Virus record (IMG/VR): IMGVR_UViG_2778261087_000007
DNA length: 36,849 nucleotides
DNA from: a virus
Taxonomy: Duplodnaviria > Heunggongvirae > Uroviricota > Caudoviricetes
Strand: one strand, 5' to 3'
Positions within the stretch are counted from its first letter, which is position 1. Every line of letters begins with the position of its first letter. This document shows, piece after piece, positions 1 through 36,849 of the stretch. The notes below the pieces were generated by a model. It made no database searches and had not been told where the DNA came from. It was given only the letters and a program-made list of their open reading frames with translations. Both the position numbers and the translations under genes were made by a program.

Positions 1-1293
<1,293 letters not shown>

Positions 1294-1313
1294 TACCCAA
1301 TTTTTCTGAATCT

Positions 1314-1336
1314 AAAAAGCGCCTGCGGGCGCTTTA
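1314..1336 (+). terminator. putative intrinsic terminator downstream of serS
   Basis: A-run, GC stem gcgcc/ggcgc with 4-nt loop, then TTT, about 25 nt after the serS stop. Confidence 0.45.
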
Positions 1337-1478
1337 AGAAGAAGTTTAACAATTTGAAAATAAATGGATTTTATTTTTAAGTGTCCATATAACGTCCATC
1401 TTTGAATGCAAAAAGCTCACAGTTCCTATGCTGTGGGCTTTGTTTTTGGTATCTTCATGAATGAGAGTACCAAAAAGA

Positions 1479-1515
1479 AAACCCGCAGTTTTACGCTGCG
1501 GGTTTCTGCTTTTGG
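1479..1515 (+). terminator. hairpin with T-rich tail (terminator-like)
   Basis: 8-bp stem acccgcag/ctgcgggt, loop ttttacg, followed by tttctgctttt; A-run upstream so could act in both directions. Confidence 0.4.
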
Positions 1516-1956
1516 ATGTCTATAGGGTGCCTTATCGACCTTAACCCTGGCAACCGATTGACGGGGAATTTGACTTCCCCGTCGCGGTTCCTTACTGTGT
1601 AGACTTACACTGTAAGAATGCCGCAATTTCCGTGCCTGCAAACCTGAATCGCAACTCACAAGGTGATGTGTGGAGGATCCAGATTATCGCTACTGTGGTT
1701 AAACACAGCAGCAAGGTTTTTAACGGAATTTGCGTCATAGCGCTTGCTCCTTTGCTGGAGAGGCGCTAACCTTCTACTTGCGAAGGTAAGAAGTGTTAGG
1801 GCCTCGGTTAAACAGAAAATGTTTTCCGGGGCCTTTCCACATCCGGCCTTCGGGCTTACCCTCCGACCATCAGCCGAAAGGCACCCGCAGCGATTCTAGC
1901 CTGATCATCTCTTCTGTTTCAATTGAATAACCTTATCCAGTTGAACCTTTTCTGCC

Positions 1957-2162
1957 GATCTTTATGATGCGATCGTCGCCCTGTTGTGATCCTTTTTTCA
2001 GTTTTATTTTACCCGTTAATTTTGCGCAGGCCGCGCCGTGTCTGTCTTCTTTGTCTGATGGTTGTTTGATGCGATCCCTTCGTGATCGTTTTTCGTCTCA
2101 CGTAAAGTATGAAAACTCTTTTAATATCATGCGGTTTTATTGCTCCAGCCATTTGTGCGATC
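1957..2162. promoter_or_regulatory. GATC-dense repeat block (6 GATC in about 200 bp; recurring T-rich ..TGCGATC.. motif)
   Basis: GATC at 1957, 1971, 1988, 2073, 2084, 2159; motif t(g/t)tgcgatc occurs three times; non-coding region. Confidence 0.3.
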
Positions 2163-2474
2163 GAAAAAATATCTCTTAAAATTGCAAAAAATTTCAAAGT
2201 GTGAAATTTCAGAACTTCGCTTTTCCCCCAGTTACTGCGCTGGCTGGCGGTCATTTTTGCACGACAGAAAACTGAAAAAGCGTTTCAACACAAAACCCGC
2301 GGGTTGGAGGGGGTAGCGCGGTTTACGTGACGTGACACTTTACGTCATGTCTGGCTGGTTATGCGCAAAATTGCCGCCTCAGTGAGGCGCTGTCGTAATG
2401 ATTTGATGAAAGGAGGGGTAACGCATGGGCATGGCTCATGCGTTATGTAACGCGTGTTTTACGTGGGATTTATG

Positions 2475-4214
2475 TCAGGCGATAAGGTCGCGGTATTTTT
2501 CCCGCAGGGAGGATGACTGTCTGGCATCACCGGTAAATTCACCACTGTTGGTGGGTGTGCCTGTGCCAGGATGTGCGTGTGTGGCAGCATGTGTTGCCAG
2601 TTGTTCAATGAGATCCAGAATATCAACGAACAACGTCATCAGGTTCAGGCTGTCGCCACCCTGTGAACCATTTCGGCCTATAAACAGGGTCGGCGCAGAG
2701 AGGGAAAGACCACCACTGGCGGTGGTGGTCTGTGTACCGCTGATGTTCTCTGTGATATTCCCGCTTACTGTGCTGTTAACATTACCGCCGATGGTTTCCT
2801 GCCTGTCAGCACTGATGCGGCGTATCTCTGCCTGTAATTCCGCAATAAGGCTGTTTGCTTTCATCCTGATATCACCGGTGGCCACAATACCGTAATCACC
2901 ATCAGAACCATGGACGATCTGCCCTGCCATCAGTGAACTCGTCCCGAGTACCGTGGTACTGTCTGTGGCCTGTACGGTTGTTGTGCGGGTTGTCGTCCGG
3001 CGGCTTTCCTGGTCGCTGGTTATGATTCTGTGTGCAGATTCTTCCCTGATTTTCTGGTCCGTTTCCCGGTGCCATGTGCCGTCACGGGTAACCCTCTGAA
3101 ATACTTCTGCACGCTGTTGCTGTAGCTGCTCGCCAGGCTGGATATCAGGAAGATTCAGTCCGGATGGGAGTATCTGCCTTATTACCGGTTTATCTGGCCG
3201 TCCTTCGATATGCGCGATTTCCACTATCGTTCCGGCTTCCGGATAAGAAAAACAACCGGCCTCATTTCCGGCCATGGGTACCGGAAGCGGCACGGCAGGA
3301 TATACAGGCGTGTTGTTGCTATCGTTGCCGTTTTCGTCCAGTAACTGCAGGTCAACAGCATAACGTGGGCGAAAACTGTCTGCCACATCGCCAAGCGTCG
3401 TGGATTCTGTTGGCGAGATAACGCGGGCCAGTCTTGGGCGTAATGTTCCGTCAGCCAGCTCCGGAAACTGCGATTCTGTCTGACGGCGCAGAGGTGAGCT
3501 GGATACGACAGAACCATCCTGGCGAAACCTGTCCCATGTCAGTGTCATGGTTTCATTATGAATGGCCACACGCGTGATCCGTCCTGCAGGAAGGTTAACG
3601 CCGGGGCGCAGAGTCTCTATCAACATGATATCCATACTGTTGCCGGCGCTGTGCCCCAGTGCATATTCATCAGGAATTTCCGGGATGGTCAGCGATGCAA
3701 AGCGTGAGTCACTGGCGCTGCCAACGAATACAGAACCATCCGGCATGGGATGCCAGACGTAATCCTGAATGCTGAATATCCTGCCAAGATGATCAAGCAG
3801 GCGGGTACCGCTTCCGCTGTGAGTGACGCAGGGTACTGGTGTGGATACATAGGCAGATGACGCGGTAATAAACACGATACCGCTCTTTTTTCCGAGATCA
3901 TCAAGAACATCACGCAGAGTCGGGTGCTGGATGACACACGGAAAACTGAAATCCAGTACCGCGGCAGCTTCCCTGATGAACAGACGGCGGGCGCCGTTTT
4001 CTGCCGGTTGATCGCGCTCAACGTAACCTGAGAAATAACGCCAGGCTTGGCCATCACGCCCAAAATCAATCTGAATCATGGCACCGGCCAGCGTGCTGCG
4101 CTGATTCGGCAGGGTGACAAAACCTCTTCCTGATGCGTTCAGTGACAGGACCAGACTGATGTCTGTTATTTCTGTCTGTTTACCGTTGACCATGCATCTC
4201 TGAATAATTTTCAT
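2475..4214 (-). CDS. baseplate hub / central spike-like protein (possible gpD-gpV type fusion)
   Basis: 579 aa; C-terminus LATHAATHAHPGTGTPTNSG resembles the His-rich apex of P2 gpV (..HTHKHPGDSGGTTG..); last gene of the tail operon; N-terminal similarity to hub proteins is only a pattern-level impression. Confidence 0.5.
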   Translation of the reverse strand: MKIIQRCMVNGKQTEITDISLVLSLNASGRGFVTLPNQRSTLAGAMIQIDFGRDGQAWRYFSGYVERDQPAENGARRLFIREAAAVLDFSFPCVIQHPTLRDVLDDLGKKSGIVFITASSAYVSTPVPCVTHSGSGTRLLDHLGRIFSIQDYVWHPMPDGSVFVGSASDSRFASLTIPEIPDEYALGHSAGNSMDIMLIETLRPGVNLPAGRITRVAIHNETMTLTWDRFRQDGSVVSSSPLRRQTESQFPELADGTLRPRLARVISPTESTTLGDVADSFRPRYAVDLQLLDENGNDSNNTPVYPAVPLPVPMAGNEAGCFSYPEAGTIVEIAHIEGRPDKPVIRQILPSGLNLPDIQPGEQLQQQRAEVFQRVTRDGTWHRETDQKIREESAHRIITSDQESRRTTTRTTTVQATDSTTVLGTSSLMAGQIVHGSDGDYGIVATGDIRMKANSLIAELQAEIRRISADRQETIGGNVNSTVSGNITENISGTQTTTASGGLSLSAPTLFIGRNGSQGGDSLNLMTLFVDILDLIEQLATHAATHAHPGTGTPTNSGEFTGDARQSSSLREKYRDLIA

Positions 4215-4786
4215 TATTCACCATCCTTCACGCTGCCAACACCTGTTTTATCCAGCCATCCTCCCAGCGTATTATTCACCGCTCCCCAGAATGCGTCCTG
4301 AGTATTGATTTGTTCGTTGTCAGACGTTGAACTGGTTCCTGTCTGTGTCTGCTGGTTAACCCTGGTTTTCTGTTCGCTGCTGCGGGCCTCTTTTTTCTCA
4401 GGTACGCTGAGTTTTTCCCTCAGGGTAAATGAGACCTGCCAGTTCATTTTCCCCTGTTGCTCCGTGACGTCGACACTGCCGGAGAAAACACCCTGTCGCA
4501 TATTCACCGCTCTGGCAGTAGCGTTGGCAATCCTGTAGCATTTTTTATCTCCTCCATTGCCTGTGGCTTCGGCCAGTTGAAAAAGGCGGGTCAGTATTTT
4601 TTCATCGTTGAAATCAACAATGCCCGTAACCTTCATTTCTTTCGCTTTGCAGCCTTTCTGGGCGCTGCTGGTACTGGTTGACTGACCTGACATATCCTTA
4701 TCCGGCAGGCGCAGACTGACGCTGACAGTGATATTGCGTAACAGGATCGCTTCTCCGTCCAGCGCCAGCACGATGATTTGTGTCAT
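4214..4786 (-). CDS. hypothetical tail-operon protein (possible baseplate or tube-initiator component)
   Basis: 190-aa ORF, ATG start; 1-nt overlap with the downstream spike gene and ATGA overlap with the upstream gene. Confidence 0.45.
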   Translation of the reverse strand: MTQIIVLALDGEAILLRNITVSVSLRLPDKDMSGQSTSTSSAQKGCKAKEMKVTGIVDFNDEKILTRLFQLAEATGNGGDKKCYRIANATARAVNMRQGVFSGSVDVTEQQGKMNWQVSFTLREKLSVPEKKEARSSEQKTRVNQQTQTGTSSTSDNEQINTQDAFWGAVNNTLGGWLDKTGVGSVKDGE

Positions 4787-5487
4787 TTCAGGGCACCTCT
4801 CAGCGCGGATAAATCCTCACCTGCAAAGAGCATAATAGTGGTCAGCACCCGGTCAGGGTGAGGAATGTTTTTTTTCATCATGATTGCGGCCTGCCTGGTA
4901 TCACCGGAAAAACAGAAACTCCATACCTGGCATGCCCTGTTTTGCGATTCCTGCTTTTCTCCGGTTAATCTGTCCATCAGGTTCTGGCGATCTTTTCTGA
5001 ACTGTGCCAGCGCCTGATCCAGCCCGGAAAAGGACAGCGGAGGAGGGGAAACGGCTGTGCTGATCAATTCAGTCTGTGCCAGACTCCTGGCTGTGCTGAG
5101 TGACAGGGTGGTGCTTTCCGGAAGTGTTGCCGCTACTTTTGCCGGGATCTGCATTTTGCTGACTGCCAGCGATAACTGGCTGGCGATCAGCCTGTTCATT
5201 CGCTTGATTTCCGGCAAAGGGAATACGTCGGCAAAACGTTTTGTCAGTGCAAGAAATTCTGAAGCTGAAGTGGCACTGAGCATCATTAGTACCATGTCGC
5301 AATCCCGGCTGCCCTCCAGTCTGTGCAGAATGGCATCAATGGCATTTTCCGGGCTGAGGTAAGCCCCTGAACGGGTGACGTTTCCCACACCTTCCGACCA
5401 TGGATGGAGACAAAGTTGTGAGCAGTTGATATTCATTGCAGCAGGCTTAAGAAGACTGCTTTTCCATTCCGCTGGCTGCATATTCAT
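4783..5487 (-). CDS. hypothetical protein, unknown function
   Basis: ORF 4783-5541 begins with TTG in the track; first in-frame ATGs at 5487, 5481 and 5436; no recognisable motif. Confidence 0.4.
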   Translation of the reverse strand: MNMQPAEWKSSLLKPAAMNINCSQLCLHPWSEGVGNVTRSGAYLSPENAIDAILHRLEGSRDCDMVLMMLSATSASEFLALTKRFADVFPLPEIKRMNRLIASQLSLAVSKMQIPAKVAATLPESTTLSLSTARSLAQTELISTAVSPPPLSFSGLDQALAQFRKDRQNLMDRLTGEKQESQNRACQVWSFCFSGDTRQAAIMMKKNIPHPDRVLTTIMLFAGEDLSALRGALK

Positions 5488-5643
5488 ACCATTTATTTCT
5501 GATGTGTTGTTGTTTTTTGATGTAATACACAAATTTAACAAAGTGTATGCAAGGCTGTTTAATATGCCATTCTGTAGTTATATGATCCCGGACGACCATA
5601 AGGGATACTGCACTGCAGTGTCTTCTCCCTTGGAAAACCTTTT

Positions 5644-5676
5644 CTGCCATACATTTGTATGGCAGGCTTTTTTTTT
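5644..5676. terminator. strong hairpin plus T9 run (plus-strand orientation) in minus-strand operon
   Basis: 9-bp stem ctgccatac/gtatggcag, 4-nt loop, then gc and 9 T; overlaps the stop of the DUF1353-like gene. Confidence 0.4.
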
Positions 5677-6059
5677 CAGCAACAGGTTCCCTGCTGCGTG
5701 TCGCTGTATTTCCCTTTCCCGAACAACCTTACCGCAAGATACATCAACCGTCTGCGCCAGCGTGGAACTCCCAGCACCGTCATCGCATCCAGAAATATCC
5801 TGTCCGCTTCCGCCTTCGTGCGCAGGGCATTGTCATACAGCCAGTCATGAATAATCGCGGCTTTCGCATAACGACCATGCGGCGGGAACAGTGCCCACAG
5901 AAGCCGGGGCACACTGGCAAGGTCCGTCACATATCCCTCCGGAACATAAATCACATCATCCGGGTTATCCGTCAGCCAGAATTCAAACGGCTCAACCAGC
6001 CGCCAGCGGTAATCATCCAGCATCTCCAGAATGGCCGGTGTGGTGAACTTACTCATCAT
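5676..6059 (-). CDS. DUF1353-like protein
   Basis: Motif YVTDLASVPRLLWALFPP...AAIIHDWLY recalls the DUF1353 family often found next to phage tail-fibre genes; start at MMSKF, overlaps the tfa stop. Confidence 0.5.
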   Translation of the reverse strand: MMSKFTTPAILEMLDDYRWRLVEPFEFWLTDNPDDVIYVPEGYVTDLASVPRLLWALFPPHGRYAKAAIIHDWLYDNALRTKAEADRIFLDAMTVLGVPRWRRRLMYLAVRLFGKGKYSDTQQGTCC

Positions 6060-6660
6060 CACCCTCTGGCCAGCCAACAGGATACGCACGAATATCCGGC
6101 AGTGCGGTCAGCCCTGCCACTTCTTCTTTCATCCGGCGCTGGCGTTCGTGGATTTTAAACCCCTGCATCACCATTGCCGCATTCATCGCAGTATCCAGTT
6201 GTATCAGCTCTTCCGGCGTCAGAGTGACATCCTGATTATCCGCATCCGTCCAGAAAAAATGCTCCGGCAACAGCCCGTTTCCTGCCACCGCAACAACAGG
6301 TGTCAGTCTGGACTGTGACGCCTTTCCGGCATCCCAGCGATGACCACTGAATTCAAAAACAAAACTGCTGTTCTCCTGGCTGTCACGCCAGCGACTGATT
6401 TCACCGTATTTCTGATTTCTGGCCTTTTCCAGTATCTCCTCTGTCACCACAAACGGCGTGACTCCACCCCAGGCCCCTGATATCAGTCCTGACCAGAGCC
6501 TTAACCCGAATTCTGTCGGGTCTGAAGCTCTGGCAGTATAAGGTACATATACCCGATGACTGTCATCAGAACGGTCTGCCATGAACACCTCACAGGTAAT
6601 GCTGCCATCTTCATTAAAACGGGCATTGCGGACGTCCGCTTCTGAATTCCTGGTATCCAT
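6049..6660 (-). CDS. tail fibre assembly chaperone (second copy)
   Basis: 203 aa immediately after tail fibre 2; C-terminal region typical of Tfa chaperones. Confidence 0.7.
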   Translation of the reverse strand: MDTRNSEADVRNARFNEDGSITCEVFMADRSDDSHRVYVPYTARASDPTEFGLRLWSGLISGAWGGVTPFVVTEEILEKARNQKYGEISRWRDSQENSSFVFEFSGHRWDAGKASQSRLTPVVAVAGNGLLPEHFFWTDADNQDVTLTPEELIQLDTAMNAAMVMQGFKIHERQRRMKEEVAGLTALPDIRAYPVGWPEGDDE

Positions 6661-8228
6661 TATTTCACCCTCAGAAAAAGCATTTTCTCTTCAGCTTCTG
6701 CATTTCCGCAGGCCATCCAGATTCCTGACTGTACCGGGTCAAGCCGCTCTCCGGCCAGTTCATCTCCGTAACTGACCGCATCCTGAGAAGCACAGAACAG
6801 GTAACTCCCCACTCCACCGGCTACCGGACGACCGGCGAACTGCCACCATGGAGTGGTACCCAGTCCGCTGTAAGCCCTGATGAATGCCTGTCCCATACAG
6901 TTAAGGAAAATCTGACCTGAAACATTCTCATTCGTCGGCACCTGCCACATCAGACCATATGCATAATTCCCCGCGGCACCCGGAACGGGGTGGTCTTCAC
7001 AGGCAAGGTAGTGGTTATATTTCAGCAACGGGAACTGAAGGTCAGAATACATAAAACCATGAGCCAGAATGCCCGTGAATTTTTTCGCAGTCTTTATCCC
7101 GTCTTCCGGGTAAACTCCGCTGGGCCCCATGGGTCCCTGAGGCCCCTGAGGGCCGGTGGCTCCCCGGGCACCGGTATCACCTTTATCGCCTTTCTCACCT
7201 TTTTCTCCCTGAGGCCCGGTATCGCCCCGGTCCCCTTTCTCTCCCTTTTCACCACGGGGGCCCTGTGGGCCGGTCTCCCCCTGCGGTCCCGGCTCTCCCT
7301 GTGGTCCTGGCGTTTTAGCAATCTCCCTGGCCTCCTCCAGTGCCTTCAGCGCCCCCTGCTCATGTTCACCTGCTGTCGTGGCACTGTCTGTTGCCTGGTT
7401 CGCTGACTGGCGTGTTTGTTCCACGGCCTCCTGATATGAGCATGTGGTTATCCTCAAATCTTCCCATACACCGCTTTCTGTTCTGTGAGCTAACGGTGCA
7501 ATATGACTGTGTTCATCGCATTCCGGAATGCTTTCGGCCAGGATCAGGCGATATCGGGTGACGGGGTACCCCAGGACTGTGAAACCATCCACCCATGCCC
7601 GGATACAAAGATAATCAGCACCTTCAGCAATAATGAGGGTTTCATCTTCAGTCTTTACCCTGAAGCCGGCAATATAGGCGGTGCCACCGGTACAGGTCAT
7701 CACATCATCCTTAACGGTGATGCGTCCACAGTCATTAATAAAAACGTGATGTCCGTAAAAATCGTGCAGTGTTTCGGCTCTTGTACTGGCTTCAGCTTTC
7801 AGCCATGAAGTGATATCCAGTTGCCAGCTCTGAGGGGGAACAGTAATATTCGCAGCCCTGGCCATTCCCTTATAAGCCAGGACAAAATTGCGTATTAATG
7901 TTTCGCCCTCCAGTTTTTGCCTTACCGGGGTGGTGATAATACCGCACAGTGTTCTGCCTGGCTGATGTACAAGACAAATACGGTTATATGTAAACTCCCT
8001 GACATCATGACCAATTGTCACGCTGCAGATAATGGCATCCTGATTGAGACGGCTGTATGTCAGCTCTGTGGCAGCAAATGTTATCTGTGAGTCTTCCGGA
8101 TAACTATCCGTCAGCATTGACTCGTTGTCTGATAAAGTAAAAAGAATGGCATCCGGTCTTGCCGGAATATTATCTGCAACGCAGTCAGCCATCCATTTTT
8201 CAAATGATTTGGTCAGCAGGGTGCTCAT
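6660..8228 (-). CDS. tail fibre protein 2 with collagen-like Gly-X-Y tract
   Basis: 522 aa; N-terminal 200 aa homologous to tail fibre 1 ([12 protein letters not shown]...PARPD vs MSTVITRQYEHW...PARPD); about 21 uninterrupted G-X-Y triplets. Confidence 0.8.
7116..7310 (-). repeat. collagen-like G-X-Y coding repeat inside tail fibre 2
   Basis: Residues about 307-371: [64 protein letters not shown]. Confidence 0.85.
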
Positions 8229-8247
8229 TTTTGATTATCTCCGGTTT

Positions 8248-8775
8248 TTATTTTGTTTCCGGTACAGCAGGCCAGTTAATTGCCTCAAAGTTATCCTTAT
8301 TATCAATGTCTGAAATATTCAGAGAATTAAGCTCACGGATATACATCATCCACTGAGTGAGTTTAAGCCTGTCATCGTCACTGATTATTCCAAGACTGAG
8401 CTCTGTCTGCCAGTCACTGGTAATACTCCTGGCTTCTGACAGTAACCTGTTGCGTTGTGTTTCAGCCTGTTGCCGGTAATCAACAGGAACCGGTAATATC
8501 TCACCATCCCTGTAATACCAGCGAGCCTCAATACAGAACCCTTCAGGAAGTTCGTCAACCTCCACAATGGAGAAACCTGCCGGATAGAGACGTGAAGCAT
8601 CCTCCGCCATGGAGTAAATCACTCCGGTGTCCGGATGAATGCACAATTTATATTTCTTCGTGAATTTATTGACAGAATCATAAAAATCCTGACCATCCTC
8701 ACTGCAGAAATACTGGATACCATCACCATAAGGCATGTCTTCAGGGTAATAGCGTGAAACGTTTCGGAGTTCCAT
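8248..8775 (-). CDS. tail fibre assembly chaperone (first copy)
   Basis: Start at MELRNVSRYY (ATG 8775, SD-like AAGGGA upstream); directly downstream of tail fibre 1. Confidence 0.7.
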   Translation of the reverse strand: MELRNVSRYYPEDMPYGDGIQYFCSEDGQDFYDSVNKFTKKYKLCIHPDTGVIYSMAEDASRLYPAGFSIVEVDELPEGFCIEARWYYRDGEILPVPVDYRQQAETQRNRLLSEARSITSDWQTELSLGIISDDDRLKLTQWMMYIRELNSLNISDIDNKDNFEAINWPAVPETK

Positions 8776-8786
8776 AATGTTGTCCC

Positions 8787-10340
8787 TTAACCGGATATGG
8801 TGCGCCATGCACCATTAATATAAATCTGTTTTGCTTTGTAATAGACACCGCCAATATTATCTGCAGAATGTGAGCCAGTTTCCTGAACGTTAATACCAGA
8901 AAGCACACAACCTGCCGGGGCACGGAATGTCCAGGAAATTTCATTACCACCTGGATTGTGAAAGGTTTCGTTTGTGTACTGTTCGTTCTGTACATAGCGG
9001 GCATCAGCTGCAGCCTGCGTCATTCCCGCTGAAATGGTGATATCCTTCGTACCATCAAATGCAACACCATTTATTTTTCGTGCGTTCTGTAATTTTGTGG
9101 CGCTGCCGGCATTACCGGTTGTGTTCTGGTTGCCCTGGGTATTCACACCCGGGAGACTGATATCTCCTGAACCATCAAAACTGACGCCGCCGATTTTCCT
9201 GCTGGTTTTTAATTTTGTAGCCGTACCTGAATTGCCTGATATATCGGTGATTGTAATATCTTCCGACAGTTCCTTACCGTTGACTTTCCTTGTTGACGGA
9301 ACGCGACGTTTTGCCTCATCCATAGCGTTCTTTACGGCTTTGGGAGTGGCGGCACGATCTTCCCTGTCACTGTCTGTATCACTGCAATATTGCGCAAATC
9401 CCTTTTCGTCCAGCGTGGCGTCAGGGTGATTGCGTGAGCGCACGTGGGCTGCCAGTGCATCGCTGTTTTCTTCATCAGGTGTCTGTGGACGGACATCCTC
9501 AACATGACCGGCAGATAATACTGCCAGTGGTGCAACATAATGTCTGAATCCGTTATTATCGGTGTACTCTTCAGTTACCAGGCGTGTATTCGTATTCCCG
9601 GCGTCTGGTTGTCTGGCAGTAAATACAAATACCGTTTTCCAGCAGCCTGATACATGTCCCTGCCAACTGGCATCAATCAGAATGATGTCATTTTCAGAGG
9701 CGGTAAGTGTGAAGGGCTCCGTTAACTGAACACGCAGGCCACCGATATAAGCCACACCGGCACTGATGGTAGCTGTGCTGTTAATGGCATCGTAACTGAC
9801 ATGCAGGCTGTTACCCAGACATGCGGCATCACCATAGTAATCAAAGGCCAGCAGACGACGCGATTCATCCATTCCTGTCAGTCTGGCAGTAAAATCAATC
9901 TGCCAGACGTCAGCGGTGACGTTTACCTGCATGGCTTCGGCTGCCCCTTCGAATTCCATGGCGAATGTGCGAATCAGGTTATTGCCCTGAATGCCATTGG
10001 CGGTCCTGATTTTCTGCTGTAGTGGTGTATGGGCAATCATACACAGTACATGGCTTTCTTCGTGATACAGCCCAATCCAGTTATATTCAAAATCACCTGC
10101 GGTGGTGTCCAGAATCACGGAAAATGCAACCGTATCAGGTTCAAGCATGCCGAACTGTGTTACCGGAACGCGGCAGACAATATATTTTTCATCCGGCAGT
10201 TCTTCATCCACCGATATCGGTGCACTGATATCCATATCCGGAATGCAGGCAAAGATAAAAGTGTCCGGTCTGGCCGGTTCGTTGCTGATAAGCTGGTTTG
10301 CACACCAGTGCTCATATTGTCGCGTAATTACCGTGCTCAT
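8787..10340 (-). CDS. tail fibre protein 1 (P2 gpH-like)
   Basis: 517 aa; contains HPDATLDEKGF...AATPKAVKNAMDEA matching the P2 gpH motif RHPDASLTAKGF...AATPKAVK; two ATKL..R.I.GV.FDG fibre repeats. Confidence 0.85.
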   Translation of the reverse strand: MSTVITRQYEHWCANQLISNEPARPDTFIFACIPDMDISAPISVDEELPDEKYIVCRVPVTQFGMLEPDTVAFSVILDTTAGDFEYNWIGLYHEESHVLCMIAHTPLQQKIRTANGIQGNNLIRTFAMEFEGAAEAMQVNVTADVWQIDFTARLTGMDESRRLLAFDYYGDAACLGNSLHVSYDAINSTATISAGVAYIGGLRVQLTEPFTLTASENDIILIDASWQGHVSGCWKTVFVFTARQPDAGNTNTRLVTEEYTDNNGFRHYVAPLAVLSAGHVEDVRPQTPDEENSDALAAHVRSRNHPDATLDEKGFAQYCSDTDSDREDRAATPKAVKNAMDEAKRRVPSTRKVNGKELSEDITITDISGNSGTATKLKTSRKIGGVSFDGSGDISLPGVNTQGNQNTTGNAGSATKLQNARKINGVAFDGTKDITISAGMTQAAADARYVQNEQYTNETFHNPGGNEISWTFRAPAGCVLSGINVQETGSHSADNIGGVYYKAKQIYINGAWRTISG

Positions 10341-10345
10341 GATGA

Positions 10346-20111: not shown

Positions 20112-21140
20112 TCAGTCTTTCCCTTTTGCATTTACGATTGTGACGGCTGATTCGTCGATCGCTGCATACAGCTCCGGATTCCCAAGGGCGTAACCTTCAT
20201 AACGCCAGTAGCTGTTCTCAAACTGTTTACGATCGCTGACGTCTTCTGCGCGACGACGACGCGAGCCCTGCAACGTCAGCACCTGCAGGTTCTGCAGTGT
20301 GGTGACCACAAGACGTTTTCCGGGCATGAATGGCGGACAGAAGGCGCGGCGACCGGCAATATTTTTGCTCAGTTGCTGTGCGGCAACCTGCTCTGACGGG
20401 CGATCCTCTTTGTTGTAGAGGCGGACCTCCTCCGCAGCGAGCAGGTCAGCGCCAACCAGGACAACAAGGTTTGGGTTATCCTGCCATTGCGCAGGAATGG
20501 CACTTCGGATAATGTCAGATGCTGCAGCATCCAGACCAATAAAATCACCGCCCTCGCCAATGGTGACCGGGTCTGTCAGAATTTTTGAGGTACGTCCTTC
20601 TTCTTCCCCCCAGTTTCTGGCGATCTGATGCCAGCCAATATTGACGTCCTGACCGAGCTTATTGGTTTCCGGATCTGAGTTTTCGGCCACGCTGGCCCCG
20701 TTAAAGCCGATACGTAAAATATCTTCGGCAAAGTTGTGAAGCGCGGCGTTGTTCATCAGATTGAAAAATTCCTGCTGGCTTCCCACATTGCCCCAGATGG
20801 CCAGTGTGTCCCATGGAATGATGTTGCAGGAATCGGTTTCGACCAGTTCGAAGGTATTACCGTCAAACGTTGACCCTTTGGTGAAACGTCCGTCTTTCAC
20901 GCGCCCGGTACGCAGTACAGAGTCGCCAATATTGATAACCTGACCTTTCGGATGTGGTACATCCATCATGGTGATCAGACTGAGGAAAGCCAGGTTTTCC
21001 ATCAGTGCCAGGCGAATGGCTGTTGAAAGCGGTTCAGTTAATGAGAATGATTTCCCGTCAGAGGTCTGGCAATTGCGGAAATTGCGATGAACGGCGTCGA
21101 TATACTGTCGGATCAGTTCGGTGGCTTTTGGTGTCAGCAT
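20112..21140 (-). CDS. major capsid protein, gpN-like
   Basis: 342 aa between scaffold and terminase small subunit; P2 gpN is 357 aa. Confidence 0.85.
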   Translation of the reverse strand: MLTPKATELIRQYIDAVHRNFRNCQTSDGKSFSLTEPLSTAIRLALMENLAFLSLITMMDVPHPKGQVINIGDSVLRTGRVKDGRFTKGSTFDGNTFELVETDSCNIIPWDTLAIWGNVGSQQEFFNLMNNAALHNFAEDILRIGFNGASVAENSDPETNKLGQDVNIGWHQIARNWGEEEGRTSKILTDPVTIGEGGDFIGLDAAASDIIRSAIPAQWQDNPNLVVLVGADLLAAEEVRLYNKEDRPSEQVAAQQLSKNIAGRRAFCPPFMPGKRLVVTTLQNLQVLTLQGSRRRRAEDVSDRKQFENSYWRYEGYALGNPELYAAIDESAVTIVNAKGKD

Positions 21141-21150
21141 CGTTTTATCC

Positions 21151-22023
21151 TTAAATCAGTTTAAACGTGTTGGTTTCCGGCGCTCTTCCAGGAATGGTGG
21201 TGGCTTCACGGCTGAGTTCGCTGAATGCGGTTTCAAGATTTTCCACCTTCTGTGCAATATTCACGATGGTGGAAAACATTTTCTGCAGTTGCTCTTCTGA
21301 CTGGGTGAAGGTGGCTTCAGTGCCTTCAGTCTTCTGCGTGTTATCCTGTGCATTCGTTGTCTTTTCTGCGTCAGGTTCTGATTTCTCCTGCGCTGACAGT
21401 TGACTGAACTGATTTTCCAGTCTGTCCAGGCGATCTCCGGTCTGCTGAATGGCGCTCATCATCTGGTTAAATTGTTCCTGGTTCATTGGTGCCTCTTCCT
21501 GTTTGTGAGGTGACGAAGTGAAAAAGCGGGAGAAAAAGCCCCGTTTGGCCTGCTCATCATCAGGCTGCAGCGTGAAATTCAGCGTTTCTGCATTCCCCAT
21601 GCGGACAGCGTTACCCTGTGAAAAGTGCAGGCGGGTGGTGTTAATGCTGGCCGGTGTGTCGGTGACAGCGATACCACTGAGCCAGAATTTGCCGGTGCCC
21701 ATGTAGTCATCGCTGATTTCCACGGATGTGAACAGCTTCTGTCCGGCTTTGTTGGCTTCCAGGAGGAAACGGTTCGGCACAATGCGGGCTTTGAGCTGGA
21801 TCCTGTCGCCGAATTTTTCGGTTTTCAGTTCCTCAATTGTGCCGTAGTTGTTGGTGAAGGCACGCCAGCCAGGGTCAGCATGATATGGCCAGAGCATGGC
21901 AGTGTATTCTTCCGCGTTATAGACCTCTGCGGCATCTGTCAGCCATTTTTCTTCAATATCGCGACCGTCAACAGCCTTTCCCGAGGTGGCGACCACAACC
22001 CAGTCTGTTTTCTGTTTCGTCAT
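21151..22023 (-). CDS. capsid scaffolding protein, gpO-like
   Basis: Start placed at MTKQKTDW (22023) by comparison with gpO N-termini; acidic Q/E-rich C-terminal half; track ORF extends to 22089. Confidence 0.75.
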   Translation of the reverse strand: MTKQKTDWVVVATSGKAVDGRDIEEKWLTDAAEVYNAEEYTAMLWPYHADPGWRAFTNNYGTIEELKTEKFGDRIQLKARIVPNRFLLEANKAGQKLFTSVEISDDYMGTGKFWLSGIAVTDTPASINTTRLHFSQGNAVRMGNAETLNFTLQPDDEQAKRGFFSRFFTSSPHKQEEAPMNQEQFNQMMSAIQQTGDRLDRLENQFSQLSAQEKSEPDAEKTTNAQDNTQKTEGTEATFTQSEEQLQKMFSTIVNIAQKVENLETAFSELSREATTIPGRAPETNTFKLI

Positions 22024-22208
22024 AGGAAATTTATTCACTGATAAAACCGTACTGCGGGTATTAGATGAATAATCCTGTGCCGGCGTCATCCTGTTTATTT
22101 CTGCTGTATTCGGATAAACCGGTATATCCGAAAATAACTGAATTCTGCTGTTCGTCTTCAGAAAGACCTTTTTCGAAAATGGTCGAAGTTTATTTATACG
22201 GAGGAGTT
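22024..22208. promoter_or_regulatory. divergent late-promoter region between scaffold and terminase operons
   Basis: 185-bp AT-rich spacer between divergent O and P starts; no TGT-N12-ACA Ogr box found by eye. Confidence 0.35.
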
Positions 22209-23987
22209 ATGGCTTATTCTGATGAAGTGATAGCTGCTGCCCGTGCGCTGTATCTGAAACGGTATACGCCGAAAGAAATACAAAAAAAGCTGGGGCTTAA
22301 CAGTCCGCGTATTGTTTATTACTGGGCAACAAAATATGAGTGGTATGCGCAGCTCAGTACCGAAGGTGTGGAGGAGGTGATCGCCCGTCGTGTGATGACG
22401 CTGACAGAGCGTGAACATAAAAGTCAGGAAGAGCGGGATGAACTTGATCGTCTTATCGGGCACCATGTGAAACTGATGTCTGCCAGACACAGACATACAG
22501 AACGAATGGCAGAAATTGAACATATGTCTGTTGAGATGGCAGACAGTTCGCCGGTATCCCGTGGTAACAGTGAAAGCGGTAAAAAAGAACGCCGACGTAA
22601 GGCTAATGATATTTCCGGACTGACGGCAGAGAGTTTTGAACCGTTTACTAAAAAACTGTTCGCTTATCAGTTACACCTTCGGAAAAACAAAATTCGCCGT
22701 GTACGTAATTTGCTTAAATCCCGTCAGATTGGTGCAACCTTTTATTTTGCCTTTGAAGCTTTCGAAGATGCTGTATTAACTGGCGACACTCAGATATTTC
22801 TGTCCGCTTCAAAACGTCAGGCGGAAGTCTTTCGTACCTATATTGTTAAAATTGCACAGCAAGAATTTGGGATCGCAATTAAGGGTAATCCTGTCAGGTT
22901 AAGTAATATGGCTGAGCTGTATTTTCTGGCAACGAACAGTAACACCGCACAGTCAAACAGTGGTCACGTGTACATTGATGAATATCTGTGGATCCCCGGC
23001 TTTGAACGTCTTAATACGGTTGCTTCCGGTATGGCCACACACTCGCGGTGGCGTCTGACCTATTTTTCTACACCGTCCGGTAAAACACACCAGGGATACG
23101 CGTTCTGGTCCGGTGATGAATGGCGACGCGGAGATCCGAAGCGTAAACAGGTTGAATTCCCGTCCTTTGATGAGCTGCGTGACGGTGGGCGCGAATGTCC
23201 TGACGGGCAGTGGCGTTACGTGGTGACGCTGGAAGATGCCATTGCCGGTGGATTTAACCTTGCCGATATCAACGAACTGCGCGAACGATACAGTGAGACC
23301 GCGTTCAGGATGTTGTTTATGTGCCAGTTCGTGGACGACAAGGAGAGCATTTTCCGTTTTGAAGATCTGGAGCGTTGTGGTGTTGACCCCCGAATATGGG
23401 AGGACTTCAATCCTGATGAACCGGCGCCGTTCGGTAATCGTGAGGTCTGGGGCGGTTTTGACCCGGCGAGAGGGGGGGATAATGCCACGTTTGTGGTGGT
23501 GGCACCGCCACTGGTCGAAGGGGAACGCTTTCGTGTACTGGAAAAACATCACTGGCGCAGCATGTCATTTCAGTATATGGCTGAACGTATCCGCGCCATT
23601 AAATCCCGCTATAACATGACCTTTATCGGGATAGATGTCACCGGGCTCGGGTATGGCGTTTATGAACTTGTTCAGGGATTTGCCCGCCGTGAAACCGTGG
23701 CCATTCATTACAGCGTTGAGAGTAAAAATCGTCTGGTGATGAAAATGCTGGATGTGGTGGATGCTCGGCGCATCGAATGGGATGAAGAGGCAAAGGATAT
23801 TCCGGCTTCATTCATGGCCATTCGCCAGGAAACCACAGGCAGTGGCAACAAAGTTACCTTTACGGCAGAACGTAGTGAGGAAACCGGCCATGCGGATGTG
23901 TTTTTCGCTATTGCCCATGCGCTCAGTAATGAGCCGCTGAATTACAAAAATAAACGCAAATCAACGTGGGTTTTTGCTGATGACTAA
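22209..23987 (+). CDS. terminase ATPase (large) subunit, gpP-like
   Basis: 592 aa from ATG at 22209 preceded by GGAGGAG; P2 gpP is about 590 aa; divergent from the scaffold gene as in P2. Confidence 0.85.
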   Translation: MAYSDEVIAAARALYLKRYTPKEIQKKLGLNSPRIVYYWATKYEWYAQLSTEGVEEVIARRVMTLTEREHKSQEERDELDRLIGHHVKLMSARHRHTERMAEIEHMSVEMADSSPVSRGNSESGKKERRRKANDISGLTAESFEPFTKKLFAYQLHLRKNKIRRVRNLLKSRQIGATFYFAFEAFEDAVLTGDTQIFLSASKRQAEVFRTYIVKIAQQEFGIAIKGNPVRLSNMAELYFLATNSNTAQSNSGHVYIDEYLWIPGFERLNTVASGMATHSRWRLTYFSTPSGKTHQGYAFWSGDEWRRGDPKRKQVEFPSFDELRDGGRECPDGQWRYVVTLEDAIAGGFNLADINELRERYSETAFRMLFMCQFVDDKESIFRFEDLERCGVDPRIWEDFNPDEPAPFGNREVWGGFDPARGGDNATFVVVAPPLVEGERFRVLEKHHWRSMSFQYMAERIRAIKSRYNMTFIGIDVTGLGYGVYELVQGFARRETVAIHYSVESKNRLVMKMLDVVDARRIEWDEEAKDIPASFMAIRQETTGSGNKVTFTAERSEETGHADVFFAIAHALSNEPLNYKNKRKSTWVFADD

Positions 23988-25029
23988 AAAGAATAAACAG
24001 TGCCGGCAGCAAGGTGATGTCGCAGTGAATACGCAAGGACAGTCAGCAGGCAAAAAAATGAGCCTGATTGAATTTGGTGATCCCGAGCCAGTTGCTGCCT
24101 GGGGAAGTTATAACGGCACATTCTGGGACGGTTATAACGGCTATTACCAGCCGCCTGTTGAACGGATGGACCTTGCCGTACTGGCCAATATTGCCCCCTA
24201 TCATGGGGCAGTGTTACGTGCGCGGGTTAATATGATTATGCAGGGATTTAAAAGTGGTGGCGGCATGAGTCACGCGGCAATGACAGCTGCTGTCACCAAC
24301 CTGCTGATATTCGGTGATGTCGGACTGCTGAAAGTGCGCAATGGTTTCGGGAAAGTGGTCAGGCTTGTCACGCTACCCTCCCTGTATCTGCGCCGCAACA
24401 GTAACGGTGGAACGGTGATCGTGCAGATGGCTATGGATGACACGGTATATGGACCTGATGAAGTGGTCTTTGTTGCCATCTACGATCCGCAACAACAGGT
24501 ATATGGGGTTCCGGACTATATCCATGGTATGGAGTCTGCCATGCTTAATGTGGATGCCACCCGGTTCCGCCGTAAATATTTTAAAAACGGCGCACACCTC
24601 GGTTACATTTTATATACCACGGATCCTGATATGTCGCCTGAGCTCGAGGATGAGTTTCGTAAAAAAATTGAACAGTCAAAAGGCGCAGGAAATTTTAAAT
24701 CCATGTTTATTAATATACCCGGAGGGAATGCTGAGGGGGTGAAGGTAATTCCTGTTGGTGATACCGGTACCAAAGATGAATTTCTGAATATCAAGAATAT
24801 CAGTGCGCAGGACCAACTTGTTGCGCACCGTTTCCCGCCAGGGCTGGCTGGCATTATTCCAGCCAATACTGCCGGACTTGGTGATCCGCTCAAATCACGC
24901 GAAGCGTACTACCGTGATGAAGTGATCCCCATGCGACGGCTGATAATGGAAAGTATCAACAGTGACCGTGATATTCTCCGCCTCGGGCGCGTGGTGTTTG
25001 ACCTTAATTTTGAAGAGCAGGGCAGATAA
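23980..25029 (+). CDS. portal protein, gpQ-like
   Basis: about 349 aa (P2 gpQ 344 aa); first ATG 23980 overlaps the end of the terminase gene; alternative ATG at 24058. Confidence 0.8.
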   Translation: MTKKNKQCRQQGDVAVNTQGQSAGKKMSLIEFGDPEPVAAWGSYNGTFWDGYNGYYQPPVERMDLAVLANIAPYHGAVLRARVNMIMQGFKSGGGMSHAAMTAAVTNLLIFGDVGLLKVRNGFGKVVRLVTLPSLYLRRNSNGGTVIVQMAMDDTVYGPDEVVFVAIYDPQQQVYGVPDYIHGMESAMLNVDATRFRRKYFKNGAHLGYILYTTDPDMSPELEDEFRKKIEQSKGAGNFKSMFINIPGGNAEGVKVIPVGDTGTKDEFLNIKNISAQDQLVAHRFPPGLAGIIPANTAGLGDPLKSREAYYRDEVIPMRRLIMESINSDRDILRLGRVVFDLNFEEQGR

Positions 25030-25094
25030 TGTGCTGTACAGGACGAGAGCGGTTAAAATCACCACGACCGAAGCAATCTGTCGGGAGGTGGAAC

Positions 25095-25352
25095 ATGCGC
25101 AGACAAAAGGCACGGTGTCATTGCTGTGGTTCGGTGGCCATTATTGAAAAAACTGTATGGAAAACGGACCATTTTGCCGATGTATATTACCGCTGTACCC
25201 GGCTTGACTGTGGGCATACCTGGGTGATGAATCTGACCTATTCTCATACGCTTGTCCCAAGCGGTCTGGATAACGGTGTACTGAAATTACTGATAGAACG
25301 CATGCGCCCGGAAGAAAAACAGATGGCGCTGGAATTGCTTCAGGCTGGATGA
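25095..25352 (+). CDS. Ogr/Delta-type zinc-finger late transcription activator
   Basis: 85 aa with exact C-X2-C-X22-C-X4-C spacing (RCHCCGS...YYRCTRLDCGHTW); ATG preceded by GGGAGGTG. Confidence 0.75.
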   Translation: MRRQKARCHCCGSVAIIEKTVWKTDHFADVYYRCTRLDCGHTWVMNLTYSHTLVPSGLDNGVLKLLIERMRPEEKQMALELLQAG

Positions 25353-25373
25353 GTGTGGTGATGAGGGTAACTG

Positions 25374-26000
25374 ATGTTGGACTCTTCTCTTTTGAATTTA
25401 CCATGGGAGGCACTTGTCACGCTTTCCTGTGGATATATTGGCTATTTCATATCAACTGTTGGGATCAACGATAGTCATAAACCTACAGAGATAACGTTTT
25501 CCACCCTGATTTTTGGCATGTTTTCCGCTATGGTTTACCATGCATTTGTATGGGCGGGTGTTGATGACTGGACGGCTACACTTCCAACGGTTTTATATGC
25601 TGTGGCGAGTGGCGCATACTGGCGTAAATATGCACGAGCATGGATGTACCGCTTCCTCAGAAAACATGATATCTCATGGTCAGACAGTAGTAGTTCTGCG
25701 TGGCAGTCGATGTTTGAACAGACTGATTTTCCTGTAACAGAGGTTTTAGTATTTCTGAAAGATGGCTCGGTATTACGTTCTCTTTTATCGGCTGATTTTG
25801 AACAGCTACCAAATGGTCCACTGACGCTGGGTAACAATGGTGACATTACTCTTTATGTTACACATTACAGAGATAATAACAGTCGTGAATGGATGAAATA
25901 TGATAACGTAATGGATAAGCAGTCTGGCAATCTGGCGACATGGATCCCTCGTGACCAGATTGTCAGAATGGATATCCGGAGGATAAGAACCGTACGCTGA
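25374..26000 (+). CDS. membrane protein of unknown function (cargo candidate)
   Basis: 208 aa; three N-terminal hydrophobic helices then basic stretch RKYARAWMYRFLRK and a 120-aa soluble domain; ATG preceded by GAGGG. Confidence 0.6.
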   Translation: MLDSSLLNLPWEALVTLSCGYIGYFISTVGINDSHKPTEITFSTLIFGMFSAMVYHAFVWAGVDDWTATLPTVLYAVASGAYWRKYARAWMYRFLRKHDISWSDSSSSAWQSMFEQTDFPVTEVLVFLKDGSVLRSLLSADFEQLPNGPLTLGNNGDITLYVTHYRDNNSREWMKYDNVMDKQSGNLATWIPRDQIVRMDIRRIRTVR

Positions 26001-26082
26001 GAGCCTGTTTAGGATTCTGTGTAAATGCCTTTTATTGTGCATGTTCTGCTCATCCATTTTCTGACGCGCTTTGCTTGTCCAA

Positions 26083-26143
26083 CCGGGAACAGGCGCACAA
26101 AGAATTTGCGCACCTGTTCCCGGTTCTCTTTAATTATTTTTTG
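26083..26143. terminator. long imperfect palindrome with T-rich tail between convergent genes
   Basis: 11-bp perfect stem ccgggaacagg/cctgttcccgg plus inner pairing, followed by ttctctttaattattttttg. Confidence 0.55.
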
Positions 26144-26625
26144 TTATGCCATCTGACCGCACCACCTGCCAGGATAACGGCTTTTTCAATATCCCGTTCA
26201 TAGCGTAAAGGCTGAAACACACCGTCGATGAAGTATTCACTGATTTCTGGCAGGAAAATCGTAAATCCTCCTGCTGCGTTTTTGTGCGGTAAGACTGCAT
26301 TCTCCAGTGCATCCTGGGCTTTTTTGAATTTCAGTGTGTAGTCAGTCGCGATTTCTTCCAGCTCAGCGATGCGCAGCTTCGCTTTTCCCAGTTCTTTTTC
26401 TGCTTTATCTGCACGTTCAGCCTCGGACCCGGCGAGCTGAAAGTAATGCCACTTTTCTCCTTCGTACAGGTTAACGTAATCCCTGAGCCTGTCCCGTTCG
26501 TCCAGGAGAGCCAGTACCACCGATGGTGTGGCCTTAATACGAAATGCCAGAAGTTTCTTTGGTGTTGCCACTTTTTCTGTTGCCGTTGCTGTGTCACGCA
26601 ACGCCTGATAATCGACTTCGTTCAT
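26134..26625 (-). CDS. hypothetical protein (coupled to upstream gene)
   Basis: 163 aa from ATG at 26625, ATGA overlap with the preceding ORF stop; central charged helical segment. Confidence 0.5.
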   Translation of the reverse strand: MNEVDYQALRDTATATEKVATPKKLLAFRIKATPSVVLALLDERDRLRDYVNLYEGEKWHYFQLAGSEAERADKAEKELGKAKLRIAELEEIATDYTLKFKKAQDALENAVLPHKNAAGGFTIFLPEISEYFIDGVFQPLRYERDIEKAVILAGGAVRWHNKK

Positions 26626-27053
26626 TGTGATGTTCTCCGGTGTTGTGTCGGCCTGGCGAATGAATTGCGTTGTGGTGAAAAGACCATTTCCGCCAGGGCG
26701 GCCTTGCGATTGACGACATTCAACATTCTGGCCAGCGCTGCGTTGTGTTTGTGTGCCTGTTCTTCGTGGTACTTCTGCATGATTTTCCCTGCAGGTGTGC
26801 ACGGCTCCGACTCCTCCGGCGAACGGCGGGTACGAACTGAGACAATCCAGCTCTTATGTTCATTTCCCGGCCGTCTGTTGAGTATATCTGTAATGGTGGT
26901 TTTCGTGGTGCGGTCAGGATTGACCACTGTGATTTCCAGTTCATCGCCGGGTTGTGGTCTCGTGGCAATGTTGTTCAGAGTCAGTAATGGCGTGCGCTGG
27001 CGCATCATGTTGTCAAAGCGCTGGCGCTGCATGGTGCAGTAAAAACGGGTCAT
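26622..27053 (-). CDS. hypothetical protein downstream of replication gene
   Basis: 143 aa; ATGA overlap with the replication gene stop. Confidence 0.5.
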   Translation of the reverse strand: MTRFYCTMQRQRFDNMMRQRTPLLTLNNIATRPQPGDELEITVVNPDRTTKTTITDILNRRPGNEHKSWIVSVRTRRSPEESEPCTPAGKIMQKYHEEQAHKHNAALARMLNVVNRKAALAEMVFSPQRNSFARPTQHRRTSQ

Positions 27054-29578
27054 TGTGGCCCCTCCGTTTTCTGTGCAGGGTTGAGCTCAATGCGGCGGGT
27101 GTTGTCGTTCCAGTACGCGGTGCGCCCGTCATCCAGGAGAACACGGGCCCCGTTACGCACGGAAATAATGGCTGCGTCAGGCAGTTGTACGCCCAGTGCA
27201 TCGAGTTCGCAGGTGATTTGTGCGGTGATGTGTGGCTCTGCTGTCAGTGCGACATCCACGCGAACGCCGTCAGTGGGCGCACTGATGCCGCCGTTTTTCA
27301 CGGTTTCTGTGTCAGGTGGCGGGTTTTTCAACTGCCGGGTGAGTTGTTTTCTCTGTACCGGTGTCAGCGACCTCAGCCATTCGGTTAAATCACCTTCCGG
27401 CAGGGTAAGTCGTTGCTCCCTGCGTCTGTCCTGTTGCCCTTCTGGCGTGGCATTACTGGTTAAATTCTGGTCATGGGGACAGTTATTGCCACGAGTCCAA
27501 GGGGCGACAAAGTCGCCCTCAACGTCAAAATCAGTTTCGCTGGCGCTGTCTTCACCTTCCGGCTTACGTCTGACCAGTTTCCAGGTGTCCGGATGGGTGC
27601 ATATGGTGTACTGCTCCCCGAGTGACGGTGCACGGACACCGTAAATACGTTGCGGAAATTCGCCGTAGTCGTTGGCCTCTTCGGCGGTTTCGTATGCGGT
27701 GCGGACCAGGTACGTGTTGCGGGGAATGAGTACACCACCCTGCCTGGTGATGTAGGTGGCAAAACATCCCACATCAGCGGCGGCCAGTATGGCGTCAATG
27801 TCTTCATTATCGAGGCGCTGTGGTGCCTTCGGGTTACGGGCTATCTGCCCGGCAAGACGGCGGAGTTCGCGCCATACCTGGCGTGGCGGGATACCGAAGA
27901 ACTGGAACTGGCGGATGCGGTGAAGGGTCGCCCAGCCGATGGCGTTCTCCACGGTTTCTGCCATTGTTTTGCCTGATTCCCTGTCTGCGTATGGTTTGCC
28001 GGTTTTCGGGTCATTCCCCATAAATACGCTGGCGTCCAGGTTCTTACCGATATAGGTCGCGATATAGCTTGCCGGGGTGCCTTTTGCTGGGTCGATTTTT
28101 TCGCATTTAAAACGCGGGGAGATATCATCACCCAGCTCTGCACGGTCCTCCCTGATGGCGGCGTTGCGCATGATTTCAGTGATACGGGCTTCGTTTTCCG
28201 GACTGGTGAATACCAGCATGTGCCAGTGCGGTGTGCCGTCGTGGTGAGGCTCCACGGTGCGTACACCGTACCAGCCCAGCCCGGCTTTGCTGATGGCCTT
28301 GCGGACGGCAGCGAAAAATCTGTAAACCAGGTAATCACTGGCATCGCGTACCGTTGCCCCGCAGAATTTCGGGTTCAGGCTGCCGTCATCGTTCACGCTG
28401 TGAAAACGGGAAGGGGCGGTGACGGTGACGAAAAACGCCACATCGCCGCGCGCTTCGGCGACCTGCTCCATTCCCCGGACGCAGGCCATCATCTCGTTGC
28501 GACGGTTGCGCGGATTGGCGAGTCCGGCCCAGTAGATATCCTCAAGGCTGAACCGCTCTCCCTCTTCGTTCTCGACATCCCAGGCTTTCAGAAAATCGCG
28601 GGTGCGCTGGCGTTTTTCGCGCCAGTCCAGTAACGCTTCATGGCTGATGTATACCGACTCCTTACGTGACACCAGACCTGCGGCGCGTAACAGCTCTTCC
28701 CGCCAGATGTCGCGAAGGTGTCTTAACTGACCGTTCCACCAGTTCGCGCAGGAAAGACGCATGACTGCACCCGGCACCTGTTCCAGGTCGGGGGCGGTGC
28801 GGCGGTCGGGTCTGATTTCCAGCGACGGCCAGCAGGGCGGGGTGACACCCAGTTTTAACGCCATATGTGCCAGCGGCTGGTAGGTCAGCAGCCAGGTGTA
28901 CAGGTCATCATCCCCCTTTCCGGTCCTTTTGATGGCCTCATCACATGCGCGCTCCAGTGCGGCGGAAAATGCGGTGGCGGTCAGGGTGGCAAGGCGCTGA
29001 ATGTCGTCGCGCTCCAGTTGCGGGAGTATCAGGAGTTCATCCAGTCGTTCGCGGGCAGCGGTGGCCTTAAATGCTGTAGTGGCAAACCGTTCATTCACCT
29101 GTCTGATGCGTTTCAGACGGGCGCGCAGCCCGTGGCGAACGAAGTTATCCGCTGCGTATGCGCTGTTGTTCTTAAGTTCTTTCTGACGGGCATCGTCCTG
29201 TTTGCGTCTGAAGAACGCCAGCCTGCGAATCAACGGTCCGGCGAGAAAGGCCGGAAGGGCGCGCAGCTCTGCCATGGCCTCGGATACCAGCGTGGGTGGG
29301 TTATCGCGTCTGTACCTGGCCAGCTTTTCCAGCCGTATCTGCCGCTCTTCGTCGTGATGAAGGTGCGAATTAATCTGCCTGCCTTTTTCTGTGCTTGTCA
29401 GGAAGACGACGGTTTCTTCATCCAGCCGGGCATTAATCCGGATGTCTTCGTTGATGTAGCTCTGAATTGCCCTGCGTAATGCCGTCGGCTTCTGTGGTAA
29501 CGCTCTGCCGAAGGTTTCCGGGTCGATAACGGGCAGTGGAGCGTTCCATGACCAGGCCCATTCGCGGTTGGTGTTCAT
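27050..29578 (-). CDS. rolling-circle replication initiator, gpA-like
   Basis: about 842 aa; HUH-type motif PHWHMLVF and paired tyrosines YIATYIGKN; ATG at 29578 preceded by GGGGAG (track start is GTG at 29587). Confidence 0.85.
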   Translation of the reverse strand: MNTNREWAWSWNAPLPVIDPETFGRALPQKPTALRRAIQSYINEDIRINARLDEETVVFLTSTEKGRQINSHLHHDEERQIRLEKLARYRRDNPPTLVSEAMAELRALPAFLAGPLIRRLAFFRRKQDDARQKELKNNSAYAADNFVRHGLRARLKRIRQVNERFATTAFKATAARERLDELLILPQLERDDIQRLATLTATAFSAALERACDEAIKRTGKGDDDLYTWLLTYQPLAHMALKLGVTPPCWPSLEIRPDRRTAPDLEQVPGAVMRLSCANWWNGQLRHLRDIWREELLRAAGLVSRKESVYISHEALLDWREKRQRTRDFLKAWDVENEEGERFSLEDIYWAGLANPRNRRNEMMACVRGMEQVAEARGDVAFFVTVTAPSRFHSVNDDGSLNPKFCGATVRDASDYLVYRFFAAVRKAISKAGLGWYGVRTVEPHHDGTPHWHMLVFTSPENEARITEIMRNAAIREDRAELGDDISPRFKCEKIDPAKGTPASYIATYIGKNLDASVFMGNDPKTGKPYADRESGKTMAETVENAIGWATLHRIRQFQFFGIPPRQVWRELRRLAGQIARNPKAPQRLDNEDIDAILAAADVGCFATYITRQGGVLIPRNTYLVRTAYETAEEANDYGEFPQRIYGVRAPSLGEQYTICTHPDTWKLVRRKPEGEDSASETDFDVEGDFVAPWTRGNNCPHDQNLTSNATPEGQQDRRREQRLTLPEGDLTEWLRSLTPVQRKQLTRQLKNPPPDTETVKNGGISAPTDGVRVDVALTAEPHITAQITCELDALGVQLPDAAIISVRNGARVLLDDGRTAYWNDNTRRIELNPAQKTEGPQ

Positions 29579-29583
29579 GGCGC

Positions 29584-29997
29584 TCACTCCCCGGCAGTTG
29601 CCCGTTGAAATGCGGCACGGTACAGCACAAGAAGGCGCCGGTATTCGTCAATAAAGCCTTCTGCCGTTTTAATCCCTTTCACTGCCACGCTGTGGGTTGT
29701 CATGTCCAGTACGAGCGCCATTTCTGACGATGACCAACTGATTACGCTGTGGTCGTGCCCGTTGATGTGGAACAGGCCCAGATTCAGGCTGTGATTCAGG
29801 TCTCTGACGTCAACACGGTAACGGTCATCAACGGTGAAGGAGAAATCACCTGATGTGGTGATACTGCTGGCTGCCTGTTTACAGGCGCGGCGGTAATAGT
29901 CATGCCAGTCATTGAGGCGGGAGGCGAGGTGTGGATCCACCGACCACATCCAGTTAAAAAAATCCTGAATATCTGAAAGTTCCTTAACGTTCTTCAT
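29584..29997 (-). CDS. hypothetical protein upstream of replication gene
   Basis: 137-aa ORF whose stop overlaps the replication gene start region. Confidence 0.5.
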   Translation of the reverse strand: MKNVKELSDIQDFFNWMWSVDPHLASRLNDWHDYYRRACKQAASSITTSGDFSFTVDDRYRVDVRDLNHSLNLGLFHINGHDHSVISWSSSEMALVLDMTTHSVAVKGIKTAEGFIDEYRRLLVLYRAAFQRATAGE

Positions 29998-30065
29998 GTG
30001 AACCTCCGGTAACAGACGTGCGGAAGCCTCCCGCGTACGGGTGCGGGATGGCTTCAGGATGTTGT

Positions 30066-30293
30066 TTAGTGGTGGTGTTGCTGGTTGATAAGGTTCTGCA
30101 GTTCCGCGAGATCATCCGCCAGGTAGCTGAAAACAGCGGCACAGTAACGGTTTGACAGGGCGTGAGTGCGCTCATGCAGCATATTGATGTGCATGATTTG
30201 CGCGACGCGTGATGCGCGGAAAAGTCTGCGGTTGATTTCGGTGCGGATGTGAAGGCGCTCAGCGCGGGCGCGCTGTTGTTTGCGGTTTGCCAT
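30066..30293 (-). CDS. small basic hypothetical protein
   Basis: 75 aa, Arg/Lys-rich N-terminus, ATG with GAGG about 9 nt upstream. Confidence 0.45.
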   Translation of the reverse strand: MANRKQQRARAERLHIRTEINRRLFRASRVAQIMHINMLHERTHALSNRYCAAVFSYLADDLAELQNLINQQHHH

Positions 30294-30470
30294 GGTGTGG
30301 CCTCGTATGTAGTAAGTTTTAAAAACTCACCATCCAGAGCTGCGAAACTGTGGGTGGCGAGACGTACGAGGTTCGCAGTACCGGCTACATACGATCCCGG
30401 CCCGACCGAAGTCGGCCCCGTACGCCCCGCCATAATTCTGATGCGAAAAAGACGTGGCAATGCAGTACGC

Positions 30471-30493
30471 ACAAAAAAACCGCTGGCGCGGTT
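30471..30493 (-). terminator. intrinsic terminator downstream of dam
   Basis: On the minus strand: stem accgc/gcggt with 4-nt loop followed by 7 T. Confidence 0.6.
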
Positions 30494-30581
30494 GTGCGCG
30501 TATGTAGTCAGCAGGCTGCGAAACCCGGCACCCGTTTTATAAGGTGCAGCGGGAATGTAACCCGACTGATTACGGCATGGC

Positions 30582-30631
30582 AAGCGGTTTTTTTGTGTGT
30601 GCATGGCGATTACTCAGTCCGGTAGCAGTTC
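30582..30631. repeat. direct repeat copy A (50 bp) spanning the dam stop
   Basis: aagcggtttttttgtgtgtgcatggcgattactcagtccggtagcagttc; identical to copy B except T7 versus T5. Confidence 0.85.
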
Positions 30632-31629
30632 ACGGAGTACGGCATCAGCGGTTGTTCTGCGGTGGAAGAGGTAAACATCGCGCTGTAAGTTGTATCTCCC
30701 GTCACCGTGCCGCAGTCCGGACAGTAGCCGCCGCCATGGCGACCACAGGCGTCGCACTGTCTCAGGGTGGCGATAACCTCCGGTGCTGGTTTTCGGGTTT
30801 TTGCGCCAACGCTTCGCGGTGCCTGGATGCGGTTCATCCGGTAGCCCTGATAAATGCGCCGTGCTTCCGGTGTGTCGGAGCCGGAAATGGTTATGCTGGT
30901 CATTCCACCTGTTTCCTGTGAAAGACGGTCAAGCGCTGCTCTCAGGCGAACGTGTTCGTCCTTCGTGAAGGGTTTTTCGTAGGCGGTGAAATTGTCCCAG
31001 CCACTGAATGACAGGTAAGGGGGATCGCAGTACACGCAAAGCGTACTACCTATGCTGAACAGGTGACTGGCAGTGTTCAGCGTTTTCTGAAAATCGCCAT
31101 GAACAAGCAGTGTTCTGGTGCTGTTTGCCTTGTCTGCAAATGCGCGGATTTCCCGTTCAGGGAAGTAGGGAGCCCGGTAGCCACCGAATGGGACATTAAA
31201 ATCCCCTTTTTCATTCACCCGGTACAGGCCATTAAAGCAGTGCCGGTTGAGGTATAAAAACATGGCGGCCAGCCGTAATTCGCGACGGTCGCTTATTCCC
31301 GTGCTCAGGAATGCATGATTCTCTGCATTAAAGGTGTTACGGATAGCGAGATAGTCAGTCCTGTTATTGTGTTCCAGGAACAGGTCTTTTGCTTCGTTGA
31401 TCAGACAGTCAGTGTTGTCCCGTGCTGCCCGACAGAAATTAATCAGTGCACCATTGGAATCACCCAGGATGTATCGGCTGTAACTGGTGTTCATGAATAC
31501 CGATGCGCCACCCACGAACGGCTCAACCAGGCAGTCCGCTTCTGGCAGATGCGCCTTCAGTGTGTTCATGATGCGGCTTTTCCCGCCCACCCATTTCAGC
31601 GGTGTGCCGGATAACAGTTCTTTGCTCAT
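30610..31629 (-). CDS. dam: DNA adenine methyltransferase (Dam family) with Cys-rich C-terminal extension
   Basis: 339 aa; N-terminal PLKWVGGK, FVGGASVF and catalytic DPPY motifs; C-terminal CDACGRHGGGYCPDCG zinc-ribbon-like segment; good SD AAGAGG. Confidence 0.85.
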   Translation of the reverse strand: MSKELLSGTPLKWVGGKSRIMNTLKAHLPEADCLVEPFVGGASVFMNTSYSRYILGDSNGALINFCRAARDNTDCLINEAKDLFLEHNNRTDYLAIRNTFNAENHAFLSTGISDRRELRLAAMFLYLNRHCFNGLYRVNEKGDFNVPFGGYRAPYFPEREIRAFADKANSTRTLLVHGDFQKTLNTASHLFSIGSTLCVYCDPPYLSFSGWDNFTAYEKPFTKDEHVRLRAALDRLSQETGGMTSITISGSDTPEARRIYQGYRMNRIQAPRSVGAKTRKPAPEVIATLRQCDACGRHGGGYCPDCGTVTGDTTYSAMFTSSTAEQPLMPYSVNCYRTE

Positions 31630-31676
31630 AACGCGGCCTCTTTGTTACAGGTTTCGTGTGTCAACAAATCCCATGA

Positions 31677-31724
31677 AAGCGGTTTTTGTGTGTGCATGGC
31701 GATTACTCAGTCCGGTAGCAGTTC
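31677..31724. repeat. direct repeat copy B (48 bp) spanning the stop of the gene upstream of dam
   Basis: Same sequence as copy A with a 2-nt shorter T-run. Confidence 0.85.
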
Positions 31725-32261
31725 GTACAGCACAATGTCGTCGGCAGTGCGGCGGCGACTGTAAAGAAGATATGCTGTGTTAGTGGTCGCTTTTATTTGC
31801 AGTGTGTGATTGATGTGTTTTGCTATCGCGGCGAATGTCATACACTGTTCATCACGTAGTTCTGTTACCAGTTCCACCAGGCGATCGCTGTATCTGGTCA
31901 GGTGGTGCAGATCTCCGCATTTCTGCAGTCTGTAACCACGTTTACTCAGGTGTTCCTGTACTGTGCGACGGGTACATCCCACCATGACTGCCATTTCCTG
32001 CGCTGTTCTGGTGTGACGGTTTCTGATGAGAAAATTGATTTCTTCTCTGCTCAGCGTCTTTCTCTTGCGACCAATTAATCCACGATCACGTAAAACACGA
32101 ATTCTGTGCATAACTGCGCTGCGGGTGCGTTGAATTCGTTCAGCCATCTGGTATGTGCTGTTTTCCTGATAAAGCGAGGTAAGCATCTCGTCTTCCTGCC
32201 GTGTCCATGGTTTCACGTGCGCAGGGGCTTTGCCTGGTATCCCCATTGGTTGAAGTATCAT
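31707..32261 (-). CDS. putative DNA-binding protein with repeated HTH-like segments
   Basis: 184 aa; three segments of pattern W..E(D/E)..L...... followed by R/K-rich helix (KPWTRQEDEMLTSLY..., LSREEINFLIRNRH..., TRYSDRLVELVTEL...). Confidence 0.45.
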   Translation of the reverse strand: MILQPMGIPGKAPAHVKPWTRQEDEMLTSLYQENSTYQMAERIQRTRSAVMHRIRVLRDRGLIGRKRKTLSREEINFLIRNRHTRTAQEMAVMVGCTRRTVQEHLSKRGYRLQKCGDLHHLTRYSDRLVELVTELRDEQCMTFAAIAKHINHTLQIKATTNTAYLLYSRRRTADDIVLYELLPD

Positions 32262-32287
32262 CGTGATAACCTCCGTGCCTGTGCCGG

Positions 32288-32539
32288 TTATTCGGTCGGG
32301 TTCAGGGTGTAATCAATGGCGTTTTCAATACGGCGTTTAAGCTCGCGGTGGATCTCACCCGGTGTTACTGGTGCGCCAGGACCGCTCAGCGTTGCCGTGA
32401 AGTCGTCGATTTCCTCCATCAGCAGATTGCGGAGTACAGCGATGTGGTGGCGTGCATCTTTTCCGGGTTTGCGTGCGTTGGTGGTGTACTTGCTGATCAT
32501 GGTTGCAGTTCTCCATAGCCGTGCCTTTCTGATTTCCAT
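32288..32539 (-). CDS. hypothetical early-region protein
   Basis: 83-aa ORF; alternative ATG at 32500 would give an ATGA overlap with the upstream gene. Confidence 0.4.
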   Translation of the reverse strand: MEIRKARLWRTATMISKYTTNARKPGKDARHHIAVLRNLLMEEIDDFTATLSGPGAPVTPGEIHRELKRRIENAIDYTLNPTE

Positions 32540-32748
32540 GCTCCCCGGATGGTCATCACTTCGCGTACGGTATTTGCGACTGCTGTGATTTGTGTGCCGT
32601 CAGTCAGATGGATGTAGAGATAATCAGCGTCTGACGGGCACGGCGTGGTTGTTGTGATCAAATAACTTTCCACCATGAATTCGCGGCCCACGGCATCGGT
32701 GAAATGCGTCAGCATGGTTCGCCTTGTGGCAGTGAATATGTTGTGCAT
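32497..32748 (-). CDS. hypothetical early-region protein
   Basis: Start placed at MHNIFTATRR (32748); track ORF extends to 32832 and would overlap the upstream gene. Confidence 0.4.
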   Translation of the reverse strand: MHNIFTATRRTMLTHFTDAVGREFMVESYLITTTTPCPSDADYLYIHLTDGTQITAVANTVREVMTIRGAWKSERHGYGELQP

Positions 32749-32761
32749 CGTCCCGCCCCCT

Positions 32762-33040
32762 TTATGCTGAAAAGCGACCTGACTGTGCCCGGAGTTCTGC
32801 CAGTTCGCGCTCAAGGCGGAGGGTTTTCGCATGGAGTGCGCCGATGATGTTGTTTGCTGACGTCATGAGCATGTTTTCTATTTGCAACGTCTGGCTGACA
32901 AAAAATGATGGGCTGTTATCGTAGTCCATTTCCGATAGCACTTTCTTTCTTGCATTAATCAGTTCTGCCAGCGCTTTTTGTGTGGCTGTGACAACTTCCT
33001 TGCTGGTAAACATTTCGCTGATTTTTTCATTGCTGCACAT
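32762..33040 (-). CDS. hypothetical early-region protein
   Basis: 92 aa, predicted helical; ATG preceded by ACGGAG. Confidence 0.45.
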   Translation of the reverse strand: MCSNEKISEMFTSKEVVTATQKALAELINARKKVLSEMDYDNSPSFFVSQTLQIENMLMTSANNIIGALHAKTLRLERELAELRAQSGRFSA

Positions 33041-33120
33041 TGTTTTTCTCCGTTTTCAAGATGAGTGAATTCCTCCGCGGGTGCGGATTGTTTGCTGGTT
33101 TTCCTGTTTAATCTGGCGTT

Positions 33121-33246
33121 TTATTTACGGCGTTTTTCGCCAGTAAATAATGATTCGATATCTTTTACGGAATCAATAATCCTTACGATGCCAATCGCGC
33201 AGAGCACGGAAATAATAAGAATCAGCCATGAGATAAATATATTCAT
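33121..33246 (-). CDS. small membrane peptide (41 aa), not in the ORF track
   Basis: MNIFISWLILIISVLCAIGIVRIIDSVKDIESLFTGEKRRK; single hydrophobic helix plus charged tail; ATGA overlap with the stop of the upstream 81-aa gene. Confidence 0.4.
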   Translation of the reverse strand: MNIFISWLILIISVLCAIGIVRIIDSVKDIESLFTGEKRRK

Positions 33247-33488
33247 GCTGCCACCTGTGAATAATAAGGTTCGATAATGTCAGAACCGTTAAACAGTTCT
33301 GCCACAATGCTTTTTAATTCTTCCTGTGCTTCTTTGTCGTCGCTGGCAAAGGCATGAATAAACAGTCCATAGATAGCCTGTTCCATTAATTCGCGTGCAG
33401 TTACGTCTTCCTTCACTCCCAGCTCTGCCAGGCGGAAGTGATAACGTTCCAGTGCATGGTTCACCAGTGTTTTATAGGCTTCGTTCAT
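33243..33488 (-). CDS. hypothetical early-region protein
   Basis: 81-aa acidic ORF, ATG start. Confidence 0.45.
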   Translation of the reverse strand: MNEAYKTLVNHALERYHFRLAELGVKEDVTARELMEQAIYGLFIHAFASDDKEAQEELKSIVAELFNGSDIIEPYYSQVAA

Positions 33489-33507
33489 TGTCTGAATCCT
33501 CCGTTTA

Positions 33508-33858
33508 TCACCTGCGATATTGAGGATGCTGAAAACTACGACCGCTGATTAATCGGTCTGCTGTTCTTAATGCTTCGTGCAATGTGAAATCCTGTCCGAA
33601 CTGGTCATCACCGCGAGTCAGGTAATAACAGGTGTTTCCGGTAATCGGGTTGCGTGCGCCTCTGTGTATGACAATTCCGGCATCATTAATCAGCCAGGTG
33701 TGTTTACCGGTTTGTTTAACCAGATACCCGTCAGGTGTGGCGTGTGTTTCCTGCAGGCTGTAGCGTTTTGCACTGACAGCACTGGTGGAGAAACGGTTAG
33801 CGTGGCGTTCTGCTCCGTTGCGGAAGCGTTGCTGTGAAGAATTGTGCTGTTGCTTCAT
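33508..33858 (-). CDS. hypothetical early-region protein
   Basis: Start placed at MKQQHNSSQQ (33858); track ORF extends to 33906. Confidence 0.4.
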   Translation of the reverse strand: MKQQHNSSQQRFRNGAERHANRFSTSAVSAKRYSLQETHATPDGYLVKQTGKHTWLINDAGIVIHRGARNPITGNTCYYLTRGDDQFGQDFTLHEALRTADRLISGRSFQHPQYRR

Positions 33859-34000
33859 ACAAAAATATCCCGCTGCTGTTGCGAATTTGTGCCGGGTTTT
33901 AACCATGCCCGGCGCATGGTTTTGTGGTATTTTCCCACCGCCCGCAGTCTTGAAGGGTCTGTAAAGGGCGCATGTTTAACAAACCACAAATGAGGTTTAT

Positions 34001-34237
34001 ATGACTCAAAAATCAGTACCTGTTTATACGCCCAGTGAACTTGAGTGTTTGAGCGTTAATAATCATGCCTGCCTACGTTTCCATTATGATTTAGGTAACG
34101 ATGCTGAGTTACCTAAAGCTGGAGAGTTGTTTACGGCCTTAACTCTTGAGCAAGCAAAAGATCTTGTTGTTTTTCTTCAGCAATACATCTCAAAGGCTGA
34201 GATTGCAGAATCCTTAAGCTCTAAATCACGTCATTGA
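34001..34237 (+). CDS. small hypothetical protein on the opposite strand of the early operon
   Basis: 78 aa; ATG preceded by GAGGT at 5-nt spacing; 3' end overlaps the convergent minus-strand gene by about 7 nt. Confidence 0.45.
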   Translation: MTQKSVPVYTPSELECLSVNNHACLRFHYDLGNDAELPKAGELFTALTLEQAKDLVVFLQQYISKAEIAESLSSKSRH

Positions 34238-34722
34238 TTCATGAATCCGAGGAACTTCCCTTTTTTGAAGTACCGCCGGTTCATTTTTACTGAGTCAACC
34301 TGAAGGCTTTGGCTTTCTTTTATATCGGGGGTGGCAGTCCCCGATATATTTCGTGATTCAATTAACATTGATTTGTTATTCATAATCTGCCTGTAAAGTT
34401 CCAGGGCTTCTTCGGCAGGAAAACGGAGCATGACACCGCATGCAGGTTCTAAAATCATTCCAATAGTTCCTTTAGCATCATCACGACAAAAATGACCGTA
34501 TTCATCGTCGTGACGCAGGGTGACATCTTTCAAATCTTCGCCATTCTGAAGCTTTGATTTTAATGCCATCAGGCCAGAGAACGTTCTGTGTAATTCGTGG
34601 TAGTCAACGCTGATTTCAACCTGTGGTTTACCCGGAAAAACCAGCAAAAGCTTCTGGTGTGGTTTTTCGTTTTTCAGGGTTTCCAGTCGTTCCAGTAGTG
34701 CTTTGTCTTCGTGGTTTGTCAT
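34231..34722 (-). CDS. hypothetical early-region protein
   Basis: 163 aa from MTNHEDKALLERL (ATG 34722). Confidence 0.5.
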   Translation of the reverse strand: MTNHEDKALLERLETLKNEKPHQKLLLVFPGKPQVEISVDYHELHRTFSGLMALKSKLQNGEDLKDVTLRHDDEYGHFCRDDAKGTIGMILEPACGVMLRFPAEEALELYRQIMNNKSMLIESRNISGTATPDIKESQSLQVDSVKMNRRYFKKGKFLGFMNQ

Positions 34723-34803
34723 TTCAAAGCCCCAGCTACAGTAACCATGCATCTCGCTGTTCTTTCTGGCGTGCAAAGAATGCGTCGACGCTATTGATGT
34801 TGC

Positions 34804-35331
34804 TTATGATAAATCGCTCTCGTGTTCCCTGCGTTTTTCCAGTTTTGAGCTTCTACCCATATAAACCCGTTTTCCGTTAACGGTTTGGCAGTCTTCTTTG
34901 TCTGCTGGAGAGAACTTTCTTTTCTGGCGGTCATACGTCCAGTAGCTTTTCCAGTTGTGCCATTCTGGTGGTTCGCACTCTGGTAGTTCGTCGGCCAACT
35001 TGTCCCACTCTTTGGCGTTAAACCACCATACGCCGTCTGAATCTTCATCTTCCGGGTTTGTACGTGTTTTATGCCCTGGCATTTGTCCACGTGCCACGGC
35101 AGTACGTAGTGCCAGTTTTGTTAACCCGACATATGCAGCACCTTTTTCCAGCGAGCAAAGTCCGGCGATTGGTCCATCTAGTCGAAGTGTTGCTCCTCTT
35201 TTGTAAGTGCGACGAGGTTTACTTTCCTGGTGTTCGCCATCGTTGGCGGCGTTAATGGAGTCGCTTGGTGCGTCACTTTCTTGAAGTGGCGGGAGGTCAG
35301 ATAACTCTTTATCGGCAATGATGTTCCGCAT
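34804..35331 (-). CDS. Cox-like excisionase / switch regulator with N-terminal extension, uncertain
   Basis: 175 aa divergent from the C repressor; segment VGLTKLALRTAVARGQMP...GVWWFNAKEW resembles the P2 Cox HTH region; ATG preceded by AAGAGGA. Confidence 0.45.
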   Translation of the reverse strand: MRNIIADKELSDLPPLQESDAPSDSINAANDGEHQESKPRRTYKRGATLRLDGPIAGLCSLEKGAAYVGLTKLALRTAVARGQMPGHKTRTNPEDEDSDGVWWFNAKEWDKLADELPECEPPEWHNWKSYWTYDRQKRKFSPADKEDCQTVNGKRVYMGRSSKLEKRREHESDLS

Positions 35332-35445
35332 TTGTTATCCTCTTGCGTTGGTGCGCTTATCGCGCCTTGTTATGGTTTGTTTTGGTTTGTTTTGGTTTGT
35401 AAAGATAATCGTACGGTTATCTTTGTGCGAGAGGTTAATACTCAA
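35332..35445. promoter_or_regulatory. immunity switch region (divergent promoters and operators)
   Basis: Three tandem tggtttgttt units (35373-35402) and near-perfect palindrome GATAATCGTACGGTTATC (35404-35421) between the divergent cox-like and C genes. Confidence 0.55.
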
Positions 35446-35787
35446 ATGGTTATCTTGTCAATAGACTATGCGGAAAAGTTGCGTCAAATACGTAAGGCAG
35501 AGGGGCTAACACAAAAGCAGTTTGCTGATATCACAGGACTATCTTTAGCAGCCATAAGGAACTATGAATCAGGGCAAAAAAGCGCCAGAGCAAAAATCGT
35601 TGAGACTGTTTTGCAGGTAGATCGATTCGAAAAGTATATGTTGTGGTTATTAAAGGATAAAACGCTACCTGCCGCCGGGCAAATAGCCCCGGCTCTCTCT
35701 CTTGATGGCTCTTCTCAGTCGGAGGGCGATCAGGCTTCAACCGACGCTATCCAAAAATCACCCCGATCAGGCCGCAATGCTGGCTGA
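35446..35787 (+). CDS. immunity repressor C (P2 C-like)
   Basis: 113 aa; LTQKQFADITGLSLAAIRNYESGQ HTH and FEKYMLWLLKDKTLPAAGQIAPAL closely parallel P2 C (..YYESG.., ..FTKYTLWFMTNQ..GQIAPAL). Confidence 0.8.
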   Translation: MVILSIDYAEKLRQIRKAEGLTQKQFADITGLSLAAIRNYESGQKSARAKIVETVLQVDRFEKYMLWLLKDKTLPAAGQIAPALSLDGSSQSEGDQASTDAIQKSPRSGRNAG

Positions 35788-35856
35788 CGCTACACATTGA
35801 GCGAATTGCATTTCGCAAGGAGTGCCTGATTAATTTATCCGTTGGAGGGGCTAATC

Positions 35857-36849
35857 ATGTCGATTAAGCAACTCAAAGACGGACGTTATAAGGTTGATGT
35901 AAGACCACAGGGTGCTGAGGGTAAGCGGATTCGAAAAACCTTCACCCTGAAATCGAAGGCCCAGGAGTTTGAGAGGTATGTTTTACAGAATTTTCATGAC
36001 AAGCCGTGGCAGGCAAAACCAGCTGATCAGCGGCGGTTATCTGAACTGATAGAGGACTGGTGGATGCTTGACGGACGTAATCAGCCTTACGGAGATTCCT
36101 ACAGGGTCAGGCTGGAAAAGGTGATACGTGAAATGGGAGATCCACGCGCCAGCCAGATGACGCGAAAATTTATGCTTGAATATCGGTCAGAGAAATTACA
36201 GGCCGGATTAATGCCGTCCAGCATTAATCGTGACTTGTGCGTTTTGTCAACGATGTTCTCAGTATTGATTGAGACGGAGGTTTTTCACAACGCGAACCCT
36301 GTACGCGGTATACGCAAACTGAAAGTTCAGAACACAGAAATGGCCTTTCTTTCTGATGATGAGATTGATCGGCTTCTTGAGCGACTCGAAGGTGATGCGC
36401 GTCGTGTCGCCATTCTGTGTCTTTCTACGGGAGCTCGGTGGGGTGAGGCGGCGGAATTACGCGGGGAGCATATCGTCGGTAATCGCGTGACGTTCTTCAA
36501 CACCAAGAACGGGAAGTCTCGTTCGGTTCCGGTGTCTGATGCTGTGCTCTCGCTGATTAAAACCCGCCGAACCGGGCCGCTGTACGATGTCGATTATCTC
36601 CGGTTTCGCGAGATCCTCCAGGAGGTGAAGCCTGATTTGCCAAAAGGACAGGCTACTCATGTGATGCGTCATACGTTCGCCACGCATTTCATGATGAACG
36701 GGGGAAACATCGTTACCCTGCAACGGATTCTGGGACATGCCACTATTCAGCAAACGATGACTTATGCGCATTTTTCACCGGACTTTTTACAGGACGCAAT
36801 CAACTTTAATCCGCTGGCTGAAAGTGTCCATAAACTGTCCATCGATTAG
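35857..36849 (+). CDS. int: tyrosine integrase (P2 family)
   Basis: 330 aa from ATG at 35857 preceded by GGAGGGG; arm-binding N-terminus MSIKQLKDGRYKVDVRPQG..GKRIRKTF and C-terminal HVMRHTFATH...LGHATIQQTMTYAH catalytic region; stop is the last codon of the window. Confidence 0.9.
   Translation: MSIKQLKDGRYKVDVRPQGAEGKRIRKTFTLKSKAQEFERYVLQNFHDKPWQAKPADQRRLSELIEDWWMLDGRNQPYGDSYRVRLEKVIREMGDPRASQMTRKFMLEYRSEKLQAGLMPSSINRDLCVLSTMFSVLIETEVFHNANPVRGIRKLKVQNTEMAFLSDDEIDRLLERLEGDARRVAILCLSTGARWGEAAELRGEHIVGNRVTFFNTKNGKSRSVPVSDAVLSLIKTRRTGPLYDVDYLRFREILQEVKPDLPKGQATHVMRHTFATHFMMNGGNIVTLQRILGHATIQQTMTYAHFSPDFLQDAINFNPLAESVHKLSID

Follow-up and report, generated by a model that had tools for sequence, protein, structure and literature searches.

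Between serS and the last late gene of the adjoining prophage lies the interval 1294-2474 of the window, the whole 36,849-nt stretch of DNA that was analysed. From the serS side it holds the attachment-site core and the first arm of attP, two terminators, a minus-strand hok gene with its predicted regulatory elements, and a conserved region of ~390 bp that adjoins the 3′ untranslated end of the late operon (Table 1). This last region is the largest component of the interval and was unforeseen by the first-pass annotation, which had described non-coding junction DNA ahead of a prophage starting at 2474. Phage DNA instead runs from 1336, with only 1294-1335 matching prophage-free strains, and the Hok/Gef gene is intact. 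Other parts of that description hold up. Neither a tRNA nor a tmRNA is found in the whole window, the two terminator-like hairpins are present (1412-1441 and 1479-1505, each followed by a T run), and the GATC-dense block, with 7 sites in 260 bp, is the densest cluster of the window.

Table 1 Features of the serS-proximal prophage end, with the partner arm-type site at the opposite end
Feature	Position	Strand	Basis
Host DNA, serS 3′ flank through its intrinsic terminator	1294-1335	+	97.6-100% identity in 5424 of 5426 complete E. coli genomes
att core, attL copy: 20-bp serS terminator palindrome AAAGCGCCTGCGGGCGCTTT	1316-1335	.	Single copy in window
attP P′ arm, AT-rich, inverted repeat 1354-1364/1370-1380	1336-1405	.	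First phage-specific bases past the junction
Candidate integrase arm-type site GTGTCCATATAACGTCCATC	1381-1400	+	Two GTCCAT hexamers, 11-bp phasing
Bidirectional intrinsic terminator	1412-1451	.	Plus: 12-pair stem, then GTTTTTGG; minus: weaker hairpin
Bidirectional intrinsic terminator, also 3′ end of minus-strand hok mRNA	1478-1515	.	11-pair stems and T runs on both strands
hok mRNA, predicted full length	~1886-1478	-	Promoter position, Rfam match, consensus fold
3′ fold-back element, fbi-like, AAGGCACCC	1525-1533	-	Pairs with 1878-1886
hok 3′-UTR hairpin	1560-1583	-	Conserved
hok toxin CDS, 48 aa (MTQIPLKTLLLCLTTVAIIWILHTSPCELRFRFAGTEIAAFLQCKSTQ)	1592-1738	-	Pfam HOK_GEF PF01848, 33.4 bits (cut-off 22)
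Sok-like antisense unit, predicted	1744-1850	+	Promoter candidate TTGCTC-17-TAACCT (1744-1772), RNA ~70 nt (~1779-1850), GC-rich end hairpin
Leader ORF, 22 codons, mok-like position	1774-1842	-	Ends 36 nt ahead of hok ATG
5′-end element, tac-like, GGGUGCCUU	1878-1886	-	Pairs with 1525-1533
hok promoter candidate TTGAAA-18-TAGAAT	1922-1893	-	10 of 12 consensus matches; puts transcript start near 1886
Extended cos (DNA packaging) region, conserved, non-coding, most probable reading	~1957-2350	.	Homology to phage genome ends, position
Conserved GATC (Dam site) cluster	1957-2162	.	Sites 1957, 1971, 1988, 2073, 2084, 2159
Perfect 12-nt inverted repeat TTTTTCAGTTTT (1994-2005)/AAAACTGAAAAA (2268-2279)	1994-2279	.	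Brackets the cos-left region
cosN candidate	2299-2316	.	GGGTTGGAGGGGGTAG (2301-2316), predicted cohesive-end sequence, unique in window
Two direct TTTACGTSA repeats, late-gene side of cosN	2322-2347	+	Candidate terminase-binding sites
3′ untranslated end of late (tail) operon, hairpins 2375-2389 and 2419-2445	2351-2474	-	Differs from most relatives
Last late gene, 579-aa baseplate protein, HP1 orf35 homologue	2475-4214	-	PHROG 2258 'baseplate protein', E 6e-213
Candidate partner arm-type site GTGTCCATAAACTGTCCATC, inside int 3′ end (P arm)	36824-36843	+	

Attachment at the serS terminator

Comparison with prophage-free E. coli restricts the host match to the first 42 bp of the interval. In REL606 the match ends at 1335, where the empty site goes on with TTTTGTCTCCC and the window has AAGAAGAAG. 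The serS terminator palindrome at this border is present once in the empty site of REL606 and at both attL and attR of a sister prophage integrated at serS in A36, and the flanking sequence diverges directly outside it; the attR copy is thus known from the sister prophage and not from the genome of the present one. No obvious att core had been noticed before. The core is this 20-bp palindrome; the window ends with the int stop codon (36849), short of the attR copy, and so gives by itself no means of recognising it. At that other prophage end, int (35842-36849) encodes a tyrosine recombinase (Pfam Int_N 98.6 bits, Phage_integrase 70.2 bits), which would have recombined the phage copy of the palindrome with the host copy, placing the attL core at 1316-1335 and phage DNA from 1336. 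After integration serS keeps its terminator hairpin, with the T tract cut from 7 Ts to 3.

The AT-rich arm that follows is conserved in A36 and in AR_0055, and may contribute to bending or IHF binding at attP. In AR_0055 the prophage at this site is a different, P2-like one, making the serS terminator an integration site for at least two different P2-family lineages. Within the arm, the pattern GTCCAT-N5-GTCCAT occupies 1383-1399. It has two matches in 36.8 kb, against 0.19 expected, and because the only other copy (36826-36842, same orientation) falls in the 3′ end of int, the two pairs are probably arm-type integrase sites on both sides of attP; in the circular phage they would flank the att core. 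GTCCAC pairs adjoin the attachment sites of ESSI-2, SW5 and the CP131 prophage, and lie on both sides in ESSI-2 and SW5. Temperate phages that insert at palindromic gene ends and bring a restoring copy, such as HP1 and phiO18P at tRNA-Leu-like sites, likewise have as core a palindromic RNA structure at the 3′ end of a gene, restored by the phage copy; their int genes adjoin an attP with arm repeats on both sides, as the candidate repeats would be placed here. Unlike in these HP1-type phages, the core here belongs to no tRNA gene and is the intrinsic terminator of the protein-coding gene serS.

These comparisons bear on an alternative in which the interval would be either intergenic sequence of the host or what is left of a degraded gene, its hairpins being present by chance. 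Two mechanical ORFs of 71 and 81 aa in 1964-2254 might be taken for such a remnant, but they have no Pfam match, and 24 of 26 relatives have broken versions of them; the hok gene is conserved and intact, and hairpins are about 8-fold more frequent than expected (11 terminator-like sites in 1250-2550, against 1.4 in shuffled sequences). The comparison with the empty site, which matches 42 bp only, already refutes this explanation and leaves it practically no probability: beyond those bases the interval is not colinear with the serS-dmsA intergenic region, and it is therefore phage DNA and not host DNA. The two terminators next to the arm are both strong and would probably shield the prophage from serS read-through; that at 1412-1451 is conserved in A36, and that at 1478-1515 is kept in 12 of 16 hok loci.

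A hok/sok-type cassette beside attP

Homologues of the hok gene carry Hok/Gef or MokW-like annotation in E. coli prophages (RefSeq, sister prophages included) and in phage P88. The transcript start derived from the promoter candidate coincides with the start of a match to the Rfam sok/hok-leader model RF01794 (1886-1733; 43.7 bits, E 3e-8), which scores under the gathering score of 59; at gathering thresholds, Rfam gives no match in the interval. Matches to Thr-leader, trpB, SR1 and miRNA models at relaxed thresholds were set aside as terminator look-alikes, and the sok/hok leader is the sole meaningful match.

In the consensus fold computed from 16 homologues, the 5′ end of the mRNA is closed onto its 3′ region. 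The helix resembling the tac/fbi pairing joins 1878-1886 to 1525-1533 without a mismatch over its 9 bases, and 13-16 of the 16 homologues retain it, with almost no covariation. The palindrome that the first-pass annotation had picked out near 1570 (GACGGGGAA/TTCCCCGTC at 1560-1568 and 1575-1583) forms the 3′-UTR hairpin; one of its pairs changes in a compensatory way, from GC to AU, in 5 of the 16 sequences. The sole ORF upstream of hok is the 22-codon leader, whose ATG is invariant in the 16 homologues and which may couple to hok; a mok frame overlapping hok is absent. On the plus strand we predict a Sok-like antisense RNA. Both hexamers of its promoter candidate lie in invariant columns across the 16 loci, and 1776-1856 folds at -38.9 kcal/mol (z = -5.7); a generic promoter scan gave no match for this candidate.

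The locus, with its minus-strand mRNA and predicted antisense RNA, is read as a complete type I toxin-antitoxin locus of the hok/sok type. The leftward transcript (~1886 to 1478) would pair its 5′ end with the 3′ element and so hold translation silent, and the cassette, as accessory cargo, would stabilise the prophage by post-segregational killing if it acts as other members of the family do. An earlier suggestion that the interval holds a degraded gene, an sRNA or the attachment junction thus fares unevenly: the junction is there (1335/1336, core 1316-1335), the sRNA is a predicted antisense RNA, and the gene is intact and not degraded.

The hok/sok system of plasmid R1 and the chromosomal and prophage hok loci of E. 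coli, with the MokW-like loci of P88 and other Xuanwuvirus phages, have in common with this locus the Hok/Gef domain, a long structured mRNA with pairing between its 5′ and 3′ ends, a leader ORF upstream of hok, and a Shine-Dalgarno sequence sequestered in a hairpin. In R1, the antisense promoter overlaps the hok ribosome-binding region, and the candidate promoter of the antisense RNA predicted here would have the same position. In contrast to R1, where mok overlaps hok, the leader ORF here stops 36 nt before it. At the sequence level, the hok locus is 91% identical to the copy carried by the satellite-like elements described below, and only ~78% identical to the P88 copy and to the copies in other prophages.

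The stretch between attP and the conserved block appears to be a cargo slot. In relatives it is filled by hok/sok, by genes for a YafO toxin, a nuclease or an acetyltransferase, or by com paired with a methyltransferase gene.

A probable cos region behind the late genes

The block 1957-2350 occurs in 51 E. coli genomes, with ~85-90% identity and no annotated feature among the matches listed. In all four loci inspected, which represent three insertion sites and differ in neighbouring cargo, it immediately follows the 3′ end of the last late gene. Relatives were found by an exact DNA pattern taken from the core of the block, which recurs exactly in 22 IMG/VR loci; a search of genome and viral contigs with the 579-aa protein found no relatives, exact 8-mer peptides not being in common. 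The two mechanical ORFs within the block were ruled out as small genes, given their lack of a family match and their disruption in relatives.

Homology links the block to the genome ends of ESSI-2, SW5, phiO18P and HP1. Positions 2301-2316 align column by column with the annotated 16-nt cohesive end of phiO18P, the 15-nt terminal repeat of ESSI-2, the record break of SW5 and cosL of HP1; identity around cos is low for HP1 and phiO18P, so that the alignment rests on short common boxes, and the record ends of ESSI-2 and SW5 may reflect genome assembly. The boxes are TTTxCGTG repeats and a flanking AACTGAAAAA box. TTTACGTSA has 4 matches in the window, against 0.52 expected, and 3 of them are in the cos region; most relatives have three copies. 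Besides the two direct repeats there are an inverted copy (2098-2106) and a TTTACGT copy (2458-2464). HP1, phiO18P and SW5 have TTYCCGTG/TTTACGTG repeats at the matching place. AACTGAAAAA is also found left of cos in HP1, ESSI-2 and the satellite-like elements. Within the perfect 12-nt inverted repeat is a further dyad, AAATTTCA-N5-TGAAATTT, at 2189-2209.

The gene context is that of HP1-type phages, in which cos separates the orf35-like gene, the last of the late genes, from attP/int (PMC2771037). The 579-aa protein is 34% identical to HP1 orf35 and 35% identical to its phiO18P counterpart over the full length, and its gene is preceded by one of the HP1_ORF34 family. The order orf33-like gene, HP1_ORF34-family gene, orf35-like gene, non-coding block, attP and int is that of both HP1 and phiO18P. 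In HP1, cosL occupies 1-9, attP 251-694 and int 698-1711, and orf35 ends 192 bp from the right end; in phiO18P, the annotated 16-nt cohesive ends lie 200 bp beyond the orf35 homologue. A position after orf33/34/35-like baseplate genes and before attP/int is likewise found for the cos sites of HP1 and HP2 (Haemophilus), phiO18P (Aeromonas), ESSI-2 (Cronobacter), and SW5 and SI7 (Salmonella). These sites also resemble the present one in a purine-rich cohesive end of ~16 nt followed by CGCGG-TT(T/C)(A/C)CGTG repeats, and in a AACTGAAAAA or TTTTGCAAAA box ~25-35 bp to the attP side. Like HP1-type phages, the prophage has terminase genes of the P2 type (gpP, gpM).

Set against these likenesses, the prophage has no DNA-level match to any sequenced phage, and its orf35 homologue is just 34-48% identical to those of HP1-type phages; searches of phage records with 1880-2474 and with the tail region gave no DNA match beyond hok. 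A further difference is the ~0.6 kb of cargo, hok/sok with its terminators, inserted between cos and attP. The interval had been thought long for a phage end, and its length is normal for HP1-type relatives, where cos and accessory genes separate the last tail gene from attP.

From its homology and position, the block 1957-2350 is most probably the cos packaging site. Terminase would bind the repeats around cosN and make a staggered nick at ~2301-2316, yielding the cohesive ends of the virion. The assignment is weakened because no physical DNA ends have been observed for the phage or its close relatives, and no sequenced isolate matches the block as DNA. The lengths of the IMG/VR loci proved unusable as a guide to physical contig ends. 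A P2-style cos downstream of the portal gene was rejected: there is no second copy of the motifs, and ogr follows the portal gene.

Taken as a whole, the interval probably forms the left end of a prophage of the P2 family (Peduoviridae), integrated and HP1-like in layout, comprising attL at the serS terminator, a hok/sok-type cassette and a cos site, each of which is a known kind of element. The exact prophage boundaries and three functional elements can thereby be named in a stretch that RefSeq leaves mostly unannotated. A cos site becomes predictable for a widespread E. coli prophage lineage that has no sequenced isolate, which helps to delimit prophages, to predict phage termini and to recognise satellites that hijack this lineage.

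Two small elements (L017 and L030) are of this last kind in appearance. They carry a primase, an int and an Ogr/Delta gene together with the same cos core and flanking motifs, and no structural genes were recognised among the proteins scanned. The P2/P4 helper-satellite pair similarly has one cos site in common, as the phage lineage and L017/L030 do here. In contrast to P2/P4, the helper would be HP1-type in layout, the satellite gene order is unlike that of P4, and the helper dependence is putative.

A conserved GATC cluster in the attP-proximal half of the probable cos region

Seven GATC sites (1903, 1957, 1971, 1988, 2073, 2084 and 2159) fall within 260 bp, compared with one per 341 bp window-wide, and 0.9% of random placements are equally dense. 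Of 25 phage-type relatives, 23-25 keep each of the six between 1957 and 2159, compared with a mean 4-mer identity of 62% in the block. Among the phages the cluster is under selection. None of its sites is kept in L017 and L030, the satellite-like elements, which have versions such as GAAG, GATT and GAAC in their place. Because they retain the cos motifs without any GATC, the cos model leaves the cluster unexplained. GATC is also far denser here, with 6-7 conserved sites, than in HP1-type phages, which have 2-4 per 300 bp: enrichment beside cos is only mild in HP1, phiO18P, SW5 and ESSI-2, where it ranks in the top 2-16% of 300-bp windows, and the strong cluster is for this reason specific to the present E. 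coli lineage. The prophage encodes a D12 (Dam-class) methyltransferase (30610-31629).

Dam sites of this density could instead mark the block 1957-2350 as a methylation-sensitive transcriptional control region for the adjacent accessory genes, with no packaging role, as at the right end of Mu, where Dam and OxyR control the mom promoter. Besides the seven clustered sites, six of them conserved, and the D12 methyltransferase gene, promoter-like hexamers at 2197-2168 (minus strand) and 1941-1968 (plus strand) would fit such a function, as would the cargo next to the block in STEC313, which includes a Com-family regulator and a DNA methyltransferase. However, the block does not change with its neighbour, be it hok, YafO with a nuclease, an acetyltransferase or com/MTase, and hok is served by a promoter of its own that lies outside the conserved sequence. 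In addition, the most conserved part (2170-2350) both matches, in alignment, the cohesive ends annotated for related phages and is retained in satellite-like elements that have lost all GATCs. We consider a control region improbable.

A replication origin comparable to oriC or P1 oriR, with iteron-like TTTACGTSA repeats, an AT-rich stretch and the GATC cluster, is more improbable still. The repeats, the cluster, the A/T-rich tracts and the dyads are what such an origin might contain, but for replication the prophage encodes an endonuclease of the P2 gpA type (Pfam Phage_GPA, 356 bits), and in P2 the origin nicked by gpA sits inside the A gene. The block is, moreover, homologous to phage genome termini, and the satellites, which have their own primase, keep the cos-like motifs only.

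If the block is a cos site, its GATC cluster invites comparison with the pac site of P1, where Sternberg and Coulby reportedly found in 1990 that cleavage needs Dam methylation of clustered TGATCA/G hexamers. P1 likewise has a conserved GATC cluster within its packaging-site region, and the phage here encodes its own Dam-class methyltransferase. By contrast with P1, this is a cos phage and not a headful one, and the GATC contexts (CCGATCT, GCGATCG, GTGATCC, GCGATCC, GTGATCG, GCGATCG) are of the form YGYGATC(C/G), the repeated TGATCA/G hexamers of the P1 pac type being absent among them; the satellites, too, have the same cos without GATC sites. Literature searches for P2- or HP1-like phages whose cos is under Dam or GATC control found nothing relevant. 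By analogy with P1, the cluster might act as a methylation-sensing switch, in which the Dam status set by host Dam or by the phage D12 enzyme, or else SeqA, would gate the use of cos by terminase. We regard such a switch as unlikely, if somewhat less so than a control region or an origin. It would bear on the question of why 6-7 Dam sites are strictly kept beside cos in the phages and not in the satellites. Were it correct, the switch would be a cos-phage counterpart of Dam control at P1 pac, and the GATC-free satellites could escape the gate and be packaged preferentially.

Layout of the interval and its attachment site

A P2-family prophage fills the window between serS and the tyrosine integrase gene, int. 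Its genes include a gpP-type large terminase, portal, GPO scaffold, P2-type capsid and gpM small terminase, together with a gpA replication endonuclease, Ogr/Delta, Cox and an HTH repressor. The first-pass annotation described the 1.2-kb interval between serS and the first prophage gene (1294–2474) as non-coding and lacking an obvious att core; both statements are contradicted, the first by a Hok/Gef ORF and the second by a core in the serS terminator palindrome. It also reported no tRNA, and indeed neither tRNA nor tmRNA was found across the entire window, while its terminator-like hairpins lie at 1412–1441 and 1479–1505, both with T runs, in a region with 11 terminator-like sites (1.4 expected). 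All components of the interval belong to known kinds: host DNA (42 bp, closing with the att core), then the attP P′ arm, two terminators, an intact hok/sok-type cassette, most probably the cos region, and finally the late operon's 3′ end. HP1-type Peduoviridae share this arrangement, but the window prophage carries cargo inserted between cos and attP.

Features of the prophage ends and selected genes
Feature	Position	Strand	Remarks
serS	1–1293	plus	first gene of the window
Candidate arm-type site GTCCAT-N5-GTCCAT	1383–1399		47 bp right of core
hok mRNA terminator	1506–1478	minus	
hok ORF	1592–1738	minus	48-aa Hok/Gef protein; Pfam 33.4 bits, cut-off 22
Sok promoter candidate TTGCTC-17-TAACCT	1744–1772	plus	invariant columns
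22-codon leader ORF	1774–1842		ends just before hairpin sequestering hok Shine-Dalgarno sequence
hok promoter-like TTGAAA-18-TAGAAT	1922..1893	minus	puts transcript start at ~1886
D12-class (Dam-family) N6-adenine DNA methyltransferase	30610–31629	minus	Pfam 173.8 bits
Cox-like gene	34804–35331	minus	
int	35842–36849		window ends exactly at its stop codon
Candidate arm-type site GTCCAT-N5-GTCCAT	36826–36842		within int 3′ end; same orientation as 1383–1399 copy

Of the interval, bases 1294–1335 (the first 42) are the only ones universal among 5,426 complete E. coli genomes. The junction of prophage-free REL606 reads ...AAAAAGCGCCTGCGGGCGCTTT|TTTTGTCTCCC... and runs on to dmsA, and that of the window reads ...GCGCTTT|AAGAAGAAG.... 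A sister prophage in E. coli strain A36 occupies the identical site, with 84% identity over the interval. Because its right end reads int stop, ~90 bp, AAAGCGCCTGCGGGCGCTTT and then TTTTGTCTCCC, sequence comparison identifies the 20-bp serS terminator palindrome (1316–1335) as the crossover core. A36 has two copies of the core, one each at attL and attR. Since the window runs no further than the int stop codon, it contains only the attL copy, which made the core invisible to the earlier reader. The serS terminator at attL keeps its stem and only three of seven Ts; this shortened version may be backed up by the pair of strong bidirectional terminators that come next. A 28-nt imperfect inverted repeat (1431–1488, 79% complementary) bridges the gap between these terminators and may merely mirror their A and T tracts.

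The motif GTCCAT-N5-GTCCAT occurs twice in the window (0.19 expected), and in the circular phage both copies would flank attP, like arm-type integrase sites. In the HP1-type phages ESSI-2 (Cronobacter) and SW5 (Salmonella), GTCCAC pairs flank the attP region on either side, and a GTCCAC pair adjoins the junction of the CP131 prophage. In E. coli AR_0055 (locus L043, 9000–10800), a different, P88-like P2-family prophage with ogr, a gpD-like gene, sheath and tube occupies the serS terminator and has the attL arm and hok in common with the window, so the int–attP–hok module is common to different lineages.

The hok/sok-type cassette

The Rfam sok/hok-leader model matches 1886–1733 (E 3e-8, below the gathering score), beginning exactly at the predicted hok transcript start. 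Pairing of the mRNA ends is a hallmark of hok mRNAs; here the first nine bases, GGGUGCCUU, are perfectly complementary to 1533–1525, and 13–16 of 16 homologous loci retain this 5′–3′ closure in a consensus fold. The palindrome noted earlier near 1570 was recovered at 1560–1583 and is the conserved hok 3′-UTR hairpin. In R1, mok overlaps hok, whereas the leader ORF of the window does not. The 80 nt downstream of the Sok promoter candidate are predicted to fold stably (z = −5.7), and we infer that this plus-strand unit encodes a Sok-like antitoxin. The hok of the window is 91% identical to that of two satellite-like elements; copies in other prophages and phage P88 are ~78% identical to it.

In related E. 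coli prophages (L003 1400–4900, L004 2900–4700, L005 3370–4700), the region separating cos from the attL junction appears to act as a variable cargo slot: it contains hok by itself, hok together with a Com regulator and a DNA methyltransferase, hok and a serine acetyltransferase, or a YafO toxin and an ATP-dependent nuclease.

A predicted cos region and its GATC cluster

A block at 1957–2347 recurs in 51 E. coli genomes, with ~85–90% identity and no annotated features among the listed matches; no sequenced phage isolate among the phage records searched has it. In four related prophages inspected, inserted at serS, raiA and copA with differing neighbouring genes, the block lies directly downstream of the 565–579-aa last late gene, a homologue of HP1 orf35 (34% identity) that is preceded by a gene of the HP1_ORF34 family. 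HP1 (Haemophilus) shares this layout, in the order orf33-34-35, 192 bp, genome end (cosL 1–9), attP (251–694) and int. The Aeromonas phage phiO18P is laid out like HP1, with annotated 16-nt cohesive ends 200 bp past its orf35 homologue, and ESSI-2 is colinear with the window prophage, its record closing in a 15-nt terminal repeat. When the junctions are aligned, GGGTTGGAGGGGGTAG of the window (2301–2316) falls on GGCGGGAGCGGATGAG of phiO18P, GCGGGTGCGGTGTAG of ESSI-2, GGGGAAGGA of HP1 and the SW5 record break. The flanks match as well: past the aligned ends the window continues with CGCGGTTTACGTG and phiO18P with CGCGGATTCCGTG, and the junctions have TTTxCGTG repeats on the late-gene side and a AACTGAAAAA or TTTTGCAAAA box on the attP side. 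Two mechanical ORFs within the block are broken in 24 of 26 relatives, the cos motif occurs once in the window, and 22 IMG/VR loci match the cos core exactly; together with the cos core and boxes of the satellite-like elements, this supports a DNA-level function. The conserved block is therefore predicted, with good confidence, to be the phage cos site.

The GATC-dense block reported earlier was verified: seven sites fall in 1903–2162, compared with a window average of one per 341 bp. No cluster in the window is denser, and 0.9% of random placements equal it. Sites at 1957, 1971, 1988, 2073, 2084 and 2159 are each kept in 23–25 of 25 phage-type relatives, against a mean 4-mer identity of 62% in the block, and a site at 2212, present in most relatives, is lost in the window. 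On the attP side of cos, GATC enrichment over 300 bp is only mild in HP1, phiO18P, SW5 and ESSI-2 (2–4 sites, 0.7–1.4 expected). The window prophage and ESSI-2 encode D12 methyltransferases, SW5 an annotated Dam-family enzyme, and HP1 and phiO18P DNA methyltransferases of unstated class; the annotation of the A36 sister prophage lists none. Use of cos might respond to Dam or SeqA, in analogy with P1 pac, although this is improbable. Less likely still are a control region like that of the Mu mom promoter and a replication origin. The conserved Dam-site cluster and the cos-sharing satellites are the two points deserving follow-up.

Satellite-like elements and other prophage features

Among the 22 loci are two small satellite-like elements, L030 5015–11300 (IMGVR_UViG_2740892423_000020), which adjoins host hpt, and L017 (IMGVR_UViG_2541047882_000002). 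They encode an 895-aa Toprim primase, an integrase resembling that of the window, an Ogr/Delta zinc-finger gene and hok; the proteins scanned included no recognised structural gene product. Both have lost all GATC sites, including the six conserved ones, yet retain the cos core and all flanking boxes, as a satellite dependent on its helper would have to. These elements look like satellites of the HP1-layout phage lineage of the window.

On the minus strand at 6660–10340, consecutive tail-fibre genes (517 and 522 aa) have N-terminal families in common; a tail-fibre assembly gene (8248–8808) comes after the first and a 203-aa tail-fibre-family ORF after the second, with no invertase gene noticed between the two. 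At 30350–30547 (minus strand), C4 antisense RNA (79.8 bits) and IsrK (62.8 bits) matches, both above Rfam gathering scores, overlap an Ash-family ORF (29984–30604); together they form an antisense immunity module of the P1/P7 type within a P2-family prophage. Three tandem copies of GGTTTGTTTT (35364–35398) occupy the divergent region between the Cox-like and HTH repressor genes, likely an operator or switch region.

Follow-up and report, generated by a model that had tools for sequence, protein, structure and literature searches.

Sternberg and Coulby reportedly found that cleavage of pac, the packaging site of phage P1, is regulated by Dam methylation. A passage of PMC10028697 describes P1 pac as a 161-bp sequence with seven GATC-containing hexamers, at which adenine methylation controls cleavage. 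Packaging in P1 is of the headful (pac) type and uses a PacA/PacB enzyme, and the sites in P1 pac share the hexamer TGATCA/G, lie close to the cut on both sides and fall within 161 bp inside a gene. Among other GATC-based systems, the pap switch has its GATC boxes 102 bp apart, and the replication origin oriC combines a high density of GATC with a set of 13-mers. Fully methylated DNA is a poor substrate for SeqA. In P2, the origin of replication lies inside the gene for the gpA-type initiator.

The DNA studied here belongs to an HP1-like phage, and several members of this group have annotated genome ends. The HP1 record begins with cosL, and its orf35 stops 192 bp short of the right cohesive end; attP and int come next, within 700 bp. 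In phiO18P, the annotated 16-nt cohesive end lies 200 bp past the orf35 homologue, and the ESSI-2 record has a 15-nt terminal redundancy, CTACACCGCACCCGC, at the aligned position. A Dam gene of HP1 is cited in a passage of PMC7556043. Our literature search returned no description of GATC arrays beside cos in HP1/P2-group phages, and the literature searched on HP1-group cos regions described no role for the GATCs there.

Here we analysed a 36,849-nt stretch of Caudoviricetes DNA (IMG/VR record IMGVR_UViG_2778261087_000007), called the window below, in which an initial annotation had singled out six clustered GATC sites as a possible methylation-sensitive regulatory or replication-associated element. 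Our leading reading, to which we give slightly less than an even chance, is that the six GATCs form a conserved Dam-site array flanking an HP1-like cos on its left-end side, that the array is sensed through Dam and SeqA, and that it gates the use of cos in the manner of P1 pac.

Genomic context of the GATC cluster

The first 1,293 bases of the window are serS, and homology with E. coli K-12 ends at 1335; everything beyond that position is therefore prophage, with the host–prophage junction at 1335/1336, 42 bp past the serS stop codon. The cluster (1957–2162) had been described as adjacent to a prophage carrying its own dam gene. Such a gene is present, but the cluster lies within the same prophage rather than next to it. 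The prophage is HP1-like (Peduoviridae), combining an HP1-type tail module with head and terminase genes of the P2 type; besides a Cox-like protein and a repressor, it encodes a nicking replication protein of the gpA type, and its integrase gene lies at the opposite end of the window.

The last late gene before cos (2475–4214, minus strand) encodes the baseplate homologue of HP1 orf35 (PHROG 2258, E = 6e-213), whose product is 34–48% identical to the HP1, phiO18P, ESSI-2 and SI7 proteins. In all, homologues of orf35 are present on more than 509 viral contigs. Past this last tail gene, an inverted repeat at 2419–2445 (minus strand) forms a hairpin that is a candidate late-operon terminator, and an equivalent hairpin, followed by a T-run, is present in homologues. 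The genome with the predicted cos also encodes both terminase subunits, namely a P2-type small subunit of the gpM family (19394–20101, minus strand; Pfam Phage_term_smal, E = 4e-39) and the large subunit (22065–23987, plus strand). The methylase gene, at 30610–31629 on the minus strand, encodes a Dam-family (D12 class) N6-adenine DNA methyltransferase (Pfam PF02086, E = 7e-51) that is 43–51% identical to annotated phage Dam proteins, and we infer that it is specific for GATC.

Between the predicted cos and the host junction, and outside the array, the prophage carries a hok/sok-type toxin–antitoxin cassette as cargo (1592–1922, minus strand; Pfam HOK_GEF). It includes a Hok ORF (1592–1738, minus strand), an Rfam sok match at 1733–1886 that scores 43.7 bits, under the gathering score of 59, and a promoter-like site at 1893–1922. 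Elsewhere in the prophage, two successive pairs of tail-fibre and tail-fibre-assembly genes occupy 6660–10340 on the minus strand (8787–10340 with 8248–8808, and 6660–8228 with 6049–6660), which suggests a duplicated or alternative host-range module.

The six GATC sites of the cluster are at 1957–1960, 1971–1974, 1988–1991, 2073–2076, 2084–2087 and 2159–2162. A further GATC to their left, at 1903, falls in the spacer of the hok promoter-like site and is not kept in the related hok cassette of contig L011. The excess originally claimed for the interval 1957–2162, six sites against an expectation below one, was confirmed, although the expected number depends on the model: base composition predicts 0.60 sites, and a first-order Markov model fitted locally predicts 1.24. 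A window-wide density check had been proposed at the same time; run as a scan statistic over the whole window, it gave P = 0.03 for at least six sites in 206 bp and P = 0.011 for at least seven sites in 263 bp. The mean spacing of GATC in the window is 1 per 341 bp, and the total of 108 sites is below the 145 ± 12 expected from dinucleotide-preserving shuffles, so the cluster stands out against a background of GATC avoidance. Between 1950 and 2299, GATC is the most over-represented tetramer under the first-order Markov model (6 found versus 1.08 expected), at a P value (9e-4) that alone would fail correction for 256 tetramers. Two further GATC-dense stretches occur in the window, one inside serS (544–1068, eight sites in 525 bp) and one inside a tail-region ORF on the minus strand (4989–5188 within 4783–5541, five sites in 200 bp). 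From the window alone, the cluster is moderately significant, and we regard the comparative evidence as the decisive case against chance.

A predicted cos site beside the cluster

Homology and synteny place a predicted cos at 2299–2316, where the minus strand reads CTACCCCCTCCAACCCGC, the predicted cohesive-end sequence (cosN). Across this site the window minus strand aligns as ACGTAAACCGCG, CTACCCCCTCCAACCCGC and GGGTTTTGTG in succession, and cosN aligns with the 16-nt cos of phiO18P, with HP1 cosL, with the 15-nt redundancy of ESSI-2 and with adapter junctions in ev129 and ev239. The virion assemblies of the last two phages break at the cos sequence with a sequencing adapter attached, evidently an artefact of transposase-tagmented (Nextera-type) libraries that marks physical DNA ends. 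At the record ends of L206 (NC_049394.1) and L127 (NC_049392.1), the Nextera adapter CTGTCTCTTATACACATCT and its complement are found at the cos junction, an assembly artefact in deposited genomes.

The position of the predicted cos, ~200 bp downstream of the orf35-type gene and between that gene and attP/int on the circular map, is accompanied by the cos-region signature seen when the window minus strand was aligned with HP1, phiO18P, K139 and ESSI-2: a C-rich 15–16-nt cohesive end, ACG(T/G)AAA repeats and a TTTCAG-type motif. TTTACGT is directly repeated at 2322–2328 and 2339–2345 (plus strand; three copies in relatives), on the side of cosN that faces the tail genes. These repeats are candidate terminase recognition elements, and their counterpart ACG(T/G)AAA flanks cos in HP1, K139 and phiO18P. 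An inverted distal copy, ACGTAAA at 2100–2106 (plus strand), lies inside the GATC array and is invariant across homologues. In addition, the 12-mer TTTTTCAGTTTT (1994–2005, plus strand), invariant in 29 homologues, forms a perfect inverted pair with AAAACTGAAAAA (2268–2279, plus strand), and the pair brackets most of the array. The GATC sites are interleaved with motifs that also flank cosN (ACGTAAA and TTTTTCAGTTTT) and, given the predicted cos, the six of them lie 137–342 bp inside one genome end, on one side only.

A conserved non-coding block with changing neighbours

Sequence comparison delimited a conserved non-coding block at 1957–2347 that comprises the cos region and its left-end flank. 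The block was found in 51 of 5,426 complete E. coli genomes at 84–90% identity, as well as in E. albertii and in 24 IMG/VR contigs, and it always lies directly downstream of an orf35-type baseplate gene. A protein-seeded scan of genome contigs returned nothing, a DNA-pattern scan returned E. albertii only, and the isolated-phage collection held no close copy. At E <= 1, Rfam gave no match in 1957–2347, the only match being the neighbouring sok-like one.

Prophages bearing the block are integrated at different chromosomal places (serS, raiA, flk and topB), and the cargo beside it varies: hok alone; hok with a RuvC-like gene, com and a DNA methylase; or a YafO-family toxin–antitoxin pair with an ATP-dependent nuclease. 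In some relatives the array adjoins attP directly. Because both integration places and cargo vary, the block is best regarded as core phage DNA beside a cargo slot and not as the regulator of any specific neighbour. Related prophages adjoin raiA, flk, topB or hpt, and several integrases and several attachment sites are therefore in use within the group. In relatives, the interval from cos to the attachment site is a hotspot for cargo (L008, 1–2402; L002, 4435–5922; L127, 27190–28293; L206, 29934–30551), where we observed the YafO-family pair with the ATP-dependent nuclease, the RuvC-like gene with Com and DNA methylase, and an O-acetyltransferase or a serine acetyltransferase.

These changing surroundings bear on the possibility that the array is a Dam-sensitive transcriptional switch, as in pap, agn43, gtr or mom, for the hok/sok cargo or for an unannotated transcript. 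We consider such a switch unlikely. The cluster does adjoin the hok promoter-like site, yet the array is kept whichever neighbour it has, including attP itself, and its position is fixed relative to cosN and not to the cargo. Weak promoter-like matches do occur within the block, but their hexamers are not conserved. Two copies of the decamer TGATGCGATC are separated by exactly 102 bp, as the GATC boxes of pap are; relatives preserve this distance but not the sequence of the boxes, and the Lrp motif is too degenerate to score. No papI- or papB-like divergent flanking genes lie beside the array, and a search of the array region (1957–2300) for an OxyR-like site gave no match; Rfam gave none there either. 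The regulatory role first proposed for the cluster is unsupported on the same grounds: its place is next to the predicted cos and not at a promoter, and relatives with the array have other neighbouring genes or none.

Several specific candidates for a role of the block were examined and rejected. A 31-codon ORF (2110–2205) is alone among the small ORFs in being preserved and stays open in several relatives, but five homologues have lost its ATG and its substitutions are mostly amino-acid-changing; ORFs of 71 and 81 codons are both broken by indels in L008. As for a conserved sigma-70 promoter, the consensus matches at 2168–2197 and 1941–1968 are not kept in homologues. Mu-like mom regulation, prompted by the com and DNA methylase genes near the array in relatives, was rejected since this is an HP1/P2-like phage that has an integrase, and relatives without com still keep the array.

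Conservation of the GATC sites

We aligned 29 distinct homologues; these are mutually related, and their agreement is not fully independent. Within 1983–2220, 47% of the columns vary, rising to 67% of those directly flanking GATC sites, while the 16 columns in the four universally alignable GATCs (1988, 2073, 2084 and 2159) are all invariant (permutation P = 0.001). Of the 29 homologues, 27 retain sites 1957 and 1971, and the six-site array (1957–2162, no strand) is as a whole invariant or nearly so, with varying flanks. A seventh site position, 2212–2215 (no strand), is GATC in 27 of the 29 and GAAC in the window and its closest relative, L030. These patterns indicate that the GATC tetranucleotide itself is under selection.

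The initial annotation had also stressed a recurring T-rich TGCGATC motif. The motif is common to three sites (1968, 2070 and 2156), but it is not conserved: the bases before GATC vary freely, and all four occur before the site at 2159 among the homologues. The array is conserved as bare GATC, not in its extended TGCGATC context.

It is very unlikely that the cluster has no function and is a chance or hitch-hiking feature of a conserved block. Such an origin would agree with the moderate significance in the window (P about 0.03) and with the relatedness of the homologues, but it leaves unexplained why GATC columns are invariant amid 47–67% variable ones and why, as described next, clades that have diverged too far to align still show arrays at matching offsets.

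GATC groups and Dam in wider relatives

In wider clades, the orf35 homologue is only 44–48% identical and the flanks barely align, but the offsets of GATC from the cos core are similar or identical. They are 104, 157, 232, 243, 328, 345 and 358 in the window clade; 103, 145, 232, 243, 329 and 340 in L060; 30, 157, 168 and 233 in the ESSI-2-like clade; 30, 204, 225 and 355 in the SI7-like clade; about 30, 213, 223, 290 and 311 in K139; 93, 111 and 121 in phiO18P; and 112 and 163 in HP1. At least one pair of GATCs 10–11 or 21 bp apart is found in every enteric, Vibrio and Aeromonas clade, and in three clades such pairs adjoin the distal ACG(T/G)AAA motif.

A D12-class Dam gene and a GATC group occur together in the window phage, ESSI-2, ev129, SI7, SW3, SW5, the IMG/VR contig L152 and, going by its cited Dam gene, HP1; ev015 and ev040 also have the D12 Dam gene. 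K139 and phiO18P have GATC groups, with a methylase that is unrecognizable in the former and of another class in the latter. Two types of Dam-less phage keep the cos architecture. The first, ev239-type phages, which include an E. coli prophage, have a primase-type replication module; ev239 itself has about two GATCs within roughly 340 bp after cos, compared to ~1 expected and so without enrichment, and its close relative L107 has none in about 480 bp. The second, Yersinia phage YenM_324, has a gpA-type module and no GATC in 520 bp. The idea that terminases of Dam-less phages form a separate group was rejected, as the two Dam-less lineages are distinct and, judged by terminase identity, not mutually close. 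When the comparison was enlarged with IMG/VR contigs, the Dam gene was reached in only 1 of 80 loci (L152). Co-occurrence of GATC arrays at cos with phage Dam, and their absence from Dam-less relatives, is supported in this small sample, a handful of lineages counted without phylogenetic correction. The Dam-linked element of the initial annotation holds to this extent, with GATC under selection and its arrays following phage Dam.

The Dam-less phages also bear on a replication role, that is, an oriC-like origin or control site sequestered by SeqA. Although GATC density in the cluster is comparable to that of oriC and several sites consist of GATC followed by a T-rich run, recalling the oriC 13-mers, Dam-less relatives with either replication module keep the block and lack the array, and the phage has its own gpA-type nicking initiator, for which a P2-like origin would be expected within the initiator gene. 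The region 1957–2300 contains no DnaA-box-like match, and a search with the DnaA box TTATNCACA, one mismatch allowed, gave no match between 1707 and 2359. With the cluster placed beside a predicted cos, we regard the replication-associated element put forward initially as highly improbable.

Satellite-like elements without GATC

Three related loci, L011 (1–3400), L016 (1–11987) and L031, are ~12-kb elements with an integrase, a large primase, an ogr-like gene and a capsid-like gene; they lack terminase and tail genes and may be satellites of phages in this group. Over more than 60 bp their cosN is the same as in the window clade, and the flanking motifs all match, including ACGTAAA at 2100–2106. 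All seven GATC positions are changed, leaving 0 GATC in 560 bp, and none of the three has Dam. The lack of GATC in satellite-like elements with an identical cosN argues that terminase recognition as such does not require it. Its absence from these elements could also reflect relaxed selection.

The same elements weigh on the proposal that the GATCs are simply the cores of binding sites for a protein of the packaging complex, such as the small terminase subunit or an accessory DNA-bending protein of phage or host, with Dam irrelevant. This proposal accounts for the interleaving of GATCs with cos-type motifs, for their fixed offsets from cosN and for the pairs that adjoin the distal ACG(T/G)AAA motif. 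It is nevertheless rather unlikely in our view: only the 4-bp palindrome is conserved while adjacent bases take all four nucleotides, which is atypical of a specific protein site; GATC is missing from relatives and satellite-like elements that share the cos motifs (and, in the satellites, an identical cosN); and presence of the array tracks the Dam gene.

A possible methylation gate on cos

Taken together, the interleaved motifs, fixed offsets and link with Dam support an array that belongs to the cos nucleoprotein region, or is closely linked with it, and that has a functional tie to Dam. Most likely, the array links packaging to the methylation state of the DNA rather than controlling a gene or a replication origin. 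Under such a scheme, its methylation state would report the status of each genome copy, distinguishing freshly replicated (hemimethylated) from fully methylated DNA. SeqA or the terminase complex itself would bind the hemimethylated array and block cos, which we see as the most likely route. Host and phage Dam would together bring about full methylation, which would lift the block, and fully methylated copies would be cut and packaged. We prefer this negative version of the gate because satellite-like elements with the same cosN do without GATC.

The spacing of the sites offers a further, suggestive but not strong, indication. GATC positions show helical phasing with a vector strength of 0.70 at a 10.5-bp period (P about 0.03; the period was fitted and the statistics are marginal), and phasing peaks in other clades fall at 10.65–10.85 bp. 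Phasing of A-tracts, a sign of intrinsic bending that would be expected for a wrapped complex, was not significant (P = 0.44).

Phasing and the 10–21-bp pairs fit the rules of SeqA binding, and this would suit a role after injection, in which SeqA or another GATC reader near the genome end affects circularization, end protection or the early choice between integration and replication. The array does lie between cos and attP/int on the circular map. However, DNA packaged into virions while phage Dam is present should carry full methylation and thus be a poor SeqA substrate, and nothing specific ties the array to attP, with 0.3–3 kb of cargo tolerated between them. We therefore consider a post-injection role quite unlikely and retain the packaging gate as our preferred reading.

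A more far-reaching version of the gate, which we regard as possible but doubtful, would make this locus the first packaging signal of cos type to carry an epigenetic checkpoint: HP1-like phages would have an orphan Dam because a phased GATC array next to cos bars hemimethylated, newly replicated genomes from capsids until methylation is complete, and satellite-like elements with the same cosN would have lost every GATC, thereby escaping the checkpoint and being packaged first. A conserved Dam-site array at a set distance from cos, present with Dam and absent without it, provides a concrete and testable target. If the gate exists, methylation-gated packaging, of which the headful system P1 pac is the single classical case, would extend to P2/HP1-group cos phages. 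The gate would further point to a means by which satellites could outcompete their helper. In practical terms, the array would be a short stretch of DNA that might influence how efficiently cosmid-like vectors derived from HP1/P2-group phages are packaged.

Comparison with known systems

Like the Dam-dependent phase-variation switches (pap with Lrp; agn43, gtr and opvAB with OxyR; and Mu mom), the array consists of conserved non-coding GATCs on a mobile element, and the 102-bp spacing of two identical GATC decamers in the window resembles pap in particular. In contrast to these switches, it has no OxyR-like site, no conserved promoter and no constant regulated gene, and it is positioned by cosN. 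With the SeqA-bound clusters of oriC and the dnaA promoter, it has in common a high GATC density, pairs 10–11, 21 or 31 bp apart and a rough helical phase, features predicted to suit SeqA on hemimethylated DNA; unlike them, it has no DnaA boxes, and origin function is not expected.

The closest structural likeness is to the cos regions of HP1, phiO18P, K139 and ESSI-2, which have the same map position, a C-rich cohesive end, ACG(T/G)AAA and TTTCAG motifs, and groups of GATCs within a few hundred bp of the left end. Compared with these, the window clade has the largest array seen (seven sites, six of them in the window), and the window differs in the insertion of hok/sok cargo between the array and attR.

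P1 pac shares with this locus a GATC cluster in or beside the packaging signal and a phage-encoded Dam, and the proposed logic, in which the methylation state decides whether terminase cuts, would be the same. The differences lie in the machinery and the layout. Here a P2/HP1 cos-type terminase takes the place of PacA/PacB, and the sites of the array have only GATC in common, without a shared hexamer consensus on both sides of the cut; they lie on one side, 137–342 bp from the predicted cut, in non-coding DNA. By analogy, the array may work like pac, yet it stands outside the pac family.

Follow-up and report, generated by a model that had tools for sequence, protein, structure and literature searches.

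A hub–spike fusion protein of the HP1 orf35 family with a conserved HxH tip, encoded at the end of the late operon of an HP1-like prophage

The window, i.e., the whole stretch of 36,849 nucleotides that was analysed, is a near-complete HP1-like (P2-related, Peduoviridae) prophage adjoining host serS and a Hok/Gef locus. Its late genes lie on the minus strand and encode a scaffold, a P2-type capsid, the small terminase, gpL, gpR, gpS, a DUF2586 sheath and an HP1 Orf24 tube, together with the tail genes for an M15 peptidase, a tail chaperone, the tape measure, DUF2590, Baseplate_J and a P2 gpI-like protein. A portal is likewise encoded in this P2/HP1-type late operon, as indicated by Pfam scans of the window ORFs. 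After the gpI-like gene come two fibre cassettes, a DUF1353 gene, an orf33-like gene, HP1_ORF34 and, last, the gene of a 579-aa protein, so that sheath, tube, tape measure, DUF2590, J, I and fibres are all encoded upstream of it on the same strand. DUF2590 is read here as a gp25-like sheath initiator, following an HHpred statement for the HP1 group (PMC10612066). The last three genes, and the modules of the last one, are as follows.

4783..5487 (ORF span 4783-5541), minus strand: HP1 orf33 homologue, 234 aa from MNMQ..., conserved, no hub fold
4214..4786, minus strand: HP1 orf34 homologue, 190 aa, Pfam PF25759 HP1_ORF34 "baseplate complex protein" (E 2.4e-57)
2475..4214, minus strand: fused hub-spike-tip gene, an ATG-to-stop ORF of 579 aa, homologue of HP1 orf35 / K139 orf39
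3534..4214, minus strand: compact baseplate hub module with the gp27 / P2 gpD / Mu gp44 fold, residues 1-227
3498..3533, minus strand: poorly conserved linker at the fusion junction, residues 228-239
3165..3497, minus strand: spike N-terminal helix (..FPEL..) and probable OB-fold domain, residues 240-350, with the OB-fold at about 258-350
3015..3164, minus strand: neck with PGEQLQQQR, residues 351-400, low-confidence strands in the monomer model
2670..3014, minus strand: Gly/Ser/Thr-rich probable beta-helix, a gp5-type needle according to composition and profile match, residues 401-515
2478..2669, minus strand: tip module, residues 516-579, in which heptad helix 521-545 leads into H546-A-H548-P-G, followed by a loop and, at the C-terminus, helix 557-575
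2571..2579, minus strand: HxH motif H546-A547-H548, a putative Fe-binding histidine cage in the trimer, from the translation HAH and the alignment to gpV

A preliminary description made from the letters alone had placed a terminal 579-aa tail gene at 2475-4214 and had left its strand unstated; the ORF exists, on the minus strand, and is indeed the last of the late operon, being followed by non-coding DNA, the Hok/Gef locus and host serS. Its ATG overlaps the stop of the upstream HP1_ORF34 gene (TAATG), with AGGA located 9 nt 5' of the start, and a promoter/terminator scan around the gene revealed no clear minus-strand terminator 3' of its stop. The order 4783-5541, 4214-4786, 2475-4214 corresponds to orf33-orf34-orf35 homologues, is identical to that of HP1, and is kept in most of 80 related IMG/VR loci among the matches listed.

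The 579-aa protein is an ordinary new member of the known, lightly documented HP1 orf35 family. It matches PHROG phrog_2258 "baseplate protein" over its entire length (residues 1-579 versus profile 1-544/544, E 6.4e-213) and HP1 orf35 (UniProt P51739) by tblastn over residues 1-578 (34% identity, E 1e-99). Homologues number 1103 in the database at E<=1e-5 and are almost all named hypothetical, some being automatically named VgrG or Gp5 OB-fold proteins. A 579-aa database protein (P0001) is 99% identical to the window protein, whereas the closest named relative among the matches listed, an E. coli hypothetical protein, is 71% identical. Homologues are also present in the isolated phages HP1, K139, ESSI-2 and phiO18P. 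As in the window, the HP1 orf35 family proteins are full-length, come last after the orf33/orf34 homologues and combine hub, spike and a LATHxH tip. HP1 orf35 has 533 aa as compared with 579 (+46), a difference of which a 5-6-residue insertion before the tip helix explains only part. The fusion of hub and spike is genuine, yet already recorded for HP1: HHpred related the N-terminus of P51739 to gpD and its C-terminus to gpV (PMC10612066 Table S1, Viruses 2023), and a footnote to the supplementary table of that paper notes that the HP1 gpD and gpV homologues are fused, the link to gpD resting on HHpred at 10% identity. A structural or experimental study of any member was not found in the literature on this family.

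The module boundaries are marked out by relatives of the HP1 supergroup whose hub and spike are homologous to those of the window protein but encoded by separate ORFs, namely Pseudoalteromonas ACA1/proACA1-A (gp48+gp49), C5a, Pseudomonas phi3 and Vibrio vB_ValM-yong1 (gp46+gp47). The split hub ORF (229-234 aa) ends at ...TW/...xW, the equivalent of W227, and the split spike ORF (223-323 aa) begins at ...FPEL, the equivalent of about residue 240; relative to the hub ORF, every such spike ORF is read in the -1 frame, and the two overlap by 7-28 nt. Residues 228-239 form the least conserved stretch of the protein, with a mean identity to relatives of 13% as compared with 41-65% in the flanking modules. 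Given that the split ORFs break at 228-239 and that conservation of this linker is low, we assigned residues 1-227 to the hub, 228-239 to the linker and 240-579 to the spike. By analogy with the processing of T4 gp5, cleavage at the linker may take place once the protein has been assembled.

A programmed -1 frameshift in the split relatives was considered and rejected: no slippery heptamer is conserved, TTTAAAG being found once, in C5a only. Hub and spike of these relatives are more likely ordinary overlapping, coupled genes. The tip module of the fused proteins is found in split phi3, C5a and proACA1-A as well, whereas the yong1-type spike has no HxH. Split hub/spike pairs are carried by yong1 (locus L004, 3986-5536) and by the further loci L085, L086 and L087. 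In yong1, the spike of 223 aa ends in GDCICAYTGKPHSDL, and the next ORF, of 65 aa, bears the annotation "baseplate assembly protein V", an arrangement that suggests a different tip solution.

In the spike body (residues 240-515), Pfam Phage_base_V was matched at 310-345 with 19.6 bits, below its gathering threshold of 23.8 bits, and this match recurred in 45/45 family members. The OB-fold assignment agrees with two further alignments: TIGR01646 vgr_GE covers residues 259-363 with model positions 346-443, i.e., the VgrG hub-OB junction, and the OB-fold of VgrG1 (414-448) aligns with residues 312-346 when the family profile is used. In the neck, P360-R368 is invariant except for Q366 in a 45-sequence alignment. 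The monomer model is poor over residues 351-450 (pLDDT <50). The needle is predicted from the family profile, in which residues 409-512 match the C-terminal beta-helix of T4 gp5 (479-576) with an E-value of 4.4e-5. Gp5_trimer_C was matched in 30/45 members and Gp5_C in 24/45; on the window protein itself, Gp5_trimer_C scored 18.1 bits, below the cut-off of 30.9.

The tip follows directly on the needle. The preliminary description had quoted a C-terminal string, found here at residues 539-558, and had likened it to the C-terminus of P2 gpV. The gpV sequence given there was right: P2 gene V (GenBank) translates to GKVLHTHKHPGDSGGTTGSPL, and T-H-x-H-P-G is common to both proteins. LATHAATHAHPGTGTPTNSG lies near the C-terminus of the 579-aa protein (translation of 2475..4214, minus strand), whose C-terminal reading is LIEQLATHAATHAHPGTGTPTNSGEFTGDARQSSSLREKYRDLIA. 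H-A-H occupies residues 546-548 (nt 2571-2579), and HxHPG lies 31 residues from the end. The apex had, moreover, been called His-rich, which overstated the case; conservation is confined to the histidines H546 and H548, whereas H542 is variable. The HxH itself is no chance occurrence, as both of its histidines are without exception retained across 45 homologues. When the last ~80 residues of 18 sequences were aligned (20-78% identity), including HP1, K139, Pmp6, Pseudomonas phi3, Pseudoalteromonas C5a and proACA1-A, only G513, N524, H546 and H548 proved invariant. The tip helices are predicted with pLDDT 65-83. The a/d heptad of helix 521-545 brings H546 into a core position, and a second helix (557-575) follows a PG-rich loop, with K573, Y574 and I578 conserved. 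A profile of the tip found 196 matches among 1.84 billion representative proteins, all at the extreme C-terminus of chains of ~250-430 aa (split spikes) or ~545-730 aa (fused), or of fragments. A protein of 755 aa from the representative library (P0245) is of unrelated length and carries the HxH segment of the profile (positions 33-52) nine times in tandem; possibly this is a fibre-like protein in which the histidine-cage motif is repeated.

In P2 gpV, a buried Fe ion is held in a cage of three H197-x-H199 copies (numbered as in bioRxiv 10.1101/2023.02.25.529910), and H197-K-H199-P-G has exactly the spacing of H546-A-H548-P-G in the window protein. According to a published criterion, an HxH near the spike C-terminus denotes a built-in Fe-binding apex that needs no PAAR-type tip protein, PAAR being the published tip of VgrG. 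Fe binding by the HxH motif is a well-founded prediction by analogy. We also weighed the view that the motif is a generic trimer-register element, as in phage fibres, or is metal-free, the tip being a helical bundle cap instead of a gpV-type iron apex. This view draws on published HxH cages that occur along fibres too, on the heptad helix that precedes the motif in place of beta structure, on the ~31 residues that follow it as compared with 12 in gpV, and on the tip profile, which had no solved relative in the PDB at E<=10, the chains of gpV, PA0616 and gp138 being absent from its matches. We nevertheless consider it rather unlikely, since the motif lies near the C-terminus of an OB-fold/beta-helix protein as the criterion demands, both histidines are the most conserved residues of the tip, the H-x-H-P-G spacing is that of gpV, and no separate tip or PAAR gene was found among the window ORFs scanned.

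Given that the tip profile has no solved relative, the likeness to the gpV apex holds at the level of the five-residue motif only. P2 gpV has beta structure where the window tip has a heptad helix before HxH, and it ends after 12 residues where the window protein continues with a helical tail of ~30 residues. It is conceivable, at somewhat less than an even chance, that the tip is an unsolved fold in which a trimeric coiled coil would run into a histidine cage, with a PG-rich point and a return helix packing back; it would then be an independent HxH solution and not a diverged gpV apex, and the device would be the most condensed of contractile systems. It should be noted that the P2 apex has been published as dispensable in the laboratory, so that the functional weight of HxH is uncertain.

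The N-terminal module of the 579-aa protein has the hub fold, with its tandem tube-like barrels. By structure comparison, the best match was the MuSo2 43-kDa tail protein (3cdd; score 20.2, 219 residues at 2.4 A), followed by the hubs Mu gp44 (1wru, 18.8), a Neisseria homologue (3d37, 18.7), the VgrG N-terminal module (2p5z, 17.2) and the pyocin R2 hub (6u5h_C, 15.8). Natural hub-spike fusions, namely AlgoCIS 7aef_q, 9gtr_q, PVC8 9qgm, Afp8 6rbk_C, VgrS 9mlp and VgrG1 4uhv, scored 12-18 over at most 304 aligned residues, and the spike-only proteins Mu gp45, P1 gp5 and P2 gpV (3qr8) scored 7.5, 7.2 and 6.8, respectively. Foldseek against viral models returned proteins named "Phage protein D", "43 kDa tail protein" and XkdQ. 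The N-terminal region is thus related in fold to hub proteins (3cdd, 1wru and 3d37 were all matched); an unrelated one would have spoken against the fusion proposed in the preliminary description.

We asked how well the hub reading stands against the view that the protein is a spike only, with an N-terminal adaptor domain (e.g., secretin N0-like), the hub being encoded by another gene such as the orf33- or orf34-like one. Sequence searches gave little sign of a hub: Pfam Phage_GPD matched 0/45 family members at E<=1, which counts against the hub reading. The family profile gave no signal by hhalign against the single P2 gpD sequence (probability 0.25%), and against the single P2 gpV sequence it aligned in the OB region alone, not significantly. 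Since these templates are single sequences, we gave the hhalign results no weight against the fusion. Likewise, tblastn of P2 gpD, gpV, gpU, gpX and gpW against the window yielded chance-level matches only, and BLAST is therefore unable to decide on the presence of a hub.

As for the neighbouring genes, neither the orf33 nor the orf34 profile retrieved any PDB sequence, and relaxed Pfam scans of orf33 gave no recurrent match. The link between orf34 and P2 gpU has been called "uncertain" (PMC10612066 Table S1), and P2 gpU was not matched by the orf34 profile in hhalign; the orf34-like protein is a possible gpU-like tube initiator. Phage_GPD had no match when the large window ORFs, those of tail and head included, were scanned with Pfam, and the late-gene space is wholly assigned, the orf33-like protein, which has no hub fold, being the sole size-compatible unknown. 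A second hub gene, which would have spoken against the fusion, is absent from the prophage, in agreement with the earlier remark that no separate gpD-like gene is evident, and the spike-only view is very improbable. The gpD-gpV fusion suspected earlier is supported: hub fold and spike modules reside in one chain, and the split relatives break at the junction.

The window protein combines what P2 distributes over gpD (hub, 387 aa) and gpV (211 aa; PDB 3QR7/3QR8). The two functions and folds are the same, but the P2 hub and spike genes lie in two different operons, whereas here they form one chain, 2.7 times the length of gpV (579 vs 211 aa; "nearly three times" in the preliminary description). 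The hub is ~160 residues shorter than P2 gpD, with no sequence-level similarity detected. In Mu, the hub gp44 (1WRU; MuSo2 homologue 3CDD) and the spike gp45 are likewise separate proteins; Mu-type hubs have 325-328 residues, ~100 of which are without counterpart in the window hub, and share 15-17% sequence identity with it. T4 builds the same three layers (hub, OB-fold/beta-helix spike, tip) from three genes, gp27, gp5 and gp5.4. T4 gp5 includes a lysozyme domain and undergoes proteolytic processing. The window protein, unlike T4 gp5, has no lysozyme domain. A Peptidase_M15_4 gene (15229-15873, minus strand) lies between the tube and tail-chaperone genes of this prophage, separate from the gene of the puncturing protein, which has no lytic domain.

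VgrG (TssI), Afp8, PVC8 and AlgoCIS Alg8 are hub-spike fusions, as is the window protein, and the VgrG-like architecture proposed earlier stands insofar as hub, OB-fold and beta-helix occur in one polypeptide; it does not extend to the sequence level. Spikes of the VgrG type have a blunt end on which a separate PAAR protein sits as a cap, whereas the window protein has its own HxH tip and stands in a prophage, not a T6SS or eCIS, context. That it could be a T6SS VgrG or an eCIS/tailocin spike instead of a virion protein is more improbable still than the spike-only view: scores fall far below the VgrG cut-offs (TIGR01646, 24.4 vs 121.8 bits; TIGR03361, 18.0 vs 186.35 bits), the gene closes a late operon of the P2/HP1 type that is complete, with scaffold, capsid, portal, terminase, tube and sheath, the isolated phages named above carry homologues, and neither T6SS genes nor a PAAR protein were found among the window ORFs scanned. 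VgrG identity is ruled out by these cut-offs and by the prophage context. The idea that an assembly or frameshift artefact joined two separate genes, prompted by the several relatives with hub and spike ORFs in different frames, can practically be dismissed, since the full-length fused frame is found in >100 cluster representatives and in 80/80 IMG/VR loci (both among the matches listed), in the independently sequenced HP1, K139, ESSI-2 and Pmp6, and in the 99%-identical 579-aa P0001.

Overall, the 579-aa protein very probably serves an HP1-like (Peduoviridae) myovirus prophage as its central device for puncturing cells, with the hub, a gpV/gp5-type spike and an HxH tip on one polypeptide, whereas other contractile systems distribute these functions over two or three proteins. 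Three copies would form a trimer, by analogy with the solved P2, Mu, pyocin and T6SS structures. The hub ring would be placed at the centre of the baseplate, beneath the tube initiator (probably the orf34-like protein) and the C-terminus of the tape measure, where it would nucleate the gp25-like/J/I wedges encoded upstream. Below it, the three beta-helix strands would intertwine into a needle, and the six histidines of the three HxH motifs would enclose a buried Fe ion, stiffening the point. Sheath contraction would then drive the needle through the outer membrane. The covalent bond between hub and spike would oblige the plug to leave the tube end as a whole, as in VgrG.

These findings provide a better annotation for a family mostly called "hypothetical" or "baseplate protein", whose members are found in HP1-like prophages, thousands in number, of Enterobacterales, Vibrio, Pasteurellaceae and Pseudomonas. 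A VgrG-like fusion thus exists within true phages, and the current understanding of contractile injection systems is unchanged. The occurrence of fused and split forms, with a break at a defined linker, offers a natural test of covalent linkage in baseplate assembly and plug release.

A role in tail fibres or receptor binding was also considered for the 579-aa protein, given that HxH is a motif of fibres as well, and rejected in view of its hub and OB-fold modules and of the two separate fibre cassettes upstream. These cassettes are arranged in tandem (6049-10340, minus strand). The first comprises a fibre gene (8787-10340) and a Caudo_TAP chaperone gene (8248-8808), and the second a fibre gene with collagen triple-helix repeats (6660-8228) followed by a DUF4376 gene (6049-6660). 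Between the fibre module and orf33 lies a DUF1353 gene (5676-6089, minus strand, E 2e-33), with a strong hairpin and T9 at 5643-5676, in plus-strand orientation, just past its stop; the segment 5643-6089 may be a moron insertion.

The host flank (1-2400, serS, then Hok/Gef) is 92-94% identical to E. coli, and 0/5,426 complete E. coli genomes carry window sequence beyond about nt 2350. This points to an Escherichia other than E. coli, or a rare lineage, as the probable host.

Finally, in the early/regulatory region, two adjacent RNAs were recognised at the Rfam gathering level, the C4 antisense RNA (30350-30437, minus strand, 79.8 bits) and the isrK Hfq-binding RNA (30473-30547, minus strand, 62.8 bits), which together make up a P1/P7-type antisense immunity element in a P2/HP1-like prophage.

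What the first reader, a model, noticed from the sequence alone, without database searches (positions are those of the whole stretch)
4214..6089. Three unannotatable genes between the tail-fibre block and the spike gene
A DUF1353-like protein and two proteins of 190 and about 235 aa with no recognisable motifs sit in the tail operon. They may be essential baseplate parts, but the position downstream of tail-fibre assembly genes is a known accessory-gene hotspot in P2-like phages. A 134-bp spacer with a strong hairpin (5644-5676) separates the DUF1353-like gene from the others, hinting at a module boundary.
Basis: inference. Interest (0 to 1): 0.55.

Follow-up and report, generated by a model that had tools for sequence, protein, structure and literature searches.

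The report
Core baseplate genes plus mobile phospholipase
Two of the three "unannotatable" genes are conserved baseplate-module genes of an HP1-like prophage, one of them the protein that starts the tail tube, and the third is a predicted phospholipase A2 that arrived with a swappable tail-fibre cassette, so the region is largely ordinary.

Summary
The three ORFs exist on the minus strand. They are DUF1353 (5676-6056, 126 aa), an HP1 orf33 homologue (4783-5487, 234 aa) and an HP1 orf34 homologue (4214-4786, 190 aa). They are not unannotatable. The 190-aa protein hits Pfam HP1_ORF34 "baseplate complex protein" (E 2e-57), and its model has a tail-tube fold closest to tube initiators and "ripcord" proteins. 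The 234-aa protein belongs to PHROG 1677. orf33-orf34-orf35 sit in the same order after the fibre genes in six Peduoviridae genera and in 50 of 50 related prophages. orf33 has no detectable structural relative, so its exact role is open. DUF1353 belongs to the TtaP phospholipase A2 family, and H70/D71/D85 are conserved. It is absent from all 50 relatives. It is part of a fibre-tip/DUF4376/DUF1353 cassette shared at about 96% DNA identity with E. coli lambdoid prophages, so the module boundary is real. The hairpin is a canonical terminator only on the opposite strand. A conserved promoter-like site lies upstream of it, which suggests an unconfirmed small RNA of about 85 nt. No match to known defence-system models was found.

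The parts
2475..4214 (-). HP1 orf35-like central hub/spike protein (579 aa); last gene of the tail operon
   Evidence: PHROG 2258 'baseplate protein', E 6e-213 over the full length. Weak Phage_base_V OB-fold and Gp5_trimer_C hits. A family profile matches the T4 gp5 beta-helix (E 1.7e-5) and the VgrG OB region (E 3e-3). The N-terminal ~290 aa being gp27/gpD-like is inferred only; there is no sequence similarity to P2 gpD or gpV.
4214..4786 (-). HP1 orf34-like baseplate protein (190 aa), predicted tail-tube initiator; its stop overlaps the orf35 start (TAATG)
4783..5487 (-). HP1 orf33-like protein (234 aa; alternative start 5481); its stop overlaps the orf34 start (ATGA); conserved partner gene of orf34, fold without a known relative
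5488..5675 (.). Non-coding spacer brought in with the cassette; its right part (5513-5675) is shared with an E. coli lambdoid prophage
   Evidence: blastn boundaries. Only 64% identical to the otherwise ~91% identical E. coli twin prophage. Alignment A6.
5643..5676 (+). Hairpin plus T9: intrinsic terminator in plus-strand orientation
   Evidence: Terminator scan. Hairpin and T-run are kept in every context aligned. On the minus strand the stem is followed by AAAAGGTTTT.
5559..5586 (+). Sigma-70-like promoter (TTAATA-16-TATGAT) facing the terminator
   Evidence: The same position reads TTGATG-16-TATAAT in L007, TTGATA-16-TATAAT in L061 and TTGATG-17-TATACT in L066/L067 (read from alignment A6).
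5592..5676 (+). Candidate small RNA of about 85 nt (unconfirmed) with a conserved CU-rich stretch UCUUCUCCCUUGG at 5627-5639
   Evidence: No Rfam family above threshold. Consensus folding supports only the terminator hairpin.
5676..6056 (-). DUF1353 protein (126 aa), predicted TtaP-type phospholipase A2; accessory cargo
   Evidence: PF07087, E 2e-33. H70/D71/D85 match the TtaP catalytic residues in number and spacing (PMC11525133). These residues are invariant in five distant phage homologues. The protein is 100% identical in lambdoid prophage L007 and in loci L062, L068, L069 and L074. Absent from 50 relatives.
6049..6660 (-). DUF4376 protein (203 aa), cassette partner of the second fibre
   Evidence: PF14301, E 3e-19. 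PHROG 1141 'tail fiber protein'. Paired with DUF1353 in E. coli prophages and plasmids.
6660..8228 (-). Second, collagen-repeat tail fibre (522 aa); the part encoding its C-terminus (6660-7398) belongs to the exchanged cassette
   Evidence: Collagen and Phage_tail_fib hits. Window 7398-5513 is 96.4% identical to lambdoid prophage L007.

Best explanation
The window holds an HP1-like (Peduoviridae) prophage next to serS. Its tail operon runs on the minus strand: TMP, gpW-like (DUF2590), gpJ, gpI, fibre 1, Tfa, [fibre 2, DUF4376, DUF1353], orf33, orf34, orf35. The last three genes are the conserved end of this operon, and I read them as its central-baseplate module. orf35 is the central spike, probably fused to the hub. 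orf34 is a second tube-fold protein. It most likely forms the ring between the hub and the first tube hexamer that starts tube polymerisation, with the same job as pyocin PA0626, Mu gpN, Pam3 gp17 and XM1 gp11. orf33 is a lineage-specific partner whose stop overlaps the orf34 start. I infer that it is a baseplate-internal stabiliser or an assembly factor bound by the tube initiator's disordered loop and tail, as XM1 gp12 is held by gp11. The bracketed block is an insertion. It is a host-range cassette (fibre tip plus DUF4376) carrying DUF1353, a small TtaP-family phospholipase A2, and it is exchanged almost unchanged with lambdoid siphophage prophages. The hairpin marks the cassette's end. On the gene strand it lacks a U-tract, so late transcription can read through into orf33-35. 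Shown here: family memberships, synteny, fold similarity, catalytic residues and cassette boundaries. Inferred: stoichiometry and position in the virion, the role of orf33, the enzymatic activity and biological role of the phospholipase, and read-through.
For: Families. Gene order in six reference phages. In 50 species, orf33 lies directly upstream of orf34 in 50 of 50 loci, and the order TMP-W-J-I-fibre-orf33-34-orf35 holds wherever the contig reaches that far. Overlapping stop/start codons at 4783-4786 and 4214. The rest of the tail module has sheath (DUF2586), tube (HP1_Orf24), TAC, TMP, and gpW/J/I-like genes, with no Pfam match to P2 gpU, gpD, gpV or gpX families among the ORFs scanned, so hub, spike and tube initiator must come from orf33-35. 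orf34 fold. Role of the tube-fold ring and its globular partner in XM1: PMC10457771. orf35 spike similarity. DUF1353 as PLA2: PMC11525133, residues. Cassette. No PADLOC hit.
Confidence: 0.82

Rival explanations
1. All three genes are accessory cargo (morons, lysogenic-conversion or anti-phage genes) sitting in the post-fibre hotspot, as with the P2 Z/fun locus.
For: P2 carries the non-essential fun(Z) gene after G. The genes lie after the fibre-assembly genes. Two of the three have no characterised function.
Against: orf33 and orf34 are present, adjacent and in the same place in 50 of 50 relatives and six phage genera. orf34 is a tube-fold baseplate family. Their stops overlap the next gene's start, ending in the spike gene. 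No PADLOC hit. GC content shows no break.
Confidence: 0.03
2. orf33 is not a virion component. It is a non-structural assembly chaperone for the hub or tube initiator, comparable to the T4 hub-assembly catalysts, and is discarded after baseplate assembly.
For: No match to any protein in the solved baseplate structures of the PDB library. It is a stand-alone, single-domain family. The minimal set of Mu-type baseplate parts is complete without it.
Against: The orf33 homologue in Yersinia phage vB_YenM_324 is deposited as 'structural protein' (annotation only). XM1 shows that lineage-specific globular proteins can be true baseplate parts. A conserved, predicted-disordered central segment (KMQxPA...LS..TAR) looks like a segment that binds a partner.
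Confidence: 0.3
3. DUF1353 is a tail-fibre assembly chaperone, as many phage records and PHROG 1158 label it, needed to fold the second fibre. It is not an enzyme.
For: PHROG 1158 'tail assembly chaperone'. Many GenBank labels say the same. It is always co-inherited with this fibre tip and DUF4376.
Against: The labels appear to be positional. The family founder TtaP has measured PLA2 activity that is abolished by D85A. H70/D71/D85 are invariant in distant phage homologues. Homologues also occur with no fibre gene nearby, at the end of the Sf11 lysis cassette and beside terminase in 201phi2-1. DUF4376 already occupies the chaperone position.
Confidence: 0.12
4. The hairpin is simply the rho-independent terminator of the incoming cassette's operon. 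It is a remnant with no plus-strand transcript, and orf33-35 are expressed from a new promoter in the spacer.
For: In lambdoid prophages DUF1353 is the last late gene and the hairpin follows its stop codon. Consensus folding supports nothing beyond the hairpin.
Against: The T-run lies on the wrong side for minus-strand termination. A promoter-like -35/-10 pair is kept at the same distance upstream on the plus strand in four sequence-divergent versions, including island remnants that have lost DUF1353. The scan found no minus-strand promoter in the spacer.
Confidence: 0.35

Closest known systems
Haemophilus phage HP1 orf33-orf34-orf35 (Hpunavirus), with the same trio in K139 (orf37-39), phiO18P (gp44-46), ESSI-2 (gp05, gp03, gp01) and vB_YenM_324 (gp033-035)
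   Same: Same three families, same order, same place at the end of the tail operon after the fibre and Tfa genes, with overlapping stops and starts.
   Different: The window has a 3.2-kb insertion (second fibre, DUF4376, DUF1353, spacer) between Tfa and orf33. Identity to HP1 is only about 26% for orf33 and 50% for the orf34 core.
Tube initiator / 'ripcord' proteins of contractile tails: Pam3 gp17, Pa193 gp38/gp39, pyocin R2 PA0626, Mu gpN (gp43), XM1 gp11
   Different: No sequence or profile similarity. It is shorter than Mu gpN and lacks a LysM or other added domain. It has a low-complexity, disordered C-terminal tail of about 60 residues. Its position in the particle has not been observed.
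TtaP (Salmonella Typhi typhoid-toxin islet), founder of the DUF1353 phospholipase A2 class
   Same: Same Pfam domain and nearly the same length (126 vs 125 aa). The catalytic His70/Asp71/Asp85 are at identical positions.
   Different: Here the gene is encoded in a prophage tail-fibre cassette, not beside cdtB. Activity was not measured. The TtaP sequence itself was not aligned here, only the residue numbers reported in the paper.
E. coli lambdoid prophage side-fibre cassette (prophage tail fibre, DUF4376, DUF1353) downstream of gpJ
   Same: 96% DNA identity over window 5513-7398. The DUF1353 protein is identical. The same hairpin follows the stop codon.
   Different: There it ends the late operon of a siphophage. 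Here it is embedded in a myophage operon, upstream of three genes inferred to be essential.
P2 post-fibre accessory locus (Z/fun after gene G)
   Same: Variable cargo sits directly after the fibre-assembly gene.
   Different: P2 has a terminator after G and the cargo gene is on the opposite strand. Here the cargo is co-oriented and followed by core genes. Only DUF1353 and the second-fibre block behave as variable.

Membership tests
Pfam PF25759 HP1_ORF34 baseplate complex protein (190-aa gene) | Full-length HMM match above the gathering score | tested here: met
   194 bits against a cut-off of 27, residues 2-177 on profile positions 2-178 of 180. All 113 homologues listed carry PF25759.
Pfam PF25759 HP1_ORF34 baseplate complex protein (190-aa gene) | Position between the orf33-like and orf35-like genes at the end of the tail operon | tested here: met
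HP1 orf33 family / PHROG 1677 (234-aa gene) | Profile match and homology to HP1 orf33 over nearly the full length | tested here: met
   PHROG 1677, E 1.7e-41. tblastn to HP1 orf33, 95% coverage, E 3e-14. Invariant YLSPxNA and PLPE motifs.
Tube initiator / ripcord class (functional class, orf34) | Tail-tube fold in a protein distinct from the major tube protein | tested here: met
Tube initiator / ripcord class (functional class, orf34) | Forms the ring between hub and first tube hexamer in the particle | not testable with these tools
   Needs cryo-EM or cross-linking. No multimer prediction tool was available.
Tube initiator / ripcord class (functional class, orf34) | Sequence homology to P2 gpU, Mu gp43 or PA0626 | tested here: not met
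   hhalign probability <1% against Mu gp43 and P2 gpU. No PDB hit with the family profile. It works like these proteins by fold, but it is not filed as a member of their sequence families.
DUF1353 / TtaP-type phospholipase A2 | PF07087 match above the gathering score | tested here: met
   114 bits against a cut-off of 22.5, profile positions 1-91 of 91.
DUF1353 / TtaP-type phospholipase A2 | Catalytic His/Asp dyad plus the adjacent Asp (H70, D71, D85 in TtaP) | tested here: met
   Same residues at the same numbers counted from M12. Invariant in five distant homologues. Residue roles are taken from PMC11525133.
DUF1353 / TtaP-type phospholipase A2 | sn-2 phospholipid hydrolysis | not testable with these tools
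   Requires an enzyme assay.
Accessory-gene hotspot cargo (variable among relatives, flanks conserved) | Gene absent or replaced in close relatives while neighbours stay | tested here: not met
   This row is for orf33 and orf34: present in 50 of 50 loci.
Accessory-gene hotspot cargo (variable among relatives, flanks conserved) | Gene absent or replaced in close relatives while neighbours stay (DUF1353) | tested here: met
   0 of 50 relatives have DUF1353 or DUF4376 within 9 kb. It is present only in the near-twin E. coli prophage L061. The cassette is 95-98% identical to that twin against 88-94% for the backbone.
Known anti-phage defence systems (PADLOC-DB) | Match to any defence-system protein model | tested here: not met
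   No hit for any of the five proteins at E <= 0.01.
Intrinsic terminator of the tail-gene (minus) strand | GC-rich stem followed by a U-tract on the transcribed strand | tested here: not met
   The scan reports it only on the plus strand. The minus-strand tail is AAAAGGUUUU.
Curated small-RNA families (Rfam 15) | Covariance-model match at the gathering score in 5300-5900 | tested here: not met
   Best hit is suhB/mmgR at 28.4 bits against a gathering score of 41, mostly the terminator.

The most novel reading that the evidence does not exclude
Two things are not excluded. First, orf33 may be a baseplate component of HP1-like myophages with a fold that matched nothing in the solved-structure and BFVD viral-model libraries searched. 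It could be held by the tube initiator and would be a new accessory element of the minimal contractile baseplate. Second, the fibre cassette may carry two further functions: a virion- or lysis-associated phospholipase A2 acting on the host outer membrane, and a convergent small RNA of about 85 nt with a CU-rich (anti-Shine-Dalgarno-like) seed. That RNA would be antisense to the read-through late mRNA and could tune expression of orf33-35.
Probability: 0.2. Interest if true: 0.55.

Novelty: new member of a known kind. Interest (0 to 1): 0.27.

Why it matters
The finding mainly corrects an annotation. Two "hypothetical" genes at the end of HP1-like tail operons can be labelled: orf34 as the tube initiator and orf33 as its conserved partner. 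They should not be mistaken for cargo or defence genes when prophages are mined for accessory loci. The region also shows that a fibre-tip cassette with a TtaP-type phospholipase moves nearly unchanged between siphophage and myophage prophages of enterobacteria. This gives a natural setting in which to ask what DUF1353 phospholipases do for phages, a question the TtaP study left open. orf33 remains a widespread, strictly conserved tail gene with no structural relative, which makes it a reasonable target for cryo-EM of an HP1-like baseplate.

Tried and rejected
- PDB sequence searches with the single proteins and with family profiles found nothing meaningful for orf33, orf34 or DUF1353.
- hhalign of the orf33, orf34 and orf35 family alignments against Mu gp43 and P2 gpU, gpD and gpV showed no similarity. 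The idea that orf33 plus orf34 is a split Mu gpN is therefore unsupported.
- PADLOC and NCBIfam gave nothing for the three genes.
- Literature searches for HP1 orf33/34/35, K139 orf37-39 and vB_YenM_324 found no virion proteomics or genetics.
- Exact-sequence literature searches for the candidate RNA found nothing relevant.
A narrower orf34 alignment worked.
- Pattern scans for the terminator found one further copy in IMG/VR and five related copies among eight metagenome hits. The other three hits were unrelated hairpins. That is too little diversity to test covariation; consensus folding supports only the terminator stem.
- The weak Pfam hit of orf33 to the CDI cyclin-kinase-inhibitor family (E 0.05) and the PDB hits of DUF1353 to succinate dehydrogenase subunit D (E 0.06) were dismissed as chance.

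Full report
**What is there**

The window starts with serS (1-1293, plus strand), followed by a prophage whose tail genes run on the minus strand. The finding's coordinates contain three minus-strand ORFs: 5676-6089, 4783-5541 and 4214-4786.

Homologues and gene calls in near-identical loci favour shorter versions of the first two.
- DUF1353 most likely starts at ATG 6056. That gives 126 aa and an 8-nt overlap with the stop of the preceding DUF4376 gene, as annotated in E. coli.
- The middle gene most likely starts at ATG 5487 or 5481, giving 234 or 232 aa.
- The stop of the middle gene overlaps the start of the 190-aa gene (ATGA at 4783-4786). The stop of the 190-aa gene overlaps the start of the 579-aa gene (TAATG at 4214).

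**The genes are not unannotatable**

- The 190-aa protein matches Pfam PF25759, "Bacteriophage HP1 ORF34 baseplate complex protein", at E 2.4e-57. It also matches PHROG 1398.
- The 234-aa protein has no Pfam or NCBIfam hit. It matches PHROG 1677 at E 1.7e-41 and is homologous to HP1/HP2 orf33 over 95% of its length.
- The 126-aa protein is a full-length DUF1353 domain (E 2e-33).
- The 579-aa neighbour is PHROG 2258 "baseplate protein" (E 6e-213). It has weak OB-fold and gp5 beta-helix hits. A family profile matches the T4 gp5 beta-helix (E 1.7e-5) and VgrG (E 3e-3).
- None of the proteins matches a PADLOC defence model.

**Type of phage**

The other tail ORFs are HP1-type: sheath (DUF2586), tube (HP1_Orf24), an M15 endolysin, a tail assembly chaperone, the tape measure protein (TMP), a gpW-like DUF2590 protein, gpJ and gpI. 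Among the ORFs scanned, none matches the Pfam families of P2 gpU, gpD, gpV or gpX. The hub, spike and tube-initiator functions must therefore come from the last three genes.

**Synteny**

Six reference phages from six Peduoviridae genera have the same order: HP1, ESSI-2, vB_YenM_324, K139, phiO18P and phi3. The order is TMP, W, J, I, fibre, fibre-assembly, orf33-like, orf34-like, orf35-like. In phi3 the orf33 slot is an unannotated gap.

A scan of one genome per species returned 50 loci from 50 species, including Escherichia albertii, Edwardsiella, Yersinia, Erwinia, Serratia, Xenorhabdus and Rheinheimera.
- An orf33 profile hits the frame directly upstream of orf34 in 50 of 50 loci. One copy is cut by a contig end and one (L058) looks degraded.
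- The overall gene order is the same wherever the contig extends far enough.

**What orf34 does**

The major tube protein is encoded elsewhere in the window, so orf34 is a second tube-fold protein beside the spike gene. That is what a tube initiator looks like. In XM1 the equivalent gp11 hexamer sits between tube and hub, contacts seven other proteins and starts tube polymerisation (PMC10457771).

The similarity is at fold level only. Family profiles show no similarity to Mu gp43, P2 gpU or any PDB sequence.

**What orf33 does**

Three observations point to a tail-morphogenesis role tied to orf34:
- strict adjacency to orf34, with overlapping stop and start codons;
- a conserved but predicted-disordered central segment;
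- late-operon position.

My preferred reading is a baseplate-internal partner held by the flexible loop and tail of orf34, as the lineage-specific gp12 is held by gp11 in XM1. A non-structural assembly chaperone is a live alternative. The only hint of virion presence is the deposited label "structural protein" on the vB_YenM_324 homologue. I found no proteomics or genetics.

**DUF1353**

The family founder, TtaP of Salmonella Typhi, is an experimentally shown phospholipase A2. Its catalytic residues are H70, D71 and D85, and a D85A mutation abolishes activity (PMC11525133). Counted from M12, the window protein has H70, D71 and D85. These residues are invariant in distant homologues from Salmonella phage Arash, a Helicobacter phage, Shigella phage Sf11 and Pseudomonas phage 201phi2-1.

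Homologues occur in 289 phage records, often labelled "tail assembly chaperone". Their contexts vary:
- last gene of the lysis cassette in Sf11;
- after fibre genes in a Helicobacter phage;
- beside terminase in 201phi2-1.

The chaperone label therefore looks positional. What the enzyme does for a phage is unknown. TtaP itself gave no envelope phenotype.

**The cassette and the module boundary**

None of the 50 relatives has DUF1353 or DUF4376. In them orf33 follows the fibre and fibre-assembly genes directly.

The window carries an insertion made of a second, collagen-repeat fibre, DUF4376, DUF1353 and a spacer.
- Window 7398-5513 is 96.4% identical to an E. coli lambdoid prophage. There the same three genes follow gpJ and end the late operon.
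- The DUF1353 protein is 100% identical in the window, in that lambdoid prophage and in loci L062, L068, L069 and L074. L062 is the window's own metagenome twin and the others are metagenome or viral contigs.
- An E. coli twin of the whole prophage, at another chromosomal site, has the same gene order. Against that twin the backbone is 88-94% identical, the cassette 95-98% and the spacer only 64%.

It separates a mobile host-range cassette from the core genes.

**The hairpin**

The hairpin is a canonical intrinsic terminator on the plus strand only: stem at 5643-5666, then T9. On the gene strand the stem is followed by AAAAGGTTTT. This fits the need for late transcription to read through into orf33-35.

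A sigma-70-like promoter faces the terminator at 5559-5586. In alignment A6 three elements are kept:
- the -35/-10 pair;
- a CU-rich stretch (UCUUCUCCCUUGG);
- the hairpin with its T-run.

They are kept in the window, its metagenome twin, one lambdoid prophage (L007), the divergent spacer of the E. coli twin, and remnants in a degraded E. coli island that has lost DUF1353. A second lambdoid version (L008) keeps only a related CU-rich stretch and the terminator.

This suggests a plus-strand RNA of about 85 nt. The predicted fold is -30.8 kcal/mol, z = -5.6. It matches no Rfam family at threshold. There are too few variants to test covariation, and consensus folding supports only the terminator stem. 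I treat it as an unconfirmed side observation.

**Verdict**

Two of the three genes are ordinary, conserved tail-operon genes of an HP1-like phage, and one now has a plausible specific role. The third is a predicted phospholipase riding on a mobile fibre cassette. These are new members of known kinds. The open points are the unknown fold and role of orf33, the phage function of DUF1353 phospholipases, and the candidate small RNA.

Noticed in passing
window 5559-5676 (+): Promoter-like site, CU-rich stretch (UCUUCUCCCUUGG, 5627-5639) and plus-strand terminator. They are conserved together downstream of DUF1353 in an E. coli lambdoid prophage (L007) and an HP1-like twin (L061), and in E. coli island remnants (L066, L067). 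This is a candidate small RNA of about 85 nt, antisense to the tail operon, with no Rfam family match.
   Followed up: partly
window 5519-5545 (+): A conserved block, TTTGATGTAATACACAAATTTAAC, with partial dyad symmetry lies about 35 nt upstream of the promoter-like site. It is kept in the window, L007, L061, L066 and L067 (alignment A6). It could be a protein-binding site.
   Followed up: no
window 1592-1738 (-): A 48-aa ORF (MTQIPLKTLLLCLTTVAIIWILHTSPCELRFRFAGTEIAAFLQCKSTQ) looks like a Hok/Gef-type membrane toxin. The matching region of the E. coli twin prophage (L061 13873-14013) is called PF01848 HOK_GEF, with a YafO toxin gene beside it. The ORF itself was not scanned against Pfam.
   Followed up: partly
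window 30350-30437 (-) and 30473-30547 (-): Rfam hits above gathering score to C4 antisense RNA (79.8 bits) and isrK Hfq-binding RNA (62.8 bits) lie side by side in the early region of the prophage. This resembles a P1/P7-type immunity RNA module in an HP1-like prophage.
   Followed up: no
window 1-1923 vs L011 11915-13834: The closest species-level relative, a prophage in Escherichia albertii, also sits next to serS. The flank is 89% identical while the prophage itself is only about 70% identical. The serS-proximal site seems to be a recurrent integration site for this phage group. The E. coli twin (L061) sits elsewhere, near prpR/prpB.
   Followed up: partly
L079 2998-3339 (Shigella phage Sf11 gp53): A DUF1353 homologue is the last gene of a lysis cassette: lysozyme-like gene, lysozyme, holin, DUF2514, DUF1353. 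This hints that some phage DUF1353 phospholipases act in lysis rather than in tail assembly.
   Followed up: no
L006 6457-7371 (Pseudomonas phage phi3): There is an unannotated ~0.9-kb gap exactly where the orf33-like gene should be, between the fibre-assembly gene and the orf34 homologue. The orf34 homologue is labelled 'nucleoid DNA-binding protein' there and 'adenine glycosylase' in several Vibrio and Yersinia phage records. These are probably propagated misannotations.
   Followed up: no

Follow-up and report, generated by a model that had tools for sequence, protein, structure and literature searches.

Two tail-fibre modules, one with a collagen-like stalk, in an HP1/ESSI-2-like prophage of Escherichia coli

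Mosaic exchange of fibre modules and phages with several fibres are already well established, and the locus described here, a tidy but rather ordinary instance of how phages broaden or exchange their host recognition, does not overturn current understanding. In HP1/HP2, ESSI-2 and P2 (orf31/orf32; gpH/gpG), one fibre with a PF12571 anchor, paired with a Tfa-type chaperone, follows the J and I genes, features shared by the fibre 1 module of the present locus, and P2 gpH further resembles fibre 1 in its fibre repeat. These phages have one fibre, whereas here a second fibre and an unrelated helper lie between the chaperone and orf33. The Mu G segment and the P1 C segment also provide two fibre tips, each with a chaperone, in contractile-tailed temperate phages, and chaperone 1 is homologous to Mu U. 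However, those segments invert, whereas here each fibre is complete with its own N-terminus and expression would be expected to be simultaneous rather than alternating. Shigella phage Sf14 combines a simple Mu/P2-like baseplate with two sets of fibres, and its two different fibres have been proposed to influence host range (PMC11821841). It is virulent and no Mu fibre chaperone homologues have been reported for it (PMC11821841); the likeness meant here is one of layout, and the two fibres studied here are known from their genes alone.

The second fibre and its helper have counterparts of their own. The collagen-like fibres EPclA-D of EHEC prophages, shown to be trimeric triple helices (PMC3368898), share with fibre 2 a low-complexity coiled-coil, a collagen Gly-X-Y stalk, and a globular C-terminal domain. 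They start with a lambda Stf-type PfN domain (PF08400) and come from siphovirus-type prophages, whereas fibre 2, encoded by a myovirus, has an anchor of the HP1 type; no Pfam match to PF08400 was found in fibre 2, and the domain is present in relatives of its collagen and tip. A DUF4376 gene just 3' of the fibre gene, as here, is also found for the Campylobacter CJIE1 H-fibre partner and Alteromonas phage V22 gp27, where the fibre works only if the DUF4376 protein is co-expressed (PMC7882524, PMC7289586).

The DNA analysed (hereafter the window) is a stretch of 36,849 nucleotides. By gene content, which includes capsid, terminase, portal, gpA, Cox, Ogr and integrase genes with serS in the flank, the host element is a complete temperate HP1/ESSI-2-like myovirus (Peduoviridae), an E. 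coli prophage beside serS. The gene order on the minus strand is J, I, fibre 1, Tfa-type chaperone, fibre 2, DUF4376, and DUF1353. The initial annotation had described two tandem modules, each a fibre plus an assembly chaperone, and all four ORFs lie uninterrupted on the minus strand at the coordinates it gave. In the second module fibre 2 and the DUF4376 gene are indeed paired, but the count of two genes is one short: the DUF1353 gene, overlooked earlier, is a third member. Each fibre is co-oriented with its own helper, as had been claimed, the helper genes lying directly downstream with overlapping or closely spaced starts. Fibre 2 is thereby placed one module beyond fibre 1 in the same operon, not directly after J and I, and a scan for same-strand terminators from fibre 1 to the DUF1353 stop yielded no convincing one. 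Immediately 5' of fibre 1 lies the gene for a gpI-like baseplate/tail protein (10346..10972, minus strand; PF09684 Tail_P2_I, weak; phrog_1228, E 2.6e-77), and fibre 1 starts 6 nt past the I stop. This protein is a candidate docking partner for the fibres, measuring 208-214 aa in two-fibre prophages versus 175-202 aa in six single-fibre relatives. No candidate other than its longer C-terminus emerged for a second docking site, and the length comparison is confounded by shared ancestry.

The absence of an invertase and of an inversion switch, as proposed initially, is borne out by the searches. A tblastn search with Mu Gin returned nothing below E 7 (positive control, 2e-131), and no resolvase domain was detected in ten early-region ORFs (107-845 aa), all invertase-sized ones included. 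Long inverted repeats were likewise not found, the longest being scattered stretches of 19-26 nt with 73-89% complementarity. An invertible tail-fibre switch of the Mu G, P1 C or Min type was rejected, there being no serine invertase and no flanking crossover repeats, with all genes, including the fibre tips, co-oriented.

Fibre 1 (517 aa; 8787..10340, minus strand) comprises an N-terminal anchor (PF12571, 82.2 bits; cut-off 23), a gpH/Mu-S-like repeat (PF03406 fibre repeat, 50 bits), and a distal tip. The gpH-like motifs noted earlier correspond to a 70-residue stretch with 49% identity to P2 gpH (E 5e-13), and structure matches include Mu S (5YVQ_A) and a short-tail-fibre tip (9CUY). Anchors of the fibre 1 type are 64-100% identical among themselves and 35-49% identical to those of single-fibre HP1-like phages. 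The N-terminus of fibre 1 itself has 37-49% identity to that of single-fibre HP1-like phages, whose only fibre is its orthologue. Its chaperone (8248..8808, minus strand) belongs to the Tfa/Caudo_TAP family, with a PF02413 score of 75.6 bits, an E value of 2.5e-18 to the Mu TfaU structure (5YVQ_B), and BLAST matches to Mu U (E 1e-23) and P2 G (E 1e-21); gene callers place its start at 8775, giving a protein of 175 aa.

In fibre 2 (522 aa; 6660..8228, minus strand) a second-type anchor is joined to a collagen-like stalk and a predicted beta-sandwich tip, which makes the protein a chimera. Its ATG lies 19 nt past the chaperone 1 stop and is preceded at 10 nt by a GGAG ribosome-binding site, and the protein matches PHROG tail-fibre families with E values of 1e-48 to 2e-39. 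The earlier description of homologous N-termini with unrelated distal parts is confirmed by alignment of the two fibres, which covers residues 1-285 only (29% identity, E 3e-29) and finds nothing downstream. PF12571 reaches 20.4 bits in fibre 2, slightly below the 23-bit cut-off, so the anchor role of this protein rests on its homology to fibre 1. The anchor domain proper (residues 1-145; 7794..8228, minus strand) is paralogous to that of fibre 1. It shares 41-47% identity with the N-termini of second fibres from Escherichia, Salmonella, Plesiomonas, and Yersinia prophages (50-58% when fibre 2 residues 1-147 are compared by BLAST) and 28-33% with fibre 1 and the compared single-fibre N-termini. 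Across the set, fibre 2-type anchors are 41-90% identical among themselves and 22-33% to all else, and on these identities the fibre 1 and fibre 2 types are two separate anchor clades. The fibre 2 type was absent from all 50,697 deposited phage genomes searched.

The segment between anchor and collagen is a short coiled-coil remnant. The collagen-like tract (residues 308-373; 7110..7307, minus strand; PF01391, E 7.5e-16) consists of 22 uninterrupted Gly-X-Y triplets, one more than the approximate count of 21 given initially and far above chance expectation; in the tract of L007 one triplet has been lost and one gained, with the total still at 22. The C-terminal tip (residues 374-522; 6663..7109, minus strand) is a predicted beta-sandwich receptor-binding domain, with a fold similar to that of phage receptor-binding tips, and would bind a receptor. 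Pfam searches of residues 374-522 gave no match, PfC (PF06820) included, and the tip is a member of a small unnamed family; such non-PfC tips have been described in the minor EPclC/D architectures (PMC3368898).

The DUF4376 protein (203 aa; 6049..6660, minus strand; PF14301, 69.8 bits; cut-off 25) is encoded by a gene whose first codon shares bases with the stop codon of fibre 2 (TAATG). With its counterparts beside other second fibres it has 37-41% identity, and in the contexts examined it occurs solely beside fibre 2 variants that share one C-terminal motif. Members of the family have been reported as required fibre chaperones (PMC7882524, PMC7289586), and the protein probably serves as the chaperone dedicated to the tip of fibre 2. 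The two helpers of the locus are unrelated to each other (BLAST E 0.27; hhalign probability 0.7%), and assignment of the DUF4376 helper to Tfa/Caudo_TAP was rejected for want of a PF02413 match and of a BLAST match to Mu U or P2 G. Contrary to PMC7882524, no similarity was found between DUF4376 and Mu U/TfaMu, and a PDB search at E <= 1 gave no match except a chance xylanase. The DUF1353 protein (126 aa; 5676..6056, minus strand; PF07087, 114 bits) follows, its start overlapping the DUF4376 stop (ATGAGTAA) and the two genes being translationally coupled. His70, Asp71, and Asp85 occupy the positions of the catalytic His/Asp dyad and adjacent Asp of TtaP (PMC11525133), with numbering taken from the TtaP paper rather than from an alignment to the TtaP sequence; the protein is probably a TtaP-like phospholipase A2, and its enzyme activity is a prediction.

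A horizontally acquired segment of 1,886 bp (5513..7398), with 96.4% nucleotide identity to a lambdoid side-tail-fibre locus (L001), spans fibre 2 from about codon 278, DUF4376, and DUF1353, and ends 26 nt ahead of the orf33 start. From residue ~281 on, fibre 2 has 94% amino-acid identity to a lambdoid collagen-like side-tail-fibre protein of the EPcl kind, and the DUF4376 gene was transferred together with the fibre 2 tip. Such identities indicate that the distal part of fibre 2, DUF4376, and DUF1353 were copied recently from the side-tail-fibre locus of a lambdoid E. coli prophage.

All six deposited relatives read (HP2, ESSI-2, ev239, YenM_324, SI7, and a Photorhabdus prophage) carry a single fibre. 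The two-fibre layout is present in every prophage context found for fibre 2-type anchors, in Escherichia, Salmonella, Plesiomonas, and Yersinia, with E. coli, E. albertii, and one complete RefSeq genome among them. Judged by this distribution, having two fibres is a trait of the lineage, with an ancient second anchor paralogue and no local duplication behind it, and the recurrence of the layout in at least four genera speaks for a function that has been maintained and against a relic of recombination. A check for inactivating lesions, suggested in the initial annotation, found both fibre genes intact in 10 of 10 independent E. coli assemblies; over these assemblies pN/pS was 0.21 for fibre 1 and 0.13 for fibre 2, ratios that place both fibres under purifying selection.

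The reading that we favour, with a probability of roughly 0.6, is that both fibres are co-produced without a switch, occupy separate baseplate positions, and confer two receptor specificities. The locus would then be a receptor-recognition locus in which one late operon gives rise to two different trimeric fibres, with the Tfa-type chaperone folding fibre 1 and the DUF4376 protein folding the tip of fibre 2, whose stalk would form a 66-residue collagen-like triple helix. Fibre 1 would represent the ancestral primary fibre and fibre 2 an exchangeable accessory fibre; we infer that the two would be present jointly on virions, at separate docking sites, and that each would set host range. A more specific and still tentative proposal, which we hold to be less than evenly likely, is that these prophages form an HP1-like clade with a second dedicated fibre socket that captures the tips of unrelated phages, the particle bearing twelve fibres of two kinds. 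The diverged anchor paralogue, perhaps with the extended gpI C-terminus, would serve as this socket. What was captured here would be the complete collagen-like side-tail-fibre tip of lambdoid siphoviruses together with its chaperone and a phospholipase, slot 2 would turn over far faster than slot 1, and host range would expand modularly across morphotypes.

Both fibres begin with the same domain family, which is the baseplate anchor in P2 and R2 pyocin (PMC7882524), and J measures 394 aa both in the two-fibre prophages and in the single-fibre relatives nearest to them (382 aa in HP2), leaving no obvious new socket protein. Such features would suit a competitive or mosaic assembly in which both fibres share six baseplate sockets and particles carry either or a mixture, a form of bet-hedging at the level of the population with no genetic switch. 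We consider this doubtful, since the anchor types are 27-33% identical and each is conserved separately across genera, as distinct partners would give, and two-fibre prophages consistently have the longer gpI-like protein. Branched receptor-binding complexes exist in some other phages, and fibre 2, always encoded downstream of fibre 1 and its chaperone, might be attached through its N-terminal domain to fibre 1 and not to the baseplate. This appears unlikely, because fibre 1 has no extra adaptor domain compared with its single-fibre orthologues (same Pfam content, similar length) and the N-terminal part of fibre 2 shows homology to a baseplate anchor.

It is more improbable still that fibre 2 goes unused, as a passenger or spare-parts cassette such as a recombination reservoir or the leftover of a lambdoid exchange. 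The near identity of its distal two-fifths to lambdoid prophage DNA, together with the non-structural-looking DUF1353 gene and a hairpin in the cassette, could be read in that way. Against it, the anchor is of the HP1 type and not of the lambdoid PF08400 type, the slot is kept in at least four genera, the gene is intact and has a low pN/pS in the 10 assemblies, indels in the collagen preserve the triplet register, and a good ribosome-binding site is accompanied by coupled downstream genes.

If both fibres are present on the particle, the phage would offer a natural small baseplate of the P2/HP1 type with two receptor-binding systems, the second position of which readily takes tips from lambda-like phages. 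A ready-made second anchor and pairs of tip and chaperone would be of use in phage and tailocin engineering, and the arrangement would help account for the host-to-host movement of prophages in cattle-associated and other E. coli. The collagen-like stalk would add a compact triple helix free of hydroxyproline, a type on which EHEC prophages have already been studied, and through the linkage to DUF1353 a tail-fibre cassette contains a probable phospholipase A2, whose family was lately connected with the typhoid toxin islet.

A minor observation concerns the imported tail, in which a GC-rich hairpin (5643..5666) lies between DUF1353 and the baseplate genes orf33-35. Its position upstream of essential baseplate genes was counted against the reading of two co-produced fibres; a T-run follows it on the plus strand, and on the coding (minus) strand its tail reads AAAAGGTTTT.

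Two fibre genes, each followed by a co-oriented helper gene, lie in tandem on the minus strand at 6049-10340, one of them collagen-like, as the initial annotation had claimed, and all of the ORFs of the locus are open. The gene order runs from the tape measure and DUF2590 genes, 5' of J, through J (10969-12153), a gpI-like gene (10346-10972), fibre 1 (8787-10340; PF12571 and PF03406), chaperone 1 (8248-8808; of the Tfa family, with Mu U and P2 G as homologues), collagen-like fibre 2 (6660-8228), the DUF4376 gene (6049-6660) and the DUF1353 gene (5676-6056) to the homologues of HP1 orf33, orf34 and orf35, all on the minus strand. The provision of one helper per fibre therefore stands, but the second module is not the two-gene unit first described, as it includes a third gene, the translationally coupled DUF1353. 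The fibre 2 ATG is preceded by GGAG 10 nt upstream and by the chaperone 1 stop 19 nt upstream, DUF4376 and DUF1353 each overlap the gene upstream, and no convincing same-strand terminator was found between fibre 1 and the DUF1353 stop.

Alignment of the two fibres is confined to residues 1-285 (29% identity, E 3e-29), in agreement with the proposal of a homologous N-terminal part and unlike distal parts. The gpH-like motifs attributed to fibre 1 correspond to a 70-residue stretch with 49% identity to P2 gpH, which accompanies PF12571 and a PF03406 repeat, and the PDB matches of this protein are Mu S and a short-tail-fibre tip. In fibre 2, the predicted consecutive run of Gly-X-Y triplets is present at residues 308-373 (window 7110-7307), its number being corrected from about 21 to 22; Pro occupies X in nine of the triplets, Glu, Asp, Lys and Arg are abundant, and the Pfam Collagen model matches with E 7.5e-16. 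In another prophage locus (L007, 13926-15494), the tract has lost a KGD triplet and gained GPT 20 residues downstream, with frame and count of 22 kept, which resembles the outcome of slippage in triplet units or of recombination, with length under constraint. An exhaustive search of 1.84 billion representatives places the fibre 2 tip (residues 374-522) in a small family, with 25 clusters; a word-indexed search gave one cluster, and a full-length fibre 2 query was swamped by collagen matches. The absence of an invertase was likewise upheld: tblastn with Mu Gin gave nothing below E 7 (positive control 2e-131), no resolvase domain occurs in ten early-region ORFs of 107-845 aa, including all those of invertase size, and the modules are not flanked by long inverted repeats.

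The arrangement with two fibres is a trait of the lineage. A single fibre and a single Tfa gene lie between the I-like gene and orf33 in HP2, ESSI-2, ev239, YenM_324, SI7 and a Photorhabdus prophage, and HP1 gives a single fibre match by tblastn, while an Escherichia albertii prophage encodes a second PF12571 protein at the position of fibre 2. A search with fibre 2 residues 1-306 yielded about 130 clusters from E. coli, Salmonella, Yersinia and Plesiomonas, and the genomic context of each of six matches looked up, including a Yersinia contig that stops inside fibre 2, showed the order J, I, fibre 1, Tfa and fibre 2, as a rule with DUF4376 next and orf33-35 after that; the same order was present in one complete RefSeq genome checked. 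Anchors of the fibre 1 type share 64-100% identity within their clade and 35-49% with the fibres of single-fibre phages, whereas those of the fibre 2 type share 41-90% within theirs and just 22-33% with anything else, so that the second anchor is an old paralogue rather than a recent duplicate. The fibre-2-type anchor was found in none of 50,697 deposited phage genomes, in which tblastn of fibre 2 residues 1-262 matched only the single fibre carried by HP1-like phages, at no more than 31% identity.

In a Campylobacter prophage and in Alteromonas phage V22, DUF4376 proteins are reported to be chaperones that the fibre requires, and the DUF4376 proteins beside other second fibres are 37-41% identical over their full length to that of the window. 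The fibres associated with them have in common a C-terminal motif (G-S-x-L ... G-T/S-Y/W-x-A-L ... L-F-x-R-I/V). Three second-fibre variants lack a DUF4376 gene behind them, namely L021 (7001-8557, 518 aa), L031 (2650-4509, 619 aa) and the split form of the E. albertii prophage (L002), and the motif is absent too from L021 and L002, the two whose sequences were read. The L021 and L031 fibres may fold without a separate chaperone. In the E. albertii prophage, the second-fibre slot (14075-16015) contains a 285-aa protein with a fibre-2-type anchor, then a separate 352-aa ORF without a Pfam match and no DUF4376 gene, and could represent a fibre that is split or in two parts, or one that has decayed. 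DUF4376 has been described as the conserved domain at the C-terminus of Mu U/TfaMu (PMC7882524), but its interpretation as a diverged Tfa or Mu U domain finds no support here: the window's DUF4376 protein shows no detectable similarity to TfaMu, neither BLAST nor profile comparison relates it to chaperone 1, and TfaMu (5YVQ_B) instead matches the PF02413 chaperone 1 (E 2.5e-18).

The collagen module was acquired recently, across morphotypes, from siphovirus-type prophages. From about residue 278-281 onwards, fibre 2 is 94% identical to a protein located after gpJ in a lambdoid E. coli prophage and annotated as 'prophage tail fiber N-terminal domain-containing protein'. The DNA shared with that prophage covers window 5513-7398 (1,886 bp, 96.4% identity): it begins within a coiled-coil remnant, takes in the collagen tract and tip as well as the DUF4376 and DUF1353 genes, and ends 26 nt short of the orf33 start. 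The donors belong to the EPcl class of proteins, for which trimerisation and a genuine collagen triple helix have been demonstrated experimentally (Ghosh et al., PMC3368898). All EPcl architectures differ from fibre 2, which has the HP1-type anchor in place of PfN and a tip other than PfC. Strains with lambdoid copies of the tip, DUF4376 and DUF1353 segment (95-99% identity; 14 E. coli matches, H1-H14) come mostly from cattle, calves, buffalo and farm environments, which hints at a place of exchange. A hairpin with a 10-bp stem at 5643-5666, with A9 and a T-run alongside, arrived with the lambdoid segment and now lies within the late operon, in the 5488-5675 gap 5' of the baseplate genes orf33-35; in other two-fibre prophages, DUF4376 overlaps orf33 and such a gap does not occur.

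Pfam and published work on TtaP, the phospholipase A2 of the typhoid toxin islet (PMC11525133), form the basis for assigning the DUF1353 protein as a probable phospholipase A2; its His70, Asp71 and Asp85 occupy the catalytic positions reported for TtaP. A sequence search of DUF1353 against the PDB gave chance matches only. The PHROGs label of this family, 'tail assembly chaperone', is probably wrong.

Taken together, the best-supported mechanism has four parts, in which both fibres would be expressed together from the late operon, each would be folded by its own helper, both would be attached to the baseplate by way of their paralogous anchors, and fibre 1 would act as the ancestral primary fibre, with fibre 2 as an accessory fibre that can be exchanged and recognises a different receptor. 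Among the rival readings that remain, the fibre 2 cassette could be a non-functional passenger, against which domain type, conservation and selection all speak. Both fibres are full-length in 10 of 10 independent E. coli assemblies with identical J, none of which shows an inactivating lesion in either gene, and pN/pS values relative to the window are 0.21 in fibre 1, 0.13 in fibre 2, 0.12 in DUF4376 and 0.05 in DUF1353. Missing gene calls in three of them (L011-L013), which were due to gaps in the index and not to lesions, had raised a possible disruption of fibre 2, which was ruled out by an intact ORF in all ten.

Two further rivals concern the attachment of fibre 2: both fibres may compete for the same sockets, or fibre 2 may be attached to fibre 1. 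That each anchor clade is conserved on its own suggests separate docking partners for the two, and in phage Sf14 a simple Mu-like baseplate holds two fibre sets. The gpI-like proteins measure 208-214 aa in two-fibre prophages (L018, L024, L025 and L002) versus 175-202 aa in six single-fibre relatives (L003-L006, L029 and L030), with a C-terminal excess of 10-20 residues. This extension is the only candidate found for a second docking element, the difference being real but small and confounded by shared ancestry.

Unrelated phages are known to exchange fibre modules in mosaic fashion, and collagen-like prophage fibres, DUF4376 helpers and phages with two receptor-binding proteins are likewise known. 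The combination seen here, an HP1-like lineage with two fibres and a second anchor paralogue of its own, appears undescribed, with no deposited phage and no paper found in a partial coverage of the literature, and the chimera of an HP1-type anchor and an EPcl-type collagen tip appears to be new.

The window (36.8 kb) represents the complete prophage of a temperate HP1/ESSI-2-type myovirus (Peduoviridae), integrated beside serS (1-1293), with P2-family capsid, terminase, portal, tape measure, DUF2590 and baseplate J genes, as well as genes for a gpA replication protein, Dam methylase, Cox, Ogr and integrase; NCBIfam returned no useful names. Its J is 59-63% identical to those of the closest deposited phages (Cronobacter phage ESSI-2, the Escherichia ESSI2_ev group, Yersinia vB_YenM_324 and Salmonella SI7), followed by HP1 and HP2, and megablast of the locus against the 50,697 phage genomes gave no match. 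The nearest species-level relative is the E. albertii prophage (J 81% identical). Proteins identical to J and to fibre 1 are present in many E. coli draft assemblies, J being indexed in 241 blocks of the sequence collection; among 5,426 complete RefSeq E. coli genomes, none has the exact prophage and 42 have a relative at about 74% nucleotide identity. One E. coli assembly (GCA_031626895.1; L010 and L011) contains two prophage copies, one apparently truncated at the capsid end. Related prophages occupy different chromosomal sites (serS here, tamB or yfiO elsewhere), and toxin genes of the hok/gef or YafO type lie beyond the prophage end across assemblies.

Follow-up and report, generated by a model that had tools for sequence, protein, structure and literature searches.

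What does a 208-aa membrane protein do in a P2-like prophage in which its gene follows directly behind that of the late activator, and does it protect its element from competing phages? The gene was found in the window, i.e. the whole stretch of 36,849 nucleotides that was analysed, which represents a P2-like (HP1/ESSI2-type) prophage adjoining serS. The seryl-tRNA synthetase gene (1-1293) forms the left flank of the prophage, and the genes of an HTH repressor (35332-35787) and of the integrase (35842-36849) mark its right end. The space between is taken up by HP1/P2-type tail and head genes, among them the scaffold gene gpO (21151-22089, minus strand), the large terminase gene (within the ORF 22065-23987, plus strand) and a gpQ-like portal gene (23974-25029, plus strand; PF04860 Phage_portal, E 6.9e-15), which is homologous to the portal genes of ESSI2-like and Yersinia phages. 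A P2 cos site was looked for in the prophage and is absent. Furthermore, Rfam matches to a C4 antisense RNA and to isrK were obtained at 30350-30547, upstream of a 'derepression' gene.

The portal gene forms the left and the replication endonuclease gene gpA (27050-29587, minus strand; PF05840 Phage_GPA on the identical gene in locus L003) the right border of the interval in which P2 carries old and tin, a known defence hotspot (Rousset et al. 2022, PMC9122126) that is also covered in PMC13586616. With the 208-aa gene (25374-26000, plus strand) located between these borders, the correspondence to a P2 accessory locus proposed in the initial annotation is supported. Further hotspot cargo consists of an Ead/Ea22-like gene (26134-26625, or to 26802; PF13935, E 3e-08) and a phrog_14984 gene (26622-27053; phrog_14984, E 5.4e-74), both on the minus strand, which is that of the early operon, and both called from L003. 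Relatives carry other genes at the position of these two, encoding ParM/StbB, Rrf2 or a ClpX-type zinc finger.

The gene that follows the portal gene encodes an Ogr/Delta-type zinc-finger late activator of 85 aa (25095-25352, plus strand). Its product scores 45 bits against PF04606 Ogr_Delta (cutoff 26.3; E 1e-11) with all 47 model positions covered, matches phrog_603 'transcriptional regulator' at E 2.4e-28 and carries the zinc-binding motif C-x2-C-x22-C-x4-C (CHCC, 22 residues and CTRLDC, encoded at 25116-25211), so that it shares both the motif and a Pfam match above cutoff with P2 Ogr and P4 Delta; it is the sole finger of its type within the window. The zinc-finger activator right behind the portal gene had been recognized before and is borne out by these matches, whereas its description as 'relocated' holds in one respect only. 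Relative to P2, where ogr lies between the tail genes and int, the gene is indeed displaced; it is, however, no one-off, since the portal-ogr order is common to L001, L002 and L003-L007 and the adjacency is annotated in phage ESSI2_ev040 (Quadragintavirus), in the E. coli STEC316 prophage and in several E. coli P2-like prophages. The table of gpA-gpQ loci of Rousset et al. already has Ogr_Delta inside such loci (PMC9122126). Evidently, this phage lineage normally has its ogr gene immediately behind the portal gene.

The spacer of 65-66 nt between portal gene and ogr (25030-25094, plus strand) contains GTGC (25031-25034), a -10-like TAAAAT (25054-25059) and the ribosome-binding site GGGAGGTGG (25083-25091). 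In an alignment of five phages and prophages, the distant ESSI2_ev040 included, GTGC and TAAAAT(C) are invariant, and a scan of the spacer for the sigma-70 consensus gave no match. The conserved TAAAAT element may be regarded as a putative ogr promoter on the grounds of its conservation. The P2-type late-promoter element TGT-N12-ACA was found 9 times in the window compared with 11 expected matches, with none upstream of ogr and none in the divergent O/P region (22090-22208); its absence from the latter suggests that the DNA target of the activator probably differs from that of P2 Ogr.

Behind the ogr stop codon follows an inserted cassette of about 710 bp (25353-26060, plus strand), which is missing from the STEC316 prophage. 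Window positions 24047-25350 align to 4967-6269 of this prophage (L001) and positions 26061-26130 to 6272-6341, and as both flanks align near-contiguously the insertion sits exactly after the ogr stop. In STEC316 this stop is directly followed by the 70-bp element that occupies 26061-26130 in the window. ESSI2_ev040 is likewise devoid of the cassette, whereas the E. coli prophages L004-L007 carry it with differing neighbours and hold about 875 bp at this position. According to the GC profile the cassette has 42-45% GC, as compared to 48-58% in its surroundings. The 208-aa gene is therefore accessory, since precisely this cassette is missing from a related E. coli prophage.

The transcription unit of ogr is closed by a conserved terminator element (26061-26142, plus strand). 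It comprises a hairpin at 26081-26125, whose 21-nt arms are 90% complementary, followed by TTCTCTTTAATTATTTTTTGTT as T-rich tail, and the 91-nt stretch 26060-26150 folds at -34.5 kcal/mol (z = -4.98 vs shuffles), in accordance with the strong terminator that had been noticed at this place. The 208-aa gene consequently makes use of a pre-existing, conserved ogr terminator. The 70-bp terminator element itself is 91% identical to that of L001 and 88% identical to that of L004, compared with only 73-76% for the flanking genes. At the end of the cassette a solo terminal inverted repeat of the IS1414 type (IS256 family; 25999-26033, no strand assigned) was identified, at whose edge lies the TGA stop codon of the gene (25998-26000). 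The repeat aligns to both IS ends, and its matches of 40-54 nt (89-95% identical) number up to 21 per E. coli genome, every one adjoining an IS1414 transposase gene. An antisense 'MHNKRH' ORF downstream of the gene had been considered as a remnant of the small partner ORF of the relatives (see below); it was rejected after the alignment had assigned it to the IS1414 inverted-repeat scar.

Only 21 nt separate the ogr stop codon from the start of the 208-aa gene, whose ribosome-binding site, GAGGG, lies 6 nt ahead of it, and the consensus scan found no promoter-like site directly upstream of the gene. Given this short gap and the lack of a promoter of its own, the gene most likely constitutes the 3' part of the ogr transcript, which would be initiated at the TAAAAT element and supplemented by read-through from the late P-Q operon. 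Co-transcription with ogr in turn suggests that the protein appears at the start of the lytic cycle and at most weakly in the lysogen. Constitutive expression in the lysogen is typical of old, tin and the sie genes. As the 208-aa gene is probably expressed together with Ogr and not constitutively, it fits the classical prophage exclusion genes less well.

With respect to the protein, the initial annotation had proposed three transmembrane helices followed by an unrecognised soluble domain. An AlphaFold model calculated from a 94-sequence alignment (pLDDT 94.2, pTM 0.76) contains helices at residues 11-28, 37-60 and 65-97 and a short helix at 109-115, followed by a beta domain that extends to residue 203. 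Hydropathy, charge counts and the model helices together delimit the three membrane helices to aa 11-31, 41-60 and 65-83 (coding region 25404-25622, plus strand). By Kyte-Doolittle analysis TM1 and TM2 are clear (peaks 1.57 and 1.66) and TM3 is weakly hydrophobic, remaining below 1.0 in a 19-residue window, so that the count of three rests on the model and the charge distribution. The N-terminus carries no K/R at all, the loop 61-66 contains two acidic residues and six K/R follow just after helix 3, from which the positive-inside rule predicts an N-out, C-in topology with a cytoplasmic beta domain. The product of the gene is accordingly predicted to be an inner-membrane protein whose N-terminus lies outside and whose three membrane helices are followed by a basic amphipathic helix and a cytoplasmic beta-barrel. 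In total, 18 K/R are found in residues 84-208, i.e. in the basic helix and the basic C-terminal tail.

The soluble domain, in contrast, can no longer be called unrecognised. In the model aa 109-203 (coding region 25698-25982, plus strand) form an N-terminal helix and, after it, a five-stranded antiparallel sheet with a strong bend, which is the arrangement of the Sm/LSm fold, and the modelled domain is accordingly Sm-like. Sequence homology in the Sm1/Sm2 sense was not detected when the family profile was compared with E. coli Hfq by hhalign (probability 0.2%), and a profile search of the PDB with the family returned chance matches only (E >= 0.4). The wide alignment retains mainly Gly, Tyr, Trp and Pro together with one near-invariant Asp, and the family thus appears to have no broadly conserved set of catalytic-type residues. 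Sm folds typically form rings, which suggests a non-enzymatic, probably oligomeric inner-membrane protein. The most conserved segment consists of residues 1-31, i.e. the N-terminus and TM1 (0.90 in the alignment A1 and 0.52 in the broader alignment A2), and conservation within the family is lowest in the C-terminal tail. Judged from the alignments, it would be unusual for a mere anchor that the presumably periplasm-facing N-terminus and TM1 are the best conserved region, which argues for a role of these residues beyond that of an anchor.

Close homologues, 32 of them full-length (48-100% identical, about 205-218 aa), were found in Escherichia, Salmonella, Klebsiella, Citrobacter, Serratia, Arsenophonus and Symbiopectobacterium. 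Searching 1.8 billion representatives by profile yielded 482 clusters at 50% identity, with full-length matches in nearly all of the best 150 of these 482 clusters. With regard to these homologues and clusters and to the many invariant residues we concluded that the 208-aa ORF does not exist by chance. Every one of the 39 residues that are invariant among the 30 homologues of A1 (window protein included) is present in the window protein, and the identical protein occurs in independent samples. Among complete E. coli genomes 132 of 5,426 (about 2.4%) carry a family member, always annotated as 'hypothetical protein'. A near-identity DNA search of phage records returned nothing, and at the protein level one of 50,697 sequenced phage records, that of a Synechococcus phage, contains a distant relative.

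The window protein matches phrog_12870, whose function is not assigned (E 2.4e-83), and gave no genuine match in Pfam and NCBIfam, a Pfam match to PPR_1 being dismissed as spurious, and no match in PADLOC-DB v2.0.0 at E <= 1. Sub-threshold matches to DUF6338 (PF19865), an uncharacterised membrane-protein family of similar length (about 200 aa), were obtained for 17 of the 30 homologues with a best E of 8.5e-06, and distant representatives reached 16-21 bits. The best family member stays under the PF19865 gathering score of 26.5 bits, and the window protein itself has no match; two relatives carry a precomputed PF19865 match, one of which (P0030) is named 'DUF6338 family protein' by its source annotation. 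These sub-threshold matches indicate a sister group of DUF6338 rather than a member. A literature search on DUF6338 revealed nothing on its function, searches for the protein accessions and for Sm-like proteins in an anti-phage context gave nothing relevant to the family, no experiment was found for any family member, and peptide motifs of the family did not turn up among the systems tested in two large defence screens.

In order to locate the genes of the family, genome and viral collections were scanned with A1, as A2 was too diverse for this purpose. The scan resulted in 44 loci, including the element of the window itself (L035). In 38 of them the gene is the last one of a Mu-like prophage, 90-350 nt downstream of mor, and these copies are spread over at least eight genera with differing host flanks (e.g. 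cirA, kefF, pdu). The usual home of the family in Enterobacterales is therefore the position after mor at the end of a Mu-like prophage. A further P2-like set is formed by the P0002 cluster of E. coli and Salmonella. For the E. coli Mu-type elements we had considered mini-elements free of structural genes; this was rejected, because they proved to be complete prophages with the late genes on the other arm, and an argument that had excluded a lytic role on the basis of mini-elements was consequently dropped. Most relatives are accompanied by a convergent ORF of 39-53 aa with a conserved N-terminus, whose ribosome-binding site lies inside a conserved inverted repeat with a compensatory change. 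The window copy has lost this small ORF, and its 208-aa gene is intact.

Outside Enterobacterales, copies in Alphaproteobacteria were found in an HK97-like head module after a gp6-type connector gene (one copy), next to a resolvase gene (one copy) and next to the gene of a DUF4145 protein (another one). Furthermore, two Rhizobiales defence islands hold a distant homologue: that of Rhizobium leguminosarum (L015) contains ShosTA (ShosA 1.4e-70), PARIS-like AriA/AriB (AriA 4.9e-41) and Avs2-like and IetA-like proteins, and in a second Rhizobiales genome (L032) the family gene lies in an island beside DRT RT_UG17 (7e-142) and SLATT (1.3e-66). The evidence from defence islands thereby comes from two Rhizobiales loci only, which may share ancestry. 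Taking the Mu-like prophage ends, the P2-like slot and these islands together, the gene is mobile among temperate phages of unrelated types and defence islands.

Both the hotspot and its ogr layout were already known; the cargo gene belongs to an uncharacterised family with a noteworthy predicted build and an informative distribution. Accessory spread, deviant base composition, mobility between phages and neighbours in defence islands match what is seen for phage-borne conflict genes. We therefore consider the protein as a candidate inner-membrane exclusion or abortive-infection factor, probably oligomeric, a plausible but unproven assignment to which we attribute slightly less than an even chance. 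The protein would shield its element from competing phages in one of two ways: superinfection exclusion, in which genome entry is blocked at the inner membrane, or abortive infection, in which the membrane is permeabilised once the cytoplasmic domain senses an infection. A more detailed proposal is a single-gene anti-phage module, in which a ring of subunits with three helices and a cytoplasmic Sm-like sensor, similar in build to MscS, gates a leak or blocks DNA entry; it would shuttle between Mu-like prophage ends, the gpQ-gpA hotspot and defence islands, and in most copies it might be regulated by the convergent small ORF under sequestration of the ribosome-binding site. This version is tentative, and we consider it rather unlikely in its entirety.

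Several observations speak against a defence function. No known defence model of PADLOC v2.0.0 matches the protein, and its third transmembrane helix is only weakly hydrophobic. Moreover, the gene stands behind a middle or late activator (Ogr, Mor) in both phage contexts, which would also fit a role in the lytic cycle, and a gene that is almost always present at the end of one Mu-like lineage could have a phage-intrinsic function instead.

Such a lytic-cycle function is the main rival explanation. Here the protein would be a phage-intrinsic membrane helper of the middle-to-late transition, which either affects lysis timing in the manner of a holin or antiholin or conditions the membrane. Apart from the position behind Mor in the Mu-like prophages and directly behind Ogr, with which it is apparently co-transcribed, in the P2-like ones, the conservation of the gene in many genera of one Mu-like lineage argues for this explanation. 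The same holds for the predicted topology, as lambda S105 is a class I holin with three helices and an N-out/C-in orientation and the basic cytoplasmic segment is reminiscent of this class. Searches in BFVD gave weak matches to LydA-type holins, but these are not significant (E 0.04-0.8, TM-score (TMq) <= 0.37), and significant homology to a structural or lysis protein was not found. In addition, the prophage encodes a holin and an endolysin of its own in a separate cassette (PF04550 and Peptidase_M15_4, in L003), close relatives do without the gene, homologues outside phages reside in defence islands, and the single relative among the sequenced phage records mentioned above likewise speaks against a lytic helper. 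Among 15 Mu-like loci that were inspected, most have a hairpin with a T-run between mor and the gene, 35-60 nt upstream of the latter, which also speaks against this explanation. Altogether, we regard a lytic-cycle function as unlikely.

According to another explanation the gene would serve lysogenic conversion, its product being a small oligomeric channel or a membrane stress protein of MscS-like build, which benefits the physiology of the lysogen. MscS combines three helices with an Sm-like beta domain, and the succession of three helices and a cytoplasmic Sm-like barrel in the 208-aa protein parallels this build; positions at a prophage end and in a hotspot are typical of conversion genes as well. 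MS_channel domains were not detected, and TM3 together with the beta domain gave no structural match to an MscS-type channel. We consider this explanation very unlikely.

Alternatively, the Sm-like domain of a membrane-tethered protein may bind RNA or a protein partner, e.g. the product of the convergent small ORF, and the protein would then be an anti-defence or regulatory factor. The fold itself, the basic helix together with the basic C-terminal tail, and the small ORF of most relatives with its ribosome-binding site in an inverted repeat are in line with such a binder, but the missing similarity to Hfq at the sequence level and the intact gene of the window copy, which lacks the small ORF, are not, and we judge this possibility improbable to a high degree. 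Finally, a decaying or non-functional insert, i.e. an ORF remnant carried along by IS-mediated rearrangement, would explain the solo IS1414-type repeat that abuts the stop codon and the loss of the small partner ORF, but is nearly negligible in view of a full-length ORF that retains all A1-invariant residues, an identical protein in independent samples and a C-terminal tail that is the most variable segment of the family anyway.

If the protein indeed excludes or aborts phages, a compact single-gene membrane system would be added to the defence catalogue, its combination of three helices with an Sm-like barrel would be an architecture not described for defence, and cargo would be exchanged directly between Mu-like prophage ends and the P2 hotspot, within a family that spreads over Enterobacterales and Alphaproteobacteria. 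A role in the lytic cycle would instead constitute a new accessory membrane function, tied in two unrelated types of temperate phage to the middle-to-late switch.

Compared to known systems, the protein shares its predicted topology and the positively charged cytoplasmic segment after helix 3 with class I holins (lambda S105, LydA-type), but it is twice as long, contains a folded cytoplasmic domain of 100 aa and is encoded outside the lysis cassette. By sequence, the gene is related neither to old or tin nor to any PADLOC model. In the sense of Hendrix it resembles a moron as a discrete insertion of deviant composition between conserved genes, whereas the own promoter and own terminator of a moron are missing. 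It differs from the cargo of the P2 hotspot in that, in this lineage, ogr lies inside the slot and in that the gene is joined to the ogr transcription unit instead of being driven by a promoter of its own. In common with this cargo (old, tin and the catalogue of Rousset), it occupies the same slot, whose content varies among close prophages, and consists of a single small gene of foreign composition.

In almost all enterobacterial copies of the family to which the 208-aa inner-membrane protein gene belongs, a convergent hydrophilic ORF of 39-53 aa was found downstream of the family gene. It lies at 8636-8767 in the E. coli P2-like prophage L004, and in the other family loci at 8643-8795 (L008), 8677-8796 (L012), 8659-8805 (L018), 4208-4369 (L069), 5636-5791 (L070) and 5642-5803 (L072). 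The N-terminus of the encoded peptide is conserved (M-T-A/T-x-N-N/D-K-x-D-x-x-D-Y-S-E-K/R-P), and the ribosome-binding site of the small ORF, together with its start codon, makes up the 3' arm of an inverted repeat that is likewise conserved, with one compensatory change between E. coli and Serratia. The small ORF may be a regulated partner gene.

This ORF is absent from the window. There, a solo terminal inverted repeat of the IS1414 type (IS256 family) was observed at 25999-26033, with no transposase nearby, and the 208-aa gene terminates at the edge of this repeat with its TGA codon. These features suggest a past IS insertion and deletion, through which the downstream small ORF known from the relatives was lost.

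Many family copies reside in a widespread Mu-like prophage lineage of divergent layout (L014 from E. coli NRZ14408; L008-L012, L018 and L024-L064), in which one arm carries the late genes and the other carries repressor, ner, A, B, gam, gemA and mor, directed toward the prophage end. These prophages occupy many different host insertion sites (cirA, kefF, pdu operon), and in many E. coli genomes an IS66 element takes the place of the region after mor (L068). Among 50,697 phage records the sole relative was found in Synechococcus phage Ssp-JY41 (30.7% identity), where it is the first gene (positions 1-744) of a 20-kb cyanophage record, again located at a genome end. In both Rhizobiales defence-island loci, L015 (Rhizobium leguminosarum) and L032, a protein of the FtsH-like AAA+/peptidase M41 type, IetA-like according to PADLOC, is encoded upstream of the family gene (631-2628 and 6371-8533, respectively), which could reflect shared ancestry or a functional link.

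The 70-bp hairpin element that terminates the ogr unit (window 26061-26130) shares 91% and 88% identity with E. coli prophages, whereas the flanking genes of these same prophages are only 73-76% identical to those of the window; the element may have a role beyond transcription termination. A P2-type cos sequence was not found within the window. On the early-operon side of the portal-to-replication-gene hotspot one Ead/Ea22-like gene was located together with one of phrog_14984 (26134-27053, minus strand), where the E. coli relatives instead carry ParM/StbB partition genes together with Rrf2 or ClpX-type zinc-finger genes. In the divergent promoter region between the scaffold gene O and the terminase gene P, TTCTGCTGT occurs twice (22099-22107 and 22143-22151). 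Allowing at most one mismatch, 36 occurrences, mostly on the plus strand, were counted in the window versus 9.9 expected, an excess that may originate from codon usage or mark a regulatory motif.

Finally, Rfam matches above the gathering score were obtained for a C4 antisense RNA (30350-30437, minus strand; 79.8 bits) and isrK (30473-30547, minus strand; 62.8 bits), immediately upstream of the 75-aa 'derepression' gene (about 30066-30293). Together they constitute a P1/P7-style antisense-controlled antirepressor module within a P2-like prophage.

Follow-up and report, generated by a model that had tools for sequence, protein, structure and literature searches.

In a P88-like prophage of the P2 family (Xuanwuvirus), the spacer between dam and the replication genes is, we propose, the control region of a type-specific RNA immunity module of the P4/P1 type; we assign this reading a probability of roughly 0.7. 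The spacer lies within the window, i.e., the whole 36,849-nucleotide stretch of viral DNA analysed here (IMG/VR record IMGVR_UViG_2778261087_000007). Two curated Rfam families, isrK and C4, scored above their gathering scores within the spacer, and the module most likely silences an anti-repressor gene and the replication gene of this P2-like prophage. It is a clear but ordinary case of a known phage RNA switch, the principle of which is established for P1, P7 and P4; how it would work in the window is argued below by homology with those systems. At an identity of 80% or above, the module was present in 1153 of the 5426 complete E. coli genomes, about one in five.

The spacer and its neighbours

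The original prediction, made from the letters alone, described a structure-rich, non-coding spacer between dam and a replication operon, and offered a regulatory RNA, an origin-associated element or a promoter region as its role. Its boundaries were exact: dam stops at 30610, and the next open reading frame on the minus strand has its ATG at 30293. The dam product matched Pfam MethyltransfD12 and the 845-aa ORF matched Phage_GPA. The terminator, hairpin and repeats that it listed are all real, and all lie on the minus strand, as do the flanking genes (Table 1). A regulatory RNA was the right choice, since both isrK/SeqA and C4/CI are curated families and the repeats that had been noticed are their interaction sites; the strand, a third copy of the b sequence, the complement a′ and an eta-like reading frame had escaped notice. 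The stretch that had been called “non-coding” is crossed by this frame, which is conserved. The dam gene was flanked by a duplicated junction.

Table 1. Features of the module and its neighbours in the window, in the direction of transcription.
Feature	Coordinates	Strand	Basis or remark
dam, D12-class methyltransferase	30610..31629	-	Pfam MethyltransfD12, E 7e-51; upstream of module
Eta-like open frame, 206 codons	29984..30604	-	Pfam Phage_ASH (P4 eta family)
Predicted promoter of IsrK-like leader, P4 PLE equivalent	30554..30583	-	Consensus scan; -35 at 30583-30578, -10 at 30559-30554
IsrK/SeqA-like leader RNA	30473..30547	-	Rfam RF01394 isrK
Leader hairpin 1	30528-30547	-	
Leader hairpin 2	30512-30527	-	a1 in loop
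a1 target core UUCGCAG	30516..30522	-	Complementary to C4 a′; inside gctgcgaaac copy 30515-30524
b1 target CUACAUACG	30499..30507	-	Complementary to C4 b′ loop; = cgtatgtag
Terminator of the leader	30478-30493 (stem), U-run to 30471	-	Terminator scan
C4/CI-type antisense RNA	30350..30437	-	Rfam RF01695 C4
Helix 2 of C4 (GC-rich hairpin)	~30402-30415	-	Within 30398-30420
b′, CGUAUGUAG	30385-30393	-	C4 12-nt loop; = ctacatacg
a′, CUGCGAA	30372-30378	-	C4 8-nt joining strand
a2 target core UUCGCAG	30340..30346	-	Few nt downstream of C4 match; within gctgcgaaac copy 30339-30348
b2 target CUACAUACGA (30312-30303) with Shine-Dalgarno	30301..30312	-	Repeat I10
Epsilon-type derepression (putative anti-repressor) gene, 75 aa	30066..30293	-	Pfam PF25738 Derepression
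137-aa ORF	29584-29997	-	PHROG 3237, function unknown
Replication gene A homologue, 845 aa	27050-29587	-	Phage_GPA

The internal promoter and the IsrK/SeqA-like leader

The consensus scan found a sigma-70-like site (TTGCCA, 18-nt spacer, TACATT) that fits 9 of 12 consensus positions and ends 7 nt before the 5′ end of the IsrK match, with a predicted start near 30547; this is probably the internal promoter of the leader, and the suggestion of a promoter region was in this respect probably right. Both hexamers were kept in the 57 unique relatives described below, even where the spacer between them had been replaced. The P4 promoter PLE (TTGCCT, 18 nt, TATAGT) stands in the same position relative to the P4 isrK match. 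A second promoter-like site (30460..30432) was taken as a chance match, because its -10 runs into the conserved C4 5′ leader and a start there would truncate the C4 closing helix; the lambdoid modules have a spacer of only 24 nt at this place.

The leader matched Rfam RF01394 isrK with 62.8 bits (gathering score 50, E 2.6e-11), as did the seqA region of P4. Its second hairpin presents target a1 in the loop, target b1 falls in a single-stranded linker, and there follows the Rho-independent terminator of the original prediction, found on the minus strand only, which is the IsrK terminator. Three leader hairpins were predicted in diverse homologues with differing stem sequences.

The A-rich stretch upstream of the -35 (30580-30600) is complementary at 19 of 21 positions to the 3′ arm of the terminator and its U-tract (repeat I3), and by its sequence could act as an antiterminator that lets transcripts from dam read through. 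This pairing was perfect over 15 nt in P88-like and Citrobacter phages and absent in P4 and the lambdoid modules; within the P88 group it did not vary and thus offered no covariation as a test.

The C4/CI-type antisense RNA

The match to Rfam RF01695 C4 (79.8 bits, gathering score 45, E 2.9e-14) covered model positions 1-87 of 87, and P4 CI matched the same family. The C4 fold (z-score -4.4) consists of a 17-bp closing helix, a GC hairpin, which is the GC-rich hairpin noticed originally, a hairpin with a 12-nt loop that holds b′, and an 8-nt joining strand that holds a′. The pairings were conserved both across homologues (14 for the C4 structure) and across relatives (57 for the target sites). 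In the alignment of 14 diverse C4 homologues 99.7% of cells were paired and 13 of the 27 pairs had a compensatory change, a level reached by 0 of 500 shuffles, with slid controls at 34-45%; the G-U pairs fix the strand. The 3′ tail after the closing helix contains a CC that was invariant in 14 of 14 homologues and is compatible with an RNase P substrate.

Covariation of the recognition sites

The repeats of the original prediction resolve into the parts of two complementary sets. The distant inverted pair ctacatacg/cgtatgtag (repeat I18) is the b′ loop together with b1, and the direct repeat gctgcgaaac (repeat D11) contains the cores of a1 and a2. Two members had not been noticed: the complement of the direct repeat, a′, which lies inside C4, and a third copy of the b sequence, CGTATGTAG at 30304-30312 (repeat I10, 30303-30312), which is b2. 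The repeat reaches into the Shine-Dalgarno sequence of the 75-aa ORF, with an overlap of 2 nt (GAGG, 30304-30301; AUG at 30293).

We compared 57 distinct sequences obtained from 83 loci by a scan of IMG/VR; the epsilon alignment, run against GTDB genomes, gave only 4 loci. Mean column entropy was 0.84 within the six recognition sites versus 0.22 elsewhere, with 6 a-types and 15 b′ loop variants in 23 combinations, and the sites stay complementary through this sequence change. Cognate a′-a1 pairing was 7-8 contiguous bp in 55 of the 57 and b′-b1 pairing 9 contiguous bp, G-U allowed, in 56, while a′-a2 (7-8 bp) and b′-b2 (at least 8 bp) held in every one; non-cognate pairings had means of 4.7-5.9. 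Natural hybrids were found in which the C4 is mismatched by its own a1/b1 or b1 (L018, phage 1720a-02, Stx2_EH2201), and one Stx2 phage had an a′ identical to that of the window.

When C4 was co-folded by minimum free energy with either the region of the ribosome site or IsrK, no specific pairing between the two molecules was predicted (ddG of 0.0 in the first case; against IsrK, non-cognate C4 scored no worse than cognate), but this procedure cannot represent loop-target contacts, and it folded the b′ hairpin unlike the family consensus. Short-duplex energies compared with shuffled targets were used in its place: the b′-b2 duplex (-13.8 kcal/mol) was matched by 3 of 1000 shuffles and the a′-a2 duplex (-10.0 kcal/mol) by 8 of 1000.

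The same sites could serve a regulation of opposite sign. The isrK-orf45-anrP-isrJ region of the Salmonella prophage Gifsy-1 resembles the module as proposed for the window: its IsrK leader has a separate promoter and a terminator that leaks, the processed RNA STnc1160 lies downstream, and a small first ORF gates an anti-repressor-like gene; unlike the window's element, that prophage is lambdoid, and AnrP is unrelated to epsilon. The short IsrK RNA of Gifsy-1 is an activator and not a repressor (PMC4825925). An induction trigger of that type would have the read-through mRNA silenced in cis, with a1/b1 or the C4 segment hiding the ribosome site, and the short IsrK-like RNA would activate the epsilon-like gene in trans, as an anti-antisense RNA or sponge for the C4 segment. 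This overlaps with a P4/P1-type module and differs from it in the effector RNA and the sign of regulation; we judge it rather unlikely for the window. The IsrK match speaks for it, as does the demonstration of such a mechanism for isrK-orf45-anrP by Hershko-Shalev et al., who also noted STnc1160 downstream of IsrK (PMC4825925). In its predicted fold, the read-through RNA of 263 nt paired a1/b1 with a′/b′ in cis (-106 kcal/mol, z -4.4), and a1 in a loop with b1 single-stranded is the geometry expected of a decoy. Against this, C4 scored above IsrK, and the window, unlike Gifsy-1, holds a complete C4/CI RNA of the RNase P type, which in P4 and P1 is a trans-acting repressor; a2/b2 are its best-conserved interaction, complementary in 57 of 57 relatives, whereas a1/b1 were occasionally mismatched, so that the pairing of C4 with a2/b2 appears the more constrained.

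The overlapping eta-like frame

One conserved open frame runs across both RNAs of the proposed module. The original prediction had called this ORF non-protein-like; the product is indeed of low complexity and poorly conserved, but it matched Pfam Phage_ASH, at 26.6 bits over residues 16-105 a borderline match (cut-off 26), and the frame is open in relatives. P4 eta (orf199) scored 82.4 bits against the same model. The ATG lies 5 nt past the dam stop, upstream of the internal promoter, and the frame crosses IsrK, C4 and, in another frame, the whole epsilon-like gene, ending 11 nt inside the 137-aa ORF; the eta-like and epsilon-like ATGs are 311 nt apart, which puts the two out of frame. Of the 57 unique relatives, 54 retain an ORF of this kind, and in 52 of these it occupies the frame that it has in the window. 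Within the variable sites the eta-like frame had 0 stops versus 16 and 30 in the other two frames, it had 0 stops across 47 unique epsilon genes, and over the epsilon-like gene the variation falls at its second codon positions. A long N-terminal extension in some relatives (374-378 codons) contained no Pfam domain and was taken as a chance upstream opening.

It is highly improbable that this frame acts as a protein of the Ash/Eta family and that the RNA features are by-products of its coding constraint, as might be supposed from the Phage_ASH match, the stop-free variable sites, the retention of the frame and the PGAP label “ash family protein” given in some genomes. Variation follows RNA complementarity among the six sites and not codon position, the helices carry compensatory and G-U changes, and the low complexity and poor conservation noted above also speak against a protein. 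Moreover, the Phage_ASH model covers exactly the seqA-CI-seqC stretch of P4, which fits translation mattering and not its product, as has been reported for P4 eta (PMC10111431).

The epsilon-type gene, gene A and the repressor

The 75-aa protein matched PF25738 just above the cut-off (30.7 bits, cut-off 27), was 32% identical to P4 epsilon over 50 residues (E 9e-8) and fell into PHROG 3688 (E 1e-40). Variable columns by codon position numbered 24, 22 and 47, a real coding pattern, and the mRNA is C-rich and G-poor, with a C-over-G excess of 0.24-0.39 across the gene. The gene would be the first translated after C4 and the primary target of the RNA, and we infer that its product is an epsilon-type anti-repressor acting on a P2-C-type repressor. 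The 137-aa ORF and gene A (27050..29997) were assigned to the same transcription unit, and this gene order recurs in P88 and the Citrobacter phage.

P2-type C, Cox and Int are encoded in the window, and its nearest phage records are complete genomes of P88-like phages (Xuanwuvirus). The repressor in the window is 34% identical to P2 C, the protein bound by P4 E/epsilon (PMC2995052); the P2 C residues implicated in binding of E (Thr67, Ile70) differ in the window's repressor.

That the spacer is a plain operon junction or origin element, i.e., a dam terminator with a replication promoter or part of an origin and no RNA regulator, is hardly credible despite its terminator-like and promoter-like sites and its place just upstream of a replication gene, given two full-length matches to curated RNA families, six co-varying sites, and a terminator that stands downstream of the internal promoter and not directly after dam. 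A replication origin, one of the roles offered originally, was rejected: the repeat search found no iterons or tandem repeats in the spacer, GC content in the region was 50-65%, and the origin nick site of P2 lies within gene A.

Comparison with known immunity regions

The P4 immunity region (order PLE, seqA, cI RNA, seqC, kil/eta, epsilon, orf151, alpha) is similar in most respects to the RNA module of the window. In both, isrK (seqA) precedes C4 (CI) on the same strand, followed by an epsilon-family gene and then a replication gene; a promoter (a predicted one in the window) with an 18-nt spacer directly precedes the leader; an intrinsic-type terminator follows the a1/b1 equivalents; an eta-family frame opens ahead of this promoter and runs across the RNAs; and b2, AGG and AUG are laid out as before kil of P4 and in the lambdoid modules, with a2 also placed as in P4. 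Unlike the P4 satellite, the host element appears from C, Cox, Int and the closest records to be a complete P2-like phage. The replication gene encodes a gpA rolling-circle nickase, not the alpha primase; the 137-aa ORF did not resemble P4 orf151; 35 nt separate IsrK from C4, compared with 107 nt in P4; and the recognition sequences differ from those of P4, so that the window represents a different immunity type. The epsilon homologue is first after C4 and out of the eta frame, whereas in P4 the eta-nested kil is followed by epsilon, and since P4 has kil in the eta frame, details of P4 may not transfer to the window's module. In earlier publications (PMC3632133, PMC10111431, PMC4825925) isrK and C4 are equated with P4 seqA and CI, and translation of eta is described as preventing termination.

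With immI of P1 and P7 (order a1 b1, c4, a2 b2, icd, ant) the module shares the C4 family, the matching of a′ and of b′ by one upstream and one downstream target each, a downstream target pair that lies over the ribosome site of the first, small ORF, and an anti-repressor as cargo, here a predicted one. It differs in its downstream proteins, which are not Icd or Ant: searches of the 75-aa and 137-aa ORFs against Pfam and PHROGs gave only Derepression and families of unknown function. Variants in specificity give heteroimmunity, as between P1 and P7 (PMC12197685), and the 23 combinations seen here compare with the classical two of P1/P7.

The IsrK/C4 modules of lambdoid Stx and cdtI phages and of PICIs sit within “antirepressor” (Bro-network) genes (PMC10111431). 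They have the same Rfam pair and the same a/b logic, and likewise lie upstream of replication genes, there between cII and O; unlike the window they have a long annotated anti-repressor ORF, an IsrK-to-C4 spacer of 24 nt, and a kil-like first ORF after b2 that begins MAT.

Proposed mechanism

By analogy with these systems, the internal promoter, probably constitutive, would start the leader, and most transcripts would end at the intrinsic terminator to give an IsrK/SeqA-like RNA of ~75 nt that displays a1 in its loop and b1 in its linker. Transcripts that read through would carry the C4/CI-like RNA, from which RNase P may excise a stable RNA of ~77 nt, as with P1 C4 and P4 CI. The b′ loop and a′ joining strand of C4 would then pair with b2 and a2 just downstream. 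Because b2 overlaps the Shine-Dalgarno sequence of the epsilon-type gene, we propose that its translation is blocked; the untranslated, C-rich mRNA would be open to Rho, so that the 137-aa gene and gene A would not be expressed from the internal promoter. In a lysogen the anti-repressor of the P2-C-type repressor would thus be kept silent, and C4 may likewise act in trans against a phage with a matching a/b type that enters the cell, which would give type-specific immunity. In the lytic cycle, early-promoter transcripts would pass through dam and enter the module carrying the start of the eta-like frame, and eta-like translation across the module may override both termination and C4 action, as P4 eta does.

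Implications

Public records leave this stretch unannotated or mis-annotate it, with the labels “hypothetical protein” and “ash family protein”; the analysis now defines it as a regulatory module. The co-varying a/b types amount to a natural mutagenesis data set for the C4-target interaction, and the region is a clean case of RNA pairing and an open reading frame acting as constraints on one sequence.

P2-family phages serve as helpers for P4-type satellites. With some hesitation, and as the less probable side of the matter, we put forward the wider idea that P88-like phages use a P4-style cassette as a second, RNA-based immunity over the C/Cox switch, which would gate self-derepression and gene A, exist in at least 23 types and engage in cross-talk with satellites and unrelated prophages. 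The module is shared, and some recognition sequences are identical, in satellites and lambdoid phages, so that mutual repression or decoying of anti-repressors is possible. If this idea were true, the six sites would evolve under three simultaneous constraints, two of them sets of RNA-RNA complementarity and the third an overlapping frame that has to stay open. Cross-talk among helper, satellite and prophage would be consistent with the natural hybrids whose a1/b1 or b1 are mismatched.

For P88-like prophages the findings suggest an RNA-gated anti-repressor route to induction together with a second, type-specific immunity, with a bearing on prophage induction, superinfection exclusion and helper-satellite compatibility.

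IsrK and C4 RNAs within the spacer

The whole window was scanned with Rfam at gathering thresholds, and exactly two matches were obtained, both on the minus strand and both within the spacer (30294-30609) that separates dam from a 75-aa epsilon-like gene. The matches, to isrK and to the C4 antisense RNA, together with the recognition sequences of C4 (a' and b') and their targets in IsrK (a1, b1) and downstream of C4 (a2, b2), make a well-supported case that this element is a member of the known IsrK/SeqA plus C4/CI RNA immunity module. The Shine-Dalgarno sequence (GAGG) of the 75-aa ORF shares two bases with b2 (CUACAUACGAGGCCACACCAUG). The genes neighbouring the spacer are on the minus strand throughout, and the 75-aa ORF is followed by a 137-aa ORF and then by an 845-aa gene A homologue (Phage_GPA).

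Features of the spacer and its boundaries, in order along the minus strand
Feature	Coordinates	Strand	Sequence, score or position
dam, D12-class	30610-31629	minus	stop is one spacer boundary
IsrK promoter candidate	30583-30554	minus	TTGCCA, 18 nt, TACATT; 7 nt before IsrK 5' end
isrK (RF01394)	30473-30547	minus	62.8 bits (threshold 50)
a1			UUCGCAG; loop of IsrK hairpin 2, upstream of C4
b1			CUACAUACG; IsrK linker, upstream of C4
C4 antisense RNA (RF01695)	30350-30437	minus	79.8 bits (threshold 45)
b'			CGUAUGUAG; 12-nt loop of third C4 helix
a'			CUGCGAA; C4 joining strand
a2			UUCGCAG; downstream of C4
b2			CUACAUACGA; downstream of C4
75-aa ORF	ATG at 30293	minus	other spacer boundary

The original prediction had described a 316-bp structured spacer, and its limits proved exact, from the dam stop to the ATG of the 75-aa ORF. 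The terminator placed there lies on the minus strand (stem 30478-30493, U-run to 30471) and is that of IsrK; the GC-rich hairpin is present within 30398-30420 and is helix 2 of C4. The inverted pair (30385-30393 and 30499-30507) and the gctgcgaaac direct repeat (30339-30348 and 30515-30524) were likewise found, along with a third copy of the inverted-pair motif at 30303-30312 and the complement of the gctgcgaaac motif at 30372-30378, both of which had been overlooked. Among the functions proposed for the spacer, that of a regulatory RNA was borne out by the two Rfam families, and that of a promoter region drew suggestive support from hexamers and their spacing. A replication origin was rejected, as the spacer has no iterons and the nick site of P2 lies inside gene A; a plain operon junction and a purely protein-coding spacer were rejected also.

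Complementarity is retained through sequence change

Scanning IMG/VR with an epsilon alignment gave 80 loci, all 80 of which carry the module; one contig (IMGVR_UViG_2737471860_000010) is identical to the window across it. A set of 57 distinct sequences was drawn from the IMG/VR loci, P88, a related record and an E. albertii genome. Mean column entropy was 0.84 within the six recognition sites versus 0.22 elsewhere in 30294-30600, and a and b types vary independently of each other, with 23 combinations among 6 a-types and 15 b' loop variants. Covariance across homologous prophages had been proposed as a check, and complementarity (contiguous pairs, G-U allowed) was indeed kept while the sequences changed: 9 pairs for b'-b1 in 56/57 distinct relatives, 7-8 pairs for a'-a1 in 55/57 and for a'-a2 in 57/57, and at least 8 pairs for b'-b2 in 57/57; non-cognate site combinations gave means of 4.7-5.9 pairs. 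When 14 diverse C4 sequences were placed on the family structure, 99.7% of cells were paired; 13 of the 27 pairs had changed on both sides, a level reached by 0 of 500 shuffles, and slid controls gave 34-45%. The recurrent G-U pairs in C4 indicate that the minus strand is the one transcribed.

P4-like, lambdoid (Stx2, cdtI, 1720a-02) and Citrobacter modules have the same layout, yet other sequences. The a' strand of the window (30370-30381, GUACUGCGAACC) is identical in C4 of the lambdoid Stx2_EH2201, where b' differs. Natural hybrids were also seen: at one relative locus (L018, 224-421) a1 and b1 both mismatch their own C4 and a2/b2 match, and in phage 1720a-02 (L088, 1501-1689) and Stx2_EH2201 (L091, 1515-1703) b1 mismatches its own C4. 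Recombination between IsrK and C4 is the likely cause, and the hybrid IsrK RNAs could be decoys for the C4 of another phage.

An eta-like frame is kept open across the module

The ORF at 29984-30604 (minus strand) had been called non-protein-like. Against this, it matches Pfam Phage_ASH (26.6 bits, cut-off 26) over exactly the spacer, and the frame is kept open in relatives; its openness, not its sequence, is what is conserved. P4 orf199 (eta) matches Phage_ASH at 82 bits, and the family (PF10554) corresponds to the seqA-CI-seqC RNA region read as protein (P4 eta, 8168-8767, minus strand). P4 eta starts upstream of PLE, and when it is translated from the upstream late promoter, immunity-specific termination is prevented (Forti et al. 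1999, as relayed in PMC10111431). The eta-like ATG of the window is 5 nt past the dam stop, upstream of the internal promoter.

In 54/57 distinct relatives an ORF begins at an ATG that precedes the IsrK 5' end and extends beyond the epsilon ATG, and 52 of the 57 use the frame of the window despite three different upstream junctions. Stop codons at variable sites (distinct variants) numbered 0 in the eta-like frame versus 16 and 30 in the other two. The IsrK 5' end lies 254 nt from the epsilon ATG in the majority of relatives and 257 nt from it in five, both of which keep the frame; three were off by +2, -2 or +4 nt. Across 47/47 distinct epsilon-like genes the eta-like frame was stop-free, with 2-5 stops in the other alternative frame, and synonymous recoding of these genes kept it open in about 5-7% of trials. 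Variable columns in the epsilon-like gene, by codon position, were 24, 22 and 47; because variation falls on its own third positions, the epsilon-like gene is the protein under selection there. All these sequences are close relatives, so the counts given for the eta-like frame do not represent independent events. The stop of the eta-like frame lies 8-11 nt inside the 137-aa ORF, the epsilon-like ORF ends 68 nt before the start of that ORF, and the 137-aa gene may be translationally coupled to the eta-like frame.

Promoter and dam junction

Hexamers and spacing suggest that TTGCCA/TACATT is a putative promoter of the IsrK leader: both hexamers are retained in relatives with replaced spacer sequence, and P4 PLE has the same 18-nt spacing in the same place. 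A second match (30432-30460, minus strand; TTGCCA, 17 nt, AATTAT) is unlikely to be a promoter: its -10 overlaps the conserved C4 5' leader, and transcripts starting at this site would lack part of the C4 closing helix. One half of a 21-nt inverted repeat (30467-30487 / 30580-30600; 19/21 complementary, 15 nt perfect) is an A-rich stretch just upstream of the -35, and the other falls on the IsrK terminator, in its 3' arm and U-tract. Every P88-like and Citrobacter module has this repeat, and P4 and the lambdoid modules lack it; it may serve as an UP-like element or as an antiterminator acting on transcripts from upstream.

A repeat (30590-30662 / 31683-31755), exact over 42 nt (30590-30631 = 31683-31724), flanks dam. 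It holds the 3' end of a 184-aa HTH gene plus GTAATCGCCATGCACACACAAAAA..CCGCTT, before dam and again at the dam end, so that the repeat supplies the last dam codons, read in another frame; the point at which the upstream copy stops falls within the -35 of the internal promoter. The homologue of the HTH gene lies directly next to the module in Citrobacter phage Shae_phiSM, and from this arrangement and the duplicated flanks dam looks like a cassette inserted at the duplicated junction.

Phage context

Among phage records, P88-like Peduoviridae (Xuanwuvirus) come closest, at 88-95% identity across the module, and they share the gene order derepression protein, hypothetical protein, replication endonuclease. 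The 75-aa protein matches the Pfam Derepression family (30.7 bits, cut-off 27) and is 32% identical to P4 epsilon; P4 E/epsilon inactivates P2 C (PMC2995052). The repressor of the window (35332-35787, plus strand) is of the P2-C type, 34% identical to P2 C. Positions Thr67 and Ile70 of P2 C, implicated in P4 anti-repressor binding, are Lys and Thr in it, which would fit a repressor/anti-repressor pair with its own specificity.

Like the window, P4 has a C4 match on CI RNA (8420-8507) and an isrK match on the PLE leader seqA (8615-8692), followed by epsilon and a replication gene. The P2 early region has neither a C4 nor an isrK Rfam match. isrK/C4 have already been equated with seqA/CI, and the pair noted in P1, P7, N15, lambdoid prophages and PICIs (PMC3632133; PMC10111431; PMC4825925). 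No description of the module in P2-like phages was found in the literature searched, which is not proof of absence; to our knowledge this context is previously undescribed. The module is common: together with the epsilon-like gene it occurs (at least 80% identity) in 1153/5426 complete E. coli genomes, with as many as 4 places in a single genome. The best of these matches reaches only 92% identity, so the window belongs to a lineage absent from that collection.

Proposed mechanism and implications

By homology, the internal promoter would give mostly the terminated 75-nt leader, and read-through would yield C4, processed and stable. C4 would then pair with a2/b2 and block translation of the epsilon-type anti-repressor. 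The mRNA has a C-over-G excess of 0.24-0.39, and on such RNA, left untranslated, Rho could terminate ahead of the 137-aa gene and gene A. An incoming phage of the same type would also be subject to C4 in trans, and for early-promoter transcripts translation of the eta-like frame would be the way of escape. Least certain in this scheme is what a1/b1 do: by analogy they may help termination in cis, as in P4, or, as in Gifsy-1, be a decoy or an activator. In the predicted fold of the read-through RNA, a1/b1 pair with a'/b' in cis.

For specialists the interest lies in the co-varying specificity types and in the dual RNA and open-frame constraint. Protein function may contribute less to the conservation of Phage_ASH than do RNA constraints and the requirement that the frame stay open, and the labels "Ash family protein" or "hypothetical protein" at this place in public genomes hide two RNA genes.

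What the first reader, a model, noticed from the sequence alone, without database searches (positions are those of the whole stretch)
30582..31724. dam gene bracketed by 48-50 bp direct repeats
The last codons and 3' flank of dam are identical to those of the gene just upstream, differing only in T-run length. The two genes thus end with the same nucleotide sequence in different reading frames. This suggests dam was inserted or exchanged by recombination and could be lost by repeat-mediated deletion.
Basis: seen in the sequence. Interest (0 to 1): 0.6.

Follow-up and report, generated by a model that had tools for sequence, protein, structure and literature searches.

The report
Recombination scar flanking prophage dam
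A DNA-methylase gene was spliced into a P2-like E. coli prophage at a conserved gene junction, which left that junction duplicated on both sides; this is an ordinary example of how phage genomes become mosaics.

Summary
The repeat is real. Window 30582-30631 (50 nt) and 31677-31724 (48 nt) are identical except for a T7/T5 run, and no other repeat in the window comes close. All genes here are on the minus strand.

The repeated unit, J, comprises:
- the last 6 codons and stop of a 184-aa HTH DNA-binding gene;
- the 31-nt spacer;
- the first 2 nt of the -35 box of the isrK sRNA promoter.

Fifteen relatives, including L019 with an identical HTH protein and the same J variant, read HTH-J-isrK/C4-derepression-gpA, with one J and no dam.

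In the window, a ~1.03-kb cassette sits between two J copies. It holds the last 16 codons of a ParE-like gene plus dam without its native stop. The downstream J is preceded by a relic of a different HTH allele. Dam reads through this relic in another frame, gaining a ~16-aa tail.

So dam was inserted by illegitimate plus homologous recombination, not by transposition. The two copies have different ancestry: three sister prophages keep 4 mismatches between them.

No clean deletion derivative was found, so loss by repeat-mediated deletion is plausible but unshown. This is ordinary phage mosaicism and of low interest.

The parts
31707..32261 (-). 184-aa HTH DNA-binding protein gene of the early operon. 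Its last 6 codons and stop lie in repeat copy 2.
   Evidence: ORF. Pfam HTH_11 and other HTH families. phrog_323 transcriptional regulator. Belongs to a family of E. coli prophage 'DNA-binding protein' genes.
31677..31724 (-). Repeat copy 2 (J, A5 variant). It holds the HTH gene end plus spacer and is joined at CCGCTT|TCATGG to the dam cassette. The isrK -35 box is destroyed here.
31626..31676 (-). Relic of the 3' end of a ParE-like gene (SWDLLTHETCNKEAAL*). Its stop overlaps the dam ATG (ATGA). This is the upstream edge of the inserted cassette.
   Evidence: Homology to L003 and L034, where an intact ParE-like gene overlaps dam.
31626..31697 (-). Chimeric 23-codon ORF (MHTQKPLSWDLLTHETCNKEAAL*). 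J's ATG is fused in frame to the ParE-like relic, and this works only with the A5 run. Whether it is expressed is unknown.
30610..31629 (-). dam, a D12-class N6-adenine DNA methyltransferase of 339 aa. Residues ~1-322 are native. The last ~16 aa are read from the HTH-allele relic in another frame.
   Evidence: Pfam PF02086, E=7e-51. E. coli Dam structure 2g1p, E=4e-50. Native relatives are 324-326 aa.
30614..30661 (-). Relic of the last ~16 codons and stop of a different HTH allele (L004-like; RRTTADAVLRELLPD*). It is out of frame with dam. The cassette's downstream breakpoint lies within ~30647-30662.
30582..30631 (-). Repeat copy 1 (J, A7 variant). It holds the relic end plus spacer and runs into the -35 box of the isrK promoter.
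30554..30583 (-). Predicted isrK promoter (TTGCCA, 18-nt spacer, TACATT). The predicted start coincides with the first base of the isrK match.
   Evidence: This is a consensus match only.
30473..30547 (-). isrK sRNA with its intrinsic terminator.
   Evidence: Rfam RF01394, 62.8 bits against a gathering score of 50. Terminator.
30350..30437 (-). C4-type antisense RNA.
   Evidence: Rfam RF01695, 79.8 bits against a gathering score of 45.
30066..30293 (-). 75-aa protein that relatives annotate as a derepression protein (PF25738).
27050..29587 (-). gpA-type replication endonuclease. It marks the element as P2-like.
   Evidence: Pfam PF05840, E=2e-106.

Best explanation
The window is the early operon of a P2-like (Peduoviridae, Xuanwuvirus-like) E. 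coli prophage. The standard gene order in this group is HTH gene - J - isrK - C4 - derepression protein - gpA.

A foreign segment of ~1.03 kb now lies in the J junction. It runs from the last 51 nt of a ParE-like gene through dam to just before dam's stop codon. It came from a phage in which the order is exonuclease - ParE-like gene - dam.

Two joins are illegitimate, with no or minimal microhomology:
- CCGCTT|TCATGG, which cuts the -35 box of the isrK promoter;
- the dam end joined to about codon -16 of an HTH-gene allele.

As a result J is present on both sides of dam. The downstream J still carries ~48 nt of an L004-like HTH allele. Dam now reads across that relic in the +1 frame, which is why the two genes end with the same nucleotides in different frames.

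The most likely route (inferred) is non-allelic recombination between two related phages. One parent supplied HTH-J and the other supplied dam~relic-J'-isrK. A Campbell-type insertion of a looped-out dam~relic-J' circle through homologous J sequences is topologically equivalent. A short patch exchange or gene conversion then made the two copies identical in this lineage.

dam has no promoter or terminator of its own, so it is presumably transcribed with the early operon. It keeps its Shine-Dalgarno sequence (AAAGAGG). The encoded enzyme looks like an active Dam-type methylase.

The 48-nt direct repeats could in principle mediate precise loss of dam and restore HTH-J-isrK.
For: Shown:
- The repeat and the frames.
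- Single-J, dam-less relatives in several lineages: L004, L006-L012, L019, L038.
- Both window flanks map onto one 50-nt stretch of L006.
- L019 has the identical HTH protein, the same J variant, and a 99.4% identical left arm that ends exactly at 31677.
- Upstream scar: 31626-31676 is the 3' end of the ParE-like gene that overlaps dam in L003 and L034.
- Downstream scar: dam homology to L002 and L034 ends at 30663 and 30650. Native Dams end MFTPAST* or MFTSAHP*. Homology to the L004 HTH gene end runs to 30661.
- The 339-aa Dam forms a single 90% cluster found only in this architecture. The nearest other Dams are 324-326 aa.
- Different ancestry of the copies: the sequence 5' of GAACTG is L006-like at copy 2 and L004-like at copy 1.
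- L016, L021 and L022 keep 4/48 mismatches. Their downstream J matches the variant of L002, where dam is already linked upstream of a relic-J'-isrK.
- J is a module boundary. In 36 of the 40 E. coli genome records shown (a spread sample of 1081), homology to the isrK block stops at window 30597-30605, inside the repeat.
- No promoter-like or terminator-like site lies between HTH, dam and isrK.
- Dam matches PF02086 and E. coli Dam with DPPY intact.
Against: - The exact order of events is not resolved.
- No donor parent was found that carries the dam|relic joint without the upstream HTH-J joint. The metagenome and viral scans returned only the same phage.
- Which downstream J is ancestral, the identical type or the 4-mismatch type, is inferred from the diversity of its carriers, not proven.
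- Four of the eight clustered differences (30644, 30638, 30572, 30541) lie outside the copy-2 homology. Intragenomic conversion alone therefore does not explain the patch.
- No clean deletion derivative was seen.
- Transcription, translation and methylase specificity are untested.
Confidence: 0.8

Rival explanations
1. One-step cassette insertion with a long target duplication. Under this model, replication template-switching copied HTH-J, jumped to a donor upstream of dam, and jumped back ~81 nt behind in the recipient. This made two initially identical copies of [HTH end + J]. The left arm was later replaced by homologous recombination, with a crossover in copy 2.
For: The two copies share the variant GAGTAATCGCCATG. 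Apart from L019, which has the same left arm, none of the sampled dam-less relatives has it. Patchy similarity to both parents around 30647-30662 (TTTAC/AACC) fits microhomology-guided switching.
Against: This model needs an extra exchange to explain why the 30 nt 5' of GAACTG are only ~55% alike between the copies, with a 3-nt length difference. Sister prophages have a downstream J of the L002 type. That is more simply explained if the downstream J arrived together with dam.
Confidence: 0.2
2. dam and both repeats are ancestral, and the single-copy relatives arose from this arrangement by repeat-mediated deletion.
For: A crossover in the shared CATGCACACACAAAAA segment of an L016-type phage would give exactly L019's J: the copy-2 variant with A7 and GCCGCAATCAG downstream.
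Against: HTH-J-isrK without dam occurs across HTH alleles of 62-85% identity and in a Citrobacter phage. The dam architecture, by contrast, is confined to one tight cluster. The ParE-like and HTH-allele relics are insertion scars. L019's right arm is only ~83% identical to any dam-bearing relative.
Confidence: 0.07
3. The repeat is kept identical because J is a functional element needed upstream of both dam and isrK. It might act as an UP-element-like A-tract, as an RNA segment that pairs with the isrK terminator to allow read-through, or as a translational coupling signal.
For: J is 21 nt and 90% complementary to the 3' half and U-tract of the isrK terminator, and the MFE fold pairs them with z=-3.4. 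An A-tract lies just upstream of the predicted -35 box. The A5 run creates a leader ORF that ends at dam's ATG.
Against: Both arms are invariant in relatives, so there is no covariation. Lambdoid isrK loci have no such upstream element beyond shuffled expectation. Sister prophages tolerate 4 mismatches and L033 tolerates a point change in copy 2. Copy 2 lacks the promoter.
Confidence: 0.1
4. The repeat is a transposition-type target-site duplication, a chance match or an assembly artefact.
For: None beyond the presence of flanking direct repeats.
Against: No transposase or terminal inverted repeats are present. Duplications of 48-81 nt are far longer than the target-site duplications I know of (general knowledge, not tested here). 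The copies differ in ancestry. The expected number of chance repeat pairs is ~3.5e-17. The architecture is reproduced in more than 20 independent assemblies.
Confidence: 0.01

Closest known systems
Mosaic joints in temperate phage genomes. Illegitimate recombination inserts foreign genes, and homologous recombination at short conserved module-boundary sequences reshuffles them. This is the Hendrix/Hatfull modular-evolution picture and includes the boundary sequences of lambdoid phages. Cited from general knowledge.
   Same: A foreign gene lies between conserved modules. The novel joints fall at or inside gene ends with little microhomology. A short conserved junction (J) is shared by otherwise diverged phages, and left and right arms are exchanged exactly there (L019 versus the window).
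   Different: Here the boundary sequence ended up duplicated on both sides of the insert. One join fuses the inserted gene to an out-of-frame relic, which gives the inserted gene a new C-terminal tail.
Morons (independently transcribed extra genes in phage genomes). Definition taken from general knowledge.
   Same: dam is an accessory gene that is absent from close relatives and sits between two conserved genes.
   Different: No promoter-like or terminator-like site of its own was found. It appears to be an in-operon insertion, not a self-contained transcription unit.
Orphan Dam-type (D12 class) methyltransferases of enterobacterial phages and E. coli Dam (PDB 2g1p).
   Same: PF02086 match. 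Alignment to E. coli Dam over residues 11-288 with DPPY and the N-terminal FxGxG-type motif.
   Different: It has a C-terminal CxxC...CxxC extension shared with other P2-like phage Dams, plus a lineage-specific ~16-aa tail derived from an out-of-frame HTH relic. Specificity is untested.
The isrK / STnc1160 (C4-like) / anti-repressor module of Gifsy-1 (PMC4825925).
   Same: isrK and C4-type RNAs above Rfam gathering scores, followed by a small derepression protein.
   Different: Here the module sits in a P2-like early operon upstream of gpA. Its left boundary is the J sequence, which lambdoid isrK loci lack.

Membership tests
D12-class N6-adenine DNA methyltransferase (Dam family) | Match to Pfam PF02086 above the curated cut-off | tested here: met
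   173.8 bits against a cut-off of 22, E=7e-51, residues 13-270.
D12-class N6-adenine DNA methyltransferase (Dam family) | Catalytic DPPY motif and N-terminal AdoMet-binding FxGxG-type motif | tested here: met
   VYCDPPYLSF and EPFVGGASVF are present and align with E. coli Dam 2g1p, E=4e-50.
D12-class N6-adenine DNA methyltransferase (Dam family) | Methylation of GATC | not testable with these tools
   Needs methylome sequencing or a DpnI/DpnII/MboI digestion assay.
Transposon or IS insertion with target-site duplication | Transposase gene and/or terminal inverted repeats, with short identical duplications made at insertion | tested here: not met
   The cassette holds only dam and a gene relic. 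No inverted repeats lie at its ends. The flanks of the two copies derive from different alleles.
Moron (autonomous accessory transcription unit) | Own promoter upstream and terminator downstream of the inserted gene | tested here: not met
   The consensus scan finds neither between 30610 and 31724. The join in copy 2 destroys the isrK -35 box. This is a pattern scan only.
Conserved module-boundary sequence used for homologous exchange | The same short sequence at the border of a module in phages whose flanks are otherwise unrelated or diverged | tested here: met
   CATGCACACACAAAAAAACCGCTTGCC precedes isrK behind different upstream genes in P88-like phages, L002 and L003. In 36 of the 40 E. 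coli records shown (of 1081), homology ends at window 30597-30605. L019 and the window share the left arm and diverge right after J.
isrK (RF01394) and C4 antisense RNA (RF01695) | Covariance-model score above the Rfam gathering threshold | tested here: met
   62.8 bits against 50, and 79.8 bits against 45, both full-length matches.
Repeat-mediated deletion substrate | Observed deletion products with one hybrid repeat | tested here: inconclusive
   Only L019 lacks dam among the contigs with the identical HTH protein, and its right arm differs. No complete E. coli genome carries the architecture at all. A test needs PCR or deep sequencing of a lysogen.

The most novel reading that the evidence does not exclude
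J may be more than a scar. It could be a dual-purpose element of P2-like phages. At the DNA level it would serve as a conserved recombination linker where accessory genes such as dam are swapped in and out. At the RNA level, transcripts coming from the early operon carry J, whereas those starting at the isrK promoter do not. In the early-operon transcripts J could pair with the 3' half and U-tract of the isrK terminator, so that they read through into C4 and the derepression gene. Termination would then depend on which promoter fired. The A5 variant upstream of dam would additionally provide a leader ORF coupled to dam.
Probability: 0.1. Interest if true: 0.5.

Novelty: new member of a known kind. 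Interest (0 to 1): 0.2.

Why it matters
This is a clean, fully dissected example of how an accessory methylase gene enters a phage operon. Both illegitimate joints, the relics of the two parental contexts, the duplicated boundary sequence and single-copy relatives can all be identified. It also shows that one joint can remodel a protein's C-terminus.

It adds nothing conceptually new to phage mosaicism. Its practical value is for annotation:
- The Dam tail and the small ORFs here are recombination products.
- The so-called Ash-family ORF that starts in the repeat overlaps two RNA genes.

It also offers a natural substrate for measuring short-repeat deletion in a prophage.

Tried and rejected
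1. J as an intrinsic terminator duplicated with each gene. The scan found no terminator-like site in either copy on either strand.

2. J pairing with the isrK terminator as a conserved RNA structure. The MFE fold predicts it. However, both arms are invariant in all P2-like relatives, and no equivalent element exists upstream of lambdoid isrK genes beyond shuffled controls. I kept this only as a low-probability reading.

3. Transposition or target-site duplication. Rejected: no transposase or inverted repeats, and the copies differ in ancestry.

4. A search for a clean deletion derivative. Exact-protein look-ups of HTH and Dam gave only L019 without dam, and its right arm is ~83% identical.

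5. A search for the donor parent carrying the dam|relic joint alone. Pattern scans of metagenome and viral contigs returned only the same phage.

6. Whether L002's 68-aa gene next to J is a diverged HTH fragment. There is no protein similarity. Only its last ~30 nt and its 3' flank resemble HTH gene ends.

7. E. coli complete genomes. None contains the architecture, so they could not be used to count deletion variants.

8. Intragenomic gene conversion as the sole cause of the identity between copies. It does not explain the four clustered differences outside the homologous part.

Full report
**Observation**

Copy 1 is 30582-30631 (50 nt) and copy 2 is 31677-31724 (48 nt). The two are identical except that the + strand T-run is T7 in copy 1 and T5 in copy 2. 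Weaker similarity continues to 30662/31755 (79% over 73 nt). Nothing else in the 36.8-kb window comes near it: the next direct repeats are 20-32-nt imperfect matches, and the chance expectation for an exact 42-mer pair is ~3.5e-17.

All genes in this region are on the minus strand:
- an HTH DNA-binding protein gene at 31707-32261, ending ...YELLPD-TGA;
- a D12-class dam at 30610-31629, ending ...NCYRTE-TAA.

The two stop codons lie 4 nt apart in the repeat unit and are in different frames. The same two copies, with the same spacing and the same A5/A7 difference, recur in 21 independent loci from E. coli assemblies. A 22nd locus, L033, has one point change in copy 2. They also recur in IMG/VR and metagenome contigs. 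The repeat is therefore not an assembly artefact.

**Context**

The window is the early region of a P2-like prophage of E. coli. It contains a gpA replication endonuclease (PF05840) and DUF4754/DUF4761 early genes. It resembles Xuanwuvirus P88-like phages.

Directly downstream of dam lie full-length Rfam matches to isrK (30473-30547) and C4 antisense RNA (30350-30437). These are followed by a 75-aa protein that relatives annotate as a derepression protein (PF25738), then a 137-aa protein and gpA. The isrK/C4-like/anti-repressor arrangement is a characterised module in Gifsy-1 (PMC4825925).

A sigma-70-like promoter is predicted at TTGCCA (30583-30578), 18-nt spacer, TACATT. It places the transcription start at the first base of the isrK match.

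The repeated unit, which I call J, therefore consists of:
- the last six codons and stop of the HTH gene;
- a 31-nt spacer containing an A-run;
- the first two bases of the isrK -35 hexamer.

**Relatives**

The proposed test was to find relatives that lack dam and have one repeat copy. It is positive many times over.

- L004, L006-L012 and the Citrobacter phage L038 carry HTH homologues. By protein comparison, the HTH proteins of L006-L012 are 75-85% identical to the window's. All are followed directly by one J, then isrK/C4, the derepression gene and gpA.
- Against L006, the window segments ...->31677 and 30631->... both map onto the same 50-nt stretch, L006 4538-4587.
- L019 is the closest case. 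It encodes the identical HTH protein and is 99.4% identical to the window from 34500 to exactly 31677. It carries one J of the window's own variant (GAGTAATCGCCATG, A7) and has no dam. Its right arm is only ~83% identical to any dam-bearing relative, so J is itself a mosaic joint.
- In 36 of the 40 E. coli genome records shown (a spread sample of 1081), homology to the isrK block ends at window 30597-30605, inside the repeat. P88-like phages share only CATGCACACACAAAAAAACCGCTTGCC, behind an unrelated upstream gene.
- J is therefore made of two parts: an HTH-specific part, and the conserved left boundary of the isrK module.

**Anatomy of the insertion**

*Upstream side.* Copy 2 ends at CCGCTT and is joined to TCATGGGATTTG.... 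The 51 nt at 31626-31676 are the 3' end of a ParE-like gene (SWDLLTHETCNKEAAL*). In L003 and L034 this gene is intact and overlaps dam's ATG as ATGA. There is at most 1 nt of microhomology at the join, and the join replaces GCCA of the isrK -35 box.

*Downstream side.* Homology to native dam genes ends at 30663 (L002, 91%) or 30650 (L034, 88%). Those genes stop a few codons later, with MFTPAST* and MFTSAHP*. Homology to the 3' end of the L004 HTH gene runs up to 30661. In the +1 frame the sequence reads RRTTADAVLRELLPD*, against RRTAADAVLRELLPD* in L004 and RRRTADDIVLYELLPD* in the resident HTH gene. The breakpoint lies within ~30647-30662, where the sequence is patchily similar to both parents.

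*Consequence for Dam.* dam has lost its own stop codon and reads ~16 extra codons through an out-of-frame relic of another HTH allele. The resulting 339-aa protein forms a single 90%-identity cluster and was found only in this architecture. The nearest other Dams are 324-326 aa.

**Origin**

The two copies do not share a simple common origin. Immediately 5' of GAACTG, copy 2 is identical to the L006-type allele and copy 1 is L004-like. The two are ~55% identical over 30 nt and differ in length by 3 nt.

Three sister prophages (L016, L021, L022) have the same architecture and spacing, but their downstream J differs from the upstream J at 4 of 48 positions. That downstream variant (GAACTGTTACCGGACTGAGTGATCATCATG) is, bar one base, the J of L002. 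In L002, dam, two small genes and a relic already precede isrK.

The window differs from these sisters by a tight cluster of eight substitutions at 30541-30644. Four of them lie outside the part that is homologous to copy 2.

I infer the following route:
1. One parent supplied ...HTH-J (L019-like).
2. The other parent supplied ParE-like-dam~relic-J'-isrK....
3. They were joined by non-allelic recombination. Integration of a looped-out circle through J is topologically equivalent.
4. A short patch exchange or conversion later made the copies identical in the window's lineage.

A one-step template-switch insertion with an ~81-nt duplication, followed by exchange of the left arm, remains possible. 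No donor parent carrying the dam|relic joint alone was found.

The reverse polarity, with dam ancestral and the single-copy forms arising by deletion, is unlikely for the group as a whole. The single-J order spans diverged HTH alleles and a Citrobacter phage, whereas the dam architecture is confined to one tight cluster that carries two insertion scars.

**Function and consequences**

Dam matches PF02086 (E=7e-51). It aligns with E. coli Dam (2g1p, E=4e-50) over residues 11-288, with DPPY and the N-terminal glycine motif intact. It is presumably an active Dam-type enzyme, but its specificity is untested.

No promoter-like or terminator-like site separates HTH, dam and isrK. dam is therefore best read as an in-operon insertion that keeps its own Shine-Dalgarno sequence (AAAGAGG), not as a classical moron.

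Direct repeats of 48 nt lying 1.09 kb apart are a plausible substrate for precise deletion. This rests on general knowledge of short-homology recombination. I found no natural product. Among 24 contigs with this exact HTH and 24 with this exact Dam, only L019 lacks dam, and it differs on the right arm.

**Side readings**

J (GCACACACAAAAAAACCGCU) is 90% complementary over 21 nt to the 3' half and U-tract of the isrK terminator. The MFE fold of a read-through RNA pairs the two, with z=-3.4. Both arms are invariant, so covariation cannot be assessed. Lambdoid isrK loci show no such element.

The A5 run of copy 2 is fixed in all the loci tabulated. It puts J's ATG in frame with the ParE-like relic, giving a 23-codon ORF whose stop overlaps dam's ATG. 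A6 or A7 would not do this. That could reflect selection for translational coupling, or it could be a 1-in-3 coincidence.

**Verdict**

The feature is a recombination scar of a well-known kind, dissected here in some detail. The perfect identity of the copies is specific to this lineage. Interest is low (0.2). It is a new member of a known kind.

Noticed in passing
window 29984-30604 (-): A 206-aa ORF starts at the ATG inside repeat copy 1 and runs through the isrK and C4 RNA genes on the same strand. Databases annotate it as 'Ash family protein' or 'transcriptional regulator'. Its PHROG hits (aa 4-113) cover the stretch that encodes the two RNAs, which may mean that some protein families are built on translated RNA genes.
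   Followed up: partly
window 30584-30603 versus 30467-30487: J is 21 nt and 90% complementary to the 3' half and U-tract of the isrK terminator. The MFE fold of a read-through transcript pairs them in place of the terminator hairpin (z=-3.4). The arms are invariant in relatives, and the element is absent from lambdoid isrK loci.
   Followed up: partly
window 31626-31697 (-): The A5 run in copy 2 (A7 in copy 1) is fixed in all 21 loci tabulated. It creates a 23-codon chimeric ORF, MHTQKPLSWDLLTHETCNKEAAL*, whose TGA overlaps dam's ATG. A6 or A7 would terminate earlier.
   Followed up: partly
window 30350-30547 and 30066-30293 (-): An isrK + C4 RNA + derepression-protein module sits between the early genes and gpA in this P2-like prophage. 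Sequences similar to this block occur in 1080 of 5426 complete E. coli genomes, and isrK-like sequences occur in many Stx-converting lambdoid phages.
   Followed up: partly
window 30606-30612; L016, L002 and L006 J variants: The J variants of L016, L002 and L006 contain a Dam site (GAGTGATCATC or GAGCGATCATC) about 60 nt upstream of the isrK start. The window's variant (GAGTAATCGCC) has none in either copy.
   Followed up: no
window ~30690-30760 (-), Dam residues ~290-320: Dam carries a C-terminal CDACGRHGGGYCPDCG (CxxC...CxxC) zinc-ribbon-like extension. It is shared with the 324-326-aa Dams of related phages and hits PHROG 'exonuclease' families (phrog_20376, phrog_2082). L003's 314-aa Dam lacks homology to this part.
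   Followed up: no
window 29500-30000 (137-aa gene, 29584-29997): L016, L021 and L022 differ from the window by 44 substitutions in these 500 nt, against ~1% elsewhere. This is a second mosaic patch in the same operon.
   Followed up: no
L002 3829-3860 (-): In E. coli JNEC-KY174 an unrelated 68-aa gene ends within sequence that resembles HTH gene ends. About 20 nt of non-coding HTH-end relic follow, then J. Insertions at this junction have therefore left HTH 3'-end relics more than once.
   Followed up: partly

Follow-up and report, generated by a model that had tools for sequence, protein, structure and literature searches.

The reading of GATC by EcoDam, the host enzyme, has been described base pair by base pair: K9 and Y138 read the first, Y119 intercalates, N120 makes base contacts, L122 and P134 read the third, and R124 reads the G of the fourth (PMC4417163). 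RecE (exonuclease VIII) of the K-12 Rac prophage, a recombineering workhorse, carries an Exonuc_VIII domain (PF06630) at residues 2-178 and a PD-(D/E)XK domain (DUF3799, PF12684) at residues 615-850. In genetic terms its nuclease domain (564-866) can stand in for the entire protein, and the N-terminal part, which is large and non-catalytic, still goes under the label 'of unknown function'; in linear-linear recombination, full-length RecE performs better than the nuclease domain (PMC11611040). Based on the family models, homology searches and genomic comparisons presented here, we describe a prophage-borne Dam whose C-terminal tail links these two enzymes. The gene lies in IMG/VR virus record IMGVR_UViG_2778261087_000007 (Caudoviricetes), a stretch of 36,849 nucleotides analysed over its full length and referred to below as the window. 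The parts of the gene are as follows.

30610..31629, minus strand: dam ORF, 339 aa, orphan Dam-family (D12, alpha-class) N6-adenine DNA methyltransferase (ORF list, PF02086, TIGR00571, PADLOC).
30766..31599, minus strand: EcoDam-homologous catalytic core, residues 11-288 (phmmer against 2g1p/4rtj, E=4e-50).
30673..30756, minus strand: Cys4 zinc-ribbon-like mini-domain, residues 292-319, CDACGRHGGGYCPDCGTVTGDTTYSAMF (conservation, RecE homology, profiles).
30610..30669, minus strand: allele-specific end, residues 321-339 (SSTAEQPLMPYSVNCYRTE plus stop), a recombination scar in which the remnant of the HTH gene's 3' end is read in another frame.

The ORF at 30610-31629 is a real gene. Its product matches PF02086 over residues 13-270 (E=7e-51; 173.8 bits against a Pfam cutoff of 22) and the NCBIfam model TIGR00571 'dam' with 227.4 bits (cutoff 114.85). 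Motif I (EPFVGGASVF, residues 36-45) and motif IV (DPPY, residues 202-205) appear in the translation in the order typical of the alpha class, and both are aligned to the same motifs in EcoDam. Residues 11-288 pair in phmmer with residues 8-267 of the 278 aa of EcoDam (2g1p, 4rtj); nearly the whole of EcoDam is aligned, and the alpha-class D12 fold signature is common to the two proteins. The first-pass annotation of this DNA had recognized a phage Dam methyltransferase with canonical motifs, an assignment that these models, the two motifs and the P2-like prophage setting bear out. As far as sequence can tell, the protein has all the defining features of the Dam family. It differs from EcoDam by insertions at residues ~107-118 and 183-190, by being prophage-borne and an orphan, and by a 51-residue C-terminal extension carrying the Cys4 module. 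Since it reaches 213 bits with the host-Dam equivalog NF008152, under the 441-bit cutoff, it is a phage paralogue and not an orthologue of host Dam.

The top PADLOC model for the methylase is 'orphan methyltransferase', and no candidate for a restriction enzyme or defence-system partner was found among the neighbours of dam in the ORFs, Pfam matches and PADLOC results; the enzyme is an orphan (solitary) methyltransferase and not part of a restriction-modification system. A non-specific methylase resembling M.EcoGII, which a passage of PMC7544214 places among the class beta MTases, was considered and rejected as unrelated because the Pfam matches concern the alpha-class D12 family only. The methylase is in itself routine: prophage Dam homologues are common and annotated, and this one belongs to a clade of P2-like prophage Dams already in databases. 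The 339-aa protein is the same as a public protein (P0001; 123 member sequences) annotated as Dam family methyltransferase, and is found in identical form on at least 24 contigs (45 index blocks), each time in the same prophage context; a molybdopterin oxidoreductase gene adjoins the prophage on contigs with the identical protein.

In the alignment, K9, Y119, N120, L122, R124, P134 and Y138 of EcoDam correspond to K12, F132, N133, L135, R137, P147 and Y151 of the prophage Dam; six of these seven GATC-reading residues are identical, the exception being the replacement of Y119 by Phe. Because the contact residues are conserved, the predicted methylation target is GATC, as for host Dam. Counting against this prediction, a glycine stands in the prophage Dam at the position of EcoDam R137 (distinct from R137 of the prophage protein), a phosphate contact in the host enzyme.

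The neighbouring features to which the text refers are listed here.

31707..32261, minus strand: gene for a 184-aa HTH DNA-binding protein, upstream of dam and source of the duplicated 3' end (ORF; HTH_11/HTH_20; PHROG 323 'transcriptional regulator').
30473-30547: IsrK sRNA, downstream of dam.
30350-30437: C4 antisense RNA, downstream of dam.

The prophage is P2-like. Integrase, a CI-type repressor, Cox, DUF4761 and DUF4754 proteins, small ORFs, the HTH protein and dam are followed by the derepression protein, after which come a 137-aa ORF, the replication endonuclease gpA, an Ead/Ea22-like protein, Ogr/Delta and the portal. The neighbourhood of dam comprises the HTH protein, small proteins without a Pfam match, the IsrK and C4 RNAs, the derepression protein and gpA, and over the 200 nt downstream of dam the identity to P88-type (Xuanwuvirus) phages is 92-96%. 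From Cox to gpA every gene is encoded on the dam strand, and no terminator-like site was found between the HTH gene and dam. The gene is most simply understood as part of the early (Cox to gpA) lytic operon, and it would presumably be expressed only on induction. The lack of a novel methylation motif in the lysogen had been named as an outcome that would speak against an altered target; since the predicted target is the GATC of the host and dam seems to lie in an early lytic operon, such a result would be uninformative.

Past the Dam-homologous core the protein continues for 51 aa (69 aa past the Pfam match). This tail contains four cysteines spaced C292-x2-C295-x7-C303-x2-C306 (CDACGRHGGGYCPDC), and a six-frame translation of the window contains the pattern C-x2-C-x4-12-C-x2-C only once. 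The Cys-rich extension reported by the first-pass annotation is therefore correct as to the cluster of four cysteines, but the central spacing is x7 and not x9, and the length is 51 or 69 aa depending on the reference and not 60. Its claim that the Cys pattern is absent in host Dam holds: 11 EcoDam residues are left after the alignment, too few for the 15-residue Cys4 motif. The tail had also been treated as a single unit, whereas it is composite, with a conserved module (residues ~289-320) and a 19-residue recombination scar (321-339). The consensus of the module is CxxCGxxGGxxCPDCG(P/A)VMGDATYxxMF. A search for homologues in a word index with the 52-residue tail as query returned 2 fragments only, such an index being ill-suited to short queries.

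The module is present in every P2-like enterobacterial prophage Dam examined, down to 47% identity. E. coli prophages encode 324-aa Dams that carry it (L001 and L002, 87-92% identical); WP_236128351 and WP_106894415, likewise of 324 aa and from E. coli prophages, combine the D12 core with the Cys4 module. It also occurs in Dams that are 47-52% identical and come from P2-like phages and prophages of Klebsiella, Citrobacter, Enterobacter, Salmonella and Raoultella; the sequence common to these Dams is CxxC(G/D)RxGGGxCPDCGPxxGxxTY. Named relatives are Klebsiella phage ST16-OXA48phi5.4, Salmonella phages SW3, SI7 and SEN4, and Enterobacter phage phiT5282H. Between 47 and 92% identity, the P2-like phage and prophage Dams (Klebsiella, Salmonella, Enterobacter, Citrobacter, and the 324-aa E. 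coli proteins) combine the same D12 core with the Cys4 module, and they share the same neighbourhood, an early operon near replication gene A. Among the P2-like prophage Dams of enterobacteria the module is ancestral. When all protein contexts are considered, the four cysteines (C292, C295, C303, C306), the P-D of CPDC, the following G and the T-Y pair are invariant in 37 modules out of 37; alignment positions G13, G16-18 and G28 are nearly invariant, and V26, M27, M35 and F36 predominate.

These other contexts begin with RecE. The module is homologous to residues 517-544 of K-12 Rac RecE (17 of 32 residues identical, 53%; E=7e-11 in pairwise BLASTP), the NCBIfam model NF007259 (exonuclease VIII) matches residues 280-322 through its positions 515-558 (E=8.5e-6), and PHROGs 20376 and 2082 ('exonuclease') match residues 290-320 (E=8e-9). 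In RecE the module lies between the PF06630 and PF12684 domains, outside the catalytic domain, and is flanked by low-complexity linkers, Q/E/P-rich and acidic, with a strongly acidic one after the module; in the prophage Dam, by contrast, it is fused directly to the end of the methyltransferase. Neither PF06630 nor PF12684 gave a Pfam match in the prophage Dam, which does not belong to the RecE family; the mini-domain alone, CxxCGxxGGxxCPDCGxVMGDATYxxxF in RecE and the lambdoid RecE-like proteins, is common to both. The DNA of the Dam and RecE modules is 64% identical, and different codons are used at 11 of the 17 identical residues, which argues for constraint on the protein and not for a DNA site or a recent transfer. 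A conserved DNA element underlying the module was likewise rejected, the Dam and RecE modules differing at most synonymous sites.

A library of 1.84 billion representative proteins was scanned with a profile built from 14 Dam tails. Besides Dams, the profile retrieved RecE-like proteins with a PD-(D/E)XK domain and a length of 680-991 aa (E=1e-9 to 1e-7), RecE-like proteins in which a Rv2179c-like DEDDh 3'-5' exonuclease takes the place of PD-(D/E)XK, and a dozen small 'hypothetical' proteins of 79-190 aa, without any Pfam domain, which carry the module at their extreme C-terminus (E=1e-12 to 1e-8). The domain contexts of the carriers are accordingly Exonuc_VIII, DUF3799, the Rv2179c-like 3'-5' exonuclease, the D12 MTase, or no Pfam domain. 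Mu-like phages encode two of the small proteins in the early region, where they stand between MuB/Kil and GemA/Mor; one lies in a lambdoid recombination region beside RdgC and RecT, and for one the start overlaps the stop codon of an MT-A70 methyltransferase gene. One small module protein (P0166) had no match among phages by tblastn. The genome scan with the pattern GGGxCPDCG yielded 18 confirmed loci, 16 of them in Enterobacterales and the other two in MAGs labelled Veillonella parvula and uncultured Bacteroidales bacterium; this taxonomic range, which derives from one degenerate pattern and representative clusters, may be underestimated. Very large proteins with up to 19 matched stretches topped the results of the tail profile and were set aside, as their repeats are Cys-free and match the second half of the profile only. 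These repeats have the form ..FAGWxPxxxxVTGDATYTATY, presumably akin to the Listeria-Bacteroides type, and are treated as a resemblance and not as homology.

In the domain search of the tail that the first-pass annotation had proposed, no Pfam model covers the module, and the Pfam zinc-finger and ribbon families gave sub-threshold matches only (Prok-RING_2, E=0.027; zf-ChsH2; others). The open-access literature yielded no description of the module and nothing relevant on RecE and zinc or on P2-like Dam. Compared by profile with solved structures, the module is closest to the zinc ribbon of 2LCQ (VCIGCGRKF..GGVCPDCGS), at a borderline E=1e-3, followed by TFIIB, rubredoxin and bL32. Two CxxC knuckles are shared with such generic zinc ribbons (the C-terminal ribbon of the Pyrococcus PIN-domain protein 2LCQ, TFIIB, rubredoxin), from which the module differs by a much shorter spacer between the knuckles (7 residues) and by its own C-terminal GDATYxxMF extension. 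AlphaFold models were of low confidence, both for the full-length protein (32 homologues; mean pLDDT 54.5, tail <50) and for the module alone (37 sequences; mean pLDDT 57), and Foldseek comparison of the low-confidence module model with the PDB gave nothing significant (best E=0.88). To judge from the Cys4 pattern, the module is predicted to bind zinc and may adopt a ribbon-like fold. Its core is acidic in the 37 modules (mean K+R 0.9, mean D+E 2.9; net charge about -2), conserved Lys or Arg is almost absent, and hydrophobic or aromatic residues (V, M, Y, M, F) make up the conserved surface.

The last 19 residues have another history. Two direct repeats flank dam.

30590..30662, no strand: direct repeat copy B, 73 nt, dam 3' end plus 20 nt downstream (repeat search, family D1).
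31683..31755, no strand: direct repeat copy A, HTH gene 3' end plus 24 nt downstream, just upstream of dam (family D1).

The repeats are spaced by 1093 nt, and they agree completely over their first 42 nt. Among Dams, the closest (87-92% identity) terminate 2-5 residues beyond ..MF, and the P2-like relatives in general end soon after the module or with other short tails, whereas the window allele has 19 unrelated residues and another upstream neighbour. Residues 321-339 are unique to this allele, and at the DNA level they match the HTH gene's 3' end, in the window itself as well as in E. coli strain 48 (L003). In the alternative-frame ORF 30614..30757 the last residues are ..RRTTADAVLRELLPD, and in the HTH protein ..RRRTADDIVLYELLPD; in the HTH frame, the copy within dam reads ..YLFHRRTTADAVLRELLPD followed by a stop, and the HTH protein ..YLLYSRRRTADDIVLYELLPD followed by a stop. 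In strain 48 the HTH homologue is directly followed by the isrK/C4 region, with no dam in between. Similarity to the dam loci of L001/L002 type is confined to ~30673-31676 of the window, and the alignment places the crossover at about codons 320-321, with a short microhomology, TTTAC/CTCT. The repeat, the dam-free locus of strain 48, the span of similarity and the crossover together indicate that a dam cassette of ~1 kb was recombined between the HTH gene and the isrK region, and residues 321-339 are best regarded as a recombination scar.

We favour an explanation that combines a GATC-type prophage Dam, a zinc-stabilised docking module and a recombination scar, and we hold it as a whole to be probable, if by no means secure. 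The orphan Dam of the early operon of a P2-like prophage would methylate GATC like host Dam. Behind the catalytic core, residues ~289-320 would form a pair of Cys4 knuckles followed by a conserved strand or helix, GD(A/T)TYxxMF. This accessory, zinc-stabilised docking knob may tether different early phage DNA-transaction proteins to one common protein partner, which would dock on the conserved hydrophobic or aromatic face of the module; the module probably does not determine which sequence is methylated. The idea of a common partner draws on the conservation across unrelated carriers, part of which could be explained by the structural constraints of a tiny zinc knuckle. In Dam no linker separates the module from the catalytic domain; in contrast to RecE, the module might therefore pack against the enzyme itself and work within one molecule. 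As for the history of the locus, the ~1.0-kb dam cassette (~30673-31676) would have been inserted at the HTH gene's 3' end, duplicating ~73 nt; dam would thereby have lost its own last few codons and its stop, and translation would run out of frame through the HTH remnant to a new stop located 27 nt before the -35 hexamer of the isrK promoter. We also suggest, tentatively and as a generalization that may well prove wrong, that the 28-residue Cys4-GDATYxxMF unit is a portable adaptor domain of the temperate phages of Enterobacterales (P2-like, lambdoid and Mu-like), docking unrelated early proteins onto one conserved host or phage partner. As pure speculation, this partner might be a replication or recombination component, for which the sliding clamp and SSB are candidates.

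Docking is the best-supported reading of the module, ahead of direct DNA binding and of an exclusively structural function, both less likely; a role in sequence choice is the least supported. C-terminal zinc fingers read DNA in some DNA enzymes, and the Cys-rich tail abuts the catalytic domain without a linker; it could consequently be an extra DNA-reading element that alters or extends the target of the methylase, as had been proposed from the Cys pattern. We consider this very unlikely, since the EcoDam residues that contact GATC are conserved, the module is acidic with hardly any conserved basic residue, and the same module is present in the dispensable non-catalytic part of RecE, a sequence-nonspecific exonuclease, as well as in small non-enzyme proteins. 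Zinc ribbons often bind nucleic acids, and the weak profile matches of the module include RNA- and DNA-binding ribbons; the module might on these grounds be a non-specific clamp on DNA or ssDNA, conferring processivity or recruiting its carriers to DNA ends or forks by direct nucleic-acid binding. The carriers identified as enzymes all act on DNA (Dam, RecE and the DEDDh exonuclease fusions), and the advantage of full-length RecE over its nuclease domain in linear-linear recombination (PMC11611040) would be consistent with such a clamp. It is nevertheless rather unlikely: the acidic module without conserved Lys or Arg, the strongly acidic linker that follows it in RecE and the hydrophobic or aromatic nature of the conserved surface all argue against direct contact with nucleic acids.

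A further possibility is that the module has no interaction role at all. Acting as a structural zinc staple, or as a switch for stability or redox state, it would only stabilise its carrier or regulate its turnover. This would suit a Cys4 cluster that is tiny, lies at the terminus in Dam and the small proteins, and comes with no evidence of a partner. In unrelated carriers, however, and often between disordered linkers, an identical stretch of 28 residues with the non-ligand positions VMGDATYxxMF is kept under protein-level selection, which makes a purely structural function distinctly unlikely. Finally, the extension could be an artefact, produced at the dam 3' end by a frameshift in sequencing or assembly, which the first-pass annotation had named as a possible refutation; the fact that the last 19 residues are read from sequence in frame for the HTH remnant might seem to favour it. 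This is hardly conceivable, as the identical 339-aa protein occurs in many independent assemblies, on the at least 24 contigs mentioned above, and the tail is therefore no sequencing frameshift. Moreover, the breakpoint falls after the Cys module, which is conserved in every relative, these relatives end 2-5 residues after ..MF so that no C-terminal part is missing, and the duplication is a real 73-nt DNA repeat.

The interest of the locus, which is moderate, resides in a module common to several proteins and in a clean recombination scar. The tail defines a short, sharply conserved module for which Pfam has no model, and which links three kinds of early proteins across three groups of temperate phages (P2-like, lambdoid and Mu-like). 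If the module is indeed a docking domain, its partner would be a common host hub, and the module might account for the better linear-linear recombination of full-length RecE. The dam locus is also an example of mosaicism, in which the exchange of phage modules gives rise to new C-termini by out-of-frame read-through, and the 73-nt direct repeats that flank dam could delete the gene again.

Two related E. coli prophages, L001 (5718-6299) and L002 (4954-5772), have a separate 3'-5' exonuclease gene ahead of dam; L002 additionally has a ParE-like toxin gene there, which overlaps the dam start. In the window, dam follows an HTH gene instead. Since the genes ahead of dam differ among these three prophages, the segment upstream of it is a module-exchange hot spot. 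The dam gene of the window is further flanked by the two copies of a direct repeat and is followed by RNA genes and ORFs:

30590-30662 and 31683-31755, direct repeat of 73 nt (42 nt identical), whose copies flank dam
30583 to 30554, promoter-like site ahead of one RNA of the IsrK/C4 pair
30473-30547, minus strand, IsrK Hfq-binding sRNA (Rfam, 62.8 bits), directly downstream of dam
30493-30478, intrinsic terminator-like hairpin
30460 to 30432, promoter-like site ahead of the other RNA of the pair
30350-30437, minus strand, C4 antisense RNA (Rfam, 79.8 bits), downstream of dam
30066-30293, 'derepression protein' ORF (75 aa), after the IsrK and C4 RNAs
29984-30604, minus strand, 206-aa ORF that several public assemblies annotate as a gene

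Recombination between the 73-nt copies would excise dam precisely and would bring back the HTH-isrK gene order that E. coli strain 48 (L003) shows. The downstream part of the repeat (AGCGCTTTTTGTGTG) occurs once more, as a third, partial copy, at 32970-32984. Together with the derepression ORF, the region 30350-30547 looks like a C4-antirepressor immunity unit of the P1/P7 type within a P2-like prophage. The 206-aa ORF, which has a faint Phage_ASH match, is probably a spurious gene call, because it overlaps both the IsrK and C4 RNA genes and the derepression ORF.

The Cys4-GDATY module of the Dam tail is also found in other protein contexts. Among the RecE-like matches of the tail profile, P0146, P0156 and P0172 have retained the zinc module together with the N-terminal region of RecE, and an Rv2179c-like DEDDh 3'-5' exonuclease replaces the PD-(D/E)XK 5'-3' nuclease domain; this replacement amounts to a swap of polarity on one and the same scaffold. 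In a prophage early region (L034, 3832-5453), the small protein P0150 (150 aa) bears the module at its C-terminus, and its reading frame starts on the stop codon of the gene for an MT-A70 family (PF05063) methyltransferase. This pair, a single example, may correspond to the Dam-module fusion in 'split' form.

The tail-profile search also returned large repeat proteins (P0123-P0131, P0143 and P0151), which match the module profile many times, in its second half. Their repeats, which resemble those of the Listeria-Bacteroides type, end in ..FAGWxP(D/E)xxxVTGDATYTATY, without the cysteines. The likeness of these ends to the CPDCGxVxGDATYxxMF of the module is striking; it could hint at a similar beta-hairpin and probably does not reflect homology.
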